This document shows, piece by piece, positions 1 to 58,509 of a DNA stretch of 58,509 bases. The position numbers and the translations under genes were made by a program. Below the pieces are notes generated by a model. It was not told the origin of the DNA, ran no database searches, and saw nothing but the letters and a program-made list of their open reading frames with translations. Origin of the DNA: a virus (lineage: Duplodnaviria > Caudoviricetes). The DNA lies in IMG/VR virus record IMGVR_UViG_3300005611_000027, positions 1 through 58,509 of that record; one strand, written 5' to 3'. Numbering within the stretch: position 1 is the stretch's first letter; each line of letters opens with the position of its first letter.

Positions 1-195
1 CCGTTTGGCGGTGTGTTCCGCACACAGGTTAAGCTGGATGTTGCGGAAAGTCAGATTTACTATCCTTTTGCGTATCCAATTAAGGTGACGGAAAAGTCGG
101 ACGTAGAAGTACGGGCTATCTGTAACAAGAACCAGAGTAACGCTATGTCGGCGTCTTTTAACGGCGTTCTAGTAGACAACGGAGATAACCTCTGA
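1..195 (+). CDS. C-terminal part of a virion beta-rich protein (likely continues 58172-58509)
   Basis: Frame open from base 1 (PFGGVFRTQ...EKSDVEVRA...); the ORF at the right edge has no stop. Confidence 0.65.
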   Translation, partial: PFGGVFRTQVKLDVAESQIYYPFAYPIKVTEKSDVEVRAICNKNQSNAMSASFNGVLVDNGDNL

Positions 196-479
196 TGGCT
201 ACCACCAAGGACGTTAAGCGGCTTCCTTCGGGGCGAATCAGCTATCGCGGTGAGACGTTTGCGGGGTTTAACAAGCCCAAGCGCACTCCCGGTAAAAACA
301 AGAAAAGTGCGGTTCTTGCTAAGAAGGGCCCCGAGATTAAGCTAGTTCGATTTGGCGATCCAAACATGTCGATCAAAAAAGACCAGCCGGGTCGCAAGAA
401 AAACTTTCGTGCTCGCCATTCTTGTGATACCGCCAAGGATAAGTTTAGCGCCCGTTATTGGTCCTGTAAGGCTTGGTGA
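195..479 (+). CDS. Small basic phage protein
   Basis: 94 aa, K/R-rich, motifs LVRFGDPNM and NFRARHSC...SARYWSCKAW; GGAG upstream. Confidence 0.8.
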   Translation: MATTKDVKRLPSGRISYRGETFAGFNKPKRTPGKNKKSAVLAKKGPEIKLVRFGDPNMSIKKDQPGRKKNFRARHSCDTAKDKFSARYWSCKAW

Positions 480-483
480 TCCG

Positions 484-693
484 ATGTCTGAGCCTGACCT
501 CCAAGAGATTGACAAGAAAGTCACGGTGATCGAAGCCATCCTTCACCGTTTAGAGACAAATCATCTTGCTCACATTGAAAAGGACGTAGCGTCTCTGGAC
601 AAGAGGGTTTGGATGATTCTGGGCGGTATCACCCTACAGTTGGCGGCCTTGCTGATAGCAGTCGTGGGTGCCGTTATGGCGTTTTTAGCATGA
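484..693 (+). CDS. Small coiled-coil protein with C-terminal transmembrane helix
   Basis: MSEPDLQEIDKK...LETNHLAHIEKD followed by a hydrophobic segment. Confidence 0.7.
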   Translation: MSEPDLQEIDKKVTVIEAILHRLETNHLAHIEKDVASLDKRVWMILGGITLQLAALLIAVVGAVMAFLA

Positions 694-920
694 AGAGCCG
701 CGTTAACCTTGGAGCCGGGGCCTGTAAGCCTGTAAGGATGCGTAAGGGCGGCGTGGTACGCAAGAAAGAGGGCGGCACAATTTGTCCCGAGGGTAAAGCT
801 TGGGCAAAGCGCACCTTTGACAAATACCCGTCAGCCTACGCTAATCTGGCGGCTTCGAAATACTGTAAAGATCCAAACTACGCCAAGTCTTCCAAGAAGC
901 GGAGGAAGAAAAGTGGCTAA
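690..920 (+). CDS. Small basic protein (MRKGGVV motif)
   Basis: ATGA overlap with previous stop; ICPEGKAWAKRTFDKYPSAYAN. Confidence 0.75.
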   Translation: MKSRVNLGAGACKPVRMRKGGVVRKKEGGTICPEGKAWAKRTFDKYPSAYANLAASKYCKDPNYAKSSKKRRKKSG

Positions 921-1248
921 AGGTAAACTTCAGGAGTGGCTTGATGAAGACTGGGTTCGGATTGATAGCTCGGGGAATATCGCGGGTGAATGCGGTACTT
1001 CTAAAAACAAGAAAAACCCTGACCGATGCCTTCCTCGCAGCAAAGCGCAAAGTCTCAGCAAAGGTGAGCGCAAGTCTACTGCGAATAAGAAAAAGCGTGA
1101 AGGCTCTAAAGGAAAGCAGTTTGTCCGTAATACGAAAGCTGCGACCGTAAAGCGTATGGAGGCTGGCGGTGCTGTTGGGGATCGCCGTTTCCACAAAGGC
1201 TGCGGTGCCGTGATGAGCGGTCGCCGCAAGAAGACACGGTATGCGTGA
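913..1248 (+). CDS. Small basic protein (DUF5872-like)
   Basis: GTG start after GGAGG; WLDEDWVRI...CLPRSKAQSLS...MEAGGAV. Confidence 0.7.
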   Translation: MAKGKLQEWLDEDWVRIDSSGNIAGECGTSKNKKNPDRCLPRSKAQSLSKGERKSTANKKKREGSKGKQFVRNTKAATVKRMEAGGAVGDRRFHKGCGAVMSGRRKKTRYA

Positions 1249-1814
1249 TGGAGTTCACGGTCGGGATTGAACGGGACATTTGCACGGAAATCCGGGCTTG
1301 GTCTGAGCACGCGATTGAAAAAGCCTCTCCCATCTTCAACAATCTGCCGCCTTGTCCGTATGCCCGGAAGAGTTGGGAAGAAGACAAGGTTCTCATCTTG
1401 TTCAAGCACGAGTCTGGATACCAGACGCTTTACAAGGTGCTTTCGGAGTTTGAGGATCGGTACGACGTTGTGATGCTGGTGGAAACGGTGTTTCGGGAAG
1501 ACCCCGACGCATATCATCAGTACTTGGATGACCTGAACGACGCCGTTTCGGAAGGTTTTTTCATTGATCGGGATATGTGGGTTATGGGTTTCCATCCTTC
1601 CGACGACCCAGACGAACAACTTGATGGTGGCACTTTCAATCCTTTGGTAGAGGAAGAGTACGCAATTACCTTTATCCAGAGGCTTTCAAAGCTCCAAGAA
1701 GCGGCAGACAAGCTGAAAGAAAAAGGGTACTATGACGGCTATGAAGCAGACACAAATGCTTCGGATATTTATGCGCGACGAGAACGCCTGTATCGTCGTC
1801 TGATAGGAGATTAA
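1248..1814 (+). CDS. Conserved acidic phage protein (DUF1415-like PCPYA motif)
   Basis: NLPPCPYARKSW and WVMGFHP motifs; coupled to previous stop. Confidence 0.65.
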   Translation: MEFTVGIERDICTEIRAWSEHAIEKASPIFNNLPPCPYARKSWEEDKVLILFKHESGYQTLYKVLSEFEDRYDVVMLVETVFREDPDAYHQYLDDLNDAVSEGFFIDRDMWVMGFHPSDDPDEQLDGGTFNPLVEEEYAITFIQRLSKLQEAADKLKEKGYYDGYEADTNASDIYARRERLYRRLIGD

Positions 1815-1815
1815 A

Positions 1816-1983
1816 ATGGCTATGAAACCAAGAGTCCGGCTCGGCAACGGCGGCCCCGTCAAGAAGATGCGCGGCGGCGGCATGGTTAAGAAGATGCGCG
1901 GTGGTGGTATGGTTAAGAAGATGCGCGGCGGCGGCATGGTTAAGAAGATGCGCGGCGGCGGCATGGTCAAAAAAGGAAAGTGA
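1816..1983 (+). CDS. 55-aa basic repeat peptide MAMKPRVRLGNGGPV(KKMRGGGMV)x4KKGK
   Basis: AGGAG RBS, ATG 1816, TGA 1981-1983; below the ORF-track size cutoff. Confidence 0.8.
   Translation: MAMKPRVRLGNGGPVKKMRGGGMVKKMRGGGMVKKMRGGGMVKKMRGGGMVKKGK
1861..1968 (+). repeat. 4 x 27-nt coding tandem repeat
   Basis: AAGAAGATGCGCGGCGGCGGCATGGTT units with only synonymous variation. Confidence 0.95.
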
Positions 1984-1991
1984 ACTAGCTG

Positions 1992-2654
1992 ATGGCGGTC
2001 TCGGGCAGCACCGACTTCGAACTCGATGTATCTGACTACATCGAAGAAGCCTTTGAGCGCTGTGGCCTTGAAGTTCGTACTGGGTACGACCTCAAGACCG
2101 CAAAGCGTTCGCTTAACCTTATGTTGGCCGAGTGGGCTAACCGCGGCCTGAACCAGTGGACCATCGCGCAGCGCTCTCAGGCTCTCACACAGGGCGACGG
2201 CGAATACACGATTGGCACGGATGTCATCGACATTTTGTCCGTTGTGGTTCGTCGGGATGGGACGGACTACTCCTTGGACCGTCTTAGTCGTGAAGAGTAC
2301 CTGACTATTCCTACGAAGACGACGCAGGGACGCCCTTCACAGTTTTTCTTGGACCGCCAGATCGACCCTAACCTTAAGATCTGGCCGATCCCTGAGAACA
2401 GCACTGACGTTCTGTATTATGACGCCCTGACGCGTATGGATGACGCGGACACGTTTACCAATACGCTTGACGTGCCCTTCCGCTTTTACCCCTGTCTTGC
2501 AGCCGGGCTGGCTTACTACATCGCTATCAAACGCTCTCCGCAGCGTGTGCAGCTTTTGAAAGCCGTATATGAGGAAGAGATGGAGCGAGCCATTCAGGAA
2601 GACCGGGATCGTGCCTCATTCACCATTGAACCTGCTTACCAGTATCTTAGGTAG
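1992..2654 (+). CDS. Head-tail adaptor / tail tubular protein
   Basis: 220 aa, IEEAFERCG...SLNLMLAEWANRGLN; position in tail module. Confidence 0.7.
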   Translation: MAVSGSTDFELDVSDYIEEAFERCGLEVRTGYDLKTAKRSLNLMLAEWANRGLNQWTIAQRSQALTQGDGEYTIGTDVIDILSVVVRRDGTDYSLDRLSREEYLTIPTKTTQGRPSQFFLDRQIDPNLKIWPIPENSTDVLYYDALTRMDDADTFTNTLDVPFRFYPCLAAGLAYYIAIKRSPQRVQLLKAVYEEEMERAIQEDRDRASFTIEPAYQYLR

Positions 2655-2659
2655 CCATT

Positions 2660-2962
2660 ATGCCTAAGTTCGCCACCGGAAAAAACTCTTACGCTATCTC
2701 GGACCGTTCCGGGCAGCGCTATCGCTATCGGGACATGCGAAAAGAGTGGAACGGCCTGTTGGTGGGCAAGGATGAGTACGAGCCCAAGCATCCGCAACTA
2801 TACCCATATCCGCCCGTTACGGACCCGCAGGCTTTGAAGAATGCTCGGCCTGATCGTGTAGAACCTATGGATGTGCCGGTCGGTGGGGGTGGGTTTCCCG
2901 ACCGAGGTGTAGATACGCACCTTGTCTCTAGCGTTGGCTTTGTGACTGTGGTGACGACATGA
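2660..2962 (+). CDS. Conserved virion-module protein
   Basis: AISDRSG...EWNGLLVG.DEYEPKHPQL...DPQALKNARPD. Confidence 0.7.
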   Translation: MPKFATGKNSYAISDRSGQRYRYRDMRKEWNGLLVGKDEYEPKHPQLYPYPPVTDPQALKNARPDRVEPMDVPVGGGGFPDRGVDTHLVSSVGFVTVVTT

Positions 2963-3606
2963 CCTATACATACTCTGAGCTTAAACAAGCTATTCAGGAT
3001 TACACGGAAAACGACGAAACAACCTTCGTCAACAACCTTAATAACTTCATTCAGAACACCGAGGAGCGGATCCTTAAAGGTGTTCAACTTACGGTTTTTC
3101 GTAAAAACGCATCGGGTAGTGCTACAACGGGTAACCAGTATCTGGCCGCTCCGACAGATTTTCTTGCGCCGTACTCTATGTCGGTGGTTAACGGGTCGAA
3201 CAAGGAGTTCCTTCTGTACAAGGATGTTAACTTCTTGCAGTCATACAACCCCAATCCGGCCTCGACGGGAACGCCTAAGTACTACGGATATTTTGACGTA
3301 GATAACTTCATCTTGGCCCCCACCCCCGATGCGGATTACAGCGTAGAAATCCACTATTTGTATCGACCTGCCAGTCTGACGACGCAGGGTGACTCCGGAA
3401 CGACGTGGTTGAGCCAAAACGCTCCTGTTGCTATGCTGTATGGCAGCCTCGTAGAGGCGTATACCTTTATGAAGGGTGAGCCTGACGTGATCCAGAACTA
3501 CGCCCAACAGTTCGTTAACAGCTTGGGTCAGTTGAAGAATTACGGCGAAGCCATCGAAGATACCGATGCGTATCGCACAGGTCTGATTGTCCGGGATAAA
3601 GTCTAA
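2959..3606 (+). CDS. Adaptor / tail ring protein
   Basis: 215 aa, GTPKYY...ILAPTPD...LYGSLVEAY.FMKG. Confidence 0.7.
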   Translation: MTYTYSELKQAIQDYTENDETTFVNNLNNFIQNTEERILKGVQLTVFRKNASGSATTGNQYLAAPTDFLAPYSMSVVNGSNKEFLLYKDVNFLQSYNPNPASTGTPKYYGYFDVDNFILAPTPDADYSVEIHYLYRPASLTTQGDSGTTWLSQNAPVAMLYGSLVEAYTFMKGEPDVIQNYAQQFVNSLGQLKNYGEAIEDTDAYRTGLIVRDKV

Positions 3607-3899
3607 TGTTTAAGTTCGAGGTAAGTGTCCCAGAAGAACCCATCGTAACGGTGAAAACCACGGAAAACCGAGGTTTTTCCCCGGACGAGGTAGCCGAGAG
3701 GTGTGTGGAAAAGCTGATTTCTGTTTCAGATACGGCTCATCCGGCTCTCCGCGACCAAGCTCGCGCCTTTCAACGTCACATGGAGAAGGTTGTAGCTTTC
3801 TATATGCGAGAGGCCATCAAAAGTGATAGAACTACAATTTACAACGCCCTGTGTGACGCAGGGCATCCTGAACTTGCAAAAGCTATAAGGAGGCTCTAA
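3606..3899 (+). CDS. Hypothetical conserved phage protein
   Basis: Translationally coupled 97-aa ORF. Confidence 0.75.
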   Translation: MFKFEVSVPEEPIVTVKTTENRGFSPDEVAERCVEKLISVSDTAHPALRDQARAFQRHMEKVVAFYMREAIKSDRTTIYNALCDAGHPELAKAIRRL

Positions 3900-4330
3900 T
3901 GGCCATCACGCAGGCAATGTGCACGTCGTTCAAGCAAGAACTGATGACGGGTACCCATGACTTCACCACCTCGACGGGTAACACCTTCAAGCTGGCTCTG
4001 TATACCAGTTCGGCCACGCTGGGTGCGACCACAACGGCTTATTCCGCGACCAATGAGGCCAGCGGCACCGGGTATAGCGCAGGCGGCGGTACTCTGACTA
4101 ACGTCACCCCGACGACCAGCGGTACGACCGCGCTGACCGATTTTGCGGATCTGACCTTCTCGTCGGCCACTATTACGGCTAACGGAGCTCTGATCTACAA
4201 CGATACGGCAGCGGGCGATCCGTCTGTTGTTGTTCTGGCGTTTGGCGGCGATAAGACTTCGACAGCGGGGGACTTTACCATTCAGTTCCCGACCGCCGAC
4301 GCGAGTAACGCCATCATCCGTATCGCGTAA
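3899..4330 (+). CDS. Virion structural protein (fibre-associated)
   Basis: MAITQAMCTSFKQEL...FKLALYTSSA; T/S/A-rich; AGGAGG RBS. Confidence 0.75.
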   Translation: MAITQAMCTSFKQELMTGTHDFTTSTGNTFKLALYTSSATLGATTTAYSATNEASGTGYSAGGGTLTNVTPTTSGTTALTDFADLTFSSATITANGALIYNDTAAGDPSVVVLAFGGDKTSTAGDFTIQFPTADASNAIIRIA

Positions 4331-4348
4331 GCAAGAAGCCCTCGACCC

Positions 4349-6169
4349 ATGTCCGATTTCAGCGGTTGGGGCCGCGCGGGTTGGGGGGAGGGCCCGTGGG
4401 GTGTAAGTTTACCTAATCCCAACCTAACCGGCTGGAGCCGCGGAAGTTGGGGGGAAGGTGCTTGGGGGTCTTCCCTACCGGTAGCCGTCTCAGGTGTTTC
4501 AGCGTCTTCGGGCGTTGGAAGCGTAACGGTTACGGGAGAGGTAGGCGTCTCAGTAACAGGTCTTGCTGCCACGGGCGCAGCAGGTGCTGCTTCTGTTTCC
4601 ACAGAACAAGTCTTAGCCGTAACGGGAACTCCTGCCACAGGGGCTGTCGGTTCTGTTGTAGCAGAGGCCTCCTCCGATGTGCCCGTGACAGGCCTTGCGG
4701 CTGCCGGGGCTGTCGGTTCTGTTGTAGTAGATGCGGCCTCCGCTGTACTTGTAACGGGAAATCCTGCCACAGGTTCTGTCGGCTCTGTTGTAGTAGACGC
4801 CTCCTCCGATGTACCTGTAACAGGCCTATCTGCCACAGGTGCTGTCGGTTCTGTTCTGGTGCAGGCCGATCAAGTCTTAGCCGTAACGGGTGTTGAGGCT
4901 ACGGGCGGGCTTGGCAGTGTTACGGTAGAGGCCGCCTCCGATGTACTTGTAACAGGCATAGCTGCTACAGGCTCTGTTGGTTCTGTCAGTGTAATAACCG
5001 GCTTGATTGTAGCTGTATCCGGTGCCTCCGCTACAGGTTCTGTTGGCTCTGTTGTAGTAGAGGCCTCCTCCGATGTACCTGTAACAGGCCTATCAGCTAC
5101 AGGGGCTGTCGGTTCTGTTTCGGTACAGACCGATCAAGTCTTAGCCGTAACAGGCCTTGCGGCTACGGGCGGGCTTGGCAGTGTTACGGTAGAGGCCGCC
5201 TCCGATGTACTTGTAACAGGCCTATCAGCTACAGGTTCTGTTGGCTCTGTTGTAGTAGAGGCCGCCTCCAATGTACTTGTAACAGGCCTATCAGCTACGG
5301 GCGCTCTTGGTTCTGTTGTAGTAGATGCTGCCTCCGATGTACCTGTAACAGGCCTATCAGCTACAGGTTCTGTTGGCTCTGTTGTAGTAGAGGCCGCCTC
5401 CAATGTACTTGTAACAGGTGTTACCGTCGCAGGTTCTGTCGGCTCTGTTGTAGTAGACGCCTCCTCCGATGTACTTGTAACGGGAACTCCTGCCACAGGG
5501 GCTGTCGGCTCTGTTATAGTAGAGGCCGCCTCCAATGTACCTGTAACAGGTCTATCTGCCACAGGTTCTGTCGGTTCTGTTTCGGTACAGACCGATCAAG
5601 TCTTAGCCGTAACAGGCCTATCTGCCACAGGTTCTGTCGGTTCTGTTGTAGCAGAGGCCTCCTCCGATGTGCCCGTAACAGGCCTTGCGGCTGCCGGGGC
5701 TGTCGGCTCTGCTGTAGTAGACGCCGCCTCCGATGTACCTGTAACAGGCCTAGTAGCTACAGGGGCTGTTGGCTCTGTTGTAGCAGATGCCGCCGCTGAC
5801 GTGCCTGTAACAGGCCTATCTGCCACAGGTTCTGTCGGTTCTGTTTCGGTACAGACCGATCAGGTCTTAGCCGTAACAGGCCTATCTGCCACAGGTTCTG
5901 TCGGTTCTGTTGTAGTAGATGCTGCCTCCGATGTACCTGTAACAGGCCTTGCGGCTGCCGGGGCTGTCGGCTCGGTAACCGTTGATACAACCAACGTAGT
6001 TGAAGTAAGTGGTTTGTCGGCCACAGGTTCTTCTGGTAAAGTAAACGTGTGGCAGGACATCCTTCCTACCCAAAACCCTGACTGGCAGGACATCCTTTTT
6101 ACCCAAAACCCTGACTGGCAGAGGATCGCGTCAAATCAAGTACCGAATTGGGTAAAAATAGCGGCATAA
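4349..6169 (+). CDS. Repetitive fibre-like structural protein
   Basis: 606 aa; GWGR.GWG.G.W N-terminus, about 22 copies of a 22-aa VTGLSATGSVGSV repeat. Confidence 0.8.
   Translation: MSDFSGWGRAGWGEGPWGVSLPNPNLTGWSRGSWGEGAWGSSLPVAVSGVSASSGVGSVTVTGEVGVSVTGLAATGAAGAASVSTEQVLAVTGTPATGAVGSVVAEASSDVPVTGLAAAGAVGSVVVDAASAVLVTGNPATGSVGSVVVDASSDVPVTGLSATGAVGSVLVQADQVLAVTGVEATGGLGSVTVEAASDVLVTGIAATGSVGSVSVITGLIVAVSGASATGSVGSVVVEASSDVPVTGLSATGAVGSVSVQTDQVLAVTGLAATGGLGSVTVEAASDVLVTGLSATGSVGSVVVEAASNVLVTGLSATGALGSVVVDAASDVPVTGLSATGSVGSVVVEAASNVLVTGVTVAGSVGSVVVDASSDVLVTGTPATGAVGSVIVEAASNVPVTGLSATGSVGSVSVQTDQVLAVTGLSATGSVGSVVAEASSDVPVTGLAAAGAVGSAVVDAASDVPVTGLVATGAVGSVVADAAADVPVTGLSATGSVGSVSVQTDQVLAVTGLSATGSVGSVVVDAASDVPVTGLAAAGAVGSVTVDTTNVVEVSGLSATGSSGKVNVWQDILPTQNPDWQDILFTQNPDWQRIASNQVPNWVKIAA
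4550..6040 (+). repeat. 66-nt coding tandem repeat array
   Basis: GTAACAGGCC recurs at 66-nt spacing (e.g. 5081, 5147). Confidence 0.9.
6050..6121 (+). repeat. 33-nt tandem duplication (WQDILxTQNPD)
   Basis: TGGCAGGACATCCTT..TACCCAAAACCCTGAC twice. Confidence 0.9.
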
Positions 6170-6179
6170 GGACAAGGCG

Positions 6180-7193
6180 ATGACTTCATCCTATACTTCT
6201 AACTTGGGCATTGAGAAGCCCGCTACTGGAGACCAGTCCGGTACATGGGGTGATACCGTCAATGTCAACATGGACATTGTGGACCGCGCCATTAACGGCG
6301 TCGGCGCAATTTCGCTGAGTGGAACTACCCATACCCTTACGACCACCGACGGCACTTTGTCTGATGGTATGTACAAAGTGCTGGTTTTGGGCGGTTCTCC
6401 TTCGGGAACAAATACCATTACGATTTCTCCGAACGACCAAGACAAGTTGTATTTTGTCTACAACAACTCGGGTCAGTCCGCGATTTTCTCGCAGGGTAGC
6501 GGCGCAAACGTAACCGTTGCGAACGGCGACACAAAGCTGATTTATGCCGACGGGGCGGGGGCTGGAGCCGCGGTTTCTGACTTTACGGCCAATCTGGCTA
6601 TGAGTTCGGTAAACATTACGGGTGGCTCCGTAACGGGAATTACGAATCTTGCTGCCAGCAGTGTCTCAATCACAGGCGGATCGATCACAGGCATCACAGA
6701 TATTGCCGTAGCTGACGGCGGCACAGGAGCCTCTGACGCGGCTGCTGCGCGGTCTAACCTTGGTGCTGCTGCGTCTGGATCAAACAGCGACATCACCGCG
6801 CTGACCGGGTTGACGACAGACCTTAGTGTGGCGCAAGGCGGCACAGGTGCTTCAGACGCAGCCACTGCCCGAACCAACCTTGGTGTAGCAACGCAGTCAT
6901 GGTCCGGGATTTTGCTTCTGCCTGACAACCAAAGCTACACGCTGGTCCTGAACTGCCCTTTCGCTGGCACTATCACCAAAACAACTACGAAATCAGCAAG
7001 CGGCACTTGCACTGCCACCTTTAAGATCAACACCACCGCTCTAGGTGGTACGGCAAACAGTGTAAGTTCATCGGAGCAAGAGCAATCGCATAGTTCCGCA
7101 AACGCTTTCGTTGCGGGTGACGACATTGTAGTGACGATTTCATCGAACAGTTCATGCGTCGATGCTTCGTTCACGATCGAGTACACCCGATGA
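6180..7193 (+). CDS. Tail fibre protein
   Basis: N-terminal ATGDQSGTWG anchor; GGTGASDAA.AR.NLG fibre repeats. Confidence 0.8.
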   Translation: MTSSYTSNLGIEKPATGDQSGTWGDTVNVNMDIVDRAINGVGAISLSGTTHTLTTTDGTLSDGMYKVLVLGGSPSGTNTITISPNDQDKLYFVYNNSGQSAIFSQGSGANVTVANGDTKLIYADGAGAGAAVSDFTANLAMSSVNITGGSVTGITNLAASSVSITGGSITGITDIAVADGGTGASDAAAARSNLGAAASGSNSDITALTGLTTDLSVAQGGTGASDAATARTNLGVATQSWSGILLLPDNQSYTLVLNCPFAGTITKTTTKSASGTCTATFKINTTALGGTANSVSSSEQEQSHSSANAFVAGDDIVVTISSNSSCVDASFTIEYTR

Positions 7194-7966
7194 GTTTGAT
7201 TATCCTCGCACAGATTCCGACGACTTACACGGCGGCAACGGGCGGGTCAGTAACTACTGATGGTGACTACAAGGTTCACACCTTTAACTCTAGCGGTACC
7301 TTTACCGTCACAAGTGTAGGAAATGACAACACTGTTGAATATCTGGTAGTTGCTGGCGGCGGCGCGGGAGGTTCTTCAGATGGTGGCGGCGGCGGTGCTG
7401 GGGGTTATTTAACAGCCACAGGAATGACAATCACCGCTACCAGTTATTCTGTGGTAGTCGGCGCGGGCGGTGCTGGAGGTGTTAATACCGCAGGCGGAAA
7501 CGGAAATACTAGTAGCTTTAATGCTGTTTCTTCTACGGGCGGAGGCGGCGGGGCAAGAGCGGCCAACAGCGGCAGTTCTGGCGGCTCAGGCGGAGGCGCA
7601 GGACGGAATGGTGGTTCTGGCGGCACAGGCATTGTTGGACAAGGATTTAATGGTGGAGTGGGTAACGGAACTGTCGGAGGCGGTGGTGGTGGTGCATCAG
7701 AAGTTGGGGGTGCAGATGGTACTGGATACGGCGGTGACGGAAAGTCGTCTTCTATAACAGGCAGTAGCGTGTTTCGAGCAGGCGGCGGCGCAGGGCAGGA
7801 TACTGGTTCTGGAACGGGTGGGATCGGTGGCGGGGGAAGTTCGGTTAGTGGTTTGGGTGATGCTGGGACGGTCAACACGGGCGGCGGCGGCGGCGCTTCG
7901 GACGGGGCACGGGCAGGCGGGTCCGGCGGCTCTGGCGTCGTCATCATCCGCTACAAATTCCAGTAG
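7190..7966 (+). CDS. Glycine-rich tail tip / receptor-binding protein
   Basis: HTFNSSGTF, EYLVVAGGG, GGSGVVIIRY glycine-rich domain. Confidence 0.8.
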   Translation: MSLIILAQIPTTYTAATGGSVTTDGDYKVHTFNSSGTFTVTSVGNDNTVEYLVVAGGGAGGSSDGGGGGAGGYLTATGMTITATSYSVVVGAGGAGGVNTAGGNGNTSSFNAVSSTGGGGGARAANSGSSGGSGGGAGRNGGSGGTGIVGQGFNGGVGNGTVGGGGGGASEVGGADGTGYGGDGKSSSITGSSVFRAGGGAGQDTGSGTGGIGGGGSSVSGLGDAGTVNTGGGGGASDGARAGGSGGSGVVIIRYKFQ

Positions 7967-7973
7967 GTTAATT

Positions 7974-8303
7974 ATGGCACATTTCGCAGAACTTGATGAA
8001 AACAACGTGGTTCTCCGCGTAGTCGTAGTTGCCGACGAGCATGAGGCTGACGGCGAAAATTGGTGTGTTAATTTCTTCGGCGGCGGCAAATGGAAGCAGA
8101 CCTCTTACAACGGGAACATTCGATACAATTATGCGGGCATTGGCTTCACATACGACCCGGTTGCTGATGCGTTTTATGGGCCACAGCCGTTTCCGTCATG
8201 GTCGTTAGACAGCAGCTACAGATGGCAAGCACCCATTCCACATCCGTCAGATGGCTCTCGCTACACATGGGACGAAGACCAGCTTTCGTGGGTTGAGCAG
8301 TGA
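7974..8303 (+). CDS. Fibre-associated chaperone-like protein
   Basis: MAHFAELDENNVV...WKQTSYN...YAGIG...PQPFPSW, typically follows Gly-rich tail proteins. Confidence 0.7.
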   Translation: MAHFAELDENNVVLRVVVVADEHEADGENWCVNFFGGGKWKQTSYNGNIRYNYAGIGFTYDPVADAFYGPQPFPSWSLDSSYRWQAPIPHPSDGSRYTWDEDQLSWVEQ

Positions 8304-8428
8304 TGCGCTCCGCCCTCGTTATAGCCGCGTGTCTGTTCGCAACGCCGCTCTCTGCACAGCAGCAGATCGTGTGCGTACCTGACACGGCTTCGGCAGATGA
8401 GGCAGCGCGCAACGCGGGCGAGATCTAG
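8303..8428 (+). pseudogene. Truncated signal-peptide gene (41 aa), apparent remnant related to 48716-49030
   Basis: MRSALVIAACLFATPLSAQQQIVCVPDTASADEAARNAGEI then stop. Confidence 0.5.
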
Positions 8429-8436
8429 GAACGGCG

Positions 8437-10254
8437 ATGACCCTGACGAAGCTCCAGTTTCAGCCGGGTGTGAACACAGAAACCACCGCCTATTCTAACG
8501 AGGGCGGGTGGAACGACTGTGACAAGGTACGATTCCGGTTTGGGTTCCCGGAAAAGATTGGCGGCTGGCAGAAATACAGCAACAATACCATTGTTGGTAC
8601 GCCTCGGTCTCTCCACGCTTGGCGTGCCGCAGATGGCAATGAGCTCATGGGCGTCGGCACCAACAAGAAGTTTTATGTCGAAGAGGGATTTGGGTATAAC
8701 GATATTACGCCCATTCGTTCAACAACAACGAATGCCGCTACCTTCTCCGCCACCGCCAGTTCCTCGACCATAACCGTTACGGATGCGGCACACGGGGCCA
8801 TCGCTGGCGATTACGTTACATTTAGTGACGCCGTGAGCCTTGGCGGCAATGTGACGGCGGAGATCCTTAATCAGGAATACGAGATCCAGACGGTTCCGAA
8901 CGACAACACCTACACGATTACGGTATCGGTAGTTGCGGACGGTTCGGACACCGGAAATGGCGGCGGTGCGGTAGTTGCGGCTTACCAGATTAACGTGGGC
9001 TTGGACACCGTGGTCCCCGGTACAGGTTGGGGTGCAGGAACATGGAGCCGTGGCACGTGGGGCTCGGCAGCTACCACGGTAGCCGGTGGCGGTTCTATCC
9101 GCATCTGGAAGCAGGATAACTTTGGCGAGGATCTCGTCTTCAACATCCGGGACGCGGGTGTTTACTACTGGGATTACACCGGCGGTTTTTCGGCTCGTGC
9201 GGTAACCCTTTCCAGCTTGGGGTCTTCGGCACCGACAGTGGCTCGTCAGGTTCTAGTCTCTGACCGTGACCGTCATGTCGTCGCTTTCGGCTGTAACCCC
9301 GAGGGTAGCTCTGTGCAAGACAAGCTCTTGATCCGCTTTAGCGATCAGGAAAACGCCACAGATTGGGCGGCGACGGCGGAGAATACAGCGGGTGACTTGA
9401 TCGTGGGCAGTGGCACTGAGATCGTTCAGGCTATTGAGACACGCCGTGAGATTGTAATCATCACGGACTCGTCTGTGCATTCGATGCAGTTTATTGGCGC
9501 ACCGTTTACCTTTGGTCTGACCCAGATCAGTGCGGGCACAACGACTATTGGTCCCAATGCCGCGGTTGCGCTTAACGACGCGGTTTTCTGGATGGGCCGC
9601 AACCGGTTCTATCTCTACGATGGTCAGGTTAAGGCGCTGCCGTGTACGGTCCGCGACACGGTGTTCAGAGACTTTAACGATACGCAAGCGGAGAAAGTGT
9701 TTGCCTGCGCCAACACCTCCTTTGGCGAAATCACGTGGTTTTATCCGTCTGCAAGCTCCGAGGACAACGACAAGTACGTCACCTTCAATTACGAACAGAA
9801 CATCTGGTACTTCGGTAATCTGGGCCGTGATTGTTGGTTGGATCGAGGATTGAAAGAGTACCCTGTTGCGGGCTTCAACAACGGTTATCTCTACAACCAC
9901 GAAATAGGTACAGATGACGACGGGTCGGCCTTTACCGCATATATTGAGTCTAGTCCCGTAGACATAGGGGAAGGTGATAAATTCGTATTTGCTCGGCGTT
10001 TGATACCTGACATCAGCTTTGCTAATTCGACCGACATGGCTCTGACGCAGGCGACATTTACCATTAAAACCGAACAGTTCCCCGGTACGGGCTATACAAG
10101 CTCTACGACTACCACAGTGGGGGAATCTGCAACGCAGAACAATATCCGAGCCCGGGGCCGCTCCTTTGGTCTCCGCGTCGAGAGCGATGGGTTGGGTGTA
10201 GCATGGCGGCTGGGATCGCCGCGGCTTGATGTTCGACCGGATGGAGCACGCTAA
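8437..10254 (+). CDS. Tail nozzle / packaged-DNA stabilisation protein (P22 gp10-like)
   Basis: 605 aa beta-rich, IRFSDQEN, FWMG, EITWFYPS; precedes ejection genes. Confidence 0.75.
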   Translation: MTLTKLQFQPGVNTETTAYSNEGGWNDCDKVRFRFGFPEKIGGWQKYSNNTIVGTPRSLHAWRAADGNELMGVGTNKKFYVEEGFGYNDITPIRSTTTNAATFSATASSSTITVTDAAHGAIAGDYVTFSDAVSLGGNVTAEILNQEYEIQTVPNDNTYTITVSVVADGSDTGNGGGAVVAAYQINVGLDTVVPGTGWGAGTWSRGTWGSAATTVAGGGSIRIWKQDNFGEDLVFNIRDAGVYYWDYTGGFSARAVTLSSLGSSAPTVARQVLVSDRDRHVVAFGCNPEGSSVQDKLLIRFSDQENATDWAATAENTAGDLIVGSGTEIVQAIETRREIVIITDSSVHSMQFIGAPFTFGLTQISAGTTTIGPNAAVALNDAVFWMGRNRFYLYDGQVKALPCTVRDTVFRDFNDTQAEKVFACANTSFGEITWFYPSASSEDNDKYVTFNYEQNIWYFGNLGRDCWLDRGLKEYPVAGFNNGYLYNHEIGTDDDGSAFTAYIESSPVDIGEGDKFVFARRLIPDISFANSTDMALTQATFTIKTEQFPGTGYTSSTTTTVGESATQNNIRARGRSFGLRVESDGLGVAWRLGSPRLDVRPDGAR

Positions 10255-10550
10255 TGCCCCGCGGTCTTGTCCCACCTCGCTTTGCAGTCCCGCCGGACAC
10301 GTATAACAGCACATATTTCTCGGATATGGTGCGTTTGTTAACGACGTACATTATCCAAGAGCAGCAGCCGGGCGAGATGCGGGCTACCGTAGGCACGTTT
10401 ACGGCGCTTTCTACGAACGATGTAGGCTTGGAGCCGGGCGCTCTGTTCGAAGTGGATGGTTTTGTTAAGATTTCTAGGCTTTCTAACCCGCATGTGGCGG
10501 GATCCAGCGGCACCGGCGCGGTGGGTTCTGTTGCAGTATTGACCCCATAG
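10254..10550 (+). CDS. Small tail-associated protein
   Basis: Coupled 98-aa ORF after nozzle. Confidence 0.7.
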   Translation: MPRGLVPPRFAVPPDTYNSTYFSDMVRLLTTYIIQEQQPGEMRATVGTFTALSTNDVGLEPGALFEVDGFVKISRLSNPHVAGSSGTGAVGSVAVLTP

Positions 10551-10559
10551 GTGCTCTAA

Positions 10560-10793
10560 ATGTCCGATTCTGATGTAATTGTGATGGGTGACGGCTCTCG
10601 TTGGAGCCCGTCTACGTCTCGCGAGGCGGTAAAATGCGCTTCTTGTGACAACTTAGTGGATACGCCGGAGGAAATTCTCAGCTATCCTAGCGGAAATTGT
10701 CCGTCTTGCGGTAATGCGTGGACTGGCAGCGAAGAAAAAAGTATATTCATACAAGTAACAGTGCCTGAAGCTATGGGCGGCGGAGCAGGATAA
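10560..10793 (+). CDS. Zn-ribbon protein
   Basis: CASC...CPSC. Confidence 0.7.
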   Translation: MSDSDVIVMGDGSRWSPSTSREAVKCASCDNLVDTPEEILSYPSGNCPSCGNAWTGSEEKSIFIQVTVPEAMGGGAG

Positions 10794-12646
10794 TGGCGTT
10801 ACCGGCGGCAAAAGAACTAGAAGAGGTAATCGTCCCCGACGGGGGTATTGCCGATTTCATCATTTCCGATGAGGATTATGATGAGCTTGCCCGTCAGGAG
10901 GCCAGCAAGACCTACGGTGAGTCCGGCGGTATTGCAGAGTTTCAAGAGCAGGCCGCCCGCATGGCCCAGTATGGCCGCGGTGGCGACCAGTTTGTAGCCC
11001 ATCTGGCTCCGGGTGAGATTGTTGTTCCTGCCCCGCTTATCGAGAATAACCCTGAACTGCGCGACTCCATCTTTGGTCATCTGCGCGAGATGGGTATTGA
11101 GAACCCGGAACAGTATGTTGTGGGTGCTTCGGCTAACTCGATTAACCCGGAAACGGGCCTTATGGAGTTTGGCTTTCTTTCCCGTGTTTTTAAGGGCGTC
11201 AAGAAAGCTGTCAAAGGCGTTGGCAAGGTTCTCAAGAAAGCTGCTCCGATTATTCTGCCCATCGTTGGCACGGCGGTTCTTGGCCCGGTTTGGGGCGCGG
11301 CGCTTGGTTCTGGCATTGCCAGCATTATTAACGGCGGTAGTTTGAAAGACGCTGCAATCAGTGCTGCAATCGGCGGCGGTATCGGTGCGGTAACCGCGGG
11401 CTTTGGCGGGCCCGGTTCGTTCGGTCAAAACGTATCGCAGGCTATGGACGCCGGAAGCTACCTTAACACCGTTGGTGCTCGCGTTGGTCAGACGTTCGAC
11501 AAAGGCACGTTCTTTGAGCGTGGGTCGGTGTTTAGTGCTCCGACAGCGGAGCAGCTTGGTGCCGCCGCGCAGCCCAGTGTGGTCGATACGACAGGCGCTG
11601 CCGCGCAGCCCCGTATGGTGGATCAGACCATTGCTGCTGCGGGAACGCCCCAGCCTGTTCAGGTGGCTGACGCTAGCGGGAACCCTTACGTCGATGCAAT
11701 CAAGCGCGGCATGGACAATGTGAGTCCGACCCCGGTGGCAGTTTCCCCGGCAACGGCTCCTAGCGTTACCGGGATGCAGCCGGGCACCTATCAGCCTAAT
11801 ATGGCGGAGATTTTTGGCGGTCAGGGTTCTATCCCCCTTGGTGGGCAGAATTTGGCTAATACGGGCGGCGGCCTTCCCTCAGACCGGTCCTTCTTCCAGC
11901 AAGCCGGTGATTACCTGTTCCGCGGCGGCCAGAGTCCGTTAGAGATCTCTCAAGCGGCAGAAGCCGCCCGGTCGAACGCCGCAGACGCTTACGCACGGAG
12001 CCTTAACTACCCCAACTTTAACTCAGCCCCTCTTTCGGTGCAGGCGGCGGCCCTCAAAGCCGGTGACGCTGCTGCCGCGGCGGCAGGTCCGGGCCTCTTA
12101 GAAACATACGGCCCCACCGCAGCCCTTGCCGGGGTAGGCCTTTTGGCGGGCGGTTTCTTTAACGACCCGGTTCCAACGGAAGAAGAACTTTCTCCTCTTG
12201 GCCTGAAAAGGGGCCCGACCGGCGCAGACCTTCTAGCCGCGGACGTGGCAGCAGGCGGCACGAAGTATACGCTTCCGACCGCGGCCATCACGCCAACTTC
12301 TGCTGCGGTCCAAACCCCGGTCGCCAGCGCTTACGGGCTCCCAGAATCTCCGCAGGTTGCAAGCCTTCAGGAATACCTGCGCCAGCAGCGTGAACGCCTA
12401 CAGAACCCGTTTGGACCGATCCGCGCAGCGGAAGGCGGAGAAGTCTACCCGCGCCGAACTGGCGGCATCATGCCTTATGAAGGCACCCCGAACGAAGACA
12501 GCGTTCGTGCCCTGCTGATGCCGGGCGAATTTGTAATGACCACGAATGCCGTCAAGGGCGCGGGTAACGGTGATCTCAATCGCGGTATCAACAACATGTA
12601 TGGTATCATGCGTGGCCTTGAGCAGCGCGGAAGGGCTATGTCGTAA
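10793..12646 (+). CDS. Internal virion / DNA ejection (pilot) protein
   Basis: AHLAPGEIVVP, SINPETGLMEF, Gly/Ala hydrophobic stretch, DSVRALLMPGEFV. Confidence 0.7.
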   Translation: MALPAAKELEEVIVPDGGIADFIISDEDYDELARQEASKTYGESGGIAEFQEQAARMAQYGRGGDQFVAHLAPGEIVVPAPLIENNPELRDSIFGHLREMGIENPEQYVVGASANSINPETGLMEFGFLSRVFKGVKKAVKGVGKVLKKAAPIILPIVGTAVLGPVWGAALGSGIASIINGGSLKDAAISAAIGGGIGAVTAGFGGPGSFGQNVSQAMDAGSYLNTVGARVGQTFDKGTFFERGSVFSAPTAEQLGAAAQPSVVDTTGAAAQPRMVDQTIAAAGTPQPVQVADASGNPYVDAIKRGMDNVSPTPVAVSPATAPSVTGMQPGTYQPNMAEIFGGQGSIPLGGQNLANTGGGLPSDRSFFQQAGDYLFRGGQSPLEISQAAEAARSNAADAYARSLNYPNFNSAPLSVQAAALKAGDAAAAAAGPGLLETYGPTAALAGVGLLAGGFFNDPVPTEEELSPLGLKRGPTGADLLAADVAAGGTKYTLPTAAITPTSAAVQTPVASAYGLPESPQVASLQEYLRQQRERLQNPFGPIRAAEGGEVYPRRTGGIMPYEGTPNEDSVRALLMPGEFVMTTNAVKGAGNGDLNRGINNMYGIMRGLEQRGRAMS

Positions 12647-13641
12647 TGGCTGAAACACAAGAAATAATTCAACGGGAAGCCCCGGAAATTGAAGCCCTCA
12701 AGCTGGGGCTTCTACAGTCTGCCAAGGATCTGGCAGATCAGCCGATTACCATGCCGACACAGCAGGTGGCGGCTCCTTCCGGTCTTCAGGAGGCCGCTTT
12801 TGGTCTTACCGAAGCTGGCATTGGTGCGTATCGTCCATATCTGGAACAGGCGGGCCTCACGATGGGCGAGGGCTATTCCCCCATCGCAGCCGCACAGCAG
12901 CAGGCCATTGATTACATCCAGCCCGGGGTAGCCACGGGCCAAGGCATGTTGGCCGCGGGCGCTGGTCCGATTACCGGCGAGATGATTCAGGGCTACATGA
13001 ACCCCTATCAGCAGGCGGTTCAGGACGAGATCAACCGGGCCTACAACATTCAGGCATCGCAGGCGGGCCTGCAAGCCGCGGGCGCTGGTGCGTATGGCGG
13101 GGGCCGTGCGGCCATTTCAGAGGCCGAGATCAACCGTAATCGCGCCGCGGCCCTTGCACAGGCGCAGGCGGAGAACTTCCTTCAGGCCCAGCAGGCGGCA
13201 CAGAACCAAATGCTTCGTCAGCAGCAGGCCGGTCAGCAGATCGGGACTCTTGGTTTGCAGGCGGGTCAGCAGGTTGGAACTCTGGGACTTCAGACCGGCG
13301 AGGCGCTTGGAACGCTCGGCCTGCGACAGTCCGCCCTTGGCGAGACGCTCTCCGAGCGTCTTCTGCGCGAGCAGCAGGGCGTTTACGAAATGGGTGCGCG
13401 TCAGCAGGCCCAGCAGCAGGCCGAGCTTGAAGCGCAGCGTCAGAGCGAATTGGCTCAGTTGTACGAACCTTACCAGCGCGTTTCGTTCCTGTCGGACATT
13501 TATAAGGGCGCTCCTTCTACTCAACAAACCATCTCGGCGGCAGCTTCCCCGTCGGTGTCTCCGGCCCAGCAGTACTTGGGTCTTGGCATCGCGGGTCTTA
13601 GCGCGGCGGCGGGTGCCTCTAAATCAGGACTATTCGGATGA
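12646..13641 (+). CDS. Internal virion / ejection protein
   Basis: Q/A-rich helical, YMNPYQQAV, GAYGGGR, hydrophobic C-terminus. Confidence 0.7.
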   Translation: MAETQEIIQREAPEIEALKLGLLQSAKDLADQPITMPTQQVAAPSGLQEAAFGLTEAGIGAYRPYLEQAGLTMGEGYSPIAAAQQQAIDYIQPGVATGQGMLAAGAGPITGEMIQGYMNPYQQAVQDEINRAYNIQASQAGLQAAGAGAYGGGRAAISEAEINRNRAAALAQAQAENFLQAQQAAQNQMLRQQQAGQQIGTLGLQAGQQVGTLGLQTGEALGTLGLRQSALGETLSERLLREQQGVYEMGARQQAQQQAELEAQRQSELAQLYEPYQRVSFLSDIYKGAPSTQQTISAAASPSVSPAQQYLGLGIAGLSAAAGASKSGLFG

Positions 13642-14642
13642 TGAACCGCGGTGTAATGGATCGACAGATGTTTCGTAATGGCGGGGCCGCGTTCCCTGAT
13701 CTGATGGGTCGGGGCGTTATTCCGATGCAGCAGGGTGGTAATGCTGCGATGGAAGCTGGCGTTAGGGCGGCAACAGAAGCTTTTATAATGACCGTTGGCC
13801 GCGCTCCGCGAGACATGGAAGAGCTTCTGAGATTTGCCCAAGGGGCTCAAGGATACAACCCTTCCGGCCTCTCCCCGGATAACCTTCCCAGTCAGTCTGA
13901 CATTGTTCAGCCGCTTCCTTCGTCAGAGTTGGGTCCGATGAGGGGGGAGACGGTATACGGCCCACGGCCCACGGTCCAAGAAGAAGGCGCAGGCCTGCTA
14001 GGGGGTTTTGCCCCGGGCCCGTCTCGAGAAGTTCCGCCTCCCATCAATCCTCAAGATTATTTTCAAAGTCCGCGGGATTCCTATCCGCCTCGCGGCGACA
14101 TGGAAATGGATCCGAGCAATCTTGAGCCGGTAATCCGCCGCCAAGAGGGTGGTCCGGCGATGGTAATGCCTTCTGACATGGGCGCGATGGCTCAGCAGAT
14201 GCCCGCGGCGGCTGCCGCGATGTCGCCGCCAGAGCAAGAAGTTGTGATGGGCGCGATGCAGGCTAGTGGTGGACCAGAAGTTCAGCAGATGATTGCGTCT
14301 GAGGCACAGTCCTACGGCGATCCGGAAACCGCGGAAAACTACGAAGAGATGATGAACATGGTCCGTGGCGATCAGGCCACGGTCGAGGAGCGCCGTTCCG
14401 AGCTTGCCTCGCTGGTGGGCGAGGAAGACGCCATGCAGACGCCGGAGTCGGTTCTGGCTCTTGTCCAGCCCATCGTCCAGCTTTCTCTGGTTGAAGAAGT
14501 TATGGCTCCGGGCGATAATGTTGACGCTGGTGTAGGTGCACTAGCCGCACAGCAGATGACCACTCCGATTCAGGGCGACATGGCAGGCGGCGTTATGACG
14601 CTGGCAGGGGGCCCTGAACCGCAGATGCAAGGAATGGCCTAA
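13638..14642 (+). CDS. Internal virion protein
   Basis: P/M-rich with xxxGG motifs; EERRSELASLVG.EDA.QTPESVL block. Confidence 0.65.
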   Translation: MMNRGVMDRQMFRNGGAAFPDLMGRGVIPMQQGGNAAMEAGVRAATEAFIMTVGRAPRDMEELLRFAQGAQGYNPSGLSPDNLPSQSDIVQPLPSSELGPMRGETVYGPRPTVQEEGAGLLGGFAPGPSREVPPPINPQDYFQSPRDSYPPRGDMEMDPSNLEPVIRRQEGGPAMVMPSDMGAMAQQMPAAAAAMSPPEQEVVMGAMQASGGPEVQQMIASEAQSYGDPETAENYEEMMNMVRGDQATVEERRSELASLVGEEDAMQTPESVLALVQPIVQLSLVEEVMAPGDNVDAGVGALAAQQMTTPIQGDMAGGVMTLAGGPEPQMQGMA

Positions 14643-16919
14643 ATGGCTCTGAAACCTCTCGTTCCGGCAGATTTAGATCCAATCGGGTATGACCGACGCA
14701 TGGAGGCGGGGTTCACTCCCGAGCAGCAGCTTGCTGCTATCAACCCTATTACCTATACGCCCTCACAGGTCAAGGACATAGCGGATCTGGTTGGAACGAA
14801 TGCGTTTGCAGCAGGGCTTGAAACTCAGGTTCCTGATTCAAGTCGCGGGGTGGCCTCTTTACAGGACATGTTTGAACAGAAGCGGGACGTTTACAGGGGT
14901 ATTCTGGGCGATCCCGAGGAACAGCGCAATGCCGCCCAGTCGGCGGCGTTGTTTACGATTGCCAACTTTGGTCTTCAGCTAGCCGGTGCAACTGGCGGTC
15001 GTGTTGGCGCTAGTTTTGGCGAAAGGCTGGCGCAGGCAGCGGAAGCTTCTAAGCTGTTCCCGACGATTTCGGCAATCTCTGCGGAACAGAGGGCAAGCCA
15101 ACAGAAATTTGACGTGGCCGCATTGCAGTCCGCCGAGGCTGAACGAACCGCAGCGCTCAAAGCTCAATCTGAGGCTGGCGCAGCAAGGGCCAAGAGGCAA
15201 TCTGAGGCTGACGCAGCGCGTCTGAAAAGACAGCAGGACTTAGAAGATCAGGAATCTGAACGCGAATTCGAGTTGTTTAAGCTGGGCGCAAAGGTTGAAT
15301 CTTTCAATGCGGCTGACAGCGGGAGCGGCGCACAACTAAGGTACGAAACACGCCAAGTGCTGCGCCCGGATAAAACCGGATTTGATAGTGTCACTAGGGT
15401 AACACGCGACAGTAACGGAAGACCCATAATCACGAACTTGCCCGAGTTTGATACCCGCGAGCAAACACGGGCAGACGGGTCCACCGTCCTTTTGACTAGG
15501 CCCAAAGGCACAAATAAGCCTTTTGAGATGGTTAAAAACATTAACGGCTCGCCAATGGTTTGGAGATTTGCTCCTATCGAGCTCAAGCAAATTCCTGATG
15601 TGAACGGGGGAACTCGCGTTTTAGCGGTTAACAGCGCAACGCAGCAGCCTGTTCCGAACGGGATAAATTACGTAGTTGATCCGGCAAACGAAGTTCGCCA
15701 AATTACGCACAACGGTGCCGAGGTTCTCGTATCTGTTAACTCACGCACGGGCGACGTTGATACGATATTTACCGCTAACCCAGAACAAAAAACCGTTACG
15801 GTTGGTGGCAACGTGGTGGCCTTTGATCGAGACGAAGACGGTAAGTTTGTTAACGGTACTACTATCTATAGCTCTCCGGAATCTCCGGAGCTCCGGTCCG
15901 ACGGTAAGGGTCGTCTGGGCTATGCTTATAAGCCTAGCGAGGAATATCCAGAGGGTCGGTTTATTCCGTTGCACGACACGGGCCCTGATCCGGACGCCCA
16001 AGAGTACGAGTATGCGAACTGGATAGATACGGAACGCGGACAAACTTCATTGTTATACCGAACGGATAAGTCCAAAGATTGGATTGATACCGGAACCGGG
16101 CTTGTTGTTCCCCCAGAAAGGCTTGCTCAACTTGTACAGGTAAACGCGAACACGGCTTATGACTCGGCACTATCTGCAAAAGCCATGCGAGAAGCCAGAG
16201 AGCGCTATCTGCAAACCGTTATGGGCCTATACAAGGATCGATTTATTGATCTGGGTGTTGAGGATCCTGAACGCTTCGTGCGCGAACAGATGGAAGGAAG
16301 GATACAATCGGCGGACGCCCTTGAATTTATGACCGAAAATATGAGAGAGGCAATCGAGATTGCACGAGATATTGGCGAAGGAGACATCACCGCGGGCTTG
16401 TATTCAAACATTGACCTCCGCGAACAAGTTGAAAGAGGTACGGGTCTTGGCAATCGTTTGAAGTCTGCTGTAGCTGCCGCGGGTGCCGCTATATTTGACG
16501 CAAATTGGTGGCGGAGTACCGTTGAAGCGCGGGCCCTTACTCGACAAATCATGCTGGATATGCGGCTTACCCTTGCAAATAGCCCCAAAGTTGCGGAGGG
16601 CGAGCAGTCGCGCCTTAAAGAAGTTCTGCCCGATGTGGAGAAGTGGGTGACCGGGGGCACCATTGAGGCGGATAAATTAAGAGCCGTCAAAACGGCGTTC
16701 CAAGAGGAACTTCTTGCTGTTCGTAAGCGCTTGGCCTCTCCGGGCACAATGGCATCCCCGGATAGCGCCTTTACGAGAACGCTTCAGCAGAGTGAAATGC
16801 GCCTTGAAAATTCCTTGGTTGTGCTAAACAGCATCATTCCGTTCGGAGTAGAACGCAGGGTTCTCCCGTCGGTGCGAGATCGGATCGAGGAAGAAAAATC
16901 AAGGCAGGGCGGGGAGTAA
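14643..16919 (+). CDS. Large internal virion / ejection protein
   Basis: 758-aa ORF in ejection cluster; AAGGA upstream. Confidence 0.65.
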   Translation: MALKPLVPADLDPIGYDRRMEAGFTPEQQLAAINPITYTPSQVKDIADLVGTNAFAAGLETQVPDSSRGVASLQDMFEQKRDVYRGILGDPEEQRNAAQSAALFTIANFGLQLAGATGGRVGASFGERLAQAAEASKLFPTISAISAEQRASQQKFDVAALQSAEAERTAALKAQSEAGAARAKRQSEADAARLKRQQDLEDQESEREFELFKLGAKVESFNAADSGSGAQLRYETRQVLRPDKTGFDSVTRVTRDSNGRPIITNLPEFDTREQTRADGSTVLLTRPKGTNKPFEMVKNINGSPMVWRFAPIELKQIPDVNGGTRVLAVNSATQQPVPNGINYVVDPANEVRQITHNGAEVLVSVNSRTGDVDTIFTANPEQKTVTVGGNVVAFDRDEDGKFVNGTTIYSSPESPELRSDGKGRLGYAYKPSEEYPEGRFIPLHDTGPDPDAQEYEYANWIDTERGQTSLLYRTDKSKDWIDTGTGLVVPPERLAQLVQVNANTAYDSALSAKAMREARERYLQTVMGLYKDRFIDLGVEDPERFVREQMEGRIQSADALEFMTENMREAIEIARDIGEGDITAGLYSNIDLREQVERGTGLGNRLKSAVAAAGAAIFDANWWRSTVEARALTRQIMLDMRLTLANSPKVAEGEQSRLKEVLPDVEKWVTGGTIEADKLRAVKTAFQEELLAVRKRLASPGTMASPDSAFTRTLQQSEMRLENSLVVLNSIIPFGVERRVLPSVRDRIEEEKSRQGGE

Positions 16920-16927
16920 CCACAGTA

Positions 16928-19900
16928 ATGGCTGATTTAGACAAAGACGTTGAAGAAGTTCCTAGCGGTCCTTTGGGCGCGTTGTATTATTCTCCCCCGC
17001 CACCCTCACCGCGACCTCCCTTAAACATACCCACCTTTGAGTATGATAAAGATCTATTTGGAGCGTTACGTTACGCTGAAGAAGAGGGGAAACCAGAGCC
17101 CATCGAGTTAGATGACTCTGGGCATAAGGAACAACTGCTTAACACCGCCGCTGAAATTCTGAGCAGTAATCCTTTTTACAACAAAGGTCCAATAGACCCG
17201 GTCGATTTTTTTACGCTCAAATCTCCTTATATGGCTGATGTCTTTCCCGAGTCTGTGGGGGACAGTCCTTCTGCTCTTTTTTGGAAGCAGTCTTGGGTTA
17301 GAAAAGATTCGGACGAAAAGCGCGAGGAGCTTTTGCAACGGCTCACGAACCTTTCTCCTGTAACATACGGCGATATGGCGAAATCCGCTTTTCGCGGTAT
17401 TTTGAAAGGCGTTCCCGCGGCGGAAGCGGCCCTTTATGGAGGAAGGTTAGCTTTTACGGCGGCCCCTGTTTACCTGCCGGGCCCTTGGGCCGCTTCGCCC
17501 CAAACGGCTCCGCTAGGGTTTCTGTCTAAACCGGTTGCTGGTATGGCCGGAGGACTTTCCGCTGCGGTGGGAACCTCGTTTATTGTGGATCCGGTCGTAA
17601 GTGAATTTATCAAAGACCGCGAAAATTTGCTCCCGGGGGGAGAGGGCAAGCTTGCAGGAGCGGAAACAGCGGGTCTTATGGTTAGCGGCCTGCCTTCGAT
17701 ATTCCGTTATAACCCCAAAGCAGTGGGGCCCGCACGCGTTGCCGCCCTTCTACGTGAATCTTCGGGCGAAGCCGCTTTTCTTCCAACCGTAACACGAGCC
17801 ACAGAGATTGGTAGAAAACCGCCCCGCGCTTTAAGGTTTGCGGCCTTTATTGATGAGATGCTTCCCGCTACAAGGCGTGCTGCTCAACGGAGCCCCGGCG
17901 TCACCGCGGCGGGGGAAGGATCAGCGGCGGTCCTGTCGGGCTATCTGGTAGATCAGCTAGACGCTGAAAATGATCCCGTACTCCGCACGTTTATTGAGCT
18001 AGGCTCACCTCTTGCGCCGAATTACACGTTTGCGCGAGTGTTGCTGGGTACACCCCAAGGCATCAAAAAAGGGGCGAAGTACCTTCCTTCCGCGGTGGGT
18101 TATAAGTTTATTAAAGATTCTGGTAGCTTGGGCGGCGCATATAGAAGAATTGTCGGCGGCTTAAAGGTAGATCCTTCCACAAAAAAACAGGATATCTTAA
18201 AAACTCCTGCGGGAAAGATCGCCGTCCAAGAAATTTTGAAACTTGTGGAGGACATGGGAGAAGATCCCATTGCCGTTGCCACTAGGATGGCGCAAGGGGA
18301 GGATTGGTTGGAAGGGTTGTCGGACGACGCTCTTCGAGTGTTAAACGCAAGAGCCAATCAACTTGCAGGAAACGAAGAAGCCGAAAATTTAGTGAGTGCG
18401 TTGCCTGCGGGGGTTCGAGCTAAGTCTCCCGCCATTATTGCTCTTCAGGGTTATTTTGCTAATGCCGCCCAGAAGCAAAAACTCGGTAGAGAAGCAAAAA
18501 GTAGCAGCGCCAAGGCCGCCGATTTTCAGAGGGGCCTTATTGAACTCTTCCACTCTTCCGGCGATCAAAACTTGATGAATCTGGCCCTAGAGCTTCAGCA
18601 AGACCGTTATGCAAACGCTTTCGTGGATAGATTTGCAGATGTTGTGGATTATGCAATTCGGGCAACAGAGCGTGTCGGCGGCACAGAGTTTGGTGCCAGA
18701 CTTCGGGCGGGCTTTTCCGAGGAAGAGATAAGGGGACTAGATGCGGCGGAAGCTATAGCCAATGCAATGGACCAACAGCTTACCATCGCGAGTAAGATGG
18801 CGAATCGCCTGTACGAAGACGCAAAGGGCGATGTTCCGTCCATTCGTGTTTTCAAAAACGCCGCAGGCGAAGAAATTGACGAGCCCTCCTTCATCACGTT
18901 GTTTGATGAGATCATAGATAACTTAAACCCTGAGACAGCAGAAAGATTTTTTAGGAACGCAGAGCTCCAAGAAGTTCTAAAGACCGTAGATCGCTACCGA
19001 GGCATACTTAGCCTACCCGGTGCGCTTCCGACCACCGGAGCACGAGAAAAGTTTTCCGCAAAACTTTCGTCTTACGAAGACGGAAGCCCAGTTAAAAGAA
19101 CTTTTGAACAGATTTTATCGGGTGACGTGGATTTAGGCGCGGGGTCTCTACCCGGAAGCAAATTTAGCCAGTCGTTTGCAGAGGCCTCCCCCGGCGTAAA
19201 AAAACAGCTAGATCGTGCTTTGCAACAAAAATTCAAAGCGGGCCAGCTTATCCGAAATGTTTCTGTGGAAGAGTTCGATTTTGAAAATCTAGAGCCGACC
19301 GCAGAAAACATCGCTCTTTTAGACGATTTGATTACCCGGACAACAGCGGGCTCTAAGTACAAAAGTACGGATCAAAAAAAGGCGGCCACTGAGGGCGCAC
19401 GGCTGCTAAATCTAAAGCGCACCGAACTTCTGCGCTTGCAGGATTCCGGTCCGGTCTCATTTGAACGAAATGTTGCGGGTCAGTTAACGCCCACCGAAGA
19501 GAACGTGCAGGCGCTTCAACGTGTCGAGGATTTGCTCTCCAGCCAGTCTCCAACCCCCGAGTTACGGGACATCTTGGGCCTTGTAAAGCTTCAGAAAGCG
19601 GCTCTGCGATCTGAGGTCGATGCAGATTTTCCGGATGCTATTGACTACTCCGATATGGATAACTTACGCAAAACCTTGCGCAGTATCAAAGAGAAGTCCA
19701 GAGGAAAAGTTTTTGACCAAGAGCTTTACGGTATTGCGGCGCAGTTAGAAAAAGCGCTTATAGACGACCTAGATAATACTATCGACCCCTCTGTCTCTGA
19801 AAAGTATAACATCGCTCGAACATTCTACCGTGGAATGAACGACGCTTTAACACGAAGCTTCGTGGGCTTACCAACAGCACGCGCTGCTTTCGATCAAGTA

Positions 19901-21505
19901 AAAGTTTCGCCGGAAGAATTTATCCGCAAGCTTCTGCGAGGCAAAGACGAGGAGATCGCTTCTCGTTATTCCGAAATTTGGGAATCCTTCACCTATTTGA
20001 ACAGTCGTGCAGAGCAATACTTTCCTGAAGACGCGGTCCTAGACATGCCGGACGGACCCGTTCCCCTTTCCGATTTGTTAAAAGACAACACGGACAGTAT
20101 ATCGGGTTGGGCCACCCATGTATTGGCTAAAGATATAATCTTCCCCTTAGAACAAGCCCGTAACAAGGCCGTTGCTGCCGGGGCCAGCAAGCCGGAACAG
20201 GATCGCCTTATGCTCCGGGCGCTACAGCGAGTAAAGGAAAGACTTGGTTCAGAAGGTATCGAACGTCTTAAAAATTTGTTGGGCGACGATTTCGGGGCTG
20301 CGCTAGCAGGGGCCACGGATGCGGTAGATTTTGCAAATCGGTCAAAAAGTCTTTTGGGCAGTTTGCGGGAAAAAGCTAAAGATAACTATGCGCTTAGTGT
20401 TGCGGTTGGATCCAAAGCGCCCTCTGAGGTCATTGAGTCGGCAATCAATGGGTCAAACCCAATCCAATCGTTAAACCAGATCTTTGACGAGATCAGGAAA
20501 GTTGGCCGCAGGGCCGAAGCAGGACGCGTAAACGCAGACGGTACGCCCCTTGTCCCTGAAAACTGGAATGAAGAAGACGCCGTTAAAGGATTGAAGTCTC
20601 TTATTTTCGAAAGGGTCTTCCTTGATTCCGGAGGTCAAGGCGGCCTTGACCCCGCAAAAGCCTTTGAGAGATTGTTTGTTCCCGGTAAATCCCTTCGGAA
20701 AGACACCCGAAACTCTCTGGCAGATTGGATGATTTCCAAAGGGTTGACCAACAAAAAAGAATTGGACGGGTATCAAAAAATACTGAACAACCTAGCTCGG
20801 TTTGAAGCCGCTGTTCAACTAGGCGAAATCGGACCGGAACAACTGGGTGATATAAACTTCATCGCCGACGCGTTTACTCGCCTATCCGGTGCGGCACTGG
20901 GCCGACAGATGGGCCGAATGATGCCGTTTGGTGGGCCAGACAGTCTCGTAGCCAGTGGCATTGGTGTTCGCGCTACGAAAACTTTTGTAGAAAAAATACC
21001 GCAGCTTCGACAGCTAGACGCAATGAGCGTTATTGTCAACGACGACGAACTTCTGGCATTGGCGCTGCGTACCCCTCGGAATGATTCCGAAAAAAAAGCA
21101 ATTTCCAACATAATTACACGAGCGTTGAAGAGTAAGCTCGGTGAAGACTACGGAGTGGGCGCGGTAGTAGACGATCAGCGCAGAGCGATTACTGGACCAC
21201 CACGTAGAGTGCCTTTGTTGGAAAAAGATCGTTTTCTCGAGGACGACGAATCCTCGGAAGAAGAAGCCCCCGGCCCACAAGGTTCTGTCCGCCCACCTGC
21301 GGTTCCCACCCGCACGGTTGCGGCGGCACAGCAGCCGCCTATCCCGCCACGTCCTGCGCCGACCCCGGCACCCCCGTCCGTTGCTTCGGCTCCCACCCAA
21401 GCTCCGGCATCCCCAGAGACACGGCAGCGATATGCGGCACTCTTTCCTAACGACTCGGCATCATCCATGATCCGTAGCCAAGGTATTGGTGGCCTTCTCG
21501 GATGA
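16928..21505 (+). CDS. Very large internal virion / ejection protein
   Basis: 1525 aa, helical; Pro-rich linker and tail RYAALFPND...GIGGLLG. Confidence 0.7.
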   Translation: MADLDKDVEEVPSGPLGALYYSPPPPSPRPPLNIPTFEYDKDLFGALRYAEEEGKPEPIELDDSGHKEQLLNTAAEILSSNPFYNKGPIDPVDFFTLKSPYMADVFPESVGDSPSALFWKQSWVRKDSDEKREELLQRLTNLSPVTYGDMAKSAFRGILKGVPAAEAALYGGRLAFTAAPVYLPGPWAASPQTAPLGFLSKPVAGMAGGLSAAVGTSFIVDPVVSEFIKDRENLLPGGEGKLAGAETAGLMVSGLPSIFRYNPKAVGPARVAALLRESSGEAAFLPTVTRATEIGRKPPRALRFAAFIDEMLPATRRAAQRSPGVTAAGEGSAAVLSGYLVDQLDAENDPVLRTFIELGSPLAPNYTFARVLLGTPQGIKKGAKYLPSAVGYKFIKDSGSLGGAYRRIVGGLKVDPSTKKQDILKTPAGKIAVQEILKLVEDMGEDPIAVATRMAQGEDWLEGLSDDALRVLNARANQLAGNEEAENLVSALPAGVRAKSPAIIALQGYFANAAQKQKLGREAKSSSAKAADFQRGLIELFHSSGDQNLMNLALELQQDRYANAFVDRFADVVDYAIRATERVGGTEFGARLRAGFSEEEIRGLDAAEAIANAMDQQLTIASKMANRLYEDAKGDVPSIRVFKNAAGEEIDEPSFITLFDEIIDNLNPETAERFFRNAELQEVLKTVDRYRGILSLPGALPTTGAREKFSAKLSSYEDGSPVKRTFEQILSGDVDLGAGSLPGSKFSQSFAEASPGVKKQLDRALQQKFKAGQLIRNVSVEEFDFENLEPTAENIALLDDLITRTTAGSKYKSTDQKKAATEGARLLNLKRTELLRLQDSGPVSFERNVAGQLTPTEENVQALQRVEDLLSSQSPTPELRDILGLVKLQKAALRSEVDADFPDAIDYSDMDNLRKTLRSIKEKSRGKVFDQELYGIAAQLEKALIDDLDNTIDPSVSEKYNIARTFYRGMNDALTRSFVGLPTARAAFDQVKVSPEEFIRKLLRGKDEEIASRYSEIWESFTYLNSRAEQYFPEDAVLDMPDGPVPLSDLLKDNTDSISGWATHVLAKDIIFPLEQARNKAVAAGASKPEQDRLMLRALQRVKERLGSEGIERLKNLLGDDFGAALAGATDAVDFANRSKSLLGSLREKAKDNYALSVAVGSKAPSEVIESAINGSNPIQSLNQIFDEIRKVGRRAEAGRVNADGTPLVPENWNEEDAVKGLKSLIFERVFLDSGGQGGLDPAKAFERLFVPGKSLRKDTRNSLADWMISKGLTNKKELDGYQKILNNLARFEAAVQLGEIGPEQLGDINFIADAFTRLSGAALGRQMGRMMPFGGPDSLVASGIGVRATKTFVEKIPQLRQLDAMSVIVNDDELLALALRTPRNDSEKKAISNIITRALKSKLGEDYGVGAVVDDQRRAITGPPRRVPLLEKDRFLEDDESSEEEAPGPQGSVRPPAVPTRTVAAAQQPPIPPRPAPTPAPPSVASAPTQAPASPETRQRYAALFPNDSASSMIRSQGIGGLLG

Positions 21506-21957
21506 TCGGCGACGTTCTACACCTGATGCTTCAGTCAGACGTTCATAGGAAGTGGTACATCCACGACCTTGAGCGTCTGATTATGCCTGCCATCGAAGCT
21601 GGCAAGATGAAGGTGTTTTACGAGGACGGTAAGCCGCAGGGTCTGTACAGCCACGCGTTCCTCACGCCCGAAGCTGCAAAAGGCTACCTGATGAAGACGC
21701 GGAAGCTGCAACCCGAAGATTGGTTCACGGACCACGGGTCTGGGGAACTGTTCATCATTGATTTCATCGCGCCGTATGGCAACGTCCTGAAGATTGGACG
21801 CATGATCCAAAAGGATCTTACCAACCGCTACATCGACGTTTACATGAAGGACGGTGCTTTTATGAAGCGCGGCGCAAGGAACGACCGCCTGATGTATGTT
21901 ACGGGCGTGAAAGACATGCTGGCTGCACGGAGAGCGGAACATGAAGTACGAGCGTAA
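21502..21957 (+). CDS. Toxin-activating lysine acyltransferase (HlyC/TAAT family)
   Basis: QSDVHRKW (HlyC SxxH), KLQPEDW...SGELFIIDFIAPYG signature. Confidence 0.85.
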   Translation: MIGDVLHLMLQSDVHRKWYIHDLERLIMPAIEAGKMKVFYEDGKPQGLYSHAFLTPEAAKGYLMKTRKLQPEDWFTDHGSGELFIIDFIAPYGNVLKIGRMIQKDLTNRYIDVYMKDGAFMKRGARNDRLMYVTGVKDMLAARRAEHEVRA

Positions 21958-22897
21958 AAGCCCCTATGCAGACGGCTTCAACGACATTTACACCGTAGCG
22001 GGTGTGGATGCGGACGACGTTTGGGCCCGCAAGCATCTTTTGCTGGGCGGTGATGGCGGTGATGGCGGCGAAGGTGGGCATCACGGAACTGATCCCGCAG
22101 TAGACAACCCGGACACCGTTGCAGAGGCCGAAGCCGAAGCGGCAGCAGTAGATGCCGCGAAGGGAGAGATGGAGGCTTATAGCCCGTCTTATGGTCTGGT
22201 CACGGACGTACTGGGAATCACGAAAGGGTTCGACCAGTTCGGACCCAAGGGGGTAAACATAAGTTTTAGCCCTGTCGGTACGGCGTTATCGACTGTTTTG
22301 GGACTTGGACCACTCGCAGGTTTCGCCCTCGGTAAAGGGGTTACCACTGCTATGGACGCAATTGGCGTTCCCAGCACGGTGTCTGTTAATGTCGGAACAC
22401 CCGGCACACCCGGTATATCGGTTGGACCCAGCACACCCGGTGCAATAGACAATGCAATAGACGATGCCATTTCCTCCGTCACAGGTACTACTGGAGGCAC
22501 CACGACAGGCACTCAGGGCGGTGTAAATGATGGAATCGGTGGATTGGACACTTCCGGAAATGCCGATCCGGCCTTCGCGGCAACGGACCTGTCAAGCGAC
22601 ACCATGCTGGGCAGAACGCTTGTTGAAGCAGATCTTGACCCGGGCGGAAACGCCTCCGCAATTACCCCTGTCCCCATCAACACCAGCGCAGCACCCGCCG
22701 GAATTTTTCAAGTGGCCCCCACCACTCGGCCATTGGCCGCAGCTCCTAGTTCTTCGCCGTTTTTCCAGCAGCAGAACTTCAACCCCTTCGCCATCCCGCC
22801 CTTGGGCGCTCCCACCCAAACGGCTCCCTTCGTGCAGCCCATGCGGTACGGCGGCGCAGTGAACAGCGGTATCGGCAGTCTCGTATCGATCAGATAA
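21941..22897 (+). CDS. Low-complexity putative virion cargo protein with hydrophobic segment
   Basis: 318 aa; HLLLGG leader, GTALSTVLGLGPLAGFALGKG, C-terminal MRYGGAV...GIGSL. Confidence 0.65.
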   Translation: MKYERKSPYADGFNDIYTVAGVDADDVWARKHLLLGGDGGDGGEGGHHGTDPAVDNPDTVAEAEAEAAAVDAAKGEMEAYSPSYGLVTDVLGITKGFDQFGPKGVNISFSPVGTALSTVLGLGPLAGFALGKGVTTAMDAIGVPSTVSVNVGTPGTPGISVGPSTPGAIDNAIDDAISSVTGTTGGTTTGTQGGVNDGIGGLDTSGNADPAFAATDLSSDTMLGRTLVEADLDPGGNASAITPVPINTSAAPAGIFQVAPTTRPLAAAPSSSPFFQQQNFNPFAIPPLGAPTQTAPFVQPMRYGGAVNSGIGSLVSIR

Positions 22898-24335
22898 GCC
22901 ACTGCCGGGCGTCCTCGCCCAGTACCTGTCCGGCCAGATCAATCTTGGCCTTCAACGCGCCCAGTATCTTCTCGTCAATCGTCTGGGGCGATACGAGATC
23001 GATATAGGTCACAGACTTCTTCTGGCCAATGCGGTGCGCCCGGTCCTCTGACTGAAGCCTTATCTCCAAATCGTAGCTGTTGGAGTAGTACACCACCGTG
23101 CTAGCGGCTGTTAGAGTGATGCCGTAACCGCCCGTTCGGGGCTGACCCACAAAGAACCGCAACGGGTTCTCCGGGTCTTGGAACTTCTCGACAATCTCCT
23201 GCCGCTCGTCCTGTGGTGTGTCTCCGTAGTAGCAAGCCACGGCGTTCTCGCCATACTTCTTGGCCAACGCACCACGGATCGCAAGGATGTCGTGCGTGTA
23301 GGTGGCCCAGATGATGACTTTTCCCTGCACCTCTTCTGCGATGTCCATCAACTCGTTCAAGCGGTTGTGCGGTAGCTCCTGCGTCTCGCCATCGTCGGGC
23401 GTCAGGAAGCCGCAGCAGATTTGCTGGAGCCGCATGATCTGCGTCAGCACGCTGGCCGTGGTCGCGAGTTCGCCGTTGTCGAGCATGGCGAGCGCCAGCT
23501 TCTTCATCTGATCGTATAGGCGTTTTTGGTCCGGCGTCAGCGGAACGTCCCGGCGGATGTAAACCTTGTCCGGCAGGTCCAGACAGTCTTCCTTCAGAAC
23601 TCGGTTGCTGAACCTGTCCAGCTTCTCCGACAATTCGTCTAGACGGCGATAGCCCACAACTTCTTGGAAAGCCTTGGGGCCCATCGTGCGTCGTTGCACA
23701 ACGGCGTACCGGTTCTGGAATGCGAAGTAGCTCTTGAAGCCCAACGCCCGGTCCGACAGGAACAGGCACTGGCTGTAGAGATCGAGCGGGCTCTTCGTGA
23801 CGGGCGACCCCGTCAGGATGCGACGATACTTGGCGTAAGTGCCGAGGGTCACGATGTTCTTCGTGCGCTGCGCGGTGCGATTTTTTATCGTCGTGGATTC
23901 GTCCACAACCATGATGTTGTCGGGATAACGCTTCAGAAAGTCATACGCAGCGCGGGCCCCACGAGGCGTCGAAAGCGCTTCCACGTTCATCACGAACATG
24001 CGAAGATGGTTAGGCTCAAGATCCGATAGCCCCTCAAGCTCTTCTTCGAACTTTTTTGTTTTCGCGGGTATCCAACGGACAACGAGCCGGTCAATCCGAC
24101 CCGGCATATGCACCGGGATCTCCCCCTTTACCCAGTTGTCGTAAACGCCCTTCGGAGCGACGATTAAGGCTGCGTTTACGTCGCCGGACTCATACAGCGC
24201 GGCGATGGTGTCAATAGCTACCTTCGTTTTTCCTGTGCCCATTTCCATGAACAACGCGTAGTAGTCCGCGGCCCACGAATCTTCAAACGCTCGGCGTTGG
24301 TGGGCGAATGGCTCGGTCTCAAATTGATATGTCAT
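22890..24335 (-). CDS. SNF2-family helicase
   Basis: MEMGTGKT, VVDEST, ILTGSP, QSEDRAHRIGQ. Confidence 0.92.
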   Translation of the reverse strand: MTYQFETEPFAHQRRAFEDSWAADYYALFMEMGTGKTKVAIDTIAALYESGDVNAALIVAPKGVYDNWVKGEIPVHMPGRIDRLVVRWIPAKTKKFEEELEGLSDLEPNHLRMFVMNVEALSTPRGARAAYDFLKRYPDNIMVVDESTTIKNRTAQRTKNIVTLGTYAKYRRILTGSPVTKSPLDLYSQCLFLSDRALGFKSYFAFQNRYAVVQRRTMGPKAFQEVVGYRRLDELSEKLDRFSNRVLKEDCLDLPDKVYIRRDVPLTPDQKRLYDQMKKLALAMLDNGELATTASVLTQIMRLQQICCGFLTPDDGETQELPHNRLNELMDIAEEVQGKVIIWATYTHDILAIRGALAKKYGENAVACYYGDTPQDERQEIVEKFQDPENPLRFFVGQPRTGGYGITLTAASTVVYYSNSYDLEIRLQSEDRAHRIGQKKSVTYIDLVSPQTIDEKILGALKAKIDLAGQVLGEDARQWLI

Positions 24336-24355
24336 GGCTCTTTCGAAAAAAGTGG

Positions 24356-24384
24356 TTGACGATCCCTACATATCTAATTATATC
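24356..24384 (+). promoter_or_regulatory. Sigma70-like promoter of replication operon
   Basis: TTGACG-17-TATATC in divergent intergenic gap. Confidence 0.65.
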
Positions 24385-24433
24385 AGGGAATGTCAAGGAC
24401 CGAAAGGATCCTTTAATCACGAAGGAGAAGTAA

Positions 24434-25009
24434 ATGAGTGACTTGCTGTCACAGATGGAAGAGGACTTCGAAAGTACCGTTGCCTCATCCGTCGAGAAAA
24501 TCGATCAGGGCGAACTTGGGAACGTAGCTTCCATCGCCCGTCGTATCCGAGACAAGGAAGAAAGAGTAGCCGAGCTTGAGTTGCAACTCAAGCAGGAGAA
24601 ACGAGAACTTCTGAAGCTCACGGATGAAGACCTGCCCACCGTCTTTGCGGAGATGGGGCTCTCTAAACTAGCGCTCGATGACGGATCGACCGTCGAAATC
24701 AAACAGACCTACGGGGCTTCTATCCCCGTGGCTGAACGTGAACGAGCATACGAATGGTTAAGGGAGAATGGGTATGACGACATCATCAAGAACACGGTCG
24801 GTGTTGAGTTCGGGCGTGGCGAGGACGACAAAGCGTCGGCCTTCCGGTCCTTCTGCGAAGCAGAGGGTTACGTTCCGGACCAGAAGACGGGTATCCACCC
24901 GCAAACACTCCGGGCCTTCGTTCGTGAGCGTGTCGAAAATGGGGACTCATTCCCGATGGATATGTTCGGCGCTTGGGTCGGACAACGTGCAACAATCAAG
25001 AGGAGCTAG
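24434..25009 (+). CDS. Conserved replication-module protein
   Basis: AYEWLRENGYDDIIKN...IHPQTLRAFVRE; AAGGAG RBS. Confidence 0.75.
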   Translation: MSDLLSQMEEDFESTVASSVEKIDQGELGNVASIARRIRDKEERVAELELQLKQEKRELLKLTDEDLPTVFAEMGLSKLALDDGSTVEIKQTYGASIPVAERERAYEWLRENGYDDIIKNTVGVEFGRGEDDKASAFRSFCEAEGYVPDQKTGIHPQTLRAFVRERVENGDSFPMDMFGAWVGQRATIKRS

Positions 25010-25013
25010 TGAT

Positions 25014-25799
25014 ATGGCTGGCACAGCAGTAGCAGAAAAGAAGAAGACGGAAGTAGCGGCGTTCGACGCAGGTATGTTCGAGGCCGACGCCGGTGCAGGT
25101 ATGGAGAACATGGGCGTCGAGGATCTCGCGCTTCCGTTCCTCAAGATCCTGTCAGGTCTTGATCCCATCCTTGACGAGATGGAAGAGGCCCGTAAGGGGG
25201 ACATCCTCAACACGGTCACCAATGCCGTGTACAAGGGCAAAGAGGGACTGAACGTAATCCCTTGCGCCTACATGCGTCGGTTCATCCAGTGGGCACCGCG
25301 TGGTTCGGGAAGTGGAGCGCCGCAGGCGATCTACGCACCGGGCGACCCGAACCTACCGAAGACCGAGCGTTCGTCCGAGGACAACAAGGAATACGTTGTC
25401 GGCGGCAACGGCGAGTACCTCGAAGAGACGCATCAGCACTTCGTTTTGATCGTCGGCGAAGATGGCGCTGTCGAAACGGCGCTTATCGCAATGAAGTCCA
25501 CGCAGCTAAAAAAGAGCCGAAAGTGGAACTCGATGATCTCCTCGCTGACCATGCAGGGCAAGAACGGTCCGTTCACCCCGCCGCGGTTCAGTCACGTTTA
25601 TCACCTGAAAAGCGTGTCTGAGGAAAACAGCAAGGGCTCTTGGCACGGCTGGGATATCAGTCGGGTCGGTCCTGTTGAAGACGCGGCAACTTACGCCCGC
25701 GCAAAAACCTTCTCTGAGAGCGTGCTTTCTGGCGATGTCGTCGTGAAGCACGAGAACGAAAGCGGCGGCTCATCACAGTCCGACGACGTTCCGTTCTAG
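25014..25799 (+). CDS. Putative ssDNA-binding / annealing protein
   Basis: DLALPFLKIL, acidic DDVPF tail, AGGAG RBS, position before primase. Confidence 0.6.
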   Translation: MAGTAVAEKKKTEVAAFDAGMFEADAGAGMENMGVEDLALPFLKILSGLDPILDEMEEARKGDILNTVTNAVYKGKEGLNVIPCAYMRRFIQWAPRGSGSGAPQAIYAPGDPNLPKTERSSEDNKEYVVGGNGEYLEETHQHFVLIVGEDGAVETALIAMKSTQLKKSRKWNSMISSLTMQGKNGPFTPPRFSHVYHLKSVSEENSKGSWHGWDISRVGPVEDAATYARAKTFSESVLSGDVVVKHENESGGSSQSDDVPF

Positions 25800-25803
25800 T
25801 TAG

Positions 25804-25828
25804 GCGGGCGGGGCTAGTCCCCGCCCCC
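25804..25828 (+). other. GC-rich hairpin without U-tract
   Basis: GGGCGGGG-CTAGT-CCCCGCCC. Confidence 0.5.
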
Positions 25829-25845
25829 ACTCTCAAGGGGTTATA

Positions 25846-27375
25846 ATGTCTTCAGAGAAATTTCAGTCCATATTTGATGGGCTACAGTTAGCGCACGGCA
25901 CGTTTGAGATAAAGAAGCAAGCCGCTAACGGGAAGAACACGGGAGATGCGTACATTGTCCGCGAACCACGGACCTTGGCGCATTGGGAAGAGCACCTAGC
26001 GGGCAAGCGCTCGCTCGGCATAATTCCTATTGACGAGAACAACCAGTGTCGCTGGGGCTGCATTGATATCGATCAGTACCCGCTAGACCACAAGCTTCTT
26101 GTCGAGAAAATCCGGCGCATGAAGCTGCCGCTCATTGTCTGCCGTAGTAAGTCTGGCGGAGCGCACTGCTTCCTGTTTACCGTCACGCCCATCGATGCGA
26201 AGGACATGCAGACGACGCTTCAACAAGTGTCCGCGGCCCTCGGATATGGTGGAAGCGAAATCTTCCCAAAGCAGGTTAAGCTCCATCTGGATCGTGGCGA
26301 TGTCGGCAACTTCCTGAACCTGCCGTACTTCAATGCCGAAGACGGCTTGCGCTACGGCATCAACGATGACGGAACCTCCGCCACGCTGGGAGAGTTCTTC
26401 GCGTTGTACGAGGAGCACGTCCAGACACCCGAGCAGGTTACGGCGTTACAGATTAAGGACGACCCGCAATCGAACTGGGCGGGCGCACCGCCGTGCTTGC
26501 AAATCCTGTTCAAGAACAAGATCAGCGAGGGCGGTCGAAACAACGGTCTGTTCAACATTGGCGTGTATCTGAGGAAGGCGTATCCCGACACATGGGAGAC
26601 GGAGATCCTCACCTACAACCTGACGTATCTGGAACCGCCGCTGCCGCTGAACGAAGTCAACGTCATCGCCAAGCAGCTTGGTCGAAAGGACTATGTCTAC
26701 AAGTGCAACGACGCACCGATCAACGCCCACTGCGACAAAGCTCTGTGCATGACGCGCAAGTTTGGGGTCGGCGCTGCTATGCAGGGTGCCGCTGTAGCGA
26801 ACCTCCGCAAATACAATTCGACACCACCTGTGTGGTTCTTGGATGTGAGCGGGGAGCCGCTGGAGCTCGATACCGAAGCGCTGTTGAACCAGCCCGCCTT
26901 CCAGAAGGCTTGCATGGAGCAGCTAAACCAGATGCCCATGACCATGAGCAAGCAGAATTGGGAGGCCCGGATCAGCACTCTGATGTCGGAGATGCGGGAC
27001 AACGAGAGTGCCATCATGGAAGTCGCGCAGGACGCCAGCATCAACGGTCAGTTCTACGACTACCTTGAGGAGTTCTGTCGTCATCTACAGCAGGCGCAGG
27101 ACAAGGAAGAGATCTTGCTGCGCCGACCGTGGACCGACGAGGAGCGCGGCACGACCTACTTCAGGCTTCGTGACTTTGAGGGGCACCTCAAGAAGAACAA
27201 GTTCTTTGAACTGAAGACGCACAAGATCGCCCAGCGATTACGCGACATACATGGAGAGAGCATAGTGATGAAGATCAAAGGGCGGTCGGTCCGAGTATGG
27301 GCCATCCCTTCGTTCGACGTTTCCGACGTAGACATTGAAGCCCCTCACTTCCAGACCGAAGAGGTGCCTTTCTAA
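25846..27375 (+). CDS. Archaeo-eukaryotic-type primase with PriCT-like domain
   Basis: CIDID, RSKSGGAH, EIFPKQ, EGGRNNGLF. Confidence 0.85.
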   Translation: MSSEKFQSIFDGLQLAHGTFEIKKQAANGKNTGDAYIVREPRTLAHWEEHLAGKRSLGIIPIDENNQCRWGCIDIDQYPLDHKLLVEKIRRMKLPLIVCRSKSGGAHCFLFTVTPIDAKDMQTTLQQVSAALGYGGSEIFPKQVKLHLDRGDVGNFLNLPYFNAEDGLRYGINDDGTSATLGEFFALYEEHVQTPEQVTALQIKDDPQSNWAGAPPCLQILFKNKISEGGRNNGLFNIGVYLRKAYPDTWETEILTYNLTYLEPPLPLNEVNVIAKQLGRKDYVYKCNDAPINAHCDKALCMTRKFGVGAAMQGAAVANLRKYNSTPPVWFLDVSGEPLELDTEALLNQPAFQKACMEQLNQMPMTMSKQNWEARISTLMSEMRDNESAIMEVAQDASINGQFYDYLEEFCRHLQQAQDKEEILLRRPWTDEERGTTYFRLRDFEGHLKKNKFFELKTHKIAQRLRDIHGESIVMKIKGRSVRVWAIPSFDVSDVDIEAPHFQTEEVPF

Positions 27376-27554
27376 TGGAACGTGATGAAGAGATTCTACG
27401 TTTGTGGAAGGACGAGCTGATGACCTTGTCCGCTATAGGGAAAAAATACGGCCTTACTCGTGAACGGGTAAGACAGATCGTAGCAAAACAGAGAGCCAAA
27501 GATGTTTCGGATATTCGGACCGCCGGGAACGGGAAAGACAACAACGCTTCTTAA
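27375..27554 (+). CDS. Small sigma70-region-4-like HTH protein (59 aa)
   Basis: MTLSAIGKKYGLTRERVRQIV; GAGG upstream; not in ORF track. Confidence 0.7.
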   Translation: MERDEEILRLWKDELMTLSAIGKKYGLTRERVRQIVAKQRAKDVSDIRTAGNGKDNNAS

Positions 27555-29016
27555 CATGGTGGACGATGCCCTCGAGAGCGGCATCAATCCCGTGGACATC
27601 GCCTTCCTTGCCTTTACCCGCAAGGCGGCGAACGAAGCAAAAGAACGAGCCGCCAAGCGGTTTAAGCTCGATCCCGACGAGGATCTGAGGCATTTCCGCA
27701 CGCTACACAGTCTGGCCCTGTCGAAGGTGGGCATCCGACCAGAAGAGGTCATGCAGCCCTCTAACTATAGGGAACTGGGCGGCGTCATAGGGCACCGCTT
27801 CCAGAACGTGGACGGTAAAGACAACGACGGCGATATCTTCTCCGGTAAGATAAACGACCCGATCCTGTCCTTGATAAATCTGGCCCGCCTGAAGAAGACC
27901 AAGCTCCGCGACGAGTATAACAACAGCAACCTCTACGCTGATTGGAACCTCGTCAAATACGTTGACGATAGCGTTACGGCCTACAAGGAAAAGTTCGGGC
28001 TGTACGACTTCACAGATATGTTGAGTCAGTTCATCGCCAATGCTGACCAGTGCTGTCCGCCCTTCAAGCTGACCTTCCTCGATGAGGCGCAGGACTTGTC
28101 CCCGCTCCAGTGGGACATCGCCCACATTCTCGATAAGAAGTCGGAGCGCATGTACTGCGCGGGCGATGACGATCAAGCCATCTACCGCTGGGCCGGGGCC
28201 GACGTTGAACAGTTCATCAACCTGCCCGGCGGGGCCGAAATTCTGGCGCAGTCATATCGCGTCCCGAGCGCTGTCCACAAGGTCGCGGAACGCATCTCCA
28301 ACCGCATCAACAAACGGTATCGGAAGGAGTACAACCCGCGAAAGGAAAGAGGCCGCGTAGCGCAAATCTCGGGCCTCGCAGAACTGGACATGAGCCACGG
28401 CTCTTGGCTCATCATGGGTCAGGCCGGGTACATGCTCTCGCCCCTGTCACAGGAACTGCGGGGCATGGGCGTCCTGTTCAACGACCGCGGACGACGGTCC
28501 ATCTCCGATAAGATCAGCACGGCGGTCAATGCGTGGGAACGCCTGAGAAAAGGAACCGCCATTAGTGGTGAAGAAGCTAGATGTGTATACTCTCACATGA
28601 GCACAAAGACGCGCATAGAACGCGGCTTCAAAAAGTTACCGGGTGTCGAGGACAGCGACCAACTGACGATGCAAGACTTGATCGATAATCACGGCCTGTT
28701 AGCCGATCCAGAATCCATCTGGCACGAAGCTATGGACCTGATCCCGGACAACGAGCGGGCTTACATCGTTGCCATGCTGCGCCGTGGCGAGAAATTCAAT
28801 GCCGAGCCCCGCGTTACGGTGTCCACGATCCACGGATCTAAAGGCGGTGAGGCGGACAACGTTGTACTGCTCACGGACCTTTCTCCTGCGGCGGAGGCGG
28901 CGGCAGCTATCGACGCCGATGACCTGCACCGTGTGTTTTACGTTGGCGTAACGCGAACACGAGAAAATCTTTATCTCGTAGAACCCGAAGACCTAAACCG
29001 GAGTTATTTAATATGA
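27502..29016 (+). CDS. UvrD/Rep-family SF1 helicase
   Basis: GPPGTGKT, LDEAQD, GDDDQAIY, STIHGSKGGE, YVGVTR. Confidence 0.93.
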   Translation: MFRIFGPPGTGKTTTLLNMVDDALESGINPVDIAFLAFTRKAANEAKERAAKRFKLDPDEDLRHFRTLHSLALSKVGIRPEEVMQPSNYRELGGVIGHRFQNVDGKDNDGDIFSGKINDPILSLINLARLKKTKLRDEYNNSNLYADWNLVKYVDDSVTAYKEKFGLYDFTDMLSQFIANADQCCPPFKLTFLDEAQDLSPLQWDIAHILDKKSERMYCAGDDDQAIYRWAGADVEQFINLPGGAEILAQSYRVPSAVHKVAERISNRINKRYRKEYNPRKERGRVAQISGLAELDMSHGSWLIMGQAGYMLSPLSQELRGMGVLFNDRGRRSISDKISTAVNAWERLRKGTAISGEEARCVYSHMSTKTRIERGFKKLPGVEDSDQLTMQDLIDNHGLLADPESIWHEAMDLIPDNERAYIVAMLRRGEKFNAEPRVTVSTIHGSKGGEADNVVLLTDLSPAAEAAAAIDADDLHRVFYVGVTRTRENLYLVEPEDLNRSYLI

Positions 29017-29267
29017 CGCGTGACGAAATTCTTGATCTGGCGAAGCAACTCATCAACGGCGACCGTCACGCCGACTACGGAGAGGCTTCCAAGAACTTCG
29101 ATGATATCGCTCAGATATGGGGCGTCGTTTTGAACCGACCTGTTACGCGCAAAGAAGTGGCTCTTTGCATGGCGGGAGTAAAGATGGCGCGGCTGGCCAA
29201 ATCCCCTGACCATGACGACTCTTGGGTCGATCTCTGCGGATATGCCGCACTAGGAGGAGAATTTTAA
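29013..29267 (+). CDS. DUF6378-like protein
   Basis: DRHADYG...NF..IA..W...K.AR...DSWVDLCGYAAL. Confidence 0.8.
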   Translation: MTRDEILDLAKQLINGDRHADYGEASKNFDDIAQIWGVVLNRPVTRKEVALCMAGVKMARLAKSPDHDDSWVDLCGYAALGGEF

Positions 29268-31162
29268 TGTCGGGGTTTCGGCTTATGGCATTCGGGCCGA
29301 CAAGCGATTGGGTGCCCCCGGCAGAACTGCCCGACATCTTCAGTGCGAAGAAGATCGCGATTGACGTTGAAACACGCGACCCGGACCTGAAGAAGAACGG
29401 GCCCGGCTGGCCTACAGGAAACGGCGAGGTTGTCGGTTATGCGGTCGCGACAGAAGAGTGGGCTGGGTATCTCCCGGTCAATCATCTGGGCGGCGGCAAC
29501 CTAGACAAGCGTCTGGTCAACAAGTGGCTCAAGAAGGTATTCGAGTGCCCTGCGGACAAGATCATGCACAACGCCCAGTACGACATGGGCTGGATCAAGC
29601 AGATGGGCTTCACCATCAACGGACGCGTCATCGACACGATGCTGATTGCGTCCCTGCTGGACGAGAACCGCTTCAGCTATTCGCTCAACGCCCTGTCCTA
29701 CGACTATCTCAACAAGACCAAGTCGGAGAAAGCCCTGATAGAGGCGGCCCGTGAGTTCGGGCTCGACCCCAAGTCCGAGATGTGGAAGATGCCCGCGCCG
29801 TTTGTCGGGCCCTACGCCCAAGCAGATGCCGAGCTTACGCTGGAACTATGGGCACGGTTCTCCTCTGAACTCAGCAAGGAAGAGCTCTGGCCCATCGCGA
29901 ACCTTGAACTCGATCTCCTGCCCTGTCTGGTAGACATGACGTTCCGGGGTGTCCGGGTCGATCTCGACCGGGTGGAGAAGACGCGTGATTACCTTTTGAA
30001 AAAAGAGAAGAATGTCCTCAAAGAAATACGGCGAGTTGCGGGCAAAGATGTCGAAATCTGGGCAGCCAAGTCCTTGGCCGAAGCATTTGACGAAGTCGGC
30101 GTCCCCTACCCCAAGACTGAAAAAGGTGCGCCATCTTTCACGAAGGCGTTTCTTTCAGAGCATCCGCACGAACTTCCCCGCCTGATTACGCAAGCGCGGA
30201 ACCTGAACAAGACCAGCGGTACGTTCATCAACACCATCCTGACCCACTGCCATGATGACGGGCGCATCCACGCGCACATCAACCAGATCCGGTCGGACAA
30301 TGGCGGGACGGTGTCGGGCCGTATATCAATGAACAACCCCAACCTGCAACAGATCCCGGCCCGCGATCCAGAGCTTGGACCCATGATCCGGTCGCTCTTC
30401 CTGCCGGAAGAAGATCAGCAGTGGGCGGCCATTGACTACTCGCAGCAAGAACCGCGGATCTTGGTCCATTACGCTCACGTCTACGGCAAGAGCCGCGGAT
30501 CAGAATTGTCCGGTGCGGCAGAGTTTGTCGAGGCGTACAACACGGACCCCAACACCGACTTTCATACGATGGTCGCAGAGATGGCGAACATTCCGCGTAA
30601 GCAGGCCAAGATCATCAACCTCGGGATGATGTACGGCATGGGCGTGAACAAGCTTTCTGAACAGCTAGACATCCCTGTCGATGACGCCAAGGCCCTCGTC
30701 CGTCAGTACCACGACCGGGTGCCGTTCGTTAAAGGTCTGATGAACGGCGTGATGAACAGGCTGAACGAGCGCAGTAGTAGCGGGTCGATACGATCTATCC
30801 TCGGTCGCAAGTGCCGATTTGATCTCTGGGAGCCCGACACGTTCGCCATGAACAAGGCGATGCCGTATCGCGAAGCGGTGCAGGAGTATGGCGAGACCAC
30901 CCGTCTCAAGCGGGCCTACACCTACAAAGCACTGAACCGCCTGATCCAAGCGTCCGCTGCCGACATGACCAAGAAAGCGATGGTCGATATATACGCCACG
31001 GGCCGCGTGCCTCTGATACAGGTGCACGACGAAATCGCCATGTCGGTGTCGGGGCGGGAAGAGGCGGAAGAGATCGCCAACATTATGAAGGCCGCTGTGC
31101 CGTTGGAGGTTCCCGCTCAGTGTGATATAGAAATAGGTGCAAGTTGGGGTGAAGCGGAATGA
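29267..31162 (+). CDS. polA: Family A DNA polymerase with 3'-5' exonuclease
   Basis: DVET, HNAQYD, DYSQQEPR, KIINLGMMYG, QVHDE. Confidence 0.95.
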   Translation: MSGFRLMAFGPTSDWVPPAELPDIFSAKKIAIDVETRDPDLKKNGPGWPTGNGEVVGYAVATEEWAGYLPVNHLGGGNLDKRLVNKWLKKVFECPADKIMHNAQYDMGWIKQMGFTINGRVIDTMLIASLLDENRFSYSLNALSYDYLNKTKSEKALIEAAREFGLDPKSEMWKMPAPFVGPYAQADAELTLELWARFSSELSKEELWPIANLELDLLPCLVDMTFRGVRVDLDRVEKTRDYLLKKEKNVLKEIRRVAGKDVEIWAAKSLAEAFDEVGVPYPKTEKGAPSFTKAFLSEHPHELPRLITQARNLNKTSGTFINTILTHCHDDGRIHAHINQIRSDNGGTVSGRISMNNPNLQQIPARDPELGPMIRSLFLPEEDQQWAAIDYSQQEPRILVHYAHVYGKSRGSELSGAAEFVEAYNTDPNTDFHTMVAEMANIPRKQAKIINLGMMYGMGVNKLSEQLDIPVDDAKALVRQYHDRVPFVKGLMNGVMNRLNERSSSGSIRSILGRKCRFDLWEPDTFAMNKAMPYREAVQEYGETTRLKRAYTYKALNRLIQASAADMTKKAMVDIYATGRVPLIQVHDEIAMSVSGREEAEEIANIMKAAVPLEVPAQCDIEIGASWGEAE

Positions 31163-31191
31163 CGCTCCCTCTCTGGCTCCTCCCTTGAACT

Positions 31192-31217
31192 GACCCCGCT
31201 TCGGCGGGGTCTTTTTT
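31192..31217 (+). terminator. Intrinsic terminator after polA
   Basis: GACCCCGC-TTCG-GCGGGGTC-TTTTTT. Confidence 0.9.
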
Positions 31218-31270
31218 GTCTTGCGCTAACCAACTTATCGTATATATTCGCAGGCGAAAGGAGGTGAAAT

Positions 31271-31417
31271 ATGGATACCACCAAATGGAAGTCTGTTCTG
31301 GTTCCTATCGAGGTCTATCTCGACATCAAAGAGATGGCCAAGAAGCAGGGCCGCACGATCAGCGGTCAGCTAAAGATCATGCACAAAGACTTTAAGGAAC
31401 ATAACCCGGATGGCTAA
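31271..31417 (+). CDS. Ribbon-helix-helix (Arc-like) regulator, 48 aa
   Basis: MDTTKWKSVLVPIEVYLDIKEMAKKQGRTISGQL; AGGAGG RBS. Confidence 0.7.
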   Translation: MDTTKWKSVLVPIEVYLDIKEMAKKQGRTISGQLKIMHKDFKEHNPDG

Positions 31418-31544
31418 GAAGACCACAGGTCCGGTTTACACTGTCCCTTTCAAGAAGAAGACTACGATTGGGAACAGCAATCGCACTCGTCCTAAAAGTA
31501 AGGACCAGCGGCGCAACTTCAAAAAGTACAGGGGTCAAGGATGA
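31410..31544 (+). CDS. 44-aa basic peptide ending KKYRGQG
   Basis: Overlapping ORF with a C-terminus recalled from marine phage peptides. Confidence 0.65.
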   Translation: MAKKTTGPVYTVPFKKKTTIGNSNRTRPKSKDQRRNFKKYRGQG

Positions 31545-31662
31545 TTGAGACAATCGTGGCAATAGCCGCGCTTAACTTTGCGATAAACGTCGTGGTGTGG
31601 GTCGCCACCAATGCTTGAAGCAAGGATGGTGTGCCTCACCACGGCAATAGGTTACTGAAAAC

Positions 31663-31884
31663 ATGAAGAAAATTGTCCACATAAATCAGCACGTTATTCG
31701 GTCTAACGCAAAGAGTGGTGAGCGTAAGCCCGTCATTACGGTCAAAACATACAAGTCGAATGACTATGCCAATGGGGTAACGATTAACGGCCCATGTAAG
31801 ATCGTTTATAGCCCCGAAAAGCCTTTGTCTTGTGGGGCAAAGGTCTGGATTGAAACTGAAAGCGAGGTAGAAATCAATGCTTGA
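31663..31884 (+). CDS. Conserved small phage protein
   Basis: IVHINQH.IR.N...PVITVK...KPLSCGAKVWIET. Confidence 0.75.
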   Translation: MKKIVHINQHVIRSNAKSGERKPVITVKTYKSNDYANGVTINGPCKIVYSPEKPLSCGAKVWIETESEVEINA

Positions 31885-32308
31885 AACAATGGTGGTCTGC
31901 CTCGCCACGGCTGTTTATTTTGAGGCAAGGGGAGAGCCACGCGTTGGCCAGCAAGCCGTCGCGCATGTGGTTCTGAACAGGGTCCGTGATCCGCGGTTCC
32001 CGAATAACGTCTGTGATGTCGTAGAGCAGGGACCACGGTACAAGTGGAACCCCGACATCCCCGTCAAGCATCGCTGCCAGTTCAGCTACTATTGCGACGG
32101 CAAGAGCGACGAGCCGAAGGACGAGAAATCGTACAAGCGAGCTTACAACATTGCGTTGAGAGCCATCGCCGGGGGATCAGACGATCCGACCGAAGGCGCA
32201 ACGCATTATCACGCGCACTATGTTTACCCCGAGTGGGGTACGCATGAGCGCCGGGTGGTCCGTATCAACGACCACATCTTCTACAAGTGGGAGAGAGCCG
32301 ATGGATGA
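31877..32308 (+). CDS. Cell wall hydrolase (SleB/Hydrolase_2)
   Basis: YFEARGE...AVAHVVLNRV...CQFS.YCDG...GATHYHA...HIFY. Confidence 0.92.
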   Translation: MLETMVVCLATAVYFEARGEPRVGQQAVAHVVLNRVRDPRFPNNVCDVVEQGPRYKWNPDIPVKHRCQFSYYCDGKSDEPKDEKSYKRAYNIALRAIAGGSDDPTEGATHYHAHYVYPEWGTHERRVVRINDHIFYKWERADG

Positions 32309-32459
32309 TATCGAATGCCCCGACTGTGGCGGCATAGGAAAGGTCGAAGACGAGTATCAGGTGGGCGGTTACGATCCGGACCCGTGGACCGAGGTCCGTG
32401 TGAGGTGGATCGAGTGCGAACGATGCGGTGGTTGGGGCGAGGTCAAGGCAGATGACTAA
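32301..32459 (+). CDS. Small Zn-finger protein
   Basis: CPDCGGIG...CERCGGWG. Confidence 0.7.
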   Translation: MDDIECPDCGGIGKVEDEYQVGGYDPDPWTEVRVRWIECERCGGWGEVKADD

Positions 32460-32525
32460 TGTGACAGATTACTATGAAGAAGTGCTGCTACGATGACTAA
32501 TGTGACAGATTACTATGAAGAAGTG
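32451..32525 (+). repeat. Tandem duplication of a gene start (34-nt identity, 41-nt period)
   Basis: GATGACTAATGTGACAGATTACTATGAAGAAGTG at 32451 and 32492. Confidence 0.95.
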
Positions 32526-32732
32526 TTGCTGCTTCGCAAGAAGGTCGAGAAGTACGAGACCATTCTGAAACATGCAATGTCTGAAAAGACCGGTGTGTTC
32601 TTCATCTGCGGCGAAGCAGGTGAGAAAGATAGTATGGGCTTACCTGAGAAGATTATGGTTTGCCCTACGTATGGTTTGGACGGCTTTGCCTCGTATAAGA
32701 AGGACAGAGACTACTCTGCTCCGGGATGGTGA
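32493..32732 (+). CDS. Hypothetical protein
   Basis: 79-aa ORF, FFICGE...GLPEKIMVCP.YG. Confidence 0.7.
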   Translation: MTNVTDYYEEVLLLRKKVEKYETILKHAMSEKTGVFFICGEAGEKDSMGLPEKIMVCPTYGLDGFASYKKDRDYSAPGW

Positions 32733-32738
32733 GGGATA

Positions 32739-32900
32739 ATGACTGATTGCCTGCACTGCGGAGCGCCTATGATTATAGGTGGCAACCACGACTGTGAGGA
32801 GTACGATGACGAGTACATCATCGTCACAAACTACAGTTGCCCGGAATGTCACGCGTTCATGCTGTTCTATACTCCTAACGAAGAGACAGCGCCTCAATAG
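32739..32900 (+). CDS. Small Zn-ribbon protein (53 aa)
   Basis: CLHCG...IVTNYSCPEC; GAGG RBS. Confidence 0.7.
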   Translation: MTDCLHCGAPMIIGGNHDCEEYDDEYIIVTNYSCPECHAFMLFYTPNEETAPQ

Positions 32901-33276
32901 CCGCGGCCCACGAATCTTCTTCTAAATTATCCGTCCGAAAAACCGTCGCCGGTAGACGAACCGTCTTCTGGGTAACGGCAGAAGTGGTCCGAAACAGAAC
33001 GCGCTCTGTATCAGCCGCGACCAGCGCCACGATCTCCGAGCCAGATTTATCCAAGCTACGTTTCTCTGCGCCAGCGTTCGTGGAGAACTGATAGTAGAGC
33101 GTCTTCCGGTCTTTCCTGATAACCGACGACTTGACTTGGATCCGGAGCAACTGCCCACGGACCTCGGCTATGAGGTCCGCTTCGTTGTAGTTCACGATAG
33201 CGCAGTCCACCCCAAGCTTCATAAGCTTGAGAGCGCAGATCAGTTCGCCAATCGTCCCTCGCCGGATGTTCAGCAT
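32875..33276 (-). CDS. Free-standing PD-(D/E)xK endonuclease (homing-endonuclease-like)
   Basis: G.IGE...ADLIAE.....RIQVKS. Confidence 0.75.
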   Translation of the reverse strand: MLNIRRGTIGELICALKLMKLGVDCAIVNYNEADLIAEVRGQLLRIQVKSSVIRKDRKTLYYQFSTNAGAEKRSLDKSGSEIVALVAADTERVLFRTTSAVTQKTVRLPATVFRTDNLEEDSWAAAIEALSLR

Positions 33277-33306
33277 AAAAAAAATTATACAAACGTATTT
33301 TTCAAA

Positions 33307-33335
33307 TTGCATCCACGAATGCGCTGATATAGGAT
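33307..33335 (+). promoter_or_regulatory. Sigma70-like promoter of candidate sRNA
   Basis: TTGCAT-17-TAGGAT preceded by an AT-rich tract. Confidence 0.6.
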
Positions 33336-33340
33336 ACTCA

Positions 33341-33426
33341 AGCTGGACGTTTTACTCATGGGCGGCCCGGCATGACTCCTTGTGGAAACGGTCCCCTTTT
33401 GTCTCCGGGGGCCGTTTCTTTTTTAT
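33341..33426 (+). ncRNA. Candidate trans-acting anti-RBS small RNA
   Basis: Own promoter and terminator, no credible ORF; TGACTCCTTGTG and TTTGTCTCC are exact complements of cassette-gene leaders. Confidence 0.6.
33385..33426 (+). terminator. Intrinsic terminator
   Basis: GAAACGGTCCCC-loop-GGGGGCCGTTTC-TTTTTT. Confidence 0.85.
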
Positions 33427-33455
33427 TTGACATACTCGCATACGGGATCTACGCT
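33427..33455 (+). promoter_or_regulatory. Sigma70-like promoter
   Basis: TTGACA-17-TACGCT. Confidence 0.7.
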
Positions 33456-33480
33456 GCCTCCATAAACAAAAGGAGGAGTT

Positions 33481-33705
33481 ATGCAATCCCGCATGATGAG
33501 TTTAGTTGAGGCCAATACCAACGCCGTGGTCGGCTTGGTGGTCTCTTGGTGCTTCACCTACTGGGGCCTGCCCTTGTTTGGTTTGGAGCCCAGCCCGGTC
33601 GAAGCGACCCAAATCACCGCCGTTTATTTCTTTCTAAGCGTAGGGCGATCTTACGTTCTGCGTCGTGTGTTTAACCATTTGCGCCCCCGGAGGTTTGTTC
33701 GATGA
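33481..33705 (+). CDS. Small two-TM membrane protein
   Basis: QSR..SLVEA.TN.VVG...RSYVLRR.F; AGGAGG RBS. Confidence 0.8.
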   Translation: MQSRMMSLVEANTNAVVGLVVSWCFTYWGLPLFGLEPSPVEATQITAVYFFLSVGRSYVLRRVFNHLRPRRFVR

Positions 33706-33932
33706 GTATCGCCAAGCGCCTTATAGAAGAAGAACTAAATAAACCCAGCCAAGAAGAACTAGACGAAATATACGAAGACAAACTCGTGCAGATCGTTGCC
33801 TCAAGAATGTCGTGGCAAGGGGCCTGCGCTCAAATGGACGATCTGATAAGATCTTCCCTCCGGCAAGACGATTTATCAAAAAAAGAGAGGGTAGAAATGC
33901 TCGCAGCATGGGAGAGGATACAGCGCGGGTGA
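33702..33932 (+). CDS. Hypothetical protein
   Basis: Coupled ORF with GGAGG RBS. Confidence 0.65.
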   Translation: MSIAKRLIEEELNKPSQEELDEIYEDKLVQIVASRMSWQGACAQMDDLIRSSLRQDDLSKKERVEMLAAWERIQRG

Positions 33933-34195
33933 TCGATTTCGATGACGAGGATGACGATCAGAAGGAAGCTTATGCAAAAGCCATGAGCGCGATGATTGAT
34001 CTGTCAAAAGAGTTGGAGAATTTACCGGAGTCCCCGCGCCTTGCGGGGATTACCACCGGAGCTTGTATCGAGCTTCTCCTGTCGCTGGACGATGTCGAGG
34101 ACATTATGTCGGTGATTGCAGCTTCCATGCACCATGCCCGAGCCATCTTGAACAGCGATTACCTTCACCACCAAGATACGGAGAAATTACATTGA
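33929..34195 (+). CDS. Hypothetical acidic protein
   Basis: GTGA overlap, GAGG upstream. Confidence 0.6.
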   Translation: MIDFDDEDDDQKEAYAKAMSAMIDLSKELENLPESPRLAGITTGACIELLLSLDDVEDIMSVIAASMHHARAILNSDYLHHQDTEKLH

Positions 34196-34392
34196 TCCCC
34201 GGCAAAATTTACATGCAGGACAACAACCGAATGTGGCGGTTGGTCCAACAGATAGATGGCGACCTTTGGTTCGCCCACACAGTCGTAGCAGACAGCTTGC
34301 ACATGAAGGGCGTCAGCACGCCCATCCATGTCATCAACGTCTCTCACTTGGAGGAAGCCCCGGATGTGGAAAATGCCTTGGCAGCAAGATGA
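34192..34392 (+). CDS. Hypothetical protein
   Basis: TTGA overlap, GGAG RBS. Confidence 0.5.
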   Translation: MIPGKIYMQDNNRMWRLVQQIDGDLWFAHTVVADSLHMKGVSTPIHVINVSHLEEAPDVENALAAR

Positions 34393-34540
34393 CCATCCCA
34401 GCGACGTTGTCTGTCGCATGTTCTACGTCTATCGCAAAAACACGATGGACATCGCAAAAACTTTGAACATCAGAGAGTCCGAGGTGTGGAACCACCTCAA
34501 CGAGGGAGGCCAGAAGTGGCTGAAGAAGCACAAAAAATAA
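34364..34540 (+). CDS. Small HTH-like protein
   Basis: MDIAKTLNIRESEVWNHL; GGAGG RBS. Confidence 0.55.
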   Translation: MWKMPWQQDDHPSDVVCRMFYVYRKNTMDIAKTLNIRESEVWNHLNEGGQKWLKKHKK

Positions 34541-34899
34541 TGTTCGTGAGCAGCAAAACCCGAGCGGGCGTGAACGGGCGGGACATATCCTGCCCGCACT
34601 GCCTGCACGGGTCGCACGTTTTCCACTTCGATTGGGACGCGCTGGTCTGCCAGTCATGCAAGAGACCTGTCGATAAGACAGATTGGATCGATGAGACGGG
34701 CATGCACAACCGCCAGCGCGTTTTAGAGCGCAATAAGAAGCCCCCGGCATACGTCCCGGGCAACATGGGTCACCAAGAGCGCACAGAGAGCCAGCGTCAA
34801 AAAGAGATGAAGATAGCCGAGGCTATGTGGCGAGAAAGCGGCGCGGTTTTCGATGACGCAAAAGTACATGATGCAAAGGACATCCTATGGAAAACGTAA
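34540..34899 (+). CDS. Zn-ribbon-containing hypothetical protein
   Basis: TRAG.NG..I.CPHC...VFHF.W.AL.CQSC. Confidence 0.7.
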   Translation: MFVSSKTRAGVNGRDISCPHCLHGSHVFHFDWDALVCQSCKRPVDKTDWIDETGMHNRQRVLERNKKPPAYVPGNMGHQERTESQRQKEMKIAEAMWRESGAVFDDAKVHDAKDILWKT

Positions 34900-35222
34900 A
34901 TCTTCTGAACCTCAACCCGAACGAGTGGACGCTCGTCGGACACCGCAGCTACAAGAGCGGCACCATCGAATGGGACGTGCACCGCGAGTTCGCCGAGCGC
35001 ATGTTCGGCAAGTCCCACTTAGATCACATGGAAAAGAAAGACATGTTCCGCAAGTATGTGAAGCTTGCCGAGCAGGATGCCATCTGGCTCTTCCACCGTC
35101 GCGTGCCCGGCACCTCGACGTTCGATCTGATCGTCCTGCCAAAGAACACAAACAAGCCCGCCAAGCCGAACTACGCCGGGCCCATCCGAGTGATCGTCTC
35201 GGAGGATGAAGATGCTGCGTGA
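34887..35222 (+). CDS. Hypothetical protein
   Basis: 111-aa ORF with AAGGA RBS. Confidence 0.6.
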   Translation: MENVNLLNLNPNEWTLVGHRSYKSGTIEWDVHREFAERMFGKSHLDHMEKKDMFRKYVKLAEQDAIWLFHRRVPGTSTFDLIVLPKNTNKPAKPNYAGPIRVIVSEDEDAA

Positions 35223-35273
35223 ATTTGGCGGCACACCACTATCCGCTTTACTACTTGAGATGTATATGGACGG

Positions 35274-35840
35274 CTATTCGGGTGTGTTGAGGGCGGCGCG
35301 TGTCTCCTGCCATTGGCGCAGGTGGGTGCGAAGATTTTTGGACCATCCTTCTGCGCCTTCGTGTGCGTCCAGATGGTTAATCAACTGTTCCGCCTCAGAA
35401 ACGTACTCCCGCAGCCTCACGTTCTCGGCCTCTGCTGCTTCGGCAATTTTATGAGCGCGCTGTTCGTCTTCTGCACATTGCCGCGCCGTCGCCTCCAACT
35501 CCGCCACCTGTGCTTTCAGTGTGGTGATGGCTTGGGCGTTGTCCCAAAATTCCCGCTCCGACTTGGGCACCAGTTCATCCCCCGCACCATAGGTGGAGAC
35601 AGGGGCGCGGTCGGGCATGGACAGGGCCTTGAACAGTGTGGCCGCGCTGCACCCCTTCCTGATCGTGGTCGCAGGGGGCAGGGTCACATCGCACGGCAAA
35701 AGGTAGGTTGACAGGAATGTGTCTATCGCTAGGTCGGCGATGATGCCCGCCTCCTGCCCGTCCACTCCGTTGCGCTCCCATATGGCTTCACAGGCGGCGA
35801 TCCGCGCATCATCCTCTACCGCTTCATCATGGTTGCTCAT
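35274..35840 (-). CDS. Hypothetical protein of leftward operon
   Basis: AAGGAG RBS; LPCDV.LPPAT.IRKG motif plus coiled coil. Confidence 0.7.
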   Translation of the reverse strand: MSNHDEAVEDDARIAACEAIWERNGVDGQEAGIIADLAIDTFLSTYLLPCDVTLPPATTIRKGCSAATLFKALSMPDRAPVSTYGAGDELVPKSEREFWDNAQAITTLKAQVAELEATARQCAEDEQRAHKIAEAAEAENVRLREYVSEAEQLINHLDAHEGAEGWSKNLRTHLRQWQETRAALNTPE

Positions 35841-36177
35841 GTGACGCTCCTTCGTTGGTTTCGGGACACAGGTTGCCAATCCCGATCACGGCAATGTCGA
35901 TGTCTAGCGTTCCGAATGTGTCAAGCACGGCGGCGCGGTGATCTGCCCAAAGGCGTCGGGCAGGCCGTACTGTGAAGGAGGCGACCTGTCCACTCATGCG
36001 TCGGTGCTTTCCGTATCCACAGGACAACGTGACCTTGCGCCCAACCCGGCATGTGTTGGCGTTCCAACGTGGTCCGTGCCGCCGCAGTTCCTCGGACTTG
36101 CTGCCGCTCTCGAACGCCTCGTACCACTCGGTTTTCAGCGGTATAAACAGGGGCTTTGCCCCGTCATCCTTGTTCAT
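35827..36177 (-). CDS. ASCH-domain-like protein
   Basis: LFIPLKTEWYEAFESGSKSEELR...W...V.LSCGY; AAGGAG RBS. Confidence 0.75.
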   Translation of the reverse strand: MNKDDGAKPLFIPLKTEWYEAFESGSKSEELRRHGPRWNANTCRVGRKVTLSCGYGKHRRMSGQVASFTVRPARRLWADHRAAVLDTFGTLDIDIAVIGIGNLCPETNEGASHEQP

Positions 36178-36547
36178 CTTCAATCTCCTTGGCTCGTAGT
36201 GCTGCGGCTGTGAGGGCGAGGGACATGCTGCTCCCAATGCCAAGCACGGTATCAAGTGTCCCGATCTTGCCTAAGTGCATATATGTACGGTGGCCTGAAG
36301 CGGAGAACTCGACACGAATGATACGCCACCCCTCCGGCACCAGTCCCATAGCCGCTGTAAGGTCATAGGGTCGGGTGGTGTAGGTGGGCGGACGCATTGC
36401 AACCGCGTCGTATTTAGGGCTTTCATAAGTTCCTAATTGTGCCTCATTCTCCCATGCGTCCACATCATCAAACGTGGTGAATATCTCTGCATCCAGTTCC
36501 CGCGACCCCGCTTCCACTTCTTCCAGTCGTTCTATGAGTGTGGTCAT
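36164..36547 (-). CDS. Hypothetical phage protein
   Basis: GSRELDAEI...YT...AA..LVPEGW...ALTAAALRA. Confidence 0.7.
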   Translation of the reverse strand: MTTLIERLEEVEAGSRELDAEIFTTFDDVDAWENEAQLGTYESPKYDAVAMRPPTYTTRPYDLTAAMGLVPEGWRIIRVEFSASGHRTYMHLGKIGTLDTVLGIGSSMSLALTAAALRAKEIEDEQG

Positions 36548-36762
36548 CAGAACGTCCTCTTTGGGGGCTGATTGGAGACGGATTGCATGTGGTCCTGCCA
36601 CTTTCGGCCTTCATGCTCTGCGAGGCGCTGGCGGTACCACTCGCTTGCCTTGGTGTGGCCACAGACTTCGCAGAGCAGGTCAACAGATGGGTCGTTCACT
36701 GGGTTCACAACCTTGGCAGAACCACATTTGCCGCAGGTTATGGGGTCAAGATTGATCTTCAT
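36547..36762 (-). CDS. Zn-ribbon protein
   Basis: CGKCGS...CEVCGH; coupled. Confidence 0.6.
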   Translation of the reverse strand: MKINLDPITCGKCGSAKVVNPVNDPSVDLLCEVCGHTKASEWYRQRLAEHEGRKWQDHMQSVSNQPPKRTF

Positions 36763-37181
36763 TCTCCACCTTCCTTTTCACTGTTGGGCGGGGTTGGTAG
36801 AGGCATCCAGTGGGAAGCATCATCCAGCATGGCGAAGGGTGCGCTGTCGTCTAAACAGACCCAACACCAGCCGTCACCATCATTAGGGTCTTCGAGGGTT
36901 GGGCTTGGTTCCCAATCCATCCACCACGCTTCCACAGCGCCTTGCGCCAGCAGGATCAAAACAGGATCGCCGTTGAACGGTGCCACTCTAGGCAACTCGA
37001 TACGTCCCGCGCTTTCTTCATACTCAATCGGTTGCCAATGCATTGCATCCCGCTGCCCACGCTCATAGGCTTCGGTGAGGGCGGTGGTGATAATTTCGCG
37101 CCGCTTCACTGTGTCAGTGACCCGTGCCACCGCGTTCTCAATCTCCCGCGCCACTTCTTCCAGTGTTGGTGTGTCAGTCAT
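36759..37181 (-). CDS. DUF551-like protein
   Basis: WQPIE...P..G..VL...SHWMPLP.PP. Confidence 0.75.
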   Translation of the reverse strand: MTDTPTLEEVAREIENAVARVTDTVKRREIITTALTEAYERGQRDAMHWQPIEYEESAGRIELPRVAPFNGDPVLILLAQGAVEAWWMDWEPSPTLEDPNDGDGWCWVCLDDSAPFAMLDDASHWMPLPTPPNSEKEGGE

Positions 37182-37464
37182 TGGTCTTCCTCTCTATCTC
37201 TGCAAGGATGGCGCGGGCGACGCGATAGGCAAAATGTCTGCCTCGGCTGTCTAGGTCTTCCCAAGTCGTGTCCGGCGCATCGGTGCGGTGTTCGGCTTCT
37301 TCGTCAACCATCGTGGCCGCGAAAAATGCCTTCGCCACCCGCTCCACAAGTTCTTCTCCTGAAGGCGGGGAAACGGCGAGCATGAGGGCGTATGCTCGTT
37401 CGGAGCAGAAGCACGGACCATCGTGCTCGCAGAAGCCGTCAGCCGCTCTGTCGTGTTTGAGCAT
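37174..37464 (-). CDS. Hypothetical protein, first gene of leftward operon
   Basis: ELVERVAKA...W......VARAILA; leader CACACAAGAGGGG. Confidence 0.65.
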   Translation of the reverse strand: MLKHDRAADGFCEHDGPCFCSERAYALMLAVSPPSGEELVERVAKAFFAATMVDEEAEHRTDAPDTTWEDLDSRGRHFAYRVARAILAEIERKTND

Positions 37465-37551
37465 GTGTGTCCCCTCTTGTGTGTGTGTTGCTATCAATGT
37501 TATATAGATGTGAAAGCACTTCCCGCAAGGGCAAACGTAAGGATTTTTTTT

Positions 37552-37749
37552 ATGAGCGAATACAAACCCTGCATGTTGCGTCTGCGTATTGAGACGCACC
37601 AGATGTTGCGCGATGCAGTTGGAAAAAGTTCACACCGCAGCATGTCTGCGCTGGCAGATGAGATACTGCATGTCGAGTTGGCGCGTCTATCGGAGACGCA
37701 AGAAACGCGAAGCGGCATTGACCGCATGATTAAAGCTGCCAACAAATGA
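37552..37749 (+). CDS. Ribbon-helix-helix regulator
   Basis: CMLRLRIETHQML.......RSMSALADEIL; divergent from leftward operon. Confidence 0.7.
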   Translation: MSEYKPCMLRLRIETHQMLRDAVGKSSHRSMSALADEILHVELARLSETQETRSGIDRMIKAANK

Positions 37750-38291
37750 AGATGCTGCGTAACACAGGCCGCGCACCACGGGACTTCTATCCCACGCCGC
37801 ATAGCATCATCGAGGTCATCCTCGACAAGCTAGGATGGGAACCCCAAACGATCTGGGAGCCCTGCGCCGGGGACGGACGGTTCGCCAAAGCCATCACCGC
37901 AGCAGGGCATGACTGCATCTCTCACGATATCGCCACGGGCCATGATTTCTTTTCGTGGGGAAAAGCAGAAGCTCCCGCCCTCATAACCAATCCGCCATTC
38001 AACAAGATCCGCCCCTTCATCGATCACGCCTTCGATATCGGTGTGCAACGGATGGTGCTCGTCACGAACGAGCGCCTCTGGGCATGCGGCAAGGGTTACC
38101 AGCAATGGAACAGACACCGGCCTTCACGGTTCACGAACCTGACGTGGCGAGAAGATTACCTCAACAAAGGAGGCGCGCCCGACCGAGCGCTGGCCGTGTG
38201 CATCTGGGACGAGCCCCACGCTCCGTCCTGCCGCTACGAAATCTGGGATAAGATTGCACCGGCGGAAAGTCACCCACCGGCAGCACCATGA
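37746..38291 (+). CDS. DNA amino-methyltransferase (N6-adenine type)
   Basis: DFYPTP, WEPCAGDG (motif I), ITNPPF (motif IV). Confidence 0.85.
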   Translation: MKMLRNTGRAPRDFYPTPHSIIEVILDKLGWEPQTIWEPCAGDGRFAKAITAAGHDCISHDIATGHDFFSWGKAEAPALITNPPFNKIRPFIDHAFDIGVQRMVLVTNERLWACGKGYQQWNRHRPSRFTNLTWREDYLNKGGAPDRALAVCIWDEPHAPSCRYEIWDKIAPAESHPPAAP

Positions 38292-38723
38292 GACCGTACT
38301 ACGAGAACCAGCGCGATCTGACCAACGAGAATTTGGTCGCCACGGCACTGAAAGAGAAGGGCCTCGACTTCGTGAAAATGCCCGTAAGTTATCGCCTTGA
38401 TTTCGCCATGTTACACAAAGGTAAGGTTCGCGGGTTTGCGGAGGTAAAGACGCGAAACAACCGACACGACAAATATCCCACGCTGATGATTTCGCTGGGA
38501 AAGGTCATGGCCGCACGCCAACTGTCAGAAGCGACAGGAACTCGGTCCATTTTATTTGTAAAATTTCTAGATGGACTGTACTGGTGCGATTTCGCATCGC
38601 CCTTCAACTTGGAAATAGGGGGCAGGAAAGACCGTCAGGACGACGCCGACATCGAACCTGTCGCGCATTTTGCAATATCGGCATTCCGAAGGTTTGGAAA
38701 GTCACCGGCGGAAAGTCACCCAC
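38257..38723 (+). repeat. 21-bp direct repeat flanking nuclease gene
   Basis: CACCGGCGGAAAGTCACCCAC at 38257-38277 and 38703-38723. Confidence 0.9.
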
Positions 38724-38740
38724 TGGAGAAAGACACATGA
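38288..38740 (+). CDS. PD-(D/E)xK nuclease
   Basis: LDFA.......FAEVKTR...YPTLMISLGK...R.DR.D..DIEP. Confidence 0.75.
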   Translation: MRPYYENQRDLTNENLVATALKEKGLDFVKMPVSYRLDFAMLHKGKVRGFAEVKTRNNRHDKYPTLMISLGKVMAARQLSEATGTRSILFVKFLDGLYWCDFASPFNLEIGGRKDRQDDADIEPVAHFAISAFRRFGKSPAESHPLEKDT

Positions 38741-38907
38741 ACACACCTTTAGATTACAAACCTTGGTACACGGCCCTCGTGCCTTGCGACTTCTGCGGGC
38801 AACTAACGCGTGGGCGAGTTTACGACGGTGCGAATCAAGTGGTCTGCGGTTCGTGCAACACGGTCCTCGTAGACGACGTTGAAAAAGCGAGACCCGATTG
38901 GGGTTAA
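38737..38907 (+). CDS. Small Zn-ribbon protein
   Basis: CDFCG...CGSC; GGAG RBS. Confidence 0.65.
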   Translation: MNTPLDYKPWYTALVPCDFCGQLTRGRVYDGANQVVCGSCNTVLVDDVEKARPDWG

Positions 38908-38914
38908 TTTTTAT

Positions 38915-38944
38915 TTGACATTCTCCCATAGCAGGCCATAAGAT
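38915..38944 (+). promoter_or_regulatory. Sigma70-like promoter
   Basis: TTGACA-18-TAAGAT containing TCCCATA. Confidence 0.55.
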
Positions 38945-38972
38945 GCCTGCGTCTATAACAGAGGAGTCAGAT

Positions 38973-39218
38973 ATGACCGAAACAAAAAGGAAGCGGGGAC
39001 GCCCCCGCAAAGATCGCATCACCGGCACGGTAACGTGGGCCCACAAGGAAGAGGTCAGCGTACCTGAGTTCCTGCGGCGGCTCGACAATCTACTGGGAAG
39101 CCCGATCAATCAGATGATGGATTGCGACGGCGACCTGTTCATGTCGGAATACCAGAAGCTGATACAGGCCCGCTACATGCTATCGAACGTGGTTCTAGAG
39201 ATAGAAGCCAAGGGATAA
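38973..39218 (+). CDS. Small protein with AT-hook
   Basis: KRKRGRPRK; GAGGAG RBS. Confidence 0.7.
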   Translation: MTETKRKRGRPRKDRITGTVTWAHKEEVSVPEFLRRLDNLLGSPINQMMDCDGDLFMSEYQKLIQARYMLSNVVLEIEAKG

Positions 39219-39221
39219 ACG

Positions 39222-39254
39222 AAAGGGGCCGTGAGTAACTCACGGCCCCTTTTA
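39222..39254. terminator. Bidirectional intrinsic terminator
   Basis: AAAGGGGCCGTGAG-TAA-CTCACGGCCCCTTT between convergent ORFs. Confidence 0.85.
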
Positions 39255-39356
39255 CTTCGCCTTGATGTCCCAGCTAAACGTCAGGCCATCAAACGAAACA
39301 CCATCCTTAGAAAACGTGATGGTGCCGAATAGCGTTTTCAGCACGAGCGGTTCCAT
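39252..39356 (-). CDS. 34-aa peptide MEPLVLKTLFGTITFSKDGVSFDGLTFSWDIKAK
   Basis: G-rich RBS, ends at terminator. Confidence 0.4.
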   Translation of the reverse strand: MEPLVLKTLFGTITFSKDGVSFDGLTFSWDIKAK

Positions 39357-39486
39357 AAGCCACTACCCCCTTCTTAACGAAAGACCACAAACCAGCAAGC
39401 TTGTGCCGGTAACCGGCAGCGATGCCGACGGCGATGCCGCGGTCCGAGATAAAAACATCAAAAGCGATGCCTGTGAGAAATGTCAT
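39307..39486 (-). CDS. 59-aa hypothetical protein
   Basis: AAGGAG RBS and TTGCAC-17-TATATC upstream on the minus strand. Confidence 0.55.
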   Translation of the reverse strand: MTFLTGIAFDVFISDRGIAVGIAAGYRHKLAGLWSFVKKGVVAYGTARAENAIRHHHVF

Positions 39487-39526
39487 GTCAGTAATCTCCT
39501 TCCCCGATGATATAAGCCCTTCTATT

Positions 39527-39712
39527 GTGCAGTGCAACATAAATCCCCATGACCCCAGAACATGGCAGACCCAAGCCAGCCTCAGACGCGAGCTGCAACG
39601 CGCTGCCGACGACGCAGCATGGACGGGCGACATGGCACGAGCCGCGGCCCTCGATACACGGCTCACGGCCCTCGAGCCAGAGCTCGATCACGAGCTCGTC
39701 GTGCCGTTTTAA
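39527..39712 (+). CDS. Small hypothetical protein (start uncertain)
   Basis: DPRTW...DDAAW.GD...ELVVPF. Confidence 0.4.
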   Translation: MQCNINPHDPRTWQTQASLRRELQRAADDAAWTGDMARAAALDTRLTALEPELDHELVVPF

Positions 39713-39768
39713 AATCGTTCTAATCTGGGGTCTGGATAAGTCCTTGAAATATAAGAGATAATTAGTTG

Positions 39769-39797
39769 TTGACTGAATCGATAGTATGGGATATGAT
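39769..39797 (+). promoter_or_regulatory. Strong sigma70-like early promoter
   Basis: TTGACT-17-TATGAT with AT-rich upstream element. Confidence 0.8.
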
Positions 39798-39932
39798 AGG
39801 ACATAATAAGAAGAGGCGACAAAAGCGCCGCGCTGTTGGACATCGTAAATCGGAACTACTCAGATGAGCCGTGGGCCTCAACCGGCAGCGATGCCGTATG
39901 ACGCTTTTCGCGTTTCACACAAGGAGTCACCT

Positions 39933-40664
39933 ATGGCAAAACTGAAACTGAGAGCCATCAAAGATGGCAAAGACAAAAACCGGTATTGCGGGCCGTCCGT
40001 GATATCGGCACTGACCGACCTGACGACCGGGGAAGCTGCAAGGCTGATACGGAAGCAGAACGGTCGCCAAGCAATCCGGGGCTCGTACACTCACGAGGTT
40101 CTGGACGCACTTCGATCTTGCAACATTCAGGCTCGCCGATGGGAAAAGCCCGGCGTTCGATTAAATCGGAAGACCGGGCCCACGCTTGCCGGATGGCTGA
40201 AGATGTCGAAGGAAGATCGGACCCCCGGTCGCGTCTTCCTCATCGTCGCCGGATGGCACTGGCAACTCGTCAGCGGTCGGCGCTACACCTGCGGTCGGAT
40301 ACGAGATATCGTATCGATCAAAGACAAGCGGGTGAAGCGGAGGGCACGGGTCGCAGAGGTCTACGAGCTGACCTCGGACAACGTGACCAAGCCGGACATC
40401 GCTGTGTCAAAGCCCAAGTCAAAGTCCAACCCCTGTTACTACCGGGTCAGGAAACTTACCCAGCAGTACCCGGAGTTCGATCTGACCTACGAAAAAGATG
40501 ACTTGGGCTACTACGTTGCAATGAGCGAAGAGCTCGAACAGCACGCTTTGGACACTCAACACCCCCTATGCGACGAGCATTATTGCTACGATATGGGGGA
40601 AGTCGCACAGCGTATGGAGGAAATGGTGGCGTTCGCAAAGGAGCACTACCCAAAGATAAAGTAA
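39933..40664 (+). CDS. Putative papain-fold (C39-like) cysteine peptidase-domain protein
   Basis: YCGPSVISAL...RGSY..EV..AL...FLIVAGWHWQLV; CACAAGGAGTCA leader. Confidence 0.5.
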   Translation: MAKLKLRAIKDGKDKNRYCGPSVISALTDLTTGEAARLIRKQNGRQAIRGSYTHEVLDALRSCNIQARRWEKPGVRLNRKTGPTLAGWLKMSKEDRTPGRVFLIVAGWHWQLVSGRRYTCGRIRDIVSIKDKRVKRRARVAEVYELTSDNVTKPDIAVSKPKSKSNPCYYRVRKLTQQYPEFDLTYEKDDLGYYVAMSEELEQHALDTQHPLCDEHYCYDMGEVAQRMEEMVAFAKEHYPKIK

Positions 40665-40744
40665 CATGAGCCACGGCCCACGGTTCTTCTGAGTAGTCCC
40701 GAAAACGGGAAAGATAAGCAGGATCAAGGGGTTAGGCCCAAAAC

Positions 40745-40995
40745 AGGGCTTCACGGGCCGGGTTACAAAAAACGGAAACGGTTATATATAGCTCCCAGAT
40801 TATTTTTTTTATTTTTTCATAAACTACCCGTAACCAGTGTAACCGTGTAACTAGTATAGGTAACCCTATATAATATATAGATTCTTAGGGTACATATTAG
40901 CAGTTACACCTTGAATCCAATAATGTAACCATATGTAGAACCCAAATCGGGCTTAATGGCATCTGAGCCGGAAAAAAATATTTTTCAAATTCCTG
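40745..40995. other. AT-rich non-coding region with GTAAC/GTTAC iterons (origin or pac candidate)
   Basis: About 7 GTAAC/GTTAC copies, CTATATAATATATAG near-palindrome, T-tracts, directly before terS. Confidence 0.55.
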
Positions 40996-41053
40996 ACTAT
41001 ATACACCGGGACGGGCTTTGGTATAGGATGTACGCCAATTAACTGCCCACAGG

Positions 41054-41662
41054 ATGCCGATGAAAAACAGACCCCACAAGGCCAAGAGCCGAGAGCTTAT
41101 TGACCGCCCCCTGACCCGGAAGCAGGAACTGTTCGTGAAGGAGCTTGTTTCCAAGGACGGCCAGATCACAATGCGTGAGGCGGCCATCAATGCTGGGTAC
41201 AGCGCAGGCGCTGCCCACACCCGAGCTTACGAGCTCACCAACCCCCACATCTCCCCGCATGTATGCAAGGCGATCCGTGAATACCGGGCCGAGCTCGATG
41301 AGAAGTACGGCGTCAGCTATCGCCGCCACCTCCGTGACCTTCAGACCATCCGGGATATGGCTTTGCAGAACGGCGCTTACAGCGCTGCGGTACAAGCCGA
41401 GTATCGGCGCGGTCAGGCGCAGGGAGATATCTACGTTAGTAAGTCCGAGATCAGACACGGCAGCATTGACTCGATGTCGAAGGACGAAGTCATGCGAGCC
41501 TTGGAGGAGATTAAGCAAAGCTATGCCCCGATCACCATCGATGTTACCCCGGAGTCCGAACCAAATGCCTCGAACCGCTCTAAAGCGAGAGAGCGGCTTT
41601 TATCGTCAGGTGAAGGAGGCGATGAAGAGGTACTCGACGAAACTGATCCCGACGAGGATTGA
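41054..41662 (+). CDS. terS: Terminase small subunit
   Basis: LTRKQELFVKE...EAAINAGYS...A...A.EL HTH. Confidence 0.85.
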   Translation: MPMKNRPHKAKSRELIDRPLTRKQELFVKELVSKDGQITMREAAINAGYSAGAAHTRAYELTNPHISPHVCKAIREYRAELDEKYGVSYRRHLRDLQTIRDMALQNGAYSAAVQAEYRRGQAQGDIYVSKSEIRHGSIDSMSKDEVMRALEEIKQSYAPITIDVTPESEPNASNRSKARERLLSSGEGGDEEVLDETDPDED

Positions 41663-42005
41663 AACATGGGCGATGCCCGGCGTTCCCGACCTCATGGTTT
41701 GTGACACCGAGGGCCGCTTTCATCTGATCGAGCTCAAAGCCACCACGAACCATGCGGTCGAGCTCCGCCCGCATCAGGTGTCCTTCCTGACCAAGCATCA
41801 GCATGCGTCCTGTTGGATACTGGTGAAGCGGCAGCGGGTGATGACTGACCCCGCTCAAGTCTATCTGTATCCTGCCCGGCAGGCCGTCGATCTCCGCATG
41901 GAAGGTCTGGACAAGGTCAACCCGGCAGCGCTCGAGGAAGAGCCCGTAAACTGGTCTAACATTTTCCGGTTGATCTTTGGGCCGGGGTCCGATAAAAGCG
42001 CATAG
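41565..42005 (+). CDS. VRR-NUC / Holliday-junction-resolvase-like nuclease
   Basis: RIETWAMPGVPDL.......LIELK......LRPHQV.F. Confidence 0.8.
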   Translation: MPRTALKRESGFYRQVKEAMKRYSTKLIPTRIETWAMPGVPDLMVCDTEGRFHLIELKATTNHAVELRPHQVSFLTKHQHASCWILVKRQRVMTDPAQVYLYPARQAVDLRMEGLDKVNPAALEEEPVNWSNIFRLIFGPGSDKSA

Positions 42006-42029
42006 TCCAACTAACCAAGGAGTCAGGAC

Positions 42030-42245
42030 ATGAACTATCGAATCTATTTTACTTTCCCGGCAGGAGACCGGGCCACCAACGCGCAGGTGTTTGCAACTCG
42101 TGAGGAAGCGTTGAACAGCGCCGCCGACCGGTTCGCGGCATGGACCATGCCGACAGGTTATGAGGTCGAGGAGACCGAAGACCCGGTCACCTATCAGTGG
42201 AACCGAGATGAGGGGGACGTTCCTATCGACCGGGCCGCGGCATGA
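42030..42245 (+). CDS. Small cassette protein
   Basis: NAQVFATREEA..SA...F..W; CAAGGAGTCA leader. Confidence 0.75.
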   Translation: MNYRIYFTFPAGDRATNAQVFATREEALNSAADRFAAWTMPTGYEVEETEDPVTYQWNRDEGDVPIDRAAA

Positions 42246-42364
42246 GAGAACCCCTTCCCCTTTCCGTTGTTAAGCGGCTGGACCGTGTCGTCACCATACT
42301 GTTCGCCACCTTCGCTTTTGTGTCGTACCTGTACCTGTACGATCTTACCTTCAACTTGTTCTAA
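42242..42364 (+). CDS. 40-aa single-TM peptide
   Basis: MREPLPLSVVKRLDRVVTILFATFAFVSYLYLYDLTFNLF; ATGA coupling. Confidence 0.5.
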   Translation: MREPLPLSVVKRLDRVVTILFATFAFVSYLYLYDLTFNLF

Positions 42365-42375
42365 GGAGAGAACGC

Positions 42376-42480
42376 ATGTTTCTATTTACGTTGATCGGTC
42401 GCTTGCTCTATGGCTCCGATTATGATGATCTAGCGCGCCGAGCTAACAGTCGCCCGGTCCGCCGTCGCAGACGCCGATAA
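42376..42480 (+). CDS. 34-aa peptide with hydrophobic N-terminus and poly-Arg tail
   Basis: MFLFTLIGRLLYGSDYDDLARRANSRPVRRRRRR; AAGGAG RBS. Confidence 0.65.
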   Translation: MFLFTLIGRLLYGSDYDDLARRANSRPVRRRRRR

Positions 42481-42505
42481 CAACCCGTTTCCTTGTGTGA
42501 GAACT

Positions 42506-42535
42506 AGCGCCGCCTCGAGCGGCGCTTTTTTTATT
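42506..42535 (+). terminator. Intrinsic terminator
   Basis: AGCGCCGC-CTCGA-GCGGCGCT-TTTTTT. Confidence 0.85.
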
Positions 42536-42619
42536 TAGAAGAGGGGTTGTGCGGCATGCGTTTATGTGCGAGAAGATGGGTGCGGCACTTCCGCCGCATG
42601 CCAACAAGGAGACAAACCA

Positions 42620-43744
42620 ATGGCACATGAACTTGATTTTTCCGCAGACGGTCGCGTTGCAATGGCTTACCTGAACGGCGATCAGCCGCCGTGGCACGCT
42701 AACGAAACCCGCCCGCAGATTGTGGACCCCGGCGCGGACATCGATGTCTGGGCCGAGGCCGCTGGCCTGAATTACCAGATCGAGGTCGCCCCGAACTACA
42801 AGGCGGACGGCACAGTAATTGAGGACTCTTTTCACATTGCCCGGACTGACACCGGGGCGGTGGTCGGACCGTACATCGCCGGACAATGGCGTCCTGTTCA
42901 GAACGCCGAGGCGCTCGAGCTTGCGGACAATATCCGCCGCCGTCACGGCTATGAGATTGTGACCGCCGGAGCGTTGTTTGGCGGCTCTAAAATATGGGTG
43001 CAGCTTGAGGCGGACGCCGACGCCGTGCTTCCGGGCGAGGACCGGATCACGTCACGGCCCCTGTTCAGTCTGTCGCACACCGGGCGCGAGGCCAACTTGT
43101 TTACCGCCGTTAACACCCGCGTGGTTTGCAATAACACCCTGACCGCCGCGCTGGCCGAGGGCACCGATTGCGAGCGCCACGATCACCGGGTGGCGTTCGA
43201 CCCCGACGCGATTGAAACCGCGCTTGGCCTTAACGCGGACAAGTTCGGCGTGTTCACCGATATCGCCCGCCGCATGGCGTCCCGTGCTATGACAGACGCC
43301 GAGGCGCTCGAGTATTTCCGGGGCGTGTTTGGCGGCAAGGAAAAGATCGATGAGTCCGGTCGCGTCCTGCATAGCGTGGCGGTCCGCCGGGCAATGGCGT
43401 TCCATCGCGGGCAGGACTTTGTGCCGGTTGGCAAGGATAACGCGGCGGACGTTGCGCTGTATGTCTCCGACCGGCTCGATCAAATCGCCCGGGGCGCGGC
43501 GGTTGATCTGCCCGCCGACGTTACGAACGATCCGGCCCCCGGTATCAACCCCGGGCACGATATGGAGTCGGCACGCGGCACCTTGTGGGGCGCGTTCAAC
43601 ACCGTGACTTGGCTGGCCGATCAGCGCCCGACAAAAAACCGGGGCGCGGATCATGGCATTGCGTCGAATCTTTTCGGCGACGGCACGGGCGGCAAGCTTA
43701 AAGCTAAGGCGCACACTAAGGCGCTCGAGCTTTTGGCCGCCTAA
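42620..43744 (+). CDS. DUF932-family protein
   Basis: WRPVQNAEA, TAGALFGG.KIW, LSHTG, RVVCNNTL, GTLWGAFN.VT...D. Confidence 0.88.
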   Translation: MAHELDFSADGRVAMAYLNGDQPPWHANETRPQIVDPGADIDVWAEAAGLNYQIEVAPNYKADGTVIEDSFHIARTDTGAVVGPYIAGQWRPVQNAEALELADNIRRRHGYEIVTAGALFGGSKIWVQLEADADAVLPGEDRITSRPLFSLSHTGREANLFTAVNTRVVCNNTLTAALAEGTDCERHDHRVAFDPDAIETALGLNADKFGVFTDIARRMASRAMTDAEALEYFRGVFGGKEKIDESGRVLHSVAVRRAMAFHRGQDFVPVGKDNAADVALYVSDRLDQIARGAAVDLPADVTNDPAPGINPGHDMESARGTLWGAFNTVTWLADQRPTKNRGADHGIASNLFGDGTGGKLKAKAHTKALELLAA

Positions 43745-43767
43745 CCCGCCGCCTCATAACTAATAGA

Positions 43768-43800
43768 ACCGCCCGGCCCCGCGCCGGGCGTTTTTTTATT
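43768..43800 (+). terminator. Cassette terminator (shared hairpin family)
   Basis: CGCCCGG-CCCCGCG-CCGGGCG-TTTTTTT. Confidence 0.88.
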
Positions 43801-43860
43801 GTGCAAAGATAAGCGGGCGCGGTATAAGACAAATCCCACAACACACAAGGAGTCAAAACA

Positions 43861-44532
43861 ATGGCGAATTATTCCCTAACCCGTAAATCCTCGAATAAGA
43901 AAACCGGCCCGATTCCCGTTAGCACGACAAGCGCGGACACTTGCCCGGCGGCTTGCCCTTTTAAGGGCGCGGGATGTTATGCGGACGGTTATCCCTTAAA
44001 GGGGCGCTGGGATGAAGTGACCCGGGGCGAACGCGGCGGGACGCTCGAGCAATTTTGCGCGGACGTTGCGGCGCTGCCCGCCGGGCAATTTTGGCGGCAC
44101 AATCAGGCGGGCGACTTGCCGGGCGACGGCGAGCGCATCGACTCCGCCGGGCTCGCGGCTATCGTCGCGGCGAACAATGGAAAGCGCGGGTTTACGTTCA
44201 CCCACTACAGCCCAGCCCGCAAACGCAACGCCGCCGCAATTCGCAAAGCCAACGCCGCCGGGTTTACCGTTAACCTAAGCGCAAACAATCTCGAGCACGC
44301 CGACGAACTAGCGGCGCTGGACATTGGCCCGGTCGCGGTTGTATTGCCCGCCGCGTTTGACGCTCGCAAAACCACCACCCCGGCAGGCCGCCCGGTCGCG
44401 CAATGCCCGGCAACGTATCGGGAAACAACGTGCGCCGATTGCCAGCTATGCGCCCAACAATCGCGCCGCGTTATTGTTGGTTTTCCCGCTCATGGCGTTC
44501 ACAAGCGCAAGGCGGACGCCGTCGCCGCCTAA
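43861..44532 (+). CDS. Cys-rich putative Fe-S / radical-SAM-like phage protein
   Basis: SSNKKTG...CPAACPF...GCYA, WRHNQAGD, CPA.....C.DC.LC, GFPAHG. Confidence 0.65.
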   Translation: MANYSLTRKSSNKKTGPIPVSTTSADTCPAACPFKGAGCYADGYPLKGRWDEVTRGERGGTLEQFCADVAALPAGQFWRHNQAGDLPGDGERIDSAGLAAIVAANNGKRGFTFTHYSPARKRNAAAIRKANAAGFTVNLSANNLEHADELAALDIGPVAVVLPAAFDARKTTTPAGRPVAQCPATYRETTCADCQLCAQQSRRVIVGFPAHGVHKRKADAVAA

Positions 44533-44555
44533 CTAATCCCCGCCTTGCACCTCGA

Positions 44556-44588
44556 GCCGCCCGGCCCCGCGCCGGGCGGTTTTCGTTT
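44556..44588 (+). terminator. Cassette terminator (shared hairpin family)
   Basis: GCCGCCCGG-CCCCGCG-CCGGGCGGT-TTTCGTTT. Confidence 0.8.
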
Positions 44589-44829
44589 GCGCGTTGCGAT
44601 AGTGAATCAAGGCGCGGCCCGCCGCCCGCCCAGCGCTGAAAGCTACCGTGCGCCGCGTACCGTGGCCCGTGGCGCGTGTTTCGCGGCCCGCCCGGCCCGG
44701 ACCCCGGCCCCCGGCCCAGCGCCCGCCGTGCGCGATCCTAGCGCCTGCCGCTTTGCGCCTTGCATTATGCGCCGCCATATGCGAAAAAATGCGCGCGGCA
44801 TATCCCGCCGCGAAACAAGGAGTCCTGAC

Positions 44830-45042
44830 ATGTGTGAAAATCTAGTTAGTTACTACGTCCCCAGCGGTTTCGATTATCGCGAGGTGCAGACCCGGTGTGG
44901 ATCAACCGACATCCATGGCGAGGAAGCGCTTTGTGACGATTGCGCCGCCGATCCTCGAGCCCGGGCCGAGCATGAGCGCCGCGCCCGACTCAGCGCCGAG
45001 GACAATGCGACGGCCCGCGCCGCTGGATGGGGGGAATACTAA
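44830..45042 (+). CDS. Small Cys-containing cassette protein
   Basis: MCEN.V.YYVP.G.DYRE....CGST..HG....CDDC; ACAAGGAGTC leader. Confidence 0.75.
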   Translation: MCENLVSYYVPSGFDYREVQTRCGSTDIHGEEALCDDCAADPRARAEHERRARLSAEDNATARAAGWGEY

Positions 45043-45239
45043 TGGTCCGGACAATCGACCTAACCCCTAGCTGGGAAACCGCCGTGCAAGTTTATTGCGC
45101 CGTGCTCGAGAATCCGAACGCGTCCCCTGAGGGGCGTGCCACGGCCCGCGATGAAATATACCGCTTGGCCCGGGCGTTTGATCAAATGAACGCCGAACCG
45201 GACGAACCCGAGATTGAATACCTCGAGGCCGTGGACTAG
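45042..45239 (+). CDS. Small cassette protein
   Basis: TIDLTPSW......Y..VLEN......A.DE..RLA...D. Confidence 0.75.
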   Translation: MVRTIDLTPSWETAVQVYCAVLENPNASPEGRATARDEIYRLARAFDQMNAEPDEPEIEYLEAVD

Positions 45240-45262
45240 CGCCCGCCGCCCCCGAACATCGA

Positions 45263-45290
45263 GCCCCGGCCCAGCGCCGGGGTTTTTTGT
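45263..45290 (+). terminator. Cassette terminator (shared hairpin family)
   Basis: GCCCCGG-CCCAGCG-CCGGGGT-TTTTT. Confidence 0.85.
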
Positions 45291-45363
45291 TGTGTCGAGT
45301 CCCGCCCTATGGGATAAATCCCGTGCGGCTCAATCCCGGGCCGCCACACAAGGAGTCAAAAAC

Positions 45364-45735
45364 ATGAGTGAAGCATTCATCCCCCCAGCCCCCGCGACCC
45401 CCGAACCGGAGATCACCGTTCAGGGATTCGGCACGGGCACCCTCGCCGAGATCGAGCACCACATCGCCCAGCTAAAGGATGAGCTGGAGAGCGCCCGCCT
45501 CGAGCTCGAGCTGGCCCGGAAGCGCGAGATCGAGCGCCAGCCCCTAGTCGAGGCGATCCAGCACATCGTGGACCAGAGCCTTGATCGCTGGGTTCTGAGC
45601 GAAGGCCCGCTCGAGGTGCTGGGGGCCATCATCGAGTCATCCGTCGAGGATCAGCTATCATCGTCTATTGACTCCCATATCGAGGCGGCGCTCGAGAATG
45701 CCACGGTTGATGTCGAGGCCTATATCCGGCTGTAA
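45364..45735 (+). CDS. Acidic coiled-coil cassette protein
   Basis: 123 aa, E-rich; CACAAGGAGTCA leader. Confidence 0.75.
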   Translation: MSEAFIPPAPATPEPEITVQGFGTGTLAEIEHHIAQLKDELESARLELELARKREIERQPLVEAIQHIVDQSLDRWVLSEGPLEVLGAIIESSVEDQLSSSIDSHIEAALENATVDVEAYIRL

Positions 45736-45756
45736 CGCCCGCGACCTTTACCAGCG

Positions 45757-45787
45757 ACCCCCGGCCCAGCGCCGGGGGTTTTTTTAT
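45757..45787 (+). terminator. Cassette terminator (shared hairpin family)
   Basis: ACCCCCGG-CCCAGCG-CCGGGGGT-TTTTTT. Confidence 0.88.
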
Positions 45788-45799
45788 GCCCGGCACCCG

Positions 45800-45955
45800 G
45801 CCCGCCGTCCTCGAGCTCCCGGCATCGGATCCCGCCCTCGAGCTCCCCGGGGAATCGGATCCCGCCCTCGAGCTCCCGGCATCGGATCCCGCCCTCGAGC
45901 TCCTCGCCCTCGAGCTCCCCGGGACATCGAGCTCCCCGGGGGATCGGATCCCGGT
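45800..45955. repeat. GC-rich tandem repeat of overlapping palindromes (27-30 bp unit)
   Basis: CCCGCCCTCGAGCTCCC(C)GG..ATCGGAT x3 plus degenerate copies. Confidence 0.9.
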
Positions 45956-46136
45956 GCACGGCCCGGGTCCCCCGGCTATCGGGTCAAAACCCCGGGAATC
46001 CGCGCTTTCCAGCCCGATCCGCGCCGCGCCGCCCCCGCGCCGGGGGGACGAGGGCAAGGGCCATGTTTTTCACAAACAATCACCAAATTTTTGATATGAC
46101 TAGCCGAGTTGGCATTTTGATGTTAAATGTCCCATA

Positions 46137-46152
46137 TGTTTCACGTGAAACA
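46137..46152. promoter_or_regulatory. Perfect parS consensus palindrome
   Basis: TGTTTCACGTGAAACA, intergenic, 18 bp before terL ATG. Confidence 0.85.
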
Positions 46153-46170
46153 ATGATTTAGGGTCCCCCG

Positions 46171-47631
46171 ATGGATGTTCTGGCTAACCCGGTCCTAGAA
46201 GAAAAAGCTTTGAAGCTTCAGCTTCGTCTCGCGCAGCTCGAGAAGAACGAAGCCTGCCAAAATAATTTTCTTACCTTTGTAAAGACGGTCTGGCCCGAGT
46301 TCATTGCAGGACGGCACCACAAGATTATTGCGGAAAAGCTGGAGCGTGTAGCGAGCGGCGAGCTTAAACGCCTGATTATCAATATGGCTCCTCGTCACAC
46401 CAAGTCAGAGTTTGCGTCGTACCTGTTCCCCGCATGGATGATGGGGAAGAACCCCGGCATGAAAATCATTCAGGCTACGCACACCACGGAACTTGCGGTC
46501 AACTTTGGTCGCAAAACAAAGAACCTTCTTGAAGACGAGCGATATCAAGAAATCTTCCCTGAAGTGAAGCTTGCTGCGGACAGTAAGGCATCCGGTCGTT
46601 GGGACACGAACAAGGGTGGTATGTACTACGCTGTCGGCGTGGGCTCGAACTTGGCGGGCCGTGGTGGTGATCTGGTCATTATTGACGATCCGCACTCGGA
46701 ACAGACGGCTATGTCCAATTCCGGCTTTGATGACGCTTGGGAGTGGTACACGGGCGGTCCTCGACAGCGTTTGCAGCCGGGCGGCAGCATCGTTTTGGTC
46801 CAGACCCGGTGGTCTGAAAAGGATATGACGGGTCAGCTTGTCCGTTCGATGGCCAAGGATCCCCTCGCCGATCAGTGGGAAGTGGTCGAATTACCGGCTT
46901 TGTTTGACGACGACACCCCTTGTTGGCCGGAGTTCTGGAGTATTGAGGATCTGACCGCGGTCCGCGCATCTATTCCTCCGAGCAAGTGGAATGCTCAGTA
47001 CCAGCAGAACCCGACCGGCGACGATAACGCTATTATTGCTAGGGAATGGTGGCGTAGGTGGGAACGAGATACGGTCCCTCAGTTGCAGTATGTCATTCAG
47101 AGCTACGATACGGCGTTTTCCAAGCGGGAAACTTCGGACTTTTCTGCGATTACGACGTGGGGTGTGTTCTATCCTGAAGAAGGGGGCCCCCCGAACCTTA
47201 TCCTGCTGGACAGCAAGAAGGGCCGGTGGGACTTTCCGGAGCTTAAATCGCAGGCTTTTGACATGTACCACTTCTGGGAGCCAGATACGGTCATCGTGGA
47301 AGCCAAGGCTTCTGGTCTGCCCTTGACACACGAACTACGGAACACGGGCATTCCTGTTGTGAATTTCACGCCCAGTAAGGGCAATGACAAGGTATCTCGT
47401 GTGCATGCGGTATCGCCTCTGTTTGAGGCAGGGATGGTTTGGGCCCCCGACGAAGTATTTGCTGACGAGATGATTGAAGAGGTTGCGGCCTTTCCGAACG
47501 GAGAGCATGACGACCTTGTCGATAGCATGACGCAGGCTTTAATGAGGTATCGTCAGGGCAACTTCATTCAACTGCCAACAGATGACTGGGAAGAACAGAT
47601 GGGTTCTGCTAAGATAAGGGCTTATTACTAA
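46171..47631 (+). CDS. terL: Terminase large subunit
   Basis: INMAPRHTKS, IIDDPH, QTRW, QSYDTA, EAKASG, HDDLVDS. Confidence 0.95.
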   Translation: MDVLANPVLEEKALKLQLRLAQLEKNEACQNNFLTFVKTVWPEFIAGRHHKIIAEKLERVASGELKRLIINMAPRHTKSEFASYLFPAWMMGKNPGMKIIQATHTTELAVNFGRKTKNLLEDERYQEIFPEVKLAADSKASGRWDTNKGGMYYAVGVGSNLAGRGGDLVIIDDPHSEQTAMSNSGFDDAWEWYTGGPRQRLQPGGSIVLVQTRWSEKDMTGQLVRSMAKDPLADQWEVVELPALFDDDTPCWPEFWSIEDLTAVRASIPPSKWNAQYQQNPTGDDNAIIAREWWRRWERDTVPQLQYVIQSYDTAFSKRETSDFSAITTWGVFYPEEGGPPNLILLDSKKGRWDFPELKSQAFDMYHFWEPDTVIVEAKASGLPLTHELRNTGIPVVNFTPSKGNDKVSRVHAVSPLFEAGMVWAPDEVFADEMIEEVAAFPNGEHDDLVDSMTQALMRYRQGNFIQLPTDDWEEQMGSAKIRAYY

Positions 47632-47643
47632 GGATTTTGTCTG

Positions 47644-48618
47644 ATGGCGATGAACCGTCGCGCAGCGGTAGCGAGTAAACTACTGAAACAAGCCGGGTAT
47701 ACCGGTGATTTGATGCGCTTGGCGGAGTCCCTGCCCCCGGAGACGCTTGTACAGTTCGACAAGCTATTAAATCACAAGGAACCTTCTGTGGGGCCCGGTA
47801 TGGATAGCGGCATTGTCGTCGCTTACAAATCCGGCGAGGTCGTGCAGGACAGGCCCATGCAGGGCAACTTCTCGGAAGAGGGTATTGCGGTTTATGAAGA
47901 CGGCGGTGCCGTCGAACCGCGGTCCGCGGACCCTGAAGCAGAAATCTTGGCTATTCTCGATCTTCTGGATGAAGAGAACCGGAAGCCGGAGCGCGAGAGG
48001 GACCCCGAAAGGATCGATGAGCTTTATTCACGGCTCACGGAACTTCAGTCTATGTCGGCCCCGCCTGTCGCATTTGAGGTCTCGGACGACGTTTACCTTC
48101 GCCCCCAGTTTGAGGCCAGCTTTGGGATTGGTGAAAGCAACCGTCGCGTGCCGTTTTTTGAGGACACGGTCAAGATCCGTGACCGGAACATGGGTGGCAT
48201 CGCTCGTTTAGGCGCGGAGATTGGTTTTCCCGGATTTTCTGGAAACGACCGGCTTAGTGGCGGCGTGACGGCTACGTATGATCGCACCAAACGCCTGTTG
48301 CCCGACGAATTTATTGCCTTTGGGGCCCCGTCTGATATCCGTTTCGGTCCCCGGGGTGTTGTCCCCCGCGGTTATGATGTAAGCTACTCCTCTGGTCCGC
48401 ACACATTCTCAGGAAATGTGACGCCACGACAAGAGGGAGTCAGTCGTGATGCACCGGGAGGTAGATCCGTACTTGACCTTGGCTATACGTATTCGACGCC
48501 GGAAGCGTCGTACTCTCTTCAGGCGACACCTTTCGGTCGTAGTGTGGTCACTGACCAGAAAACCGGCGATACGGAAATGGACCGGTCGATTATGGCGCGT
48601 TACACAACGCGTTTCTGA
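47644..48618 (+). CDS. Hypothetical protein with beta-barrel-like C-terminal domain
   Basis: Amphipathic beta strands, terminal ...ARYTTRF; YEDGGAV motif; no signal peptide. Confidence 0.55.
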   Translation: MAMNRRAAVASKLLKQAGYTGDLMRLAESLPPETLVQFDKLLNHKEPSVGPGMDSGIVVAYKSGEVVQDRPMQGNFSEEGIAVYEDGGAVEPRSADPEAEILAILDLLDEENRKPERERDPERIDELYSRLTELQSMSAPPVAFEVSDDVYLRPQFEASFGIGESNRRVPFFEDTVKIRDRNMGGIARLGAEIGFPGFSGNDRLSGGVTATYDRTKRLLPDEFIAFGAPSDIRFGPRGVVPRGYDVSYSSGPHTFSGNVTPRQEGVSRDAPGGRSVLDLGYTYSTPEASYSLQATPFGRSVVTDQKTGDTEMDRSIMARYTTRF

Positions 48619-48715
48619 TGAATATAGTTCCGTGATCCGTGGACTGAGGAGAGTGTTACTTAAATAGGGGCCCCCGGCAGCGCGCAGCGGCCCACGGCTC
48701 TGGATGGAGCCAAAG

Positions 48716-49030
48716 ATGTTGAAGAAGCTTATCTTGTTACTGGTGTTCCTTGTGCCGTGTTTCACGGCCCACGGATCTTATGCTCAAGCGACTTTTTGCA
48801 CGCAGGATGCGGAGAATGTTGCGGAGAAAATGGCGGAGTACGGAGAGGTTTTCTTGTTTTCGGGCATCTCCAAGATGGGGGTGCCCTATTTGTTTTATGC
48901 GGGCAAGAGGACGTACACGGTGATTATCATGGACCCTAATCGGGGGTATTGCACAACGCCGCATATCTTTGGTGATATTATTGAGATGGGCGATAATGTG
49001 AAGTTGCCTGAAACTCTTAATAGTTTATGA
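48716..49030 (+). CDS. Secreted/periplasmic small protein
   Basis: MLKKLILLLVFLVP...SYA|Q signal peptide; GGAG RBS. Confidence 0.7.
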   Translation: MLKKLILLLVFLVPCFTAHGSYAQATFCTQDAENVAEKMAEYGEVFLFSGISKMGVPYLFYAGKRTYTVIIMDPNRGYCTTPHIFGDIIEMGDNVKLPETLNSL

Positions 49031-49064
49031 TATAAGAGCGCATTACTGACGCAGGAGAAACCTG

Positions 49065-51500
49065 ATGGCTTTACAGCCCAATGGCGGTTTGATGGATCGC
49101 AACGTGCCTTCTCAGTTGGATGAGGAGGATTTGCGTGCGGAGATTGAGATAGAGCTTCCGGGTTCTCAGTATGAGGAGAATGTTCTTCCGTTTGAGGGGG
49201 ACTCTCCGGTTGAAATCGAGATGGAAGAAGACGGGTCGGTCATGGTTGACTTCGATCCGGATGATCGTCGTGGTGAGAACGACGACTTCTACATGAATTT
49301 GGCCGAGGAGATCCCGGACCGCGAGCTTGGTCGCATTGCCGGTGAGCTTTTGGGCGAGTATGACGCCAATCGGTCCAGCCGTCAGGACTGGGAGGATGCG
49401 TATTCCAAGGGTTTGGAGCTTCTGGGTTTCAACTACGAGGAGCGCAGCGAGCCGTTCCGTGGCGCGTCGGGCGTGACACATCCGCTTTTGGCCGAGGCTG
49501 CTACGCAGTTTCAGGCGCAGGCGTTCAACGAGCTTCTTCCTGCCGGTGGTCCGGTGCGTACCGTGGTTATGGGCGCGGATACCACGGCCAAAAACCAGCA
49601 GTCGCAGCGCGTTCGCAACTTTATGAACTACTACATCACGAACGTGATGGAGGAATACACGCCAGAGTTGGATCAGATGCTGTTCTATCTACCTCTGGCG
49701 GGTAGTACATTCAAAAAGGTGTACTTTGATGAGACGCTAAATCGGGCGGTAAGCAAGTTTGTACCGGCTGAAAACCTGATTGTGCCGTATGAGACGGCGG
49801 ATTTGGAGACTTGTCCCAACATTACGCAGGTTATCCGCATGTCGTTGAACGATTTGCGGAAGCGTCAGGTGTCTGGTTTCTATCTGGACATCCCTGTTCA
49901 CCCCGGACAGGACGAAGATAACGAGGTTCAGGACGAAATTAACCGGATTGACGGGTTTTCGCCCTCTCAGATCGACTATGACTGCACCCTTTTGGAGTGC
50001 CATGTCGATTTGGATCTTGAGGGGTACGAAGAAGTTGACGAAGACGGCGAAGAAACGGGCATTAAGGTGCCTTATATCGTCACAATCTCGCTTGATAATG
50101 GCCAAATTCTGTCGATTCGCCGGAATTACCGCGAAGAAGACGAACTGAAGAAGAAAATTCAGTATTTTGTTCATTATAAGTTCCTTCCGGGCTTTGGCTT
50201 TTACGGTTTGGGTCTTATTCACACGATTGGCGGGCTGTCACGGACCGCCACAGCAGCACTGAGGCAGCTTATCGACGCCGGAACCCTGTCGAACCTCCCA
50301 GCGGGCTTCAAAGCCCGTGGTTTGCGGATTCGCGACGACGACGATCCGCTTCAGCCGGGTGAGTTCAGGGATGTTGACGCACCGGGAGGGGCTATTCGTG
50401 ACAGCCTGATGCTGCTGCCGTTTAAGGGTGCTGACCAGACGCTGTTCAGCCTGCTCGGTTTCGTTGTGGATGCGGGTCGTCGCTTCGCCACCATCACCGA
50501 TATGAAGGTTGGGGACGGCAACCAGCAGGCTCCGGTCGGTACGACCATTGCGCTGCTGGAGCAGGGCTCGCGGGTCATGTCGGCTGTTCATAAGCGCTTG
50601 CACTACGCCATGCGGCTGGAGTTCAAGATGCTGGCCCGGGTGATGGCGGAGAGCCTGCCGGACGAGTACCCGTACAGCATTGAGGGCGAGGACTCGAGCG
50701 TCAAGGCGGAGGATTTTGACGACCGCGTGGACGTGATCCCGGTCTCCGATCCGAACGTGTTCTCTCAGGCACAGCGCATTGCGCTGGCGCAGACCAAGCT
50801 ACAGCTAGCTTCTGCGGCTCCTGAACTGCACAACATGAACGAAGTGTTTCGTGACATGTACGACGCGTTGGGCGTTCGTGATGCGGACCGACTTATGAAG
50901 CGTACTCCGGTCGATGAGCCGGAGCCCAAGGATCCCGCGCAGGAAAACATTGATGCGCTGGACATGATGCAGCTTCATGCCTTTGAGGGGCAGGACCATC
51001 AGGCGCACATCATGGCGCATCTGGTGTTTGCCAGCGGTCCGATGGTCGCGGCCAATCCTGTGATCGCAACGACGTTGCAGAAGCACATCATGGAGCACGT
51101 ACAGATCGGTGCCCGTGAGCAGGCGATTGTGGCATTTATACAACAGTCCCAGTCGCAGCAGGGTCAGCCATTGGACGAGGAGCAGATGCTCCAGATGGAG
51201 GCTTTGGTTGCCCAGTACGTGGCGCAGGGCATGCAGCAGGTGCAGCAGCTTAGTCGTCAGGTCTCGGGTGCCGATCAGCCGGATCCTCTGGTTCAGCTTA
51301 AACAGCAGGAACTCCAGATCAAGGCGCAGGCCGAGCAGGCAGACACGCAGGTCGATATGGCCAAGCTCAACCTCGACGCGCAGAACCAGCAGATGCGGTC
51401 CGATCAATTCCAGCAGCGGTTGGCAAGTCAGGAGCGCCAGACGGCGGCCCGTATCAACTCTGCTATGGAACGTGAAATCCTTAAACAAACTCAGGGCTAG
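49065..51500 (+). CDS. Portal protein
   Basis: 811 aa; HPLLAEA..QFQA, GSTFKKVY, GFYGLG, PGEFRDVD; Q-rich C-terminal coil. Confidence 0.9.
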   Translation: MALQPNGGLMDRNVPSQLDEEDLRAEIEIELPGSQYEENVLPFEGDSPVEIEMEEDGSVMVDFDPDDRRGENDDFYMNLAEEIPDRELGRIAGELLGEYDANRSSRQDWEDAYSKGLELLGFNYEERSEPFRGASGVTHPLLAEAATQFQAQAFNELLPAGGPVRTVVMGADTTAKNQQSQRVRNFMNYYITNVMEEYTPELDQMLFYLPLAGSTFKKVYFDETLNRAVSKFVPAENLIVPYETADLETCPNITQVIRMSLNDLRKRQVSGFYLDIPVHPGQDEDNEVQDEINRIDGFSPSQIDYDCTLLECHVDLDLEGYEEVDEDGEETGIKVPYIVTISLDNGQILSIRRNYREEDELKKKIQYFVHYKFLPGFGFYGLGLIHTIGGLSRTATAALRQLIDAGTLSNLPAGFKARGLRIRDDDDPLQPGEFRDVDAPGGAIRDSLMLLPFKGADQTLFSLLGFVVDAGRRFATITDMKVGDGNQQAPVGTTIALLEQGSRVMSAVHKRLHYAMRLEFKMLARVMAESLPDEYPYSIEGEDSSVKAEDFDDRVDVIPVSDPNVFSQAQRIALAQTKLQLASAAPELHNMNEVFRDMYDALGVRDADRLMKRTPVDEPEPKDPAQENIDALDMMQLHAFEGQDHQAHIMAHLVFASGPMVAANPVIATTLQKHIMEHVQIGAREQAIVAFIQQSQSQQGQPLDEEQMLQMEALVAQYVAQGMQQVQQLSRQVSGADQPDPLVQLKQQELQIKAQAEQADTQVDMAKLNLDAQNQQMRSDQFQQRLASQERQTAARINSAMEREILKQTQG

Positions 51501-51509
51501 GAGATAATC

Positions 51510-51704
51510 ATGGCTGGTGTGAAGATTGTAACGAACAAGCCGGGTCCGGCTCCCAAGGCGGTTGAGTATGCCGACATCAAGGGTCAGGGCCGTATTCCGT
51601 ATGGCAAGACCGCGGATGCGCCGATGGCTGGTAACGAGCCCCGCAAGATGACCATGCGTGGTGCAGGCGCTGCCCGTCAGGGCAAGAGCTTCATGGGGTG
51701 CTAA
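51510..51704 (+). CDS. Small basic virion protein
   Basis: IKGQGRIPY...MRGAGAA. Confidence 0.7.
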   Translation: MAGVKIVTNKPGPAPKAVEYADIKGQGRIPYGKTADAPMAGNEPRKMTMRGAGAARQGKSFMGC

Positions 51705-51914
51705 ATGCCCTTGAAAAAAGGTACTAGCCGGAAGACGGTTAGTGAGAACATCCGCAAGATGAAGAAGGAAGGCTACCCCCAAGATCAGGCGGTAGCCGCT
51801 TCTCTTGAGCAACAGCGCCGAAGCAAGAAGGTGATGAAGGCGAAGAACGGCGGCGTTGTGGTCCGCGGTTTTAGCCCTATTGCTCGTCCACAGTACTTCA
51901 AGGGCGTATTTTAG
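51705..51914 (+). CDS. Small basic protein
   Basis: [14 protein letters not shown]......GYP..QAVA; AKNGGVV. Confidence 0.75.
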
Positions 51915-51928
51915 TCTAAGAGGGCCTT

Positions 51929-52291
51929 ATGGACGGCGCTATTGACATAAGGCTGATTGTAACTCTCGGCGGCATTCTTTTTAGCGTTGCAGGAGCCGCT
52001 GCTGTTGGCAAGATGCAGATCAAGGTCATTCAGGAGACCCTGAGTGATATTGAGGCCCGGCTCCGAAAGATCGACATGCGTATCGACCAGCTTGAAAACG
52101 CGGAAAGCGTTATCAGGCAACGCCTTGATATTCTTGCCAAGATGAACAGCCCGGAAAACCTACGCCGGGATCATATGCAGATTGCCCATATTCTGGCGGA
52201 TATCGCTTATCTCAAGTCTGAATCAGAGCGGATGCATAAGATTCATAACGGCGTACATCCGCCTGTGGCAAGCGAGAGGAAGGCGACATGA
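51929..52291 (+). CDS. Membrane-anchored coiled-coil protein (lysis module)
   Basis: N-terminal TM plus heptads. Confidence 0.6.
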   Translation: MDGAIDIRLIVTLGGILFSVAGAAAVGKMQIKVIQETLSDIEARLRKIDMRIDQLENAESVIRQRLDILAKMNSPENLRRDHMQIAHILADIAYLKSESERMHKIHNGVHPPVASERKAT

Positions 52292-52551
52292 ACTTTAACA
52301 TACAGTCGGTGCTGACCGCGCTGGCTCCAATCCTGTTCGCGGCGGTCGGATACCTCATCACCAGCCTGAACGAGCTAGAGAGCCGCATCCAGAAAACAGA
52401 AGGCTATCTGATGCTGCTGGTCACGCCGCAGGGTGAGATCGTCGCATCTCCCGCTAACAGCATCGAGCGGCAGAAAATGCGTGAGGATTTCATGAACATA
52501 ATCCACGACATGCAGGTTCGGGTTAAATTGCTAGAGGCGGATAAAAAATGA
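52288..52551 (+). CDS. Membrane-anchored small protein (lysis module)
   Basis: N-terminal TM; coupled. Confidence 0.6.
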   Translation: MNFNIQSVLTALAPILFAAVGYLITSLNELESRIQKTEGYLMLLVTPQGEIVASPANSIERQKMREDFMNIIHDMQVRVKLLEADKK

Positions 52552-52955
52552 TAGGTGCATTACTCCCAGCGGTCCTACCGCTAGTCAAAGATGTGATTGG
52601 CTCCTTCCTTCCGGAAGACCCGAAGAAACGTGCTGAAGCCGAGCGCAAGATTGAAGCGCAGTTAACGGAGCACCTTGCCAAGATTGATCTGGCACAGCTT
52701 GATATCAACAAGACGGAGGCGGCTCACCGTAGTATCTTTGTGGCTGGCTGGCGTCCATTCATCGGTTGGTCCTGCGGCGTTGCGTTGGCATGGAATTATA
52801 TCGCGCAGCCTATTCTGGTCTTTTCGCTTGCCCAGACTGGTAATCTAGTTGAGCTCCCAGCACTAGATATGTCGCAGATGATGCCGGTCCTCATGGGGAT
52901 GCTCGGGTTGGGCGGCCTACGGACGTTCGAAAAGTACAAATCGGTGAGCAAATAG
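52548..52955 (+). CDS. Holin (GTA 3TM-type)
   Basis: EAAH.SIFVAGWRPFIGW.CG...LLGLGGLRTFEK-like motif. Confidence 0.85.
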   Translation: MIGALLPAVLPLVKDVIGSFLPEDPKKRAEAERKIEAQLTEHLAKIDLAQLDINKTEAAHRSIFVAGWRPFIGWSCGVALAWNYIAQPILVFSLAQTGNLVELPALDMSQMMPVLMGMLGLGGLRTFEKYKSVSK

Positions 52956-53408
52956 ATGTCCCCGGAACTACTGGAAAAGCTTCGTGAAGAGTTAGCTCGG
53001 GACGAAGGGGTCGTATATGAAATATATTTGGACCATCTTTCTCTTCCCACTTTTGGTCTTGGCCATCTTGTTCGCCCTTCTGATCCGGAGCATGGCCAGC
53101 CTGTGGGAACGCCTGTCAGCGAAGAGCGCGTAAACGAGTGCTTTGCAGCAGACGTTCAAACCACACTGGACGACTGTAAAATCTTGTACCCGGACTTTTC
53201 GGAACTCCCGGACGAGGCGCGGTTGGTCATAGCCAATATGATGTTCAACATGGGCCGCCCACGTTTGTCCCAGTTCAAGGGCATGAAGGCGGGCGTTGAT
53301 GCGCGGGACTGGAACCGTGCCGCAGACGAAATGGTGGATAGCCGTTGGTATAAGCAGGTTACGAACCGTGCAGAGCGTCTTGTAGGAAGAATGAGAGCTC
53401 TCGCTTAA
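52956..53408 (+). CDS. Endolysin, T4-type lysozyme (GH24)
   Basis: DEG....IY.D....PTFG.GHL, NMMFNMG, AADEM.DSRW..Q...RA. Confidence 0.9.
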   Translation: MSPELLEKLREELARDEGVVYEIYLDHLSLPTFGLGHLVRPSDPEHGQPVGTPVSEERVNECFAADVQTTLDDCKILYPDFSELPDEARLVIANMMFNMGRPRLSQFKGMKAGVDARDWNRAADEMVDSRWYKQVTNRAERLVGRMRALA

Positions 53409-53489
53409 ATAAAATCAAATACCTAGTGACAGAATATATCTGACATGCTAGGAGACCATGTGAGCATATCAGAAGAGATGCGGTAAAAC

Positions 53490-53687
53490 ATGGATGAGAT
53501 ATTCTTTGCAGAAGCCACCTTTCGGATTATCCGGGAAAGGAGGGAGAATATCTTAGACATCCTTCAGTACAACAACGTGAAGGACATGGAGCATTATCGT
53601 GAGCTCATGGGCAACTTAGAGGCCCTAAATCACGTTGAACAGGAACTCAAGAGCCTGCTAGATAAACAGGAGCAAAGCATTGACTAA
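53490..53687 (+). CDS. Small head-assembly-region protein
   Basis: VKDMEHYRELMG, precedes GroES. Confidence 0.75.
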   Translation: MDEIFFAEATFRIIRERRENILDILQYNNVKDMEHYRELMGNLEALNHVEQELKSLLDKQEQSID

Positions 53688-54132
53688 AGCTAAAAAAGTG
53701 GACCTTGAAGCCGTGAAAGCCGGTGTAGAAGGTCTTTCTTCTATTTACGAAGATCGTAAAGAGAAGGTTCTGAACCCCGATGCAATCGGGAAATCCCTCC
53801 TAGAACGCCTGCCGACCCCCACGGGTTGGCGTATCTTGATCCTCCCCTACCGGGGCAAGGGCAAGACAGAGGGCGGCGTTATCCTTCCAGACCAAGCCGT
53901 TGAGGAACAATCTGTTTCCACACAGGTCGGCTATGTCTTGAAGGTTGGCCCCCTTGCGTACCAAGACCCAGAAAAGTTCCCCACCGGACCGTGGTGCGCG
54001 GAAAAAGACTGGGTAATGTTCGCCCGTTATGCGGGTTCCCGGTTCAAGATCGACGGTGGTGAGGTTCGTCTTCTGAATGACGACGAAGTTCTGGCCAAGA
54101 TCCTTGAGCCCGAAGATATTCTTCATTTCTAG
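53680..54132 (+). CDS. groES: Co-chaperonin GroES-like
   Basis: PTGWRILI, KTEGGVILP, VLKVGP.AY, D.V.FARYAG, LLNDDEVLA. Confidence 0.9.
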   Translation: MTKAKKVDLEAVKAGVEGLSSIYEDRKEKVLNPDAIGKSLLERLPTPTGWRILILPYRGKGKTEGGVILPDQAVEEQSVSTQVGYVLKVGPLAYQDPEKFPTGPWCAEKDWVMFARYAGSRFKIDGGEVRLLNDDEVLAKILEPEDILHF

Positions 54133-54141
54133 GAGAGCAAA

Positions 54142-55026
54142 ATGACTGATGAAAATGTGATTGAGAATGATGACGCGCCGGATGACGCGGACATCGAGAT
54201 AGAGGTTGAGGAGGAAGACTCCCCAGACTCCTCTCTAGCCGCCGAGTCGGACGATTCTGACGACCGTTTTGACAAGGCTGAAAGCGCAGTGCAGAAGCGT
54301 ATTGATCGCTTGACCAAGAAGATGCGGTCTGCCGAACGTGAGCGCGAAGAGGCGCTTAGCTATGCTCGTCAGGTGCAGAGCGAAGCAGAGCAGCTTCGTC
54401 AGCGCATGGATGCTCTGGACAACAACTATGTTCAGGAATACAGCAGCCGCGTCGAGACACAGGTCGCAACCGCCGAGCAGGAATTAGCTCGTGCCATTGA
54501 TCTTGGCGATACGAACGGCGTTATCGAGGCCCAGCGTAAGCTTACGTCTTTGGCTTTAGAGAACGACCGCGCCAAACAAGCCAAGATGCAGCAGGACCGT
54601 CTTCGGCAGCAGGCGGAACAGCAGTCACGGATGGCGGCTGCACAGCCGCAACAGCAGCGTCCGCAGGCAAAACGCCCTGATCCGCAGGCGGAGCAGTGGG
54701 CGTCTCGAAACGCTTGGTTTGGTCAGGATGAGGCGATGACTTACGCTGCCTTCGGAATCCATAAGAAGTTGGTGGAAGAAGAGGGATTTGACCCAAGAAG
54801 CAATGATTACTATAATGAGTTAGACAGGCGTATGGCGGACGAGTTCCCCCATAAGCTTAAATCTAACGGGGGAAGCAAACGGCCCGCACAGACGGTTGCT
54901 TCTGTATCCCGCGGAAGTTCTGGGCGCAGTAGTGGGAAGAAGGTTAGACTCACCCCTAGCCAAGTCGCGATAGCGAAGAAATTGGGTGTGCCGATTGAAG
55001 AATACGCGAAATACGTGAAGGAGTAA
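54142..55026 (+). CDS. Capsid scaffolding protein
   Basis: Acidic coiled coil; WA..N.WFG; C-terminal LTPSQVAIAKKLGVP.EEYAK. Confidence 0.8.
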   Translation: MTDENVIENDDAPDDADIEIEVEEEDSPDSSLAAESDDSDDRFDKAESAVQKRIDRLTKKMRSAEREREEALSYARQVQSEAEQLRQRMDALDNNYVQEYSSRVETQVATAEQELARAIDLGDTNGVIEAQRKLTSLALENDRAKQAKMQQDRLRQQAEQQSRMAAAQPQQQRPQAKRPDPQAEQWASRNAWFGQDEAMTYAAFGIHKKLVEEEGFDPRSNDYYNELDRRMADEFPHKLKSNGGSKRPAQTVASVSRGSSGRSSGKKVRLTPSQVAIAKKLGVPIEEYAKYVKE

Positions 55027-55029
55027 GCT

Positions 55030-55518
55030 ATGTCTGAAGTTGAAAACGAAGTTGAGACCTCGGTAAAGCGCACCTCCCGCACGCGAGAAACCCGGAGTGC
55101 TACGGAACGGCGTAAGCCGTGGGCTCCACCGTCCATGTTGGACGCACCGCCCGCCCCGGACGGTTACAAGCATCGCTGGATCCGAGCGGAGACGCGTGGC
55201 TTTGATGATCGAAAGAACATCAGCGCCAAGCTCCGTGAAGGCTGGGAACTTGTACGTCAGGATGAATACCCGGACTTTGAAGCTCCGGTAATCGAATCGG
55301 GTAAATACGAAGGTGTGTTTGGTGTGGGTGGCTTGCTTCTTGCCCGCATGCCGGTTGAGACGATTGCAGAACGGAACGAGTATTTCCGCCAGCGGAATGC
55401 CGACCAGATGCAGGCTGTTGATTCTGACATGATGCGCGAGAATGCACATTCAACGATGACGATTAGCAAGCCTGATCGTCAATCTCGTGTAACCTTCGGC
55501 GGCCCACGCAAGGCGTGA
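55030..55518 (+). CDS. Conserved head-module protein
   Basis: W.PPS.LDAP.AP.G..HRWIR...REGWE.VR...GGLLLAR. Confidence 0.75.
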   Translation: MSEVENEVETSVKRTSRTRETRSATERRKPWAPPSMLDAPPAPDGYKHRWIRAETRGFDDRKNISAKLREGWELVRQDEYPDFEAPVIESGKYEGVFGVGGLLLARMPVETIAERNEYFRQRNADQMQAVDSDMMRENAHSTMTISKPDRQSRVTFGGPRKA

Positions 55519-55542
55519 CCGCCCCTTTAGGAGAAACCTACT

Positions 55543-56193
55543 ATGGCAAATCAGGAAACTGCCTACGGTCTTCGTCCTATCGGGCTTGTTGGTAGCGGTG
55601 CTAACTCGACTGGTGTGACCCAGTACGAGATCGCTTCTAACAACACCAATGCGATCTTCCAGTATTCGATTTGCGTGCCGACTTCGGCAGGCGTTATCGA
55701 TCAGGCGGGTGCCACAGACGGTGGTACTACGCAGGCGCTTGGTGTCCTGATGGGCGTGGAGTATCAGGACTCGGTTCAAAAAAAGCCGGTCTTCCTTAAC
55801 TACTGGCCCGGTTCGGGCAGCGTAAGCGTTGACACCAACTATCCGGTGAAGGCGTTTGTTGCTGACAACCCCAACCAGCTCTTCAAGGTTGCCTCTGACG
55901 CATCCCTGACCAACCGTGCAACGGCTCTGGCGGCAGTATTCGCCAACGCTTCGCTCGGTACGTCTGCCCGCACGGGTAGCACGGACACGGGTTCCGCCAA
56001 TGGCGCTCTGAGCGTTTCTTCGATTGCGACTACGGCTACTCTGCCGCTGCGTATCGTTGGTATCCTCGATGACGAGGCTAACAGCGACTACACTGCTGCT
56101 GGTATCCCGCTGATCGTTCGACTGAATGCTCATTTTAATTCGGGTACGCGACGGTTTGATTCTCAGACCACCGCTGACTCGACCGGCATTTAG
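55543..56193 (+). CDS. Capsid decoration / cement protein
   Basis: MAN....YGLRP; position directly before major capsid gene. Confidence 0.65.
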   Translation: MANQETAYGLRPIGLVGSGANSTGVTQYEIASNNTNAIFQYSICVPTSAGVIDQAGATDGGTTQALGVLMGVEYQDSVQKKPVFLNYWPGSGSVSVDTNYPVKAFVADNPNQLFKVASDASLTNRATALAAVFANASLGTSARTGSTDTGSANGALSVSSIATTATLPLRIVGILDDEANSDYTAAGIPLIVRLNAHFNSGTRRFDSQTTADSTGI

Positions 56194-56205
56194 GAGGGTA
56201 ATTAA

Positions 56206-57114
56206 ATGGCTATTTCTCGCGCACAGCTTGCGAAAGAGCTAGAACCCGGCCTGAATGCACTGTTCGGGCTGGAATATGATCGTTACGAGAACGAGCATGC
56301 CGAAATCTTCGAAGAGGAGTCCTCGGACCGCGCCTTCGAAGAAGAGGTGATGCTCGGTGGATTCGGCACTGCGCCGGTCAAGGGTGAAGGCACTGCCATC
56401 AACTTTGACGACGCGCAGGAGACCTACACTGCTCGGTATACGCACGAGACCATCGCGCTGGCCTTCTCCATCACGGAAGAAGCCATCGAAGACAATCTTT
56501 ATGATCGTCTGGCCTCGCGCTACACCAAGGCTCTGGCCCGCTCTATGGCCCAGACCAAGCAGATCAAGGCTGCGTCCATCCTCAACAACGCCTTCAGCAC
56601 GTCCTTCCCGGTTGGCGATGGCGCGGCGCTTTGCTCGTCCGCTCACCCCAGCCTGTCGGGCAACCAGCGCAACCAGCTTTCTGTTGCTTCGGATCTCAAT
56701 GAGACCTCGCTTGAGCAGATGCTGATTGACATTGCTGGGCTGACTGACGAGCGCGGTCTGAAGATCGCCGTTCGTGGCATGAAGCTCATCATTCCGAAAG
56801 AGCTTCAGTTCATTGCCGAGCGTGTTATCAACTCGAACCTGCGTTCGGGCACGGCGGATAACGACACGAACGCCATGAAGTCGATGGGCATGCTTCCGGA
56901 AGGTGCGGTGGTCAACCACTTCCTCACCGACACGGATGCGTTCTTCATCAAAACTGACGCACCGAACGGTTTCAAGTACTTCAATCGCTCTCCGATCAAG
57001 ACGGCGATGGAAGGCGACTTCGACACCGGCAACATGCGGTTCAAGGCCCGTGAGCGTTACAGCTTCGGCGTCTCGGACTGGCGTGCGGTCTTCGGTACTG
57101 CTGGCGCTGCGTAA
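56206..57114 (+). CDS. Major capsid protein
   Basis: MAISRAQLAKELEPGLNALFGLEY...KARERYSFG.SDWR; strong RBS and codon bias. Confidence 0.92.
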   Translation: MAISRAQLAKELEPGLNALFGLEYDRYENEHAEIFEEESSDRAFEEEVMLGGFGTAPVKGEGTAINFDDAQETYTARYTHETIALAFSITEEAIEDNLYDRLASRYTKALARSMAQTKQIKAASILNNAFSTSFPVGDGAALCSSAHPSLSGNQRNQLSVASDLNETSLEQMLIDIAGLTDERGLKIAVRGMKLIIPKELQFIAERVINSNLRSGTADNDTNAMKSMGMLPEGAVVNHFLTDTDAFFIKTDAPNGFKYFNRSPIKTAMEGDFDTGNMRFKARERYSFGVSDWRAVFGTAGAA

Positions 57115-57137
57115 TTGCAGAGCCTGTAGACTTTTGG

Positions 57138-57169
57138 AAGGGCGGCCTTGTGCCGCCCTTTCTTTTTTT
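57138..57169 (+). terminator. Intrinsic terminator after capsid gene
   Basis: AAGGGCGGC-CTTGT-GCCGCCCTT-TCTTTTTTT. Confidence 0.88.
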
Positions 57170-57232
57170 GTAAGATGAGTCTTACCTGACAACCGAACAA
57201 ACGGTTGACCCCAGCCACGACAGGAGAATGAC

Positions 57233-57742
57233 ATGGCTAATACGACCTTCACGGGCCCGGTGCGCTCGGAAAATGGATTTAAGTCCATTAGCAAAAGCTC
57301 CACCACAGGAGCGGTCACCGAAATTTCCACCTACGGCGGCGCTCCGGTTGCTTTGAGCGACGGCGACGTAACCCTTACCAATGCAACGCACAGCGGGCGT
57401 GTTCTCGTTGTTCCCGACGGTGGTCAGGACAACACCTACACCCTTCCGAGCCCTGTTGCCGGTTCTAATTTTGTGTTTGTTTACGGTGGTGCGGCGGCAG
57501 ACGCCACAGACTTCATCGTAGACTCAGGTTCCGATACCAACTATTTCATTGGCAATGTCGCATTTAACGACACTGACGATGGCGCTGCTTCTGTTGTTTT
57601 TTCTGACGGCAACTCCAACAGCAAGCTTCAGGTCAATGTGCCGGGTTCTGCGGTCGTGAACATCGTGGCTAAAGACGACACTAATTGGTACGTTTGGGGT
57701 TCTGTTACCGGGGCTACTGCGCCTGCGTTCTCCGATCAGTAA
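57233..57742 (+). CDS. Minor capsid / head fibre protein
   Basis: MANTTFTGPVRSENGF N-terminus; beta-rich. Confidence 0.65.
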   Translation: MANTTFTGPVRSENGFKSISKSSTTGAVTEISTYGGAPVALSDGDVTLTNATHSGRVLVVPDGGQDNTYTLPSPVAGSNFVFVYGGAAADATDFIVDSGSDTNYFIGNVAFNDTDDGAASVVFSDGNSNSKLQVNVPGSAVVNIVAKDDTNWYVWGSVTGATAPAFSDQ

Positions 57743-57755
57743 GAGAGGATAAACA

Positions 57756-58160
57756 ATGGCTGATGCGGTAACATCCCAGACTCTCGCCGATGGTCCTAAA
57801 TATGCGGTGATGAAATTCACCAATGTTTCTGACGGAACTGGCGAGAGCGCTGTAACTAAAGTGGATGTATCCGCTCTTGCTTCTAGCGCGGATGGCGACG
57901 CCTGTTCTGGCGTCGTCATTGAGCGTATCTGGTGGCAATGCATTGGTATGAAGGTGCAGATCCTTTGGGATGCCACCTCCGACCAGTTCTGCATTGAGCT
58001 AGGCGAGAACCAGAGCGGGAACCACGACTATACCATATTCGGCGGACTTACTAATAACGCCGGTGCTGGTAAAAATGGTGATGTCAAGTTTACGACTGTT
58101 GGGGCCACGGCTGCCGACACGTACACTGTTATCCTTTATCTGCGTAAGCAGTTTAATTAG
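57756..58160 (+). CDS. Virion structural protein
   Basis: MADAVTSQT..DG...KFTNVSDGTGESAV.KVDVSAL. Confidence 0.7.
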   Translation: MADAVTSQTLADGPKYAVMKFTNVSDGTGESAVTKVDVSALASSADGDACSGVVIERIWWQCIGMKVQILWDATSDQFCIELGENQSGNHDYTIFGGLTNNAGAGKNGDVKFTTVGATAADTYTVILYLRKQFN

Positions 58161-58171
58161 GAGGCATTCGA

Positions 58172-58509
58172 ATGGCTCGTGAAGTAAGTTCCATATCTCG
58201 CGTTGGGACAAGCGAGCCATTTGAGCTCCAAGCTTCTCGCAGCCAGATCTCCTACCATAATACCCTGTTCAAGTACGGGTACAACCCTGCAATTCTGAAC
58301 GTCGAAGAAACCATTTGGGATGCGGGCGGCGTCTACGCTTATCCCGGATCCGCGGTGGCCATGACGGCTACTTCGGCCAGTGGTGCGACGGACTCGGGCG
58401 TTACCGTCCTGATTTCTGGATTGGATGCTAGCTATAACGAGCTAGAGGAAGAAGTCACCCTAAACGCCAGCGGGACAGCCACAACAACGGGTCTGTTTCT
58501 TCGCGTCTT
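58172..58509 (+). CDS. N-terminal part of virion protein, truncated by window edge
   Basis: AGGAGG RBS; MAREVSSISRVGTSEPFELQ...FKYGYN...ETIW; open to the end. Confidence 0.75.
   Translation, partial: MAREVSSISRVGTSEPFELQASRSQISYHNTLFKYGYNPAILNVEETIWDAGGVYAYPGSAVAMTATSASGATDSGVTVLISGLDASYNELEEEVTLNASGTATTTGLFLRV

What the first reader, a model, noticed from the sequence alone, without database searches (positions are those of the whole stretch)
33307..33426. Candidate phage sRNA that is antisense to the shared ribosome-binding leader of a set of cassette genes
Seen: an ORF-free ~85-nt unit with its own promoter (TTGCAT-17-TAGGAT) and terminator. Its segment TGACTCCTTGTG (33373-33384) is the exact complement of CACAAGGAGTCA in three leaders 6-12 kb away (39918, 43844, 45347). 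It also matches 10 nt at 42016 and 44815. The terminator loop TTTGTCTCC (33398-33406) is the exact complement of GGAGACAAA (42608-42616), the one leader that deviates (DUF932 gene). A third segment, TTTTACTCATG (33350-33360), can pair over the start codon of 45364 (11 bp, two G:U). Inference: one trans-acting multi-seed sRNA shuts off translation of an early or host-takeover regulon by RBS occlusion. Caveat: part of each match is the generic Shine-Dalgarno core.
Basis: partly seen in the sequence, partly recalled or inferred. Interest (0 to 1): 0.92.

Follow-up and report, generated by a model that had tools for sequence, protein, structure and literature searches.

The report
Candidate phage small RNA against cassette leaders
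An uncultured marine phage carries a short non-coding unit that looks like a small regulatory RNA able to cover the ribosome-binding sites of several of the phage's own accessory genes, but whether it is made and acts this way has not been shown.

Summary
An ~83-nt unit (33342-33424, + strand) lies between a PD-(D/E)XK gene and the DUF7220 early gene. It has a modest sigma-70-like promoter and a 12-bp terminator.

- **Complementarity:** TGACTCCTTGTG is the exact complement of three gene leaders (4 copies of the 12-mer in the window, 0.2 expected) and matches two more over 10 nt. With the CTCCTT core fixed and the flanks randomised, 7 of 3000 trials did as well.
- **Conservation:** all 24 related contigs with a DUF7220 at least 76% identical carry the unit (12 distinct versions). 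ACTCCTTGT never changes. It is doubled in one lineage, and a third lineage keeps it with a different body and terminator.
- **Non-coding:** frame-breaking indels exclude coding on either strand.
- **Weak points:** the terminator-loop "seed" is chance-level and not conserved. The TTTACTCATG segment mostly forms a conserved stem. I found no compensatory seed-leader change. Metatranscriptome contigs do not resolve a discrete transcript. No Rfam family matches.

Best reading (about 0.5): a new phage trans-acting small RNA that blocks the ribosome-binding sites of accessory cassette genes, most strongly gene 45364. A second conserved anti-leader tract lies at 42489. This scan had noted that tract on the same window; it had no look-alike of the unit itself on other DNA.

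The parts
33307..33335 (+). Candidate sigma-70-type promoter, TTGCAT-17-TAGGAT
   Evidence: Read from the sequence. It matches 7 of 12 consensus positions and the scan did not list it. Both hexamers are kept in 11 of 11 aligned-type versions, with TTGCAT or TTGCAC as the first. The L088 type has TTGCAG-17-TATTAT at the aligned position. The -35 hexamer overlaps the -35 of the divergent PD-(D/E)XK promoter.
33342..33424 (+). Predicted small RNA of about 83 nt. The 5' end is inferred from the -10 hexamer and the 3' end from the terminator T-run.
   Evidence: Folds. No Rfam family reaches its threshold. Indels break every overlapping frame.
33356..33375 (+). Hairpin 1: conserved stem UCAUG/CAUGA enclosing a variable loop (GGCGGCCCGG in the window)
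   Evidence: RNAalifold consensus: 10 of 11 sequences keep the four outer pairs and 11 of 11 the G-C pair. The loop differs between lineages.
33373..33384 (+). Seed TGACTCCTTGTG. The 9-nt core ACTCCTTGT is present in all 12 versions.
   Evidence: Mean unpaired probability is 0.39-0.89, above the whole-RNA mean in 33 of 33 computations.
33385..33424 (+). Rho-independent terminator: 12-13 bp stem, 10-nt loop, U-run
   Evidence: Three stem pairs vary only by G-C/G-U or U-G/C-G exchange, and none is broken in 11 sequences. On the minus strand these wobble pairs would be A-C mismatches.
39918..39929 (+). Leader CACAAGGAGTCA of the 243-aa gene that starts at 39933
   Evidence: Predicted net binding energy (complex minus the two free RNAs) -16.6 kcal/mol, rank 47 of 1992 start sites. 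1 of 300 head shuffles binds as well.
42016..42025 (+). Leader CAAGGAGTCA (10-nt match) of the 71-aa gene that starts at 42030
   Evidence: Binding-energy rank 486 of 1992, so this is a weak candidate.
43844..43855 (+). Leader CACAAGGAGTCA of the DUF7227 gene that starts at 43861
   Evidence: Rank 29 of 1992. 2 of 300 shuffles bind as well.
44815..44824 (+). Leader ACAAGGAGTC (10-nt match) of the 70-aa gene that starts at 44830
   Evidence: Rank 24 of 1992.
45336..45374 (+). Translation start region of the 123-aa gene at 45364. It holds three complementary blocks: CCGGGCCGCC, CACAAGGAGTCA and CATGAGTGAAGC.
   Evidence: Best of 1992 start sites, -28.2 kcal/mol. 0 of 300 shuffles bind as well.
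33474..33484 (+). Shine-Dalgarno-to-AUG stretch of the adjacent DUF7220 gene (AGGAGTTATGC), complementary to GCATGACTCCT of the unit
   Evidence: Inverted repeat I3, 11 nt, 91%. 0 of 300 shuffles bind as well in the window type. Not better than shuffles in the L088, L086, L087 or L080 types.
33427..33455 (+). Separate promoter of the DUF7220 operon, TTGACA-17-TACGCT, directly after the terminator
   Evidence: Conserved in all relatives that carry the unit.
33274..33289 (-). Start of the PD-(D/E)XK gene, with TATAAT placed 7 nt before the ATG (leaderless-type arrangement)
   Evidence: Read from the sequence. L011 has TTGATC-17-TTCAAT placed 5 nt before its ATG. The Pfam PDDEXK_5 match begins at residue 7 of the protein and position 7 of the profile.
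42489..42526 (+). Second anti-leader tract TTCCTTGTGTGA, 5 nt before the terminator at 42506-42526
   Evidence: Conserved in L082, L086 and L096 although the upstream flank differs.

Best explanation
The unit is a phage gene for a small non-coding RNA of about 83-105 nt. I infer that the host polymerase transcribes it from its own weak-to-moderate promoter and stops at a strong intrinsic terminator just before the early-operon promoter. Between a 5' hairpin and the terminator it presents a CU-rich stretch, ACUCCUUGU. This stretch pairs with the Shine-Dalgarno region, ACAAGGAGU(CA), shared by a family of separately transcribed accessory cassette genes lying between terS and terL. By covering the ribosome-binding site it would lower their translation. 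The strongest predicted target is gene 45364, where pairing extends across the start codon.

Shown: the anatomy, the conservation, the non-coding nature, and complementarity beyond the generic core. Inferred: that the RNA is made as a discrete species, that it pairs in vivo, and the direction of its effect.
For: 1. Anatomy: promoter, hairpin, linker, terminator and U-run on the plus strand.
2. Distribution: of 33 DUF7220 loci with upstream sequence, all 24 with at least 76% protein identity carry the unit and all 9 with 71% or less lack it. They give 12 distinct versions.
3. Conservation: GCATGAYTCCTTGT is invariant in 11 of 11 aligned versions, while the hairpin loop and terminator loop vary.
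4. Lineage variants: the L005 lineage has two tandem seeds. L075 has a 2-nt insertion whose complement, CCACACAAGGAGTCA, would match the window's leaders over 14-15 nt. The L088 lineage keeps promoter position, size, seed and terminator position with an otherwise different sequence.
5. Terminator stem changes all preserve wobble pairs on the plus strand.
6. Complementarity beyond the Shine-Dalgarno core: 7 of 3000 random-flank trials reach the observed number of 10-nt matches, and 2 of 3000 the 12-nt matches.
7. Gene 45364 has the best binding energy of 1992 start sites. Shuffles of the RNA's 41-nt head bind as well in 0 of 300 (45364), 2 of 300 (43861) and 1 of 300 (39933) trials.
8. The same leader family is present in all three lineages. 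In the L078+L096 genome its members rank 2, 3 and 6 of 852 start sites.
9. In other lineages, leader pairing beats most shuffles: 8, 2, 5 and 13 of 200 as good.
10. Seed accessibility is above the RNA average in 33 of 33 computations.
11. A second anti-leader tract sits before another terminator and is conserved.
Against: - No transcript ends are known. Metatranscriptome contigs run across the terminator and could be DNA or read-through.
- The promoter matches only 7 of 12 consensus positions and was not listed by the scan.
- No compensatory seed-leader change was found. The seed's 3' flank varies (GUGG, GUUG, GUAUGG, GUGUGG) while leaders stay CACAAGGAGTC. Contiguous pairing therefore falls from 12 nt to 11 nt (L005 type) and 9 nt (L088 type).
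- Six of the nine conserved seed bases are the generic anti-Shine-Dalgarno core. Shuffled controls lose that core, so part of their deficit is generic.
- Leader-family ranks are modest in L082 (16, 20, 22, 97, 156 and 176 of 718) and L086 (19 and 38 of 611). In the window, 42030 and 42620 rank 486 and 314 of 1992.
- In some folds the seed is partly paired with the 5' end, depending on the assumed start.
- The reverse complement of the unit resembles a cassette start region, so complementarity could partly reflect common descent.
Confidence: 0.5

Rival explanations
1. The unit is a boundary element. A terminator stops plus-strand read-through from the lysis genes before the early promoter. The anti-leader stretch is an inverted relic of a cassette start region, carried along or kept for DNA-level reasons such as recombination at module joints. 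It has no RNA-regulatory role.
For: The reverse complement of the unit reads like a cassette start: CACAAGGAGTCA, then ATG, then CATGAGTAAA. Leaders sit at mosaic breakpoints between relatives: the window/L096 alignment breaks at about 39879 and about 42030. The same leader precedes different genes in different genomes. No compensatory covariation was found. The promoter is weak by consensus.
Against: A relic should decay, yet the 9-mer is kept in 12 of 12 versions, including the L088 lineage where the surrounding sequence is replaced. It is duplicated in one lineage and extended towards the leader in L075. The Shine-Dalgarno-to-ATG spacing on the minus strand is unsuitable for translation: 2 nt to the nearest ATG and 16 nt to ATGAGT. 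A second plus-strand anti-leader tract also lies directly before a terminator.
Confidence: 0.17
2. It is a real small RNA, but its main targets are host mRNAs or Shine-Dalgarno sites in general, acting as a mimic of the 16S rRNA 3' end. The match to phage cassette leaders is a by-product of their strong Shine-Dalgarno sequences.
For: The invariant core CUCCUU is the generic anti-Shine-Dalgarno sequence. Only three further bases (AC and U) are conserved in all lineages. A third CU-rich tract lies before the terminator at 31192.
Against: The window-type flanks match the leader family far better than random flanks do. Other AAGGAG or AGGAG start sites of the phage rank low: 41622 is 1755th, 3899 is 1534th, 31271 is 1350th and 24434 is 975th of 1992. 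The host is unknown, so host targets could not be examined.
Confidence: 0.13
3. It is a local regulator of the neighbouring DUF7220 early gene, arranged like the P1/P7 c4 RNA. The RNA, or a read-through leader, pairs with the ribosome-binding site and first codons of the gene just downstream.
For: GCATGACTCCT pairs with AGGAGTTATGC as an inverted repeat. Colinear pairing continues to about codon 8. 0 of 300 shuffles bind as well. This region ranks 2nd of 1992 start sites in the window, 1st of 718 in L082 and 1st of 852 in L078+L096.
Against: Pairing is not better than shuffles in four other versions: 270 of 300 (L088), 192 of 300 (L086), 300 of 300 (L087) and 88 of 300 (L080) shuffles bind as well. 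DUF7220 has its own promoter after the terminator. In the window its energy (-24.9) is close to background hits of about -24.
Confidence: 0.1
4. The shared 12-mer is a binding site for a protein, either a DNA operator or an RNA-binding translational repressor of the T4 RegA or CsrA kind. The copy in the unit is simply one more site.
For: The motif recurs at fixed positions in several cassettes and once in inverted orientation. ACAAGGA resembles the CsrA core motif; this resemblance is recalled from memory and was not tested.
Against: The motif is not palindromic. It keeps a fixed distance to start codons (6-8 nt) rather than to promoters. An RNA-binding protein would not recognise the complementary strand. 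No candidate protein was identified.
Confidence: 0.05
5. The region codes on the minus strand, either as an N-terminal extension of the PD-(D/E)XK protein or as a small protein translated from CACAAGGAGTCATG.
For: In the L005 type and in L080, as I read the sequences by hand, an ORF starting after the motif runs in frame into the PD-(D/E)XK gene. Indels of 21 and 12 nt between lineages are multiples of three.
Against: In the window type the frame stops after 5 codons. The A-run before the PD-(D/E)XK ATG varies between 6, 7 and 8 among near-identical contigs, including 7 against 8 within the L005 type, which breaks the fusion frame. A -10 hexamer lies 5-7 nt before the annotated ATG in two lineages. 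The Pfam match starts at residue 7. Terminator G-U pairs would be A-C mismatches on the minus strand.
Confidence: 0.03

Closest known systems
c4 antisense RNA of phages P1 and P7 (immI region)
   Same: It is a phage-encoded small RNA that acts by base pairing on a phage mRNA around the ribosome-binding site. Its complementary segments are presented in accessible parts of the fold (review PMC12197685, passages seen). Its gene lies just upstream of a target; this detail is recalled from memory.
   Different: c4 controls a single antirepressor operon and belongs to an immunity system. This unit has its own promoter and terminator. It matches a family of separately transcribed cassette leaders 6-12 kb away, and its pairing with the neighbouring gene is not conserved. 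No Rfam family, so no c4 model either, matched (that Rfam holds a c4 model is recalled).
Cuckoo/CcsR (ar14) small RNAs of Alphaproteobacteria
   Same: These are short RNAs that display an anti-Shine-Dalgarno sequence, often in several copies, and act on many mRNAs (PMC8034643, passages seen).
   Different: Their defining motif is CCUCCUCCC in two hairpin loops, and they sit next to DUF1127 genes. Here the motif is ACUCCUUGU in a linker, the neighbours are PDDEXK_5 and DUF7220, and no Rfam hit was found.
Classical enterobacterial trans-acting small RNAs with an intrinsic terminator (for example OmrA/B), and phage-borne ones (DicF, VpdS)
   Same: They share the hairpin, single-stranded seed, terminator and U-tail layout, and they occlude the ribosome-binding site of several targets. 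Sources: OmrA/B abstract in the listing; DicF passage; VpdS seen only as a reference entry.
   Different: Those RNAs mainly act on host genes, or on a mix of host and phage genes. Here the predicted regulon is a set of the phage's own exchangeable cassettes that share one leader. Dependence on Hfq or any other chaperone is unknown.
T4 RegA translational repressor
   Same: It is one phage factor that turns down translation of many phage mRNAs by binding their translation start regions (PMC3014915, title and start of abstract only).
   Different: RegA is a protein. Here the proposed factor is an RNA, and recognition is by base pairing.

Membership tests
Trans-acting base-pairing small RNA (independent gene) | Own promoter | tested here: inconclusive
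   TTGCAT-17-TAGGAT matches 7 of 12 consensus positions and was not listed by the scan. The hexamers are kept in 11 of 11 versions. L088 has TTGCAG-17-TATTAT at the aligned position. No transcription start data exist.
Trans-acting base-pairing small RNA (independent gene) | Intrinsic terminator with U-tail on the same strand | tested here: met
   12-13 bp stem followed by a U-run. Only wobble-preserving changes occur in 11 sequences. The L088 type has a different but equally strong terminator.
Trans-acting base-pairing small RNA (independent gene) | Non-coding | tested here: met
   1-nt indels in the terminator loop, the U-run and the A-run among near-identical relatives break all overlapping frames.
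Trans-acting base-pairing small RNA (independent gene) | Conserved, accessible seed | tested here: met
   ACTCCTTGT is present in 12 of 12 versions. Unpaired probability is 0.39-0.89, above the RNA mean in 33 of 33 computations. In some minimum-energy folds it is partly paired.
Trans-acting base-pairing small RNA (independent gene) | Target complementarity beyond chance, at translation start regions | tested here: met
Trans-acting base-pairing small RNA (independent gene) | Seed-target covariation | tested here: not met
   Leaders are unchanged while the seed flank varies, and no compensatory pair was found. The only suggestive cases are the L075 insertion and the fit of the GUUG variant to the CAACAAGGAG leader of the DUF932 gene.
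Trans-acting base-pairing small RNA (independent gene) | Discrete transcript in cells | tested here: inconclusive
   RNA-library contigs from three runs cover 33232-33633 but bridge the terminator. Contigs cannot show transcript ends.
Trans-acting base-pairing small RNA (independent gene) | Chaperone (Hfq or ProQ) binding | not testable with these tools
   The host is unknown. Only a U-tail and terminator are visible.
P1/P7 c4 antisense RNA | Sequence and structure family | tested here: not met
   No Rfam family reached its threshold at the locus. The best hit was ctRNA_pT181 at 23.1 bits against a threshold of 56.
P1/P7 c4 antisense RNA | Pairs with the ribosome-binding site of the gene downstream in the same region | tested here: inconclusive
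   Met in the window type (0 of 300 shuffles as good) but not in the four other versions tested.
P1/P7 c4 antisense RNA | Part of an immunity/antirepressor module | not tested
   The neighbours are PDDEXK_5 and DUF7220. The rest of the early operon was not annotated.
Cuckoo/CcsR (ar14) | CCUCCUCCC motif in two hairpin loops | tested here: not met
   The motif is absent from the unit. The defining feature is taken from PMC8034643.
Cuckoo/CcsR (ar14) | Adjacent to a DUF1127 gene | tested here: not met
   Pfam assigns the neighbours to PDDEXK_5 and DUF7220.
Cis-antisense RNA (P22 sar or lambda OOP type) | Overlaps its target gene on the opposite strand | tested here: not met
   The unit lies wholly in the 204-nt intergenic space 33277-33480.

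The most novel reading that the evidence does not exclude
The phage runs a plug-in post-transcriptional control system. Exchangeable accessory cassettes all carry one standard leader, CACAAGGAGTCA, which also marks the recombination joints. Any newly acquired cassette therefore falls at once under the control of a small set of phage anti-leader RNAs. These would be this stand-alone small RNA, a 3'UTR tract at 42489, and possibly a third CU-rich tract at 31170.
Probability: 0.22. Interest if true: 0.8.

Novelty: new member of a known kind. Interest (0 to 1): 0.58.

Why it matters
Few phage-encoded small RNAs are understood. Most known ones come from prophages of enteric bacteria and act on host genes (review PMC12197685). 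This candidate comes from an uncultured marine/estuarine phage group with no close cultured relative; the nearest terminases, about 62% identical, are from pelagiphages. Its predicted targets are the phage's own mosaic accessory genes. If confirmed, it would show RNA-level control of accessory cassettes in environmental phages. It would also give a simple, testable pair: a 9-12-nt seed and a standard leader. As it stands, this is a well-supported prediction and not a demonstrated regulator.

Tried and rejected
- **Nucleotide search of phage records** with 32800-33800: no match.
- **Protein search with the PD-(D/E)XK protein** in phage records: no match. No cultured phage is therefore known to carry the locus.
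- **DUF7220 search in bacterial genome contigs:** no relative, so there is no host or prophage lead.
- **Earlier notes by sequence:** nothing found.
- **Rfam:** nothing reaches threshold at the locus.
- **Expression.** Six RNA runs hold 6-16% of the sampled words. Four of them, from four studies, were laid on the window. Contigs of a close relative cover 33246-33633 (X1), 33355-33506 (X3) and 33232-33475 (X6). X2 has no cover there. All are contigs, they bridge the terminator, and the libraries may contain DNA. This is no evidence for or against a discrete RNA.
- **Plain duplex-energy scan** of a 23-nt seed window: swamped by GC-rich matches and not used.
- **My crude gene finder** picked shadow ORFs and was not used for statistics. 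All start codons followed by at least 40 codons were used instead.
- **Relatives of gene 45364 in viral contigs:** only 1 locus. It overlaps L078 at 99.6% identity over 3161 nt, so I treated the two as one genome type.
- **The wide early-promoter pattern** returned 53 loci, of which 9 carry the unit; the rest are unrelated phages.
- **Rejected ideas:** the terminator loop as a seed; minus-strand coding; a plus-strand small protein, because the ATGACTCC frame runs through the terminator and is broken by indels; conserved control of DUF7220.
- **Not seen:** the review's Supplementary Table S1, which lists 38 phage small RNAs without known function. Supplements are closed, and it may bear on novelty. 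"Not described" rests on the searches and on Rfam only.
Full report
**Context.** The window is a complete 58.5-kb virus record. Its large terminase is about 62% identical to those of Pelagibacter phages HTVC027P and 023Pt_psg01. There is no nucleotide match in phage records. The finding lies in the 204-nt space 33277-33480. On one side is a minus-strand PD-(D/E)XK gene (PDDEXK_5, E 2.8e-5). On the other is the plus-strand DUF7220 gene (E 1.7e-23), which opens the rightward operon.

**Observation.**
- The promoter is TTGCAT-17-TAGGAT at 33307-33335.
- The terminator has 12-nt arms (33385-33396 and 33407-33418) followed by a T-run.
- The whole unit folds better than all 200 shuffles, z = -3.5.
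- CACAAGGAGTCA occurs four times, once on the minus strand inside the unit and three times just before start codons. The expectation is 0.2.
- The two 10-nt matches are real.
- The loop match to GGAGACAAA is exact but chance-level: 7 of 100 shuffles give 2 or more copies.
- The third segment pairs with the start of gene 45364 over 12 bp with two G:U. This is the best non-self match of that segment in the window.

Chance 12-mers to other parts of the unit also exist. The fair test is therefore whether the flanks of the generic CTCCTT core fit the leaders. With random flanks, matches of at least 10 nt number 5 against a mean of 0.51 (7 of 3000 trials as good). Matches of 12 nt number 3 against 0.04 (2 of 3000).

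**Relatives.** DUF7220 was used as an anchor.
- Viral contigs gave 12 loci and metagenome contigs gave 22. One locus lacks upstream sequence.
- All 24 loci with at least 76% identity carry the unit. All 9 with 71% or less lack it.
- Some of these 24 are the same contig held in both collections. They reduce to 12 distinct versions in three lineages.
- Among 11 alignable versions, the invariant blocks are GCATGAYTCCTTGT and the terminator arms. The hairpin loop, the terminator loop and the run lengths vary.
- The L005 lineage has two tandem seeds (GAUUCCUUGUUGACUCCUUGUUGA).
- L075 has a 2-nt insertion. Its complement, CCACACAAGGAGTCA, would match the window's leaders over 14-15 nt.
- L080 has lost TTTACTCAT but keeps the seed.
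- The L088 lineage (DUF7220 76-77% identical) has TTGCAG-17-TATTAT at the aligned promoter position. Its seed is at the 5' end, in a small loop. It has a different middle hairpin and a different terminator, and the same downstream early promoter.

**Structure and strand.** RNAalifold finds a conserved stem, UCAUG/CAUGA, around the variable loop, plus the terminator. Three terminator pairs change only between G-C and G-U or between U-G and C-G, and none is broken. This explains why TTTACTCATG is conserved: its 3' half is one arm of a stem. It also fits a plus-strand RNA, because these wobble pairs would be A-C mismatches on the minus strand. The seed is more accessible than the RNA average in all 33 computations. 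In several minimum-energy folds, however, it is partly paired with the 5' end, depending on the assumed start.

**Coding.** The overlapping ORFs are broken by 1-nt indels among near-identical contigs. On the minus strand the window frame stops after five codons. The A-run before the PD-(D/E)XK start varies between 6, 7 and 8. A -10 hexamer sits 5-7 nt before that start in two lineages, which suggests a leaderless mRNA that begins there. The Pfam match begins at residue 7.

**Targets.** Six genes between 39.9 and 45.4 kb share a leader of the form (A/C)(A/C)CAAGGAG(T/A)C. They lie around and between terS (41054-41662) and terL (46171). They are of unknown function: DUF932, DUF7227 and small proteins.

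I computed the net energy of pairing (complex minus the two free RNAs) for all 1992 start codons that are followed by at least 40 codons:

| Gene start | Energy (kcal/mol) | Rank of 1992 |
|---|---|---|
| 45364 | -28.2 (background mean -7.5, sd 3.8) | 1 |
| 44830 | -18.4 | 24 |
| 43861 | -17.9 | 29 |
| 39933 | -16.6 | 47 |
| 42620 | -10.9 | 314 |
| 42030 | -9.6 | 486 |

Other strong Shine-Dalgarno sites of the phage rank from 285 to 1755. Shuffling the 41-nt head of the RNA gives binding as good in 0 of 300 trials for 45364, 2 of 300 for 43861 and 1 of 300 for 39933. In the window type, gene 45364 has three complementary blocks: CCGGGCCGCC, the leader, and CATGAGTGAAGC.

The leader family is present in all lineages. 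Its ranks in relatives are as follows:

| Genome | Leader-family ranks | Start sites ranked |
|---|---|---|
| L078+L096 | 2, 3, 6 | 852 |
| L082 | 16, 20, 22, 97, 156, 176 | 718 |
| L086 | 19, 38 | 611 |

In L086 and L088, shuffles bind the leaders as well in 2 to 13 of 200 trials.

**Against the target model.**
- Leaders do not change with the seed. Contiguous pairing is 12 nt in the window type, 11 nt in the L005 type and 9 nt in the L088 type.
- The start-codon block of gene 45364 is kept in L096 but not in L082.
- The loop block is not kept in the L078 type.

**The neighbouring gene.** The unit is also an imperfect inverted repeat of the DUF7220 start region, GCATGACTCCT against AGGAGTTATGC. 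Colinear pairing continues to about codon 8. No shuffle of 300 binds as well. In four other versions, however, this pairing is no better than shuffles. It is therefore lineage-specific and not the conserved function.

**Origin.** The reverse complement of the unit resembles cassette start regions, and leaders coincide with mosaic joints. The unit may have arisen as an inverted copy of a start region. A pure relic is unlikely, given the seed's conservation through sequence replacement, its duplication, and a second plus-strand anti-leader tract (TTCCTTGTGTGA, 42489-42500). That tract lies 5 nt before the terminator at 42506 and is conserved in L082, L086 and L096.

**Expression.** RNA-library contigs from three runs cover the locus but bridge the terminator, and contigs cannot show transcript ends. 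This is inconclusive.

**Comparison with known systems.**
- No Rfam family fits.
- The mechanism proposed is that of classical trans-acting small RNAs. Among phage RNAs it is closest to P1/P7 c4, which pairs around a ribosome-binding site (PMC12197685, passages). The unit is not a c4 family member, and its neighbour-gene pairing is not conserved.
- It resembles the Cuckoo/CcsR RNAs in displaying an anti-Shine-Dalgarno sequence (PMC8034643, passages). It lacks their motif, their loop placement and their DUF1127 context.
- In function it would be an RNA counterpart of T4 RegA (PMC3014915, listing and start of abstract only).

**Verdict.** The best reading is a new phage small RNA that blocks the ribosome-binding sites of a set of the phage's own accessory cassettes (confidence about 0.5). 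The rivals are a boundary element carrying a leader relic, a general or host-directed anti-Shine-Dalgarno RNA, and a local regulator of DUF7220. Interest is 0.58. This is a new member of a known kind.

Noticed in passing
window 42489-42526: A second anti-leader tract, TTCCTTGTGTGA, lies in a 3'UTR 5 nt before a strong terminator. It is conserved in L082, L086 and L096 although the upstream flank differs. It may be a 3'UTR-derived small RNA against the same leaders.
   Followed up: partly
window 31165-31217: A third CU-rich tract, GGCTCCTCCCTTGAACTG, lies directly before the terminator at 31192, after the 646-aa gene. It gives weak Rfam hits to SorX (28.6 bits, E 0.002) and mmgR.
   Followed up: no
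loci L023-L073, e.g. L031:9885-9960: The exact promoter core TTGACATTATCGCATAC, usually followed by TATAAT-like hexamers and a conserved hairpin-rich stretch (ATCGAAGGGATGA..CTTCG.TTGGGGCGGGCAAGCCCC), recurs in dozens of otherwise unrelated viral contigs. It may be a shared early promoter with a structured RNA in another marine phage group.
   Followed up: no
window 33274-33289 (minus strand); L011:3755-3790: The PD-(D/E)XK gene has a -10 hexamer only 5-7 nt before its ATG in two lineages, which suggests a leaderless mRNA. The homopolymer between them varies between 6 and 8 nt among near-identical contigs.
   Followed up: partly
window 33456-33480: The DUF7220 5'UTR begins GCCTCC and can pair with its own GGAGG Shine-Dalgarno sequence 10 nt downstream. 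It is also 78% complementary over 18 nt to the terminator loop and 3' arm of the unit (inverted repeat I1).
   Followed up: no
window 39879-39933 and 42016-42033; L056:10456, 11307; L078:13977, 14395: The leader CACAAGGAGTC(A/G)CCTATG, often preceded by GAGCCGTGGGCCTC, sits at breakpoints of mosaic similarity between related phages and precedes different genes in different genomes. It may serve as a recombination joint.
   Followed up: partly
window 38891-38944: A second terminator plus TTGACAT promoter junction, 91% identical over 23 nt to the junction after the unit.
   Followed up: no

Follow-up and report, generated by a model that had tools for sequence, protein, structure and literature searches.

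Why does a phage with no recognisable partition gene carry a perfect copy of the bacterial chromosomal parS site immediately in front of its large terminase gene (terL), and which protein might read it? We address this question in the window, by which we mean the whole 58,509-bp IMG/VR virus record analysed here. The site, TGTTTCACGTGAAACA, is a 16-bp perfect palindrome with 18 nt between it and the terL start codon, and the last gene of the upstream accessory operon ends at 45735. The original prediction of a perfect parS that is intergenic and 18 bp before terL is therefore confirmed. The palindrome matches the chromosomal-type parS consensus TGTTNCACGTGAAACA, in which positions 5 and 12 are N (PMC7022226, Table 1), at 16 of 16 positions, and this tabulated consensus supports the further claim that the sequence is the consensus chromosomal parS. 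Its half-site, GTTTCAC, contains the discriminating bases, i.e. the G at position 1 and the A at position 6 that are described as setting parS apart from the Noc site NBS (PMC7383237). The exact form TGTTTCACGTGAAACA is listed as the parS of Hyphomonas (H. neptunium), B. subtilis, C. glutamicum and others (PMC7022226, Table 1), and the C/G form TGTTCCACGTGGAACA is given in the same source as the natural Pseudomonas parS, with the Myxococcus parS being nearly the same. By simple arithmetic, chance alone would place an exact copy of the 16-mer palindrome about 1.4e-5 times in a genome of this length (58509/4^16). No second parS copy was found in the 58,509-bp window with up to 3 mismatches tolerated, a pattern that yields 0.28 sites in shuffled sequence, and half-sites of the form GTTYCAC are not enriched in the window (11 observed versus 15.1 ± 3.7 expected). 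Judged by its letters, the 16-mer is a genuine parS, at which a ParB-family HTH protein is predicted to bind and load. Its occurrence in this phage is not a product of chance.

The window appears to be a complete genome (CheckV 100%) in which terminal repeats are absent. Its gene set, as assigned by Pfam and PHROG, is podovirus-like, with SU10-type adaptors, portal and capsid, a replication set consisting of a family A DNA polymerase, an AEP primase and UvrD and SNF2 helicases, and further a GroES-like Cpn10, a GTA-type holin and a small terminase (terS). No tRNAs were found in a scan. The closest public genomes by TerL, at 54–62% identity, are the Pelagibacter phages HTVC027P and HTVC023P, together with 023Pt_psg01 and DSL-LC04. 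HTVC023P-type phages are described as being among the most widespread marine podoviruses, with genomes of 58.8 ± 2.5 kb and a core of terminase, polymerase, helicases and GroES (PMC9599517). The size and core genes of the window fit this type, while its G+C content of around 55% is higher than the 42 ± 6% given for the type in that paper. Using megablast of positions 45000–48000 against 50,697 phage records, no near-identical isolate was found. Related DNA was present in estuary and salt-marsh metagenome assemblies, whose DNA contigs, compared for four runs, span the parS site; the best sequencing run shares 0.30 of the sampled words, and all of the runs consist of contigs. Some relatives' metagenome contigs join 46080 to 46137 via 20 different letters, which is the layout of the L013 type described below. 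An RNA-library contig begins at 46246, within terL, and that RNA run leaves 45840–46241 uncovered, contigs giving neither a transcript start nor a genome end. As to the host, the alphaproteobacterium implied by the choice of ParB in the original prediction is not established, as contigs of the clade are binned across several phyla: 30 clade loci sit in MAGs assigned to Verrucomicrobiota, Rhodobacteraceae, Maricaulis, Halieaceae and others, including one archaeal bin. We read this placement as mis-binning or noise that is unreliable as host evidence. Five such MAGs contain 1–4 canonical parS each, counts in which phage-contig and chromosomal copies are not separable with certainty, and no correspondence between the phage parS variant and the bin parS variant emerged in these five.

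The setting of the site is regulatory in appearance (Table 1). The terminator-like hairpin lies before the conserved boxes, so that transcription of the terL unit has to begin past the hairpin. An abrupt AT-rich stretch (46060–46160) contains both CATGTTTTTCACAAACAAT and parS. Inside CATGTTTTTCACAAACAAT, TTCACA (46069–46074) and TGATAT (46092–46097), separated by 17 nt, would form a distal promoter-like element, and TTAAAT together with the TC(C/G)CATAT box would form the −10 and start-site region of a proximal terL promoter. In relatives, the proximal element takes the form of TTAACT/ATAACT, 16–17 nt, TAWAAT and then C(G/C)CATA. An alternative reading of the promoter combines TTGGCA (46109–46114) with CCATAT/CATATG at a distance of 17–18 nt. 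A consensus sigma-70 scan flagged no promoter at the site, and the promoter assignment was made by eye from conserved boxes, each of which occurs once in the genome and recurs in relatives with and without parS. Their single-copy state speaks against the assignment. Read in this way, parS would span approximately −10 to +20 of the proximal start, or approximately +33 to +48 of the distal start. The TAGGGTCCCC box is likely the ribosome-binding context. The location of parS could also mirror free space, as the gap upstream of terL is among the few long intergenic stretches.

Table 1. Positions of parS and of the features around it in the window
Feature	Position	Strand	Remarks
terS (small terminase)	41054–41662	+	Terminase_2, phrog_51; 4.5 kb before terL
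Terminator-like hairpin (45756–45780) plus T-run	45756–45790	+	Closes the accessory operon
G+C-rich short direct repeats (CTCGAGCTCCC.., GGATCCCGCC..)	45805–45953	+	Non-coding; ahead of the putative promoter region
Conserved box GGGTCCCCCGGCTATCGGGTCA	45965–45986	+	Single copy; about 185 nt before terL; variants in most relatives
Conserved box CATGTTTTTCACAAACAAT	46062–46097	+	Unique in the window; kept in parS+ and parS− relatives
TTAAAT, then TC(C/G)CATAT box (TCCCATAT)	46123–46137	+	Adjoins parS; candidate −10/start region
parS palindrome TGTTTCACGTGAAACA	46137–46152	.	Sole copy in the 58.5-kb genome
TAGGGTCCCC box	46159–46168	+	Directly precedes the terL ATG; shared by parS+ and parS− relatives; second copy at 48665
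terL (large terminase)	46171–47631	+	First gene of the packaging/structural operon; phrog_38 (E 7.3e-110); Terminase_6C

The conservation of the site was assessed by a TerL-based scan of IMG/VR, of which the best 80 of at least 600 stretches were kept (TerL identity 76–91%). Within this set, 48 of the 73 evaluable relatives have a parS with up to 2 mismatches no more than 1.5 kb upstream of terL, and 39 of those 48 loci contain at least one exact copy. The site is absent from the remaining 25 evaluable loci, in which at least 300 bp of upstream sequence is present, and 7 further loci were too short. Two loci are borderline, namely L080, which was classed as short and ends within a C/G-type site, and L048, which was classed as lacking parS and is possibly cut before the position used by its kin. 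Absence from close relatives, the outcome that the original prediction had named as speaking against it, is not what these 48 of 73 loci (from the best 80 of at least 600) show. In the 400 bp before terL, the best-match scores of the same best 80 of at least 600 are bimodal, with either 0–2 or 4–7 mismatches; decay intermediates with 3 mismatches are lacking, L049 having 4 mismatches and the other site-less loci 5–7. An exact site upstream of terL also occurs in the more distant relatives L092 (75% TerL identity), L109 (66%) and L151 (57%). No parS was found within 2.5 kb of terL in HTVC023P, HTVC027P, 023Pt_psg01 or DSL-LC04, and no cultured parS+ member of this clade was found. Since 25 of the 73 evaluable relatives (best 80 of at least 600) and these four nearest complete public genomes are without it, parS is dispensable, or optional, in the clade. 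On a FastTree TerL tree with 110 rows, the parS trait takes 12–14 parsimony changes, at least 9 of which are forced by well-supported branches, although recombination between terL and its upstream region may inflate this count; the trait is clustered on the tree, with 0 of 500 shuffles giving a value as low. When whole records were searched, all five parS+ relatives had their sites (1–2 each) at the terL-upstream locus only. Four of the five records picked as negative had no parS anywhere (one of them being 96% complete), and the fifth had one site around 6.7 kb from terL.

The variation of the site is narrow. Among 49 distinct 76-nt contexts, TGTTTCACGTGAAACA is exact in 35 and TGTTCCACGTGGAACA is found in 9, with five one- or two-base variants occurring once each. 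The majority-base fraction over these contexts is 0.97 in the site versus 0.46 in each 30-nt flank, the former being partly by construction, as only sites with up to 2 mismatches had been picked. The C/G form TGTTCCACGTGGAACA is the sole recurrent variant and, among the best 80 of at least 600 stretches, stands alone in 4 loci and in tandem with the T/A form in 9. The tandem pairs in one subclade are spaced 23–24 bp from start to start. When the upstream regions of five parS+ and four parS− relatives were aligned, all nine showed the TC(C/G)CATAT and TAGGG(T/G)CCCC boxes, with an additional 16–17 nt precisely between the two boxes in the parS+ sequences, the parS− state being a clean indel. 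The L013 type has its parS 3 nt past a TGATAT box and before TTGTTA-17 nt-CATATT, with the palindrome TTGCCTAAttaTTAGGCAA following the site, and in the parS-less cousin L030 TGATATgag is fused straight to TTGTTAACT. In the L013 group parS precedes the TTGTTAACTG box, whereas the L055 group and that of the window have it behind this box. Relatives of the G005 type carry the same module ahead of terS-HNH-terL instead of terL alone. By these alignments, the parS element is a discrete, movable unit that always heads the packaging operon.

We then turn to the protein that would read the site. A six-frame HMM search of the window gave no match to ParB_N, HTH_ParB, KorB, AAA_31 (the ParA-type ATPase) or Phage_integrase, and in the positive controls each family was recovered in 10–14 of 14 reference genomes. 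A Pfam scan of the 74 window ORFs likewise found no ParB, ParA, KorB or integrase domain, and together these searches support the earlier statement that no par or integrase gene is recognisable. ParB_N is also absent from five relatives (G001–G005). No phage gene tracks the site either: among the window genes, none occurs in all parS+ genomes but not in the parS− genomes (G003 and G006), and none of the genes within ±3 kb of the site co-occurs with parS across loci. TerL is 81–85% identical in genomes with and without the site. The identity of TerS is 74–81% in parS+ genomes and 65–71% in parS− genomes (G002–G006); as its conservation is the same whether or not the site is present, TerS would be an unlikely parS reader, and the comparison speaks against an essential pac role. 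The 16/16 match, together with variation that stays within the natural variants of parS, speaks for an HTH reader of the ParB type. Because the phage encodes no detectable ParB-family protein, host chromosomal ParB is the most economical candidate and, in our judgement, probably the binder. ParABS systems are reported for most bacteria outside Enterobacteriaceae and Pasteurellaceae (PMC7022226). That a discrete element is conserved in relatives also argues that it has a function and that its binder is encoded by the host. The numerous ORFs without an assigned function may, as an alternative, include DNA-binding proteins that are small or unrecognisable. The original prediction that the phage borrows host ParB thus holds in part: the site is conserved, par genes are absent and a host-encoded binder can be argued for, while the binding itself is something that we infer.

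Other explanations have to be weighed against host ParB. The 16-mer could be the operator of an unrecognised phage regulator or of a non-ParB host factor at the terL promoter, its likeness to parS being convergence or mimicry. This would agree with the conserved −10/start-like box heading the late operon, which the site adjoins, with the many ORFs that have no Pfam or PHROG match, and with the second palindrome, TTGCCTAAttaTTAGGCAA, that follows the site in one subgroup. However, the accessory region of the window (31–46 kb) is missing from the parS+ relatives G002, G004 and G005 and has nothing in common with them, no gene is common to all parS+ genomes and missing from the parS− genomes, and no ParB-type or other HTH domain was detected. 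A private operator should also drift with its regulator, yet 35 of the 49 contexts are the exact consensus and 9 are the other natural variant, and we consider this explanation improbable. It is very unlikely that the palindrome works within the terL leader as a hairpin of RNA (or of single-stranded DNA), acting on mRNA stability or translation, with an incidental match to parS. Only the pair at positions 5 and 12 co-varies, and the other 14 positions are near-invariant compared with 0.46 in the flanks, suggesting a base-specific readout, although the recurrent variant does alter these two positions jointly and retains the base pair. Segment 46130–46160 is predicted to form a 6-bp stem with a 4-nt loop (−6.2 kcal/mol), but the stem excludes the TAGGGTCCCC/ATG region and the singleton variants TGTTCCACGTGAAACA and TGTTTCACGTGAAACT disrupt the pairing. 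An incidental match is also at odds with the chance expectation of 1.4e-5 per genome for the exact 16-bp consensus, and an Rfam search of 45200–46400 returned four sub-threshold matches, none close to the site, and no family above the gathering score.

The proximity to terL raises the question of a pac or cos packaging signal read by TerS, an HNH protein or TerL. The site is located directly before terL, or before terS-HNH-terL in G005-type relatives, and phi29 and the Clostridium phage phiCP7R each have a site beside the packaging ATPase gene. Contigs of many relatives also stop 100–600 bp upstream of terL, yet such breaks are equally explained by the junction of the conserved terL with the hypervariable accessory region. 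A packaging signal of this type would be an essential cis site, retained wherever the same terminase occurs, and the distribution found here is different. TerS is 65–81% identical regardless of the site, yet 25 of 73 evaluable relatives (best 80 of at least 600) lack it, indicating that it is not an essential packaging signal, and we give this explanation little credence. As the element is dispensable and patchy on the TerL tree (12–14 parsimony changes), it might also be viewed as a neutral remnant, e.g. a scrap of host DNA that was gained by recombination and passively inherited. This is scarcely credible for a site that is letter-perfect where its flanks have diverged to 46% majority identity, that occupies at least two positions relative to the conserved promoter boxes, that has been duplicated in tandem in one subclade and that has left no decayed 3-mismatch intermediates. 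Purifying selection on the site is, as far as the alignments indicate, already seen.

With host ParB as the preferred reader, a mechanism can be proposed. A host ParB dimer, together with spreading CTP-dependent clamps, would put a mark on the phage chromosome where the packaging/structural operon begins. By analogy with phi29, the likeliest use of such a mark would be for the phage DNA to hitch-hike on host ParABS/SMC, so that it is positioned and inherited while lysis is deferred. Given host-ParB binding, we favour this consequence tentatively, and a strictly lytic phage having no obvious need for segregation speaks against it. As the site is at or beside the predicted transcription start, bound ParB would also be expected to hinder RNA polymerase and damp the late operon. 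Use of the site as a late-operon brake or a titration timer is, again given binding by host ParB, only slightly less likely. The consequences are not mutually exclusive, and the evidence singles out none of the three in the original prediction, i.e. segregation, titration of ParB and gating of late transcription. Under the same premise, a role in SMC loading or as a packaging aid seems unlikely, and a titration of ParB that disturbs the host would be equally surprising.

Sites of this kind are found beyond the present clade. At least 137 IMG/VR stretches contain the exact 16-mer, and around 10 of the matches listed come from this TerL clade. When 50 exact-parS IMG/VR records were searched whole, 49 were without ParB_N (E ≤ 1e-3) and the remaining one gave a sub-threshold match of 23.2 bits. 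That 49 of the 50 sampled records have no ParB domain suggests that orphan viral parS sites are common and largely unstudied. The Clostridium phage phiCP7R, a lytic phi29-like phage of 18.4 kb in which ParB is not annotated, has seven sites with up to 1 mismatch, including three pairs spaced 25–26 bp apart, one of which is at the start of the packaging ATPase gene; its genome paper does not mention parS. The Gordonia phage PatrickStar has two exact intergenic parS sites. The one or two sites in the clade studied here are far fewer than those of phi29 or phiCP7R. Most of the papers that we found employ engineered parS/ParB-GFP tags, and in the literature outside subscription journals we found no account of natural host-type parS in ParB-less or marine phages, the phi29 family excepted.

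A broader reading, which we regard as rather unlikely, is that borrowing of ParB through orphan parS is widespread in ParB-less lytic phages, i.e. HTVC023P-type podoviruses, Clostridium Guelinviridae, Gordonia Orchidvirus and probably gut Microviridae, and that the single site here acts as a ParB-titration switch. At low phage copy number or in an idle host, ParB would shut the packaging operon and the genome would be both positioned and inherited with the host origin; once the replicated parS copies exceeded the ParB supply, the late operon would open. If true, such a switch would account at the molecular level for deferred lysis, pseudolysogeny and carrier states in ocean bacteria that grow slowly. 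Apart from this switch, the setting itself is new, a large marine and estuarine HTVC023P-type clade with 1–2 sites at a single regulatory position, where the candidate docking site sits at the point of the switch from the early/accessory module to the packaging module. A conserved yet optional ParB docking site would offer a testable handle on the persistence of apparently lytic marine phages in hosts that grow slowly or starve. A phage-borne parS would also be expected to disturb ParB-GFP/parS labelling and host chromosome segregation during infection.

The comparison with known systems places the site between several classes. Its 16-bp sequence is identical to that of the chromosomal ParABS centromere, and the T/A and C/G forms in the clade are the forms of bacterial lineages (PMC7022226). 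Unlike a chromosomal centromere, it has no parAB operon and no origin context and is carried by a viral replicon, and it does not belong to that class. In P. aeruginosa, ParB is reported to repress PA0011 and PA0013 from the promoter-proximal parS3 and parS4, and parB is given as non-essential in this species and in P. putida (PMC7022226). The present site resembles parS3/parS4 in being a ParB-family site at a promoter, here a putative one; there ParB is self-encoded, whereas here it would be borrowed, and a repression is suggested by position. Promoter-level effects of ParB-family proteins are also represented by KorB and its operator OB on plasmid RK2 and by the silencing around P1 parS and F sopC. 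In all of these systems KorB or ParB is encoded by the same replicon, whereas the window phage would borrow that of its host. The site does not qualify as a KorB/OB-type operator, as a KorB/ParB domain is absent and the promoter overlap is plausible by eye only. Plasmid prophages, on the other hand, possess their own partition cassettes with private parS sequences (P1 parABS, N15 sopABC and mycobacteriophage parABS). The window phage shares with P1 and N15 a centromere-like site on a phage genome, but encodes neither ParA nor ParB.

Closer parallels are found among lytic phages that co-opt host regulators, with phi29 (Spo0A boxes) and phages of alphaproteobacteria (CtrA boxes) being discussed in terms of 'lytic deferment' (PMC9437464). 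As in those cases, the sites of a host cell-cycle or developmental protein would be located in phage promoter regions, with a proposed delay of lysis. Unlike Spo0A and CtrA, ParB is a CTP-dependent clamp rather than a classical transcription factor, and the present case is a proposal based on sequence. The original prediction overlooked phi29, for which such use of host ParB via parS on phage DNA is on record (PMC2731898), so that the idea has more precedent than it implied. As described in that paper, five parS sites are present in the genome of phi29, and there is evidence that host Spo0J contributes to bringing the genome into the prespore; their use by Spo0J for spore entrapment is attributed to Meijer et al. 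2005 (cited in PMC2731898 and PMC9437464). Scanning phi29 (NC_011048.1) gave four 1-mismatch TGTTTCACGTGGAACA sites and one 3-mismatch site, in agreement with the published five. Like phi29, the window is a virulent-type podovirus genome without ParB and ParA that has a host-consensus parS, and we infer a similar use of host ParB. Unlike phi29, whose five sites are dispersed and mostly intragenic, it has one site (1–2 in relatives), which lies in the regulatory gap that precedes the packaging operon. The phi29 genome is that of a protein-primed 19-kb phage of a spore-former with the benefit being spore entry, whereas the window represents a 58-kb HTVC023P-type marine or estuarine podovirus, and the cultured phages of this type (HTVC023P and HTVC027P) infect Pelagibacter, which forms no spores. 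The principle is already known from phi29. The present case differs in its phage lineage, in the probable biology of its host, in how many sites there are and in where they are placed, and it would extend the phi29–Spo0J paradigm past spore-formers.

Upstream of terL lies a single-copy non-coding module that is conserved across the clade, in relatives with parS and in those without it alike. Its elements follow the order GGGTCCC..ATCGGGTCA, CATGTTTyTCACAAAyAAT, TC(C/G)CATAT and TAGGG(T/G)CCCC, and then the ATG; the module may serve as a promoter, a packaging signal or an origin. Inspected by eye, the window also holds a 32-codon ORF (46063-46161) that starts at the conserved CCATG box, runs through parS and ends with a TAG at 46159. 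In the related locus L003, the equivalent frame traverses parS in another register, and it is therefore unlikely, judging from these reading frames, that the parS sequence is constrained by coding. In one subgroup of relatives (L013, L021-L027, L033, L042, L050, L081 and others), TTGCCTAA(tta)TTAGGCAA, a second palindrome, comes directly after parS; it is present twice in L022 and L079 and may be a site for a further protein or form a hairpin.

The gap ahead of the terL promoter region (window 45805-45953) is occupied by short, G+C-rich direct repeats, and relatives carry different short repeats in the same gap (GGTCCGTGG and CCGCGG types). The window also has a hairpin resembling a terminator, with the sequence CCCCGGCCCAGCGCCGGGG and a T-run, in two copies that are 91% identical and 495 bp apart.

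Positions of the terL-upstream boxes, the terminator-like hairpins and the phiCP7R parS sites
Feature	Coordinates	Remark
terL-upstream module boxes	window 45965-45986, 46062-46080, 46159-46168 (and 48665-48674)	
Terminator-like hairpin copies	window 45257-45288 and 45752-45783	bracket ORF 45214-45735
phiCP7R parS sites	NC_017980.1: 5096, 5122, 8130, 8155, 10233, 12108, 12133	≤1 mismatch

Compared with five related genomes, the whole 15-kb accessory region (window 31200-46000) has no detectable protein in common with them apart from terS/HNH, weak DUF7227 matches and three genes matched in the parS-bearing relative G002 only, namely the DUF932 gene, a cell-wall hydrolase (31877-32308) and, partially, the ORF at 45214-45735. 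Accessory genes take up 4.5 kb between terS and terL in the window, unlike in G005-type relatives, where terS, HNH and terL are contiguous. In the structural module, a gene with an HlyC-family (RTX-toxin acyltransferase) domain (21502-21957) stands immediately after a 1525-aa ORF (16928-21505), for which no family match was found. Homologues are present in G002 and G004, both parS-bearing relatives, and none in G003, a relative lacking the site. The juxtaposition may point to an acylated virion or ejection protein.

Going by sequence searches, host-type parS without ParB looks common among viral contigs. ParB_N was absent at E ≤ 1e-3 from 49 of the 50 sampled IMG/VR records (G011-G060; loci L082-L137), all of which hold the exact parS 16-mer. 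Several of these 50 records are small (12-18 kb) and near-complete, with two to five sites each, and inverted terminal repeats are present in some. Gordonia phage PatrickStar (L273, KU998252.1) has two exact sites near the right end of its genome, both intergenic (locus 6560 and 7525), and a longer palindrome encloses at least the first of them.

Clostridium phage phiCP7R (L274, NC_017980.1), a lytic, phi29-like phage of 18.4 kb with no ParB among its annotated genes, carries seven parS sites, four of them exact. They include three pairs at gene boundaries, spaced 25-26 bp within the pair, one of which lies where the packaging ATPase gene begins. None of these sites is mentioned in the genome paper (PMC3362512). 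Their role is probably that of the Spo0J sites in phi29.
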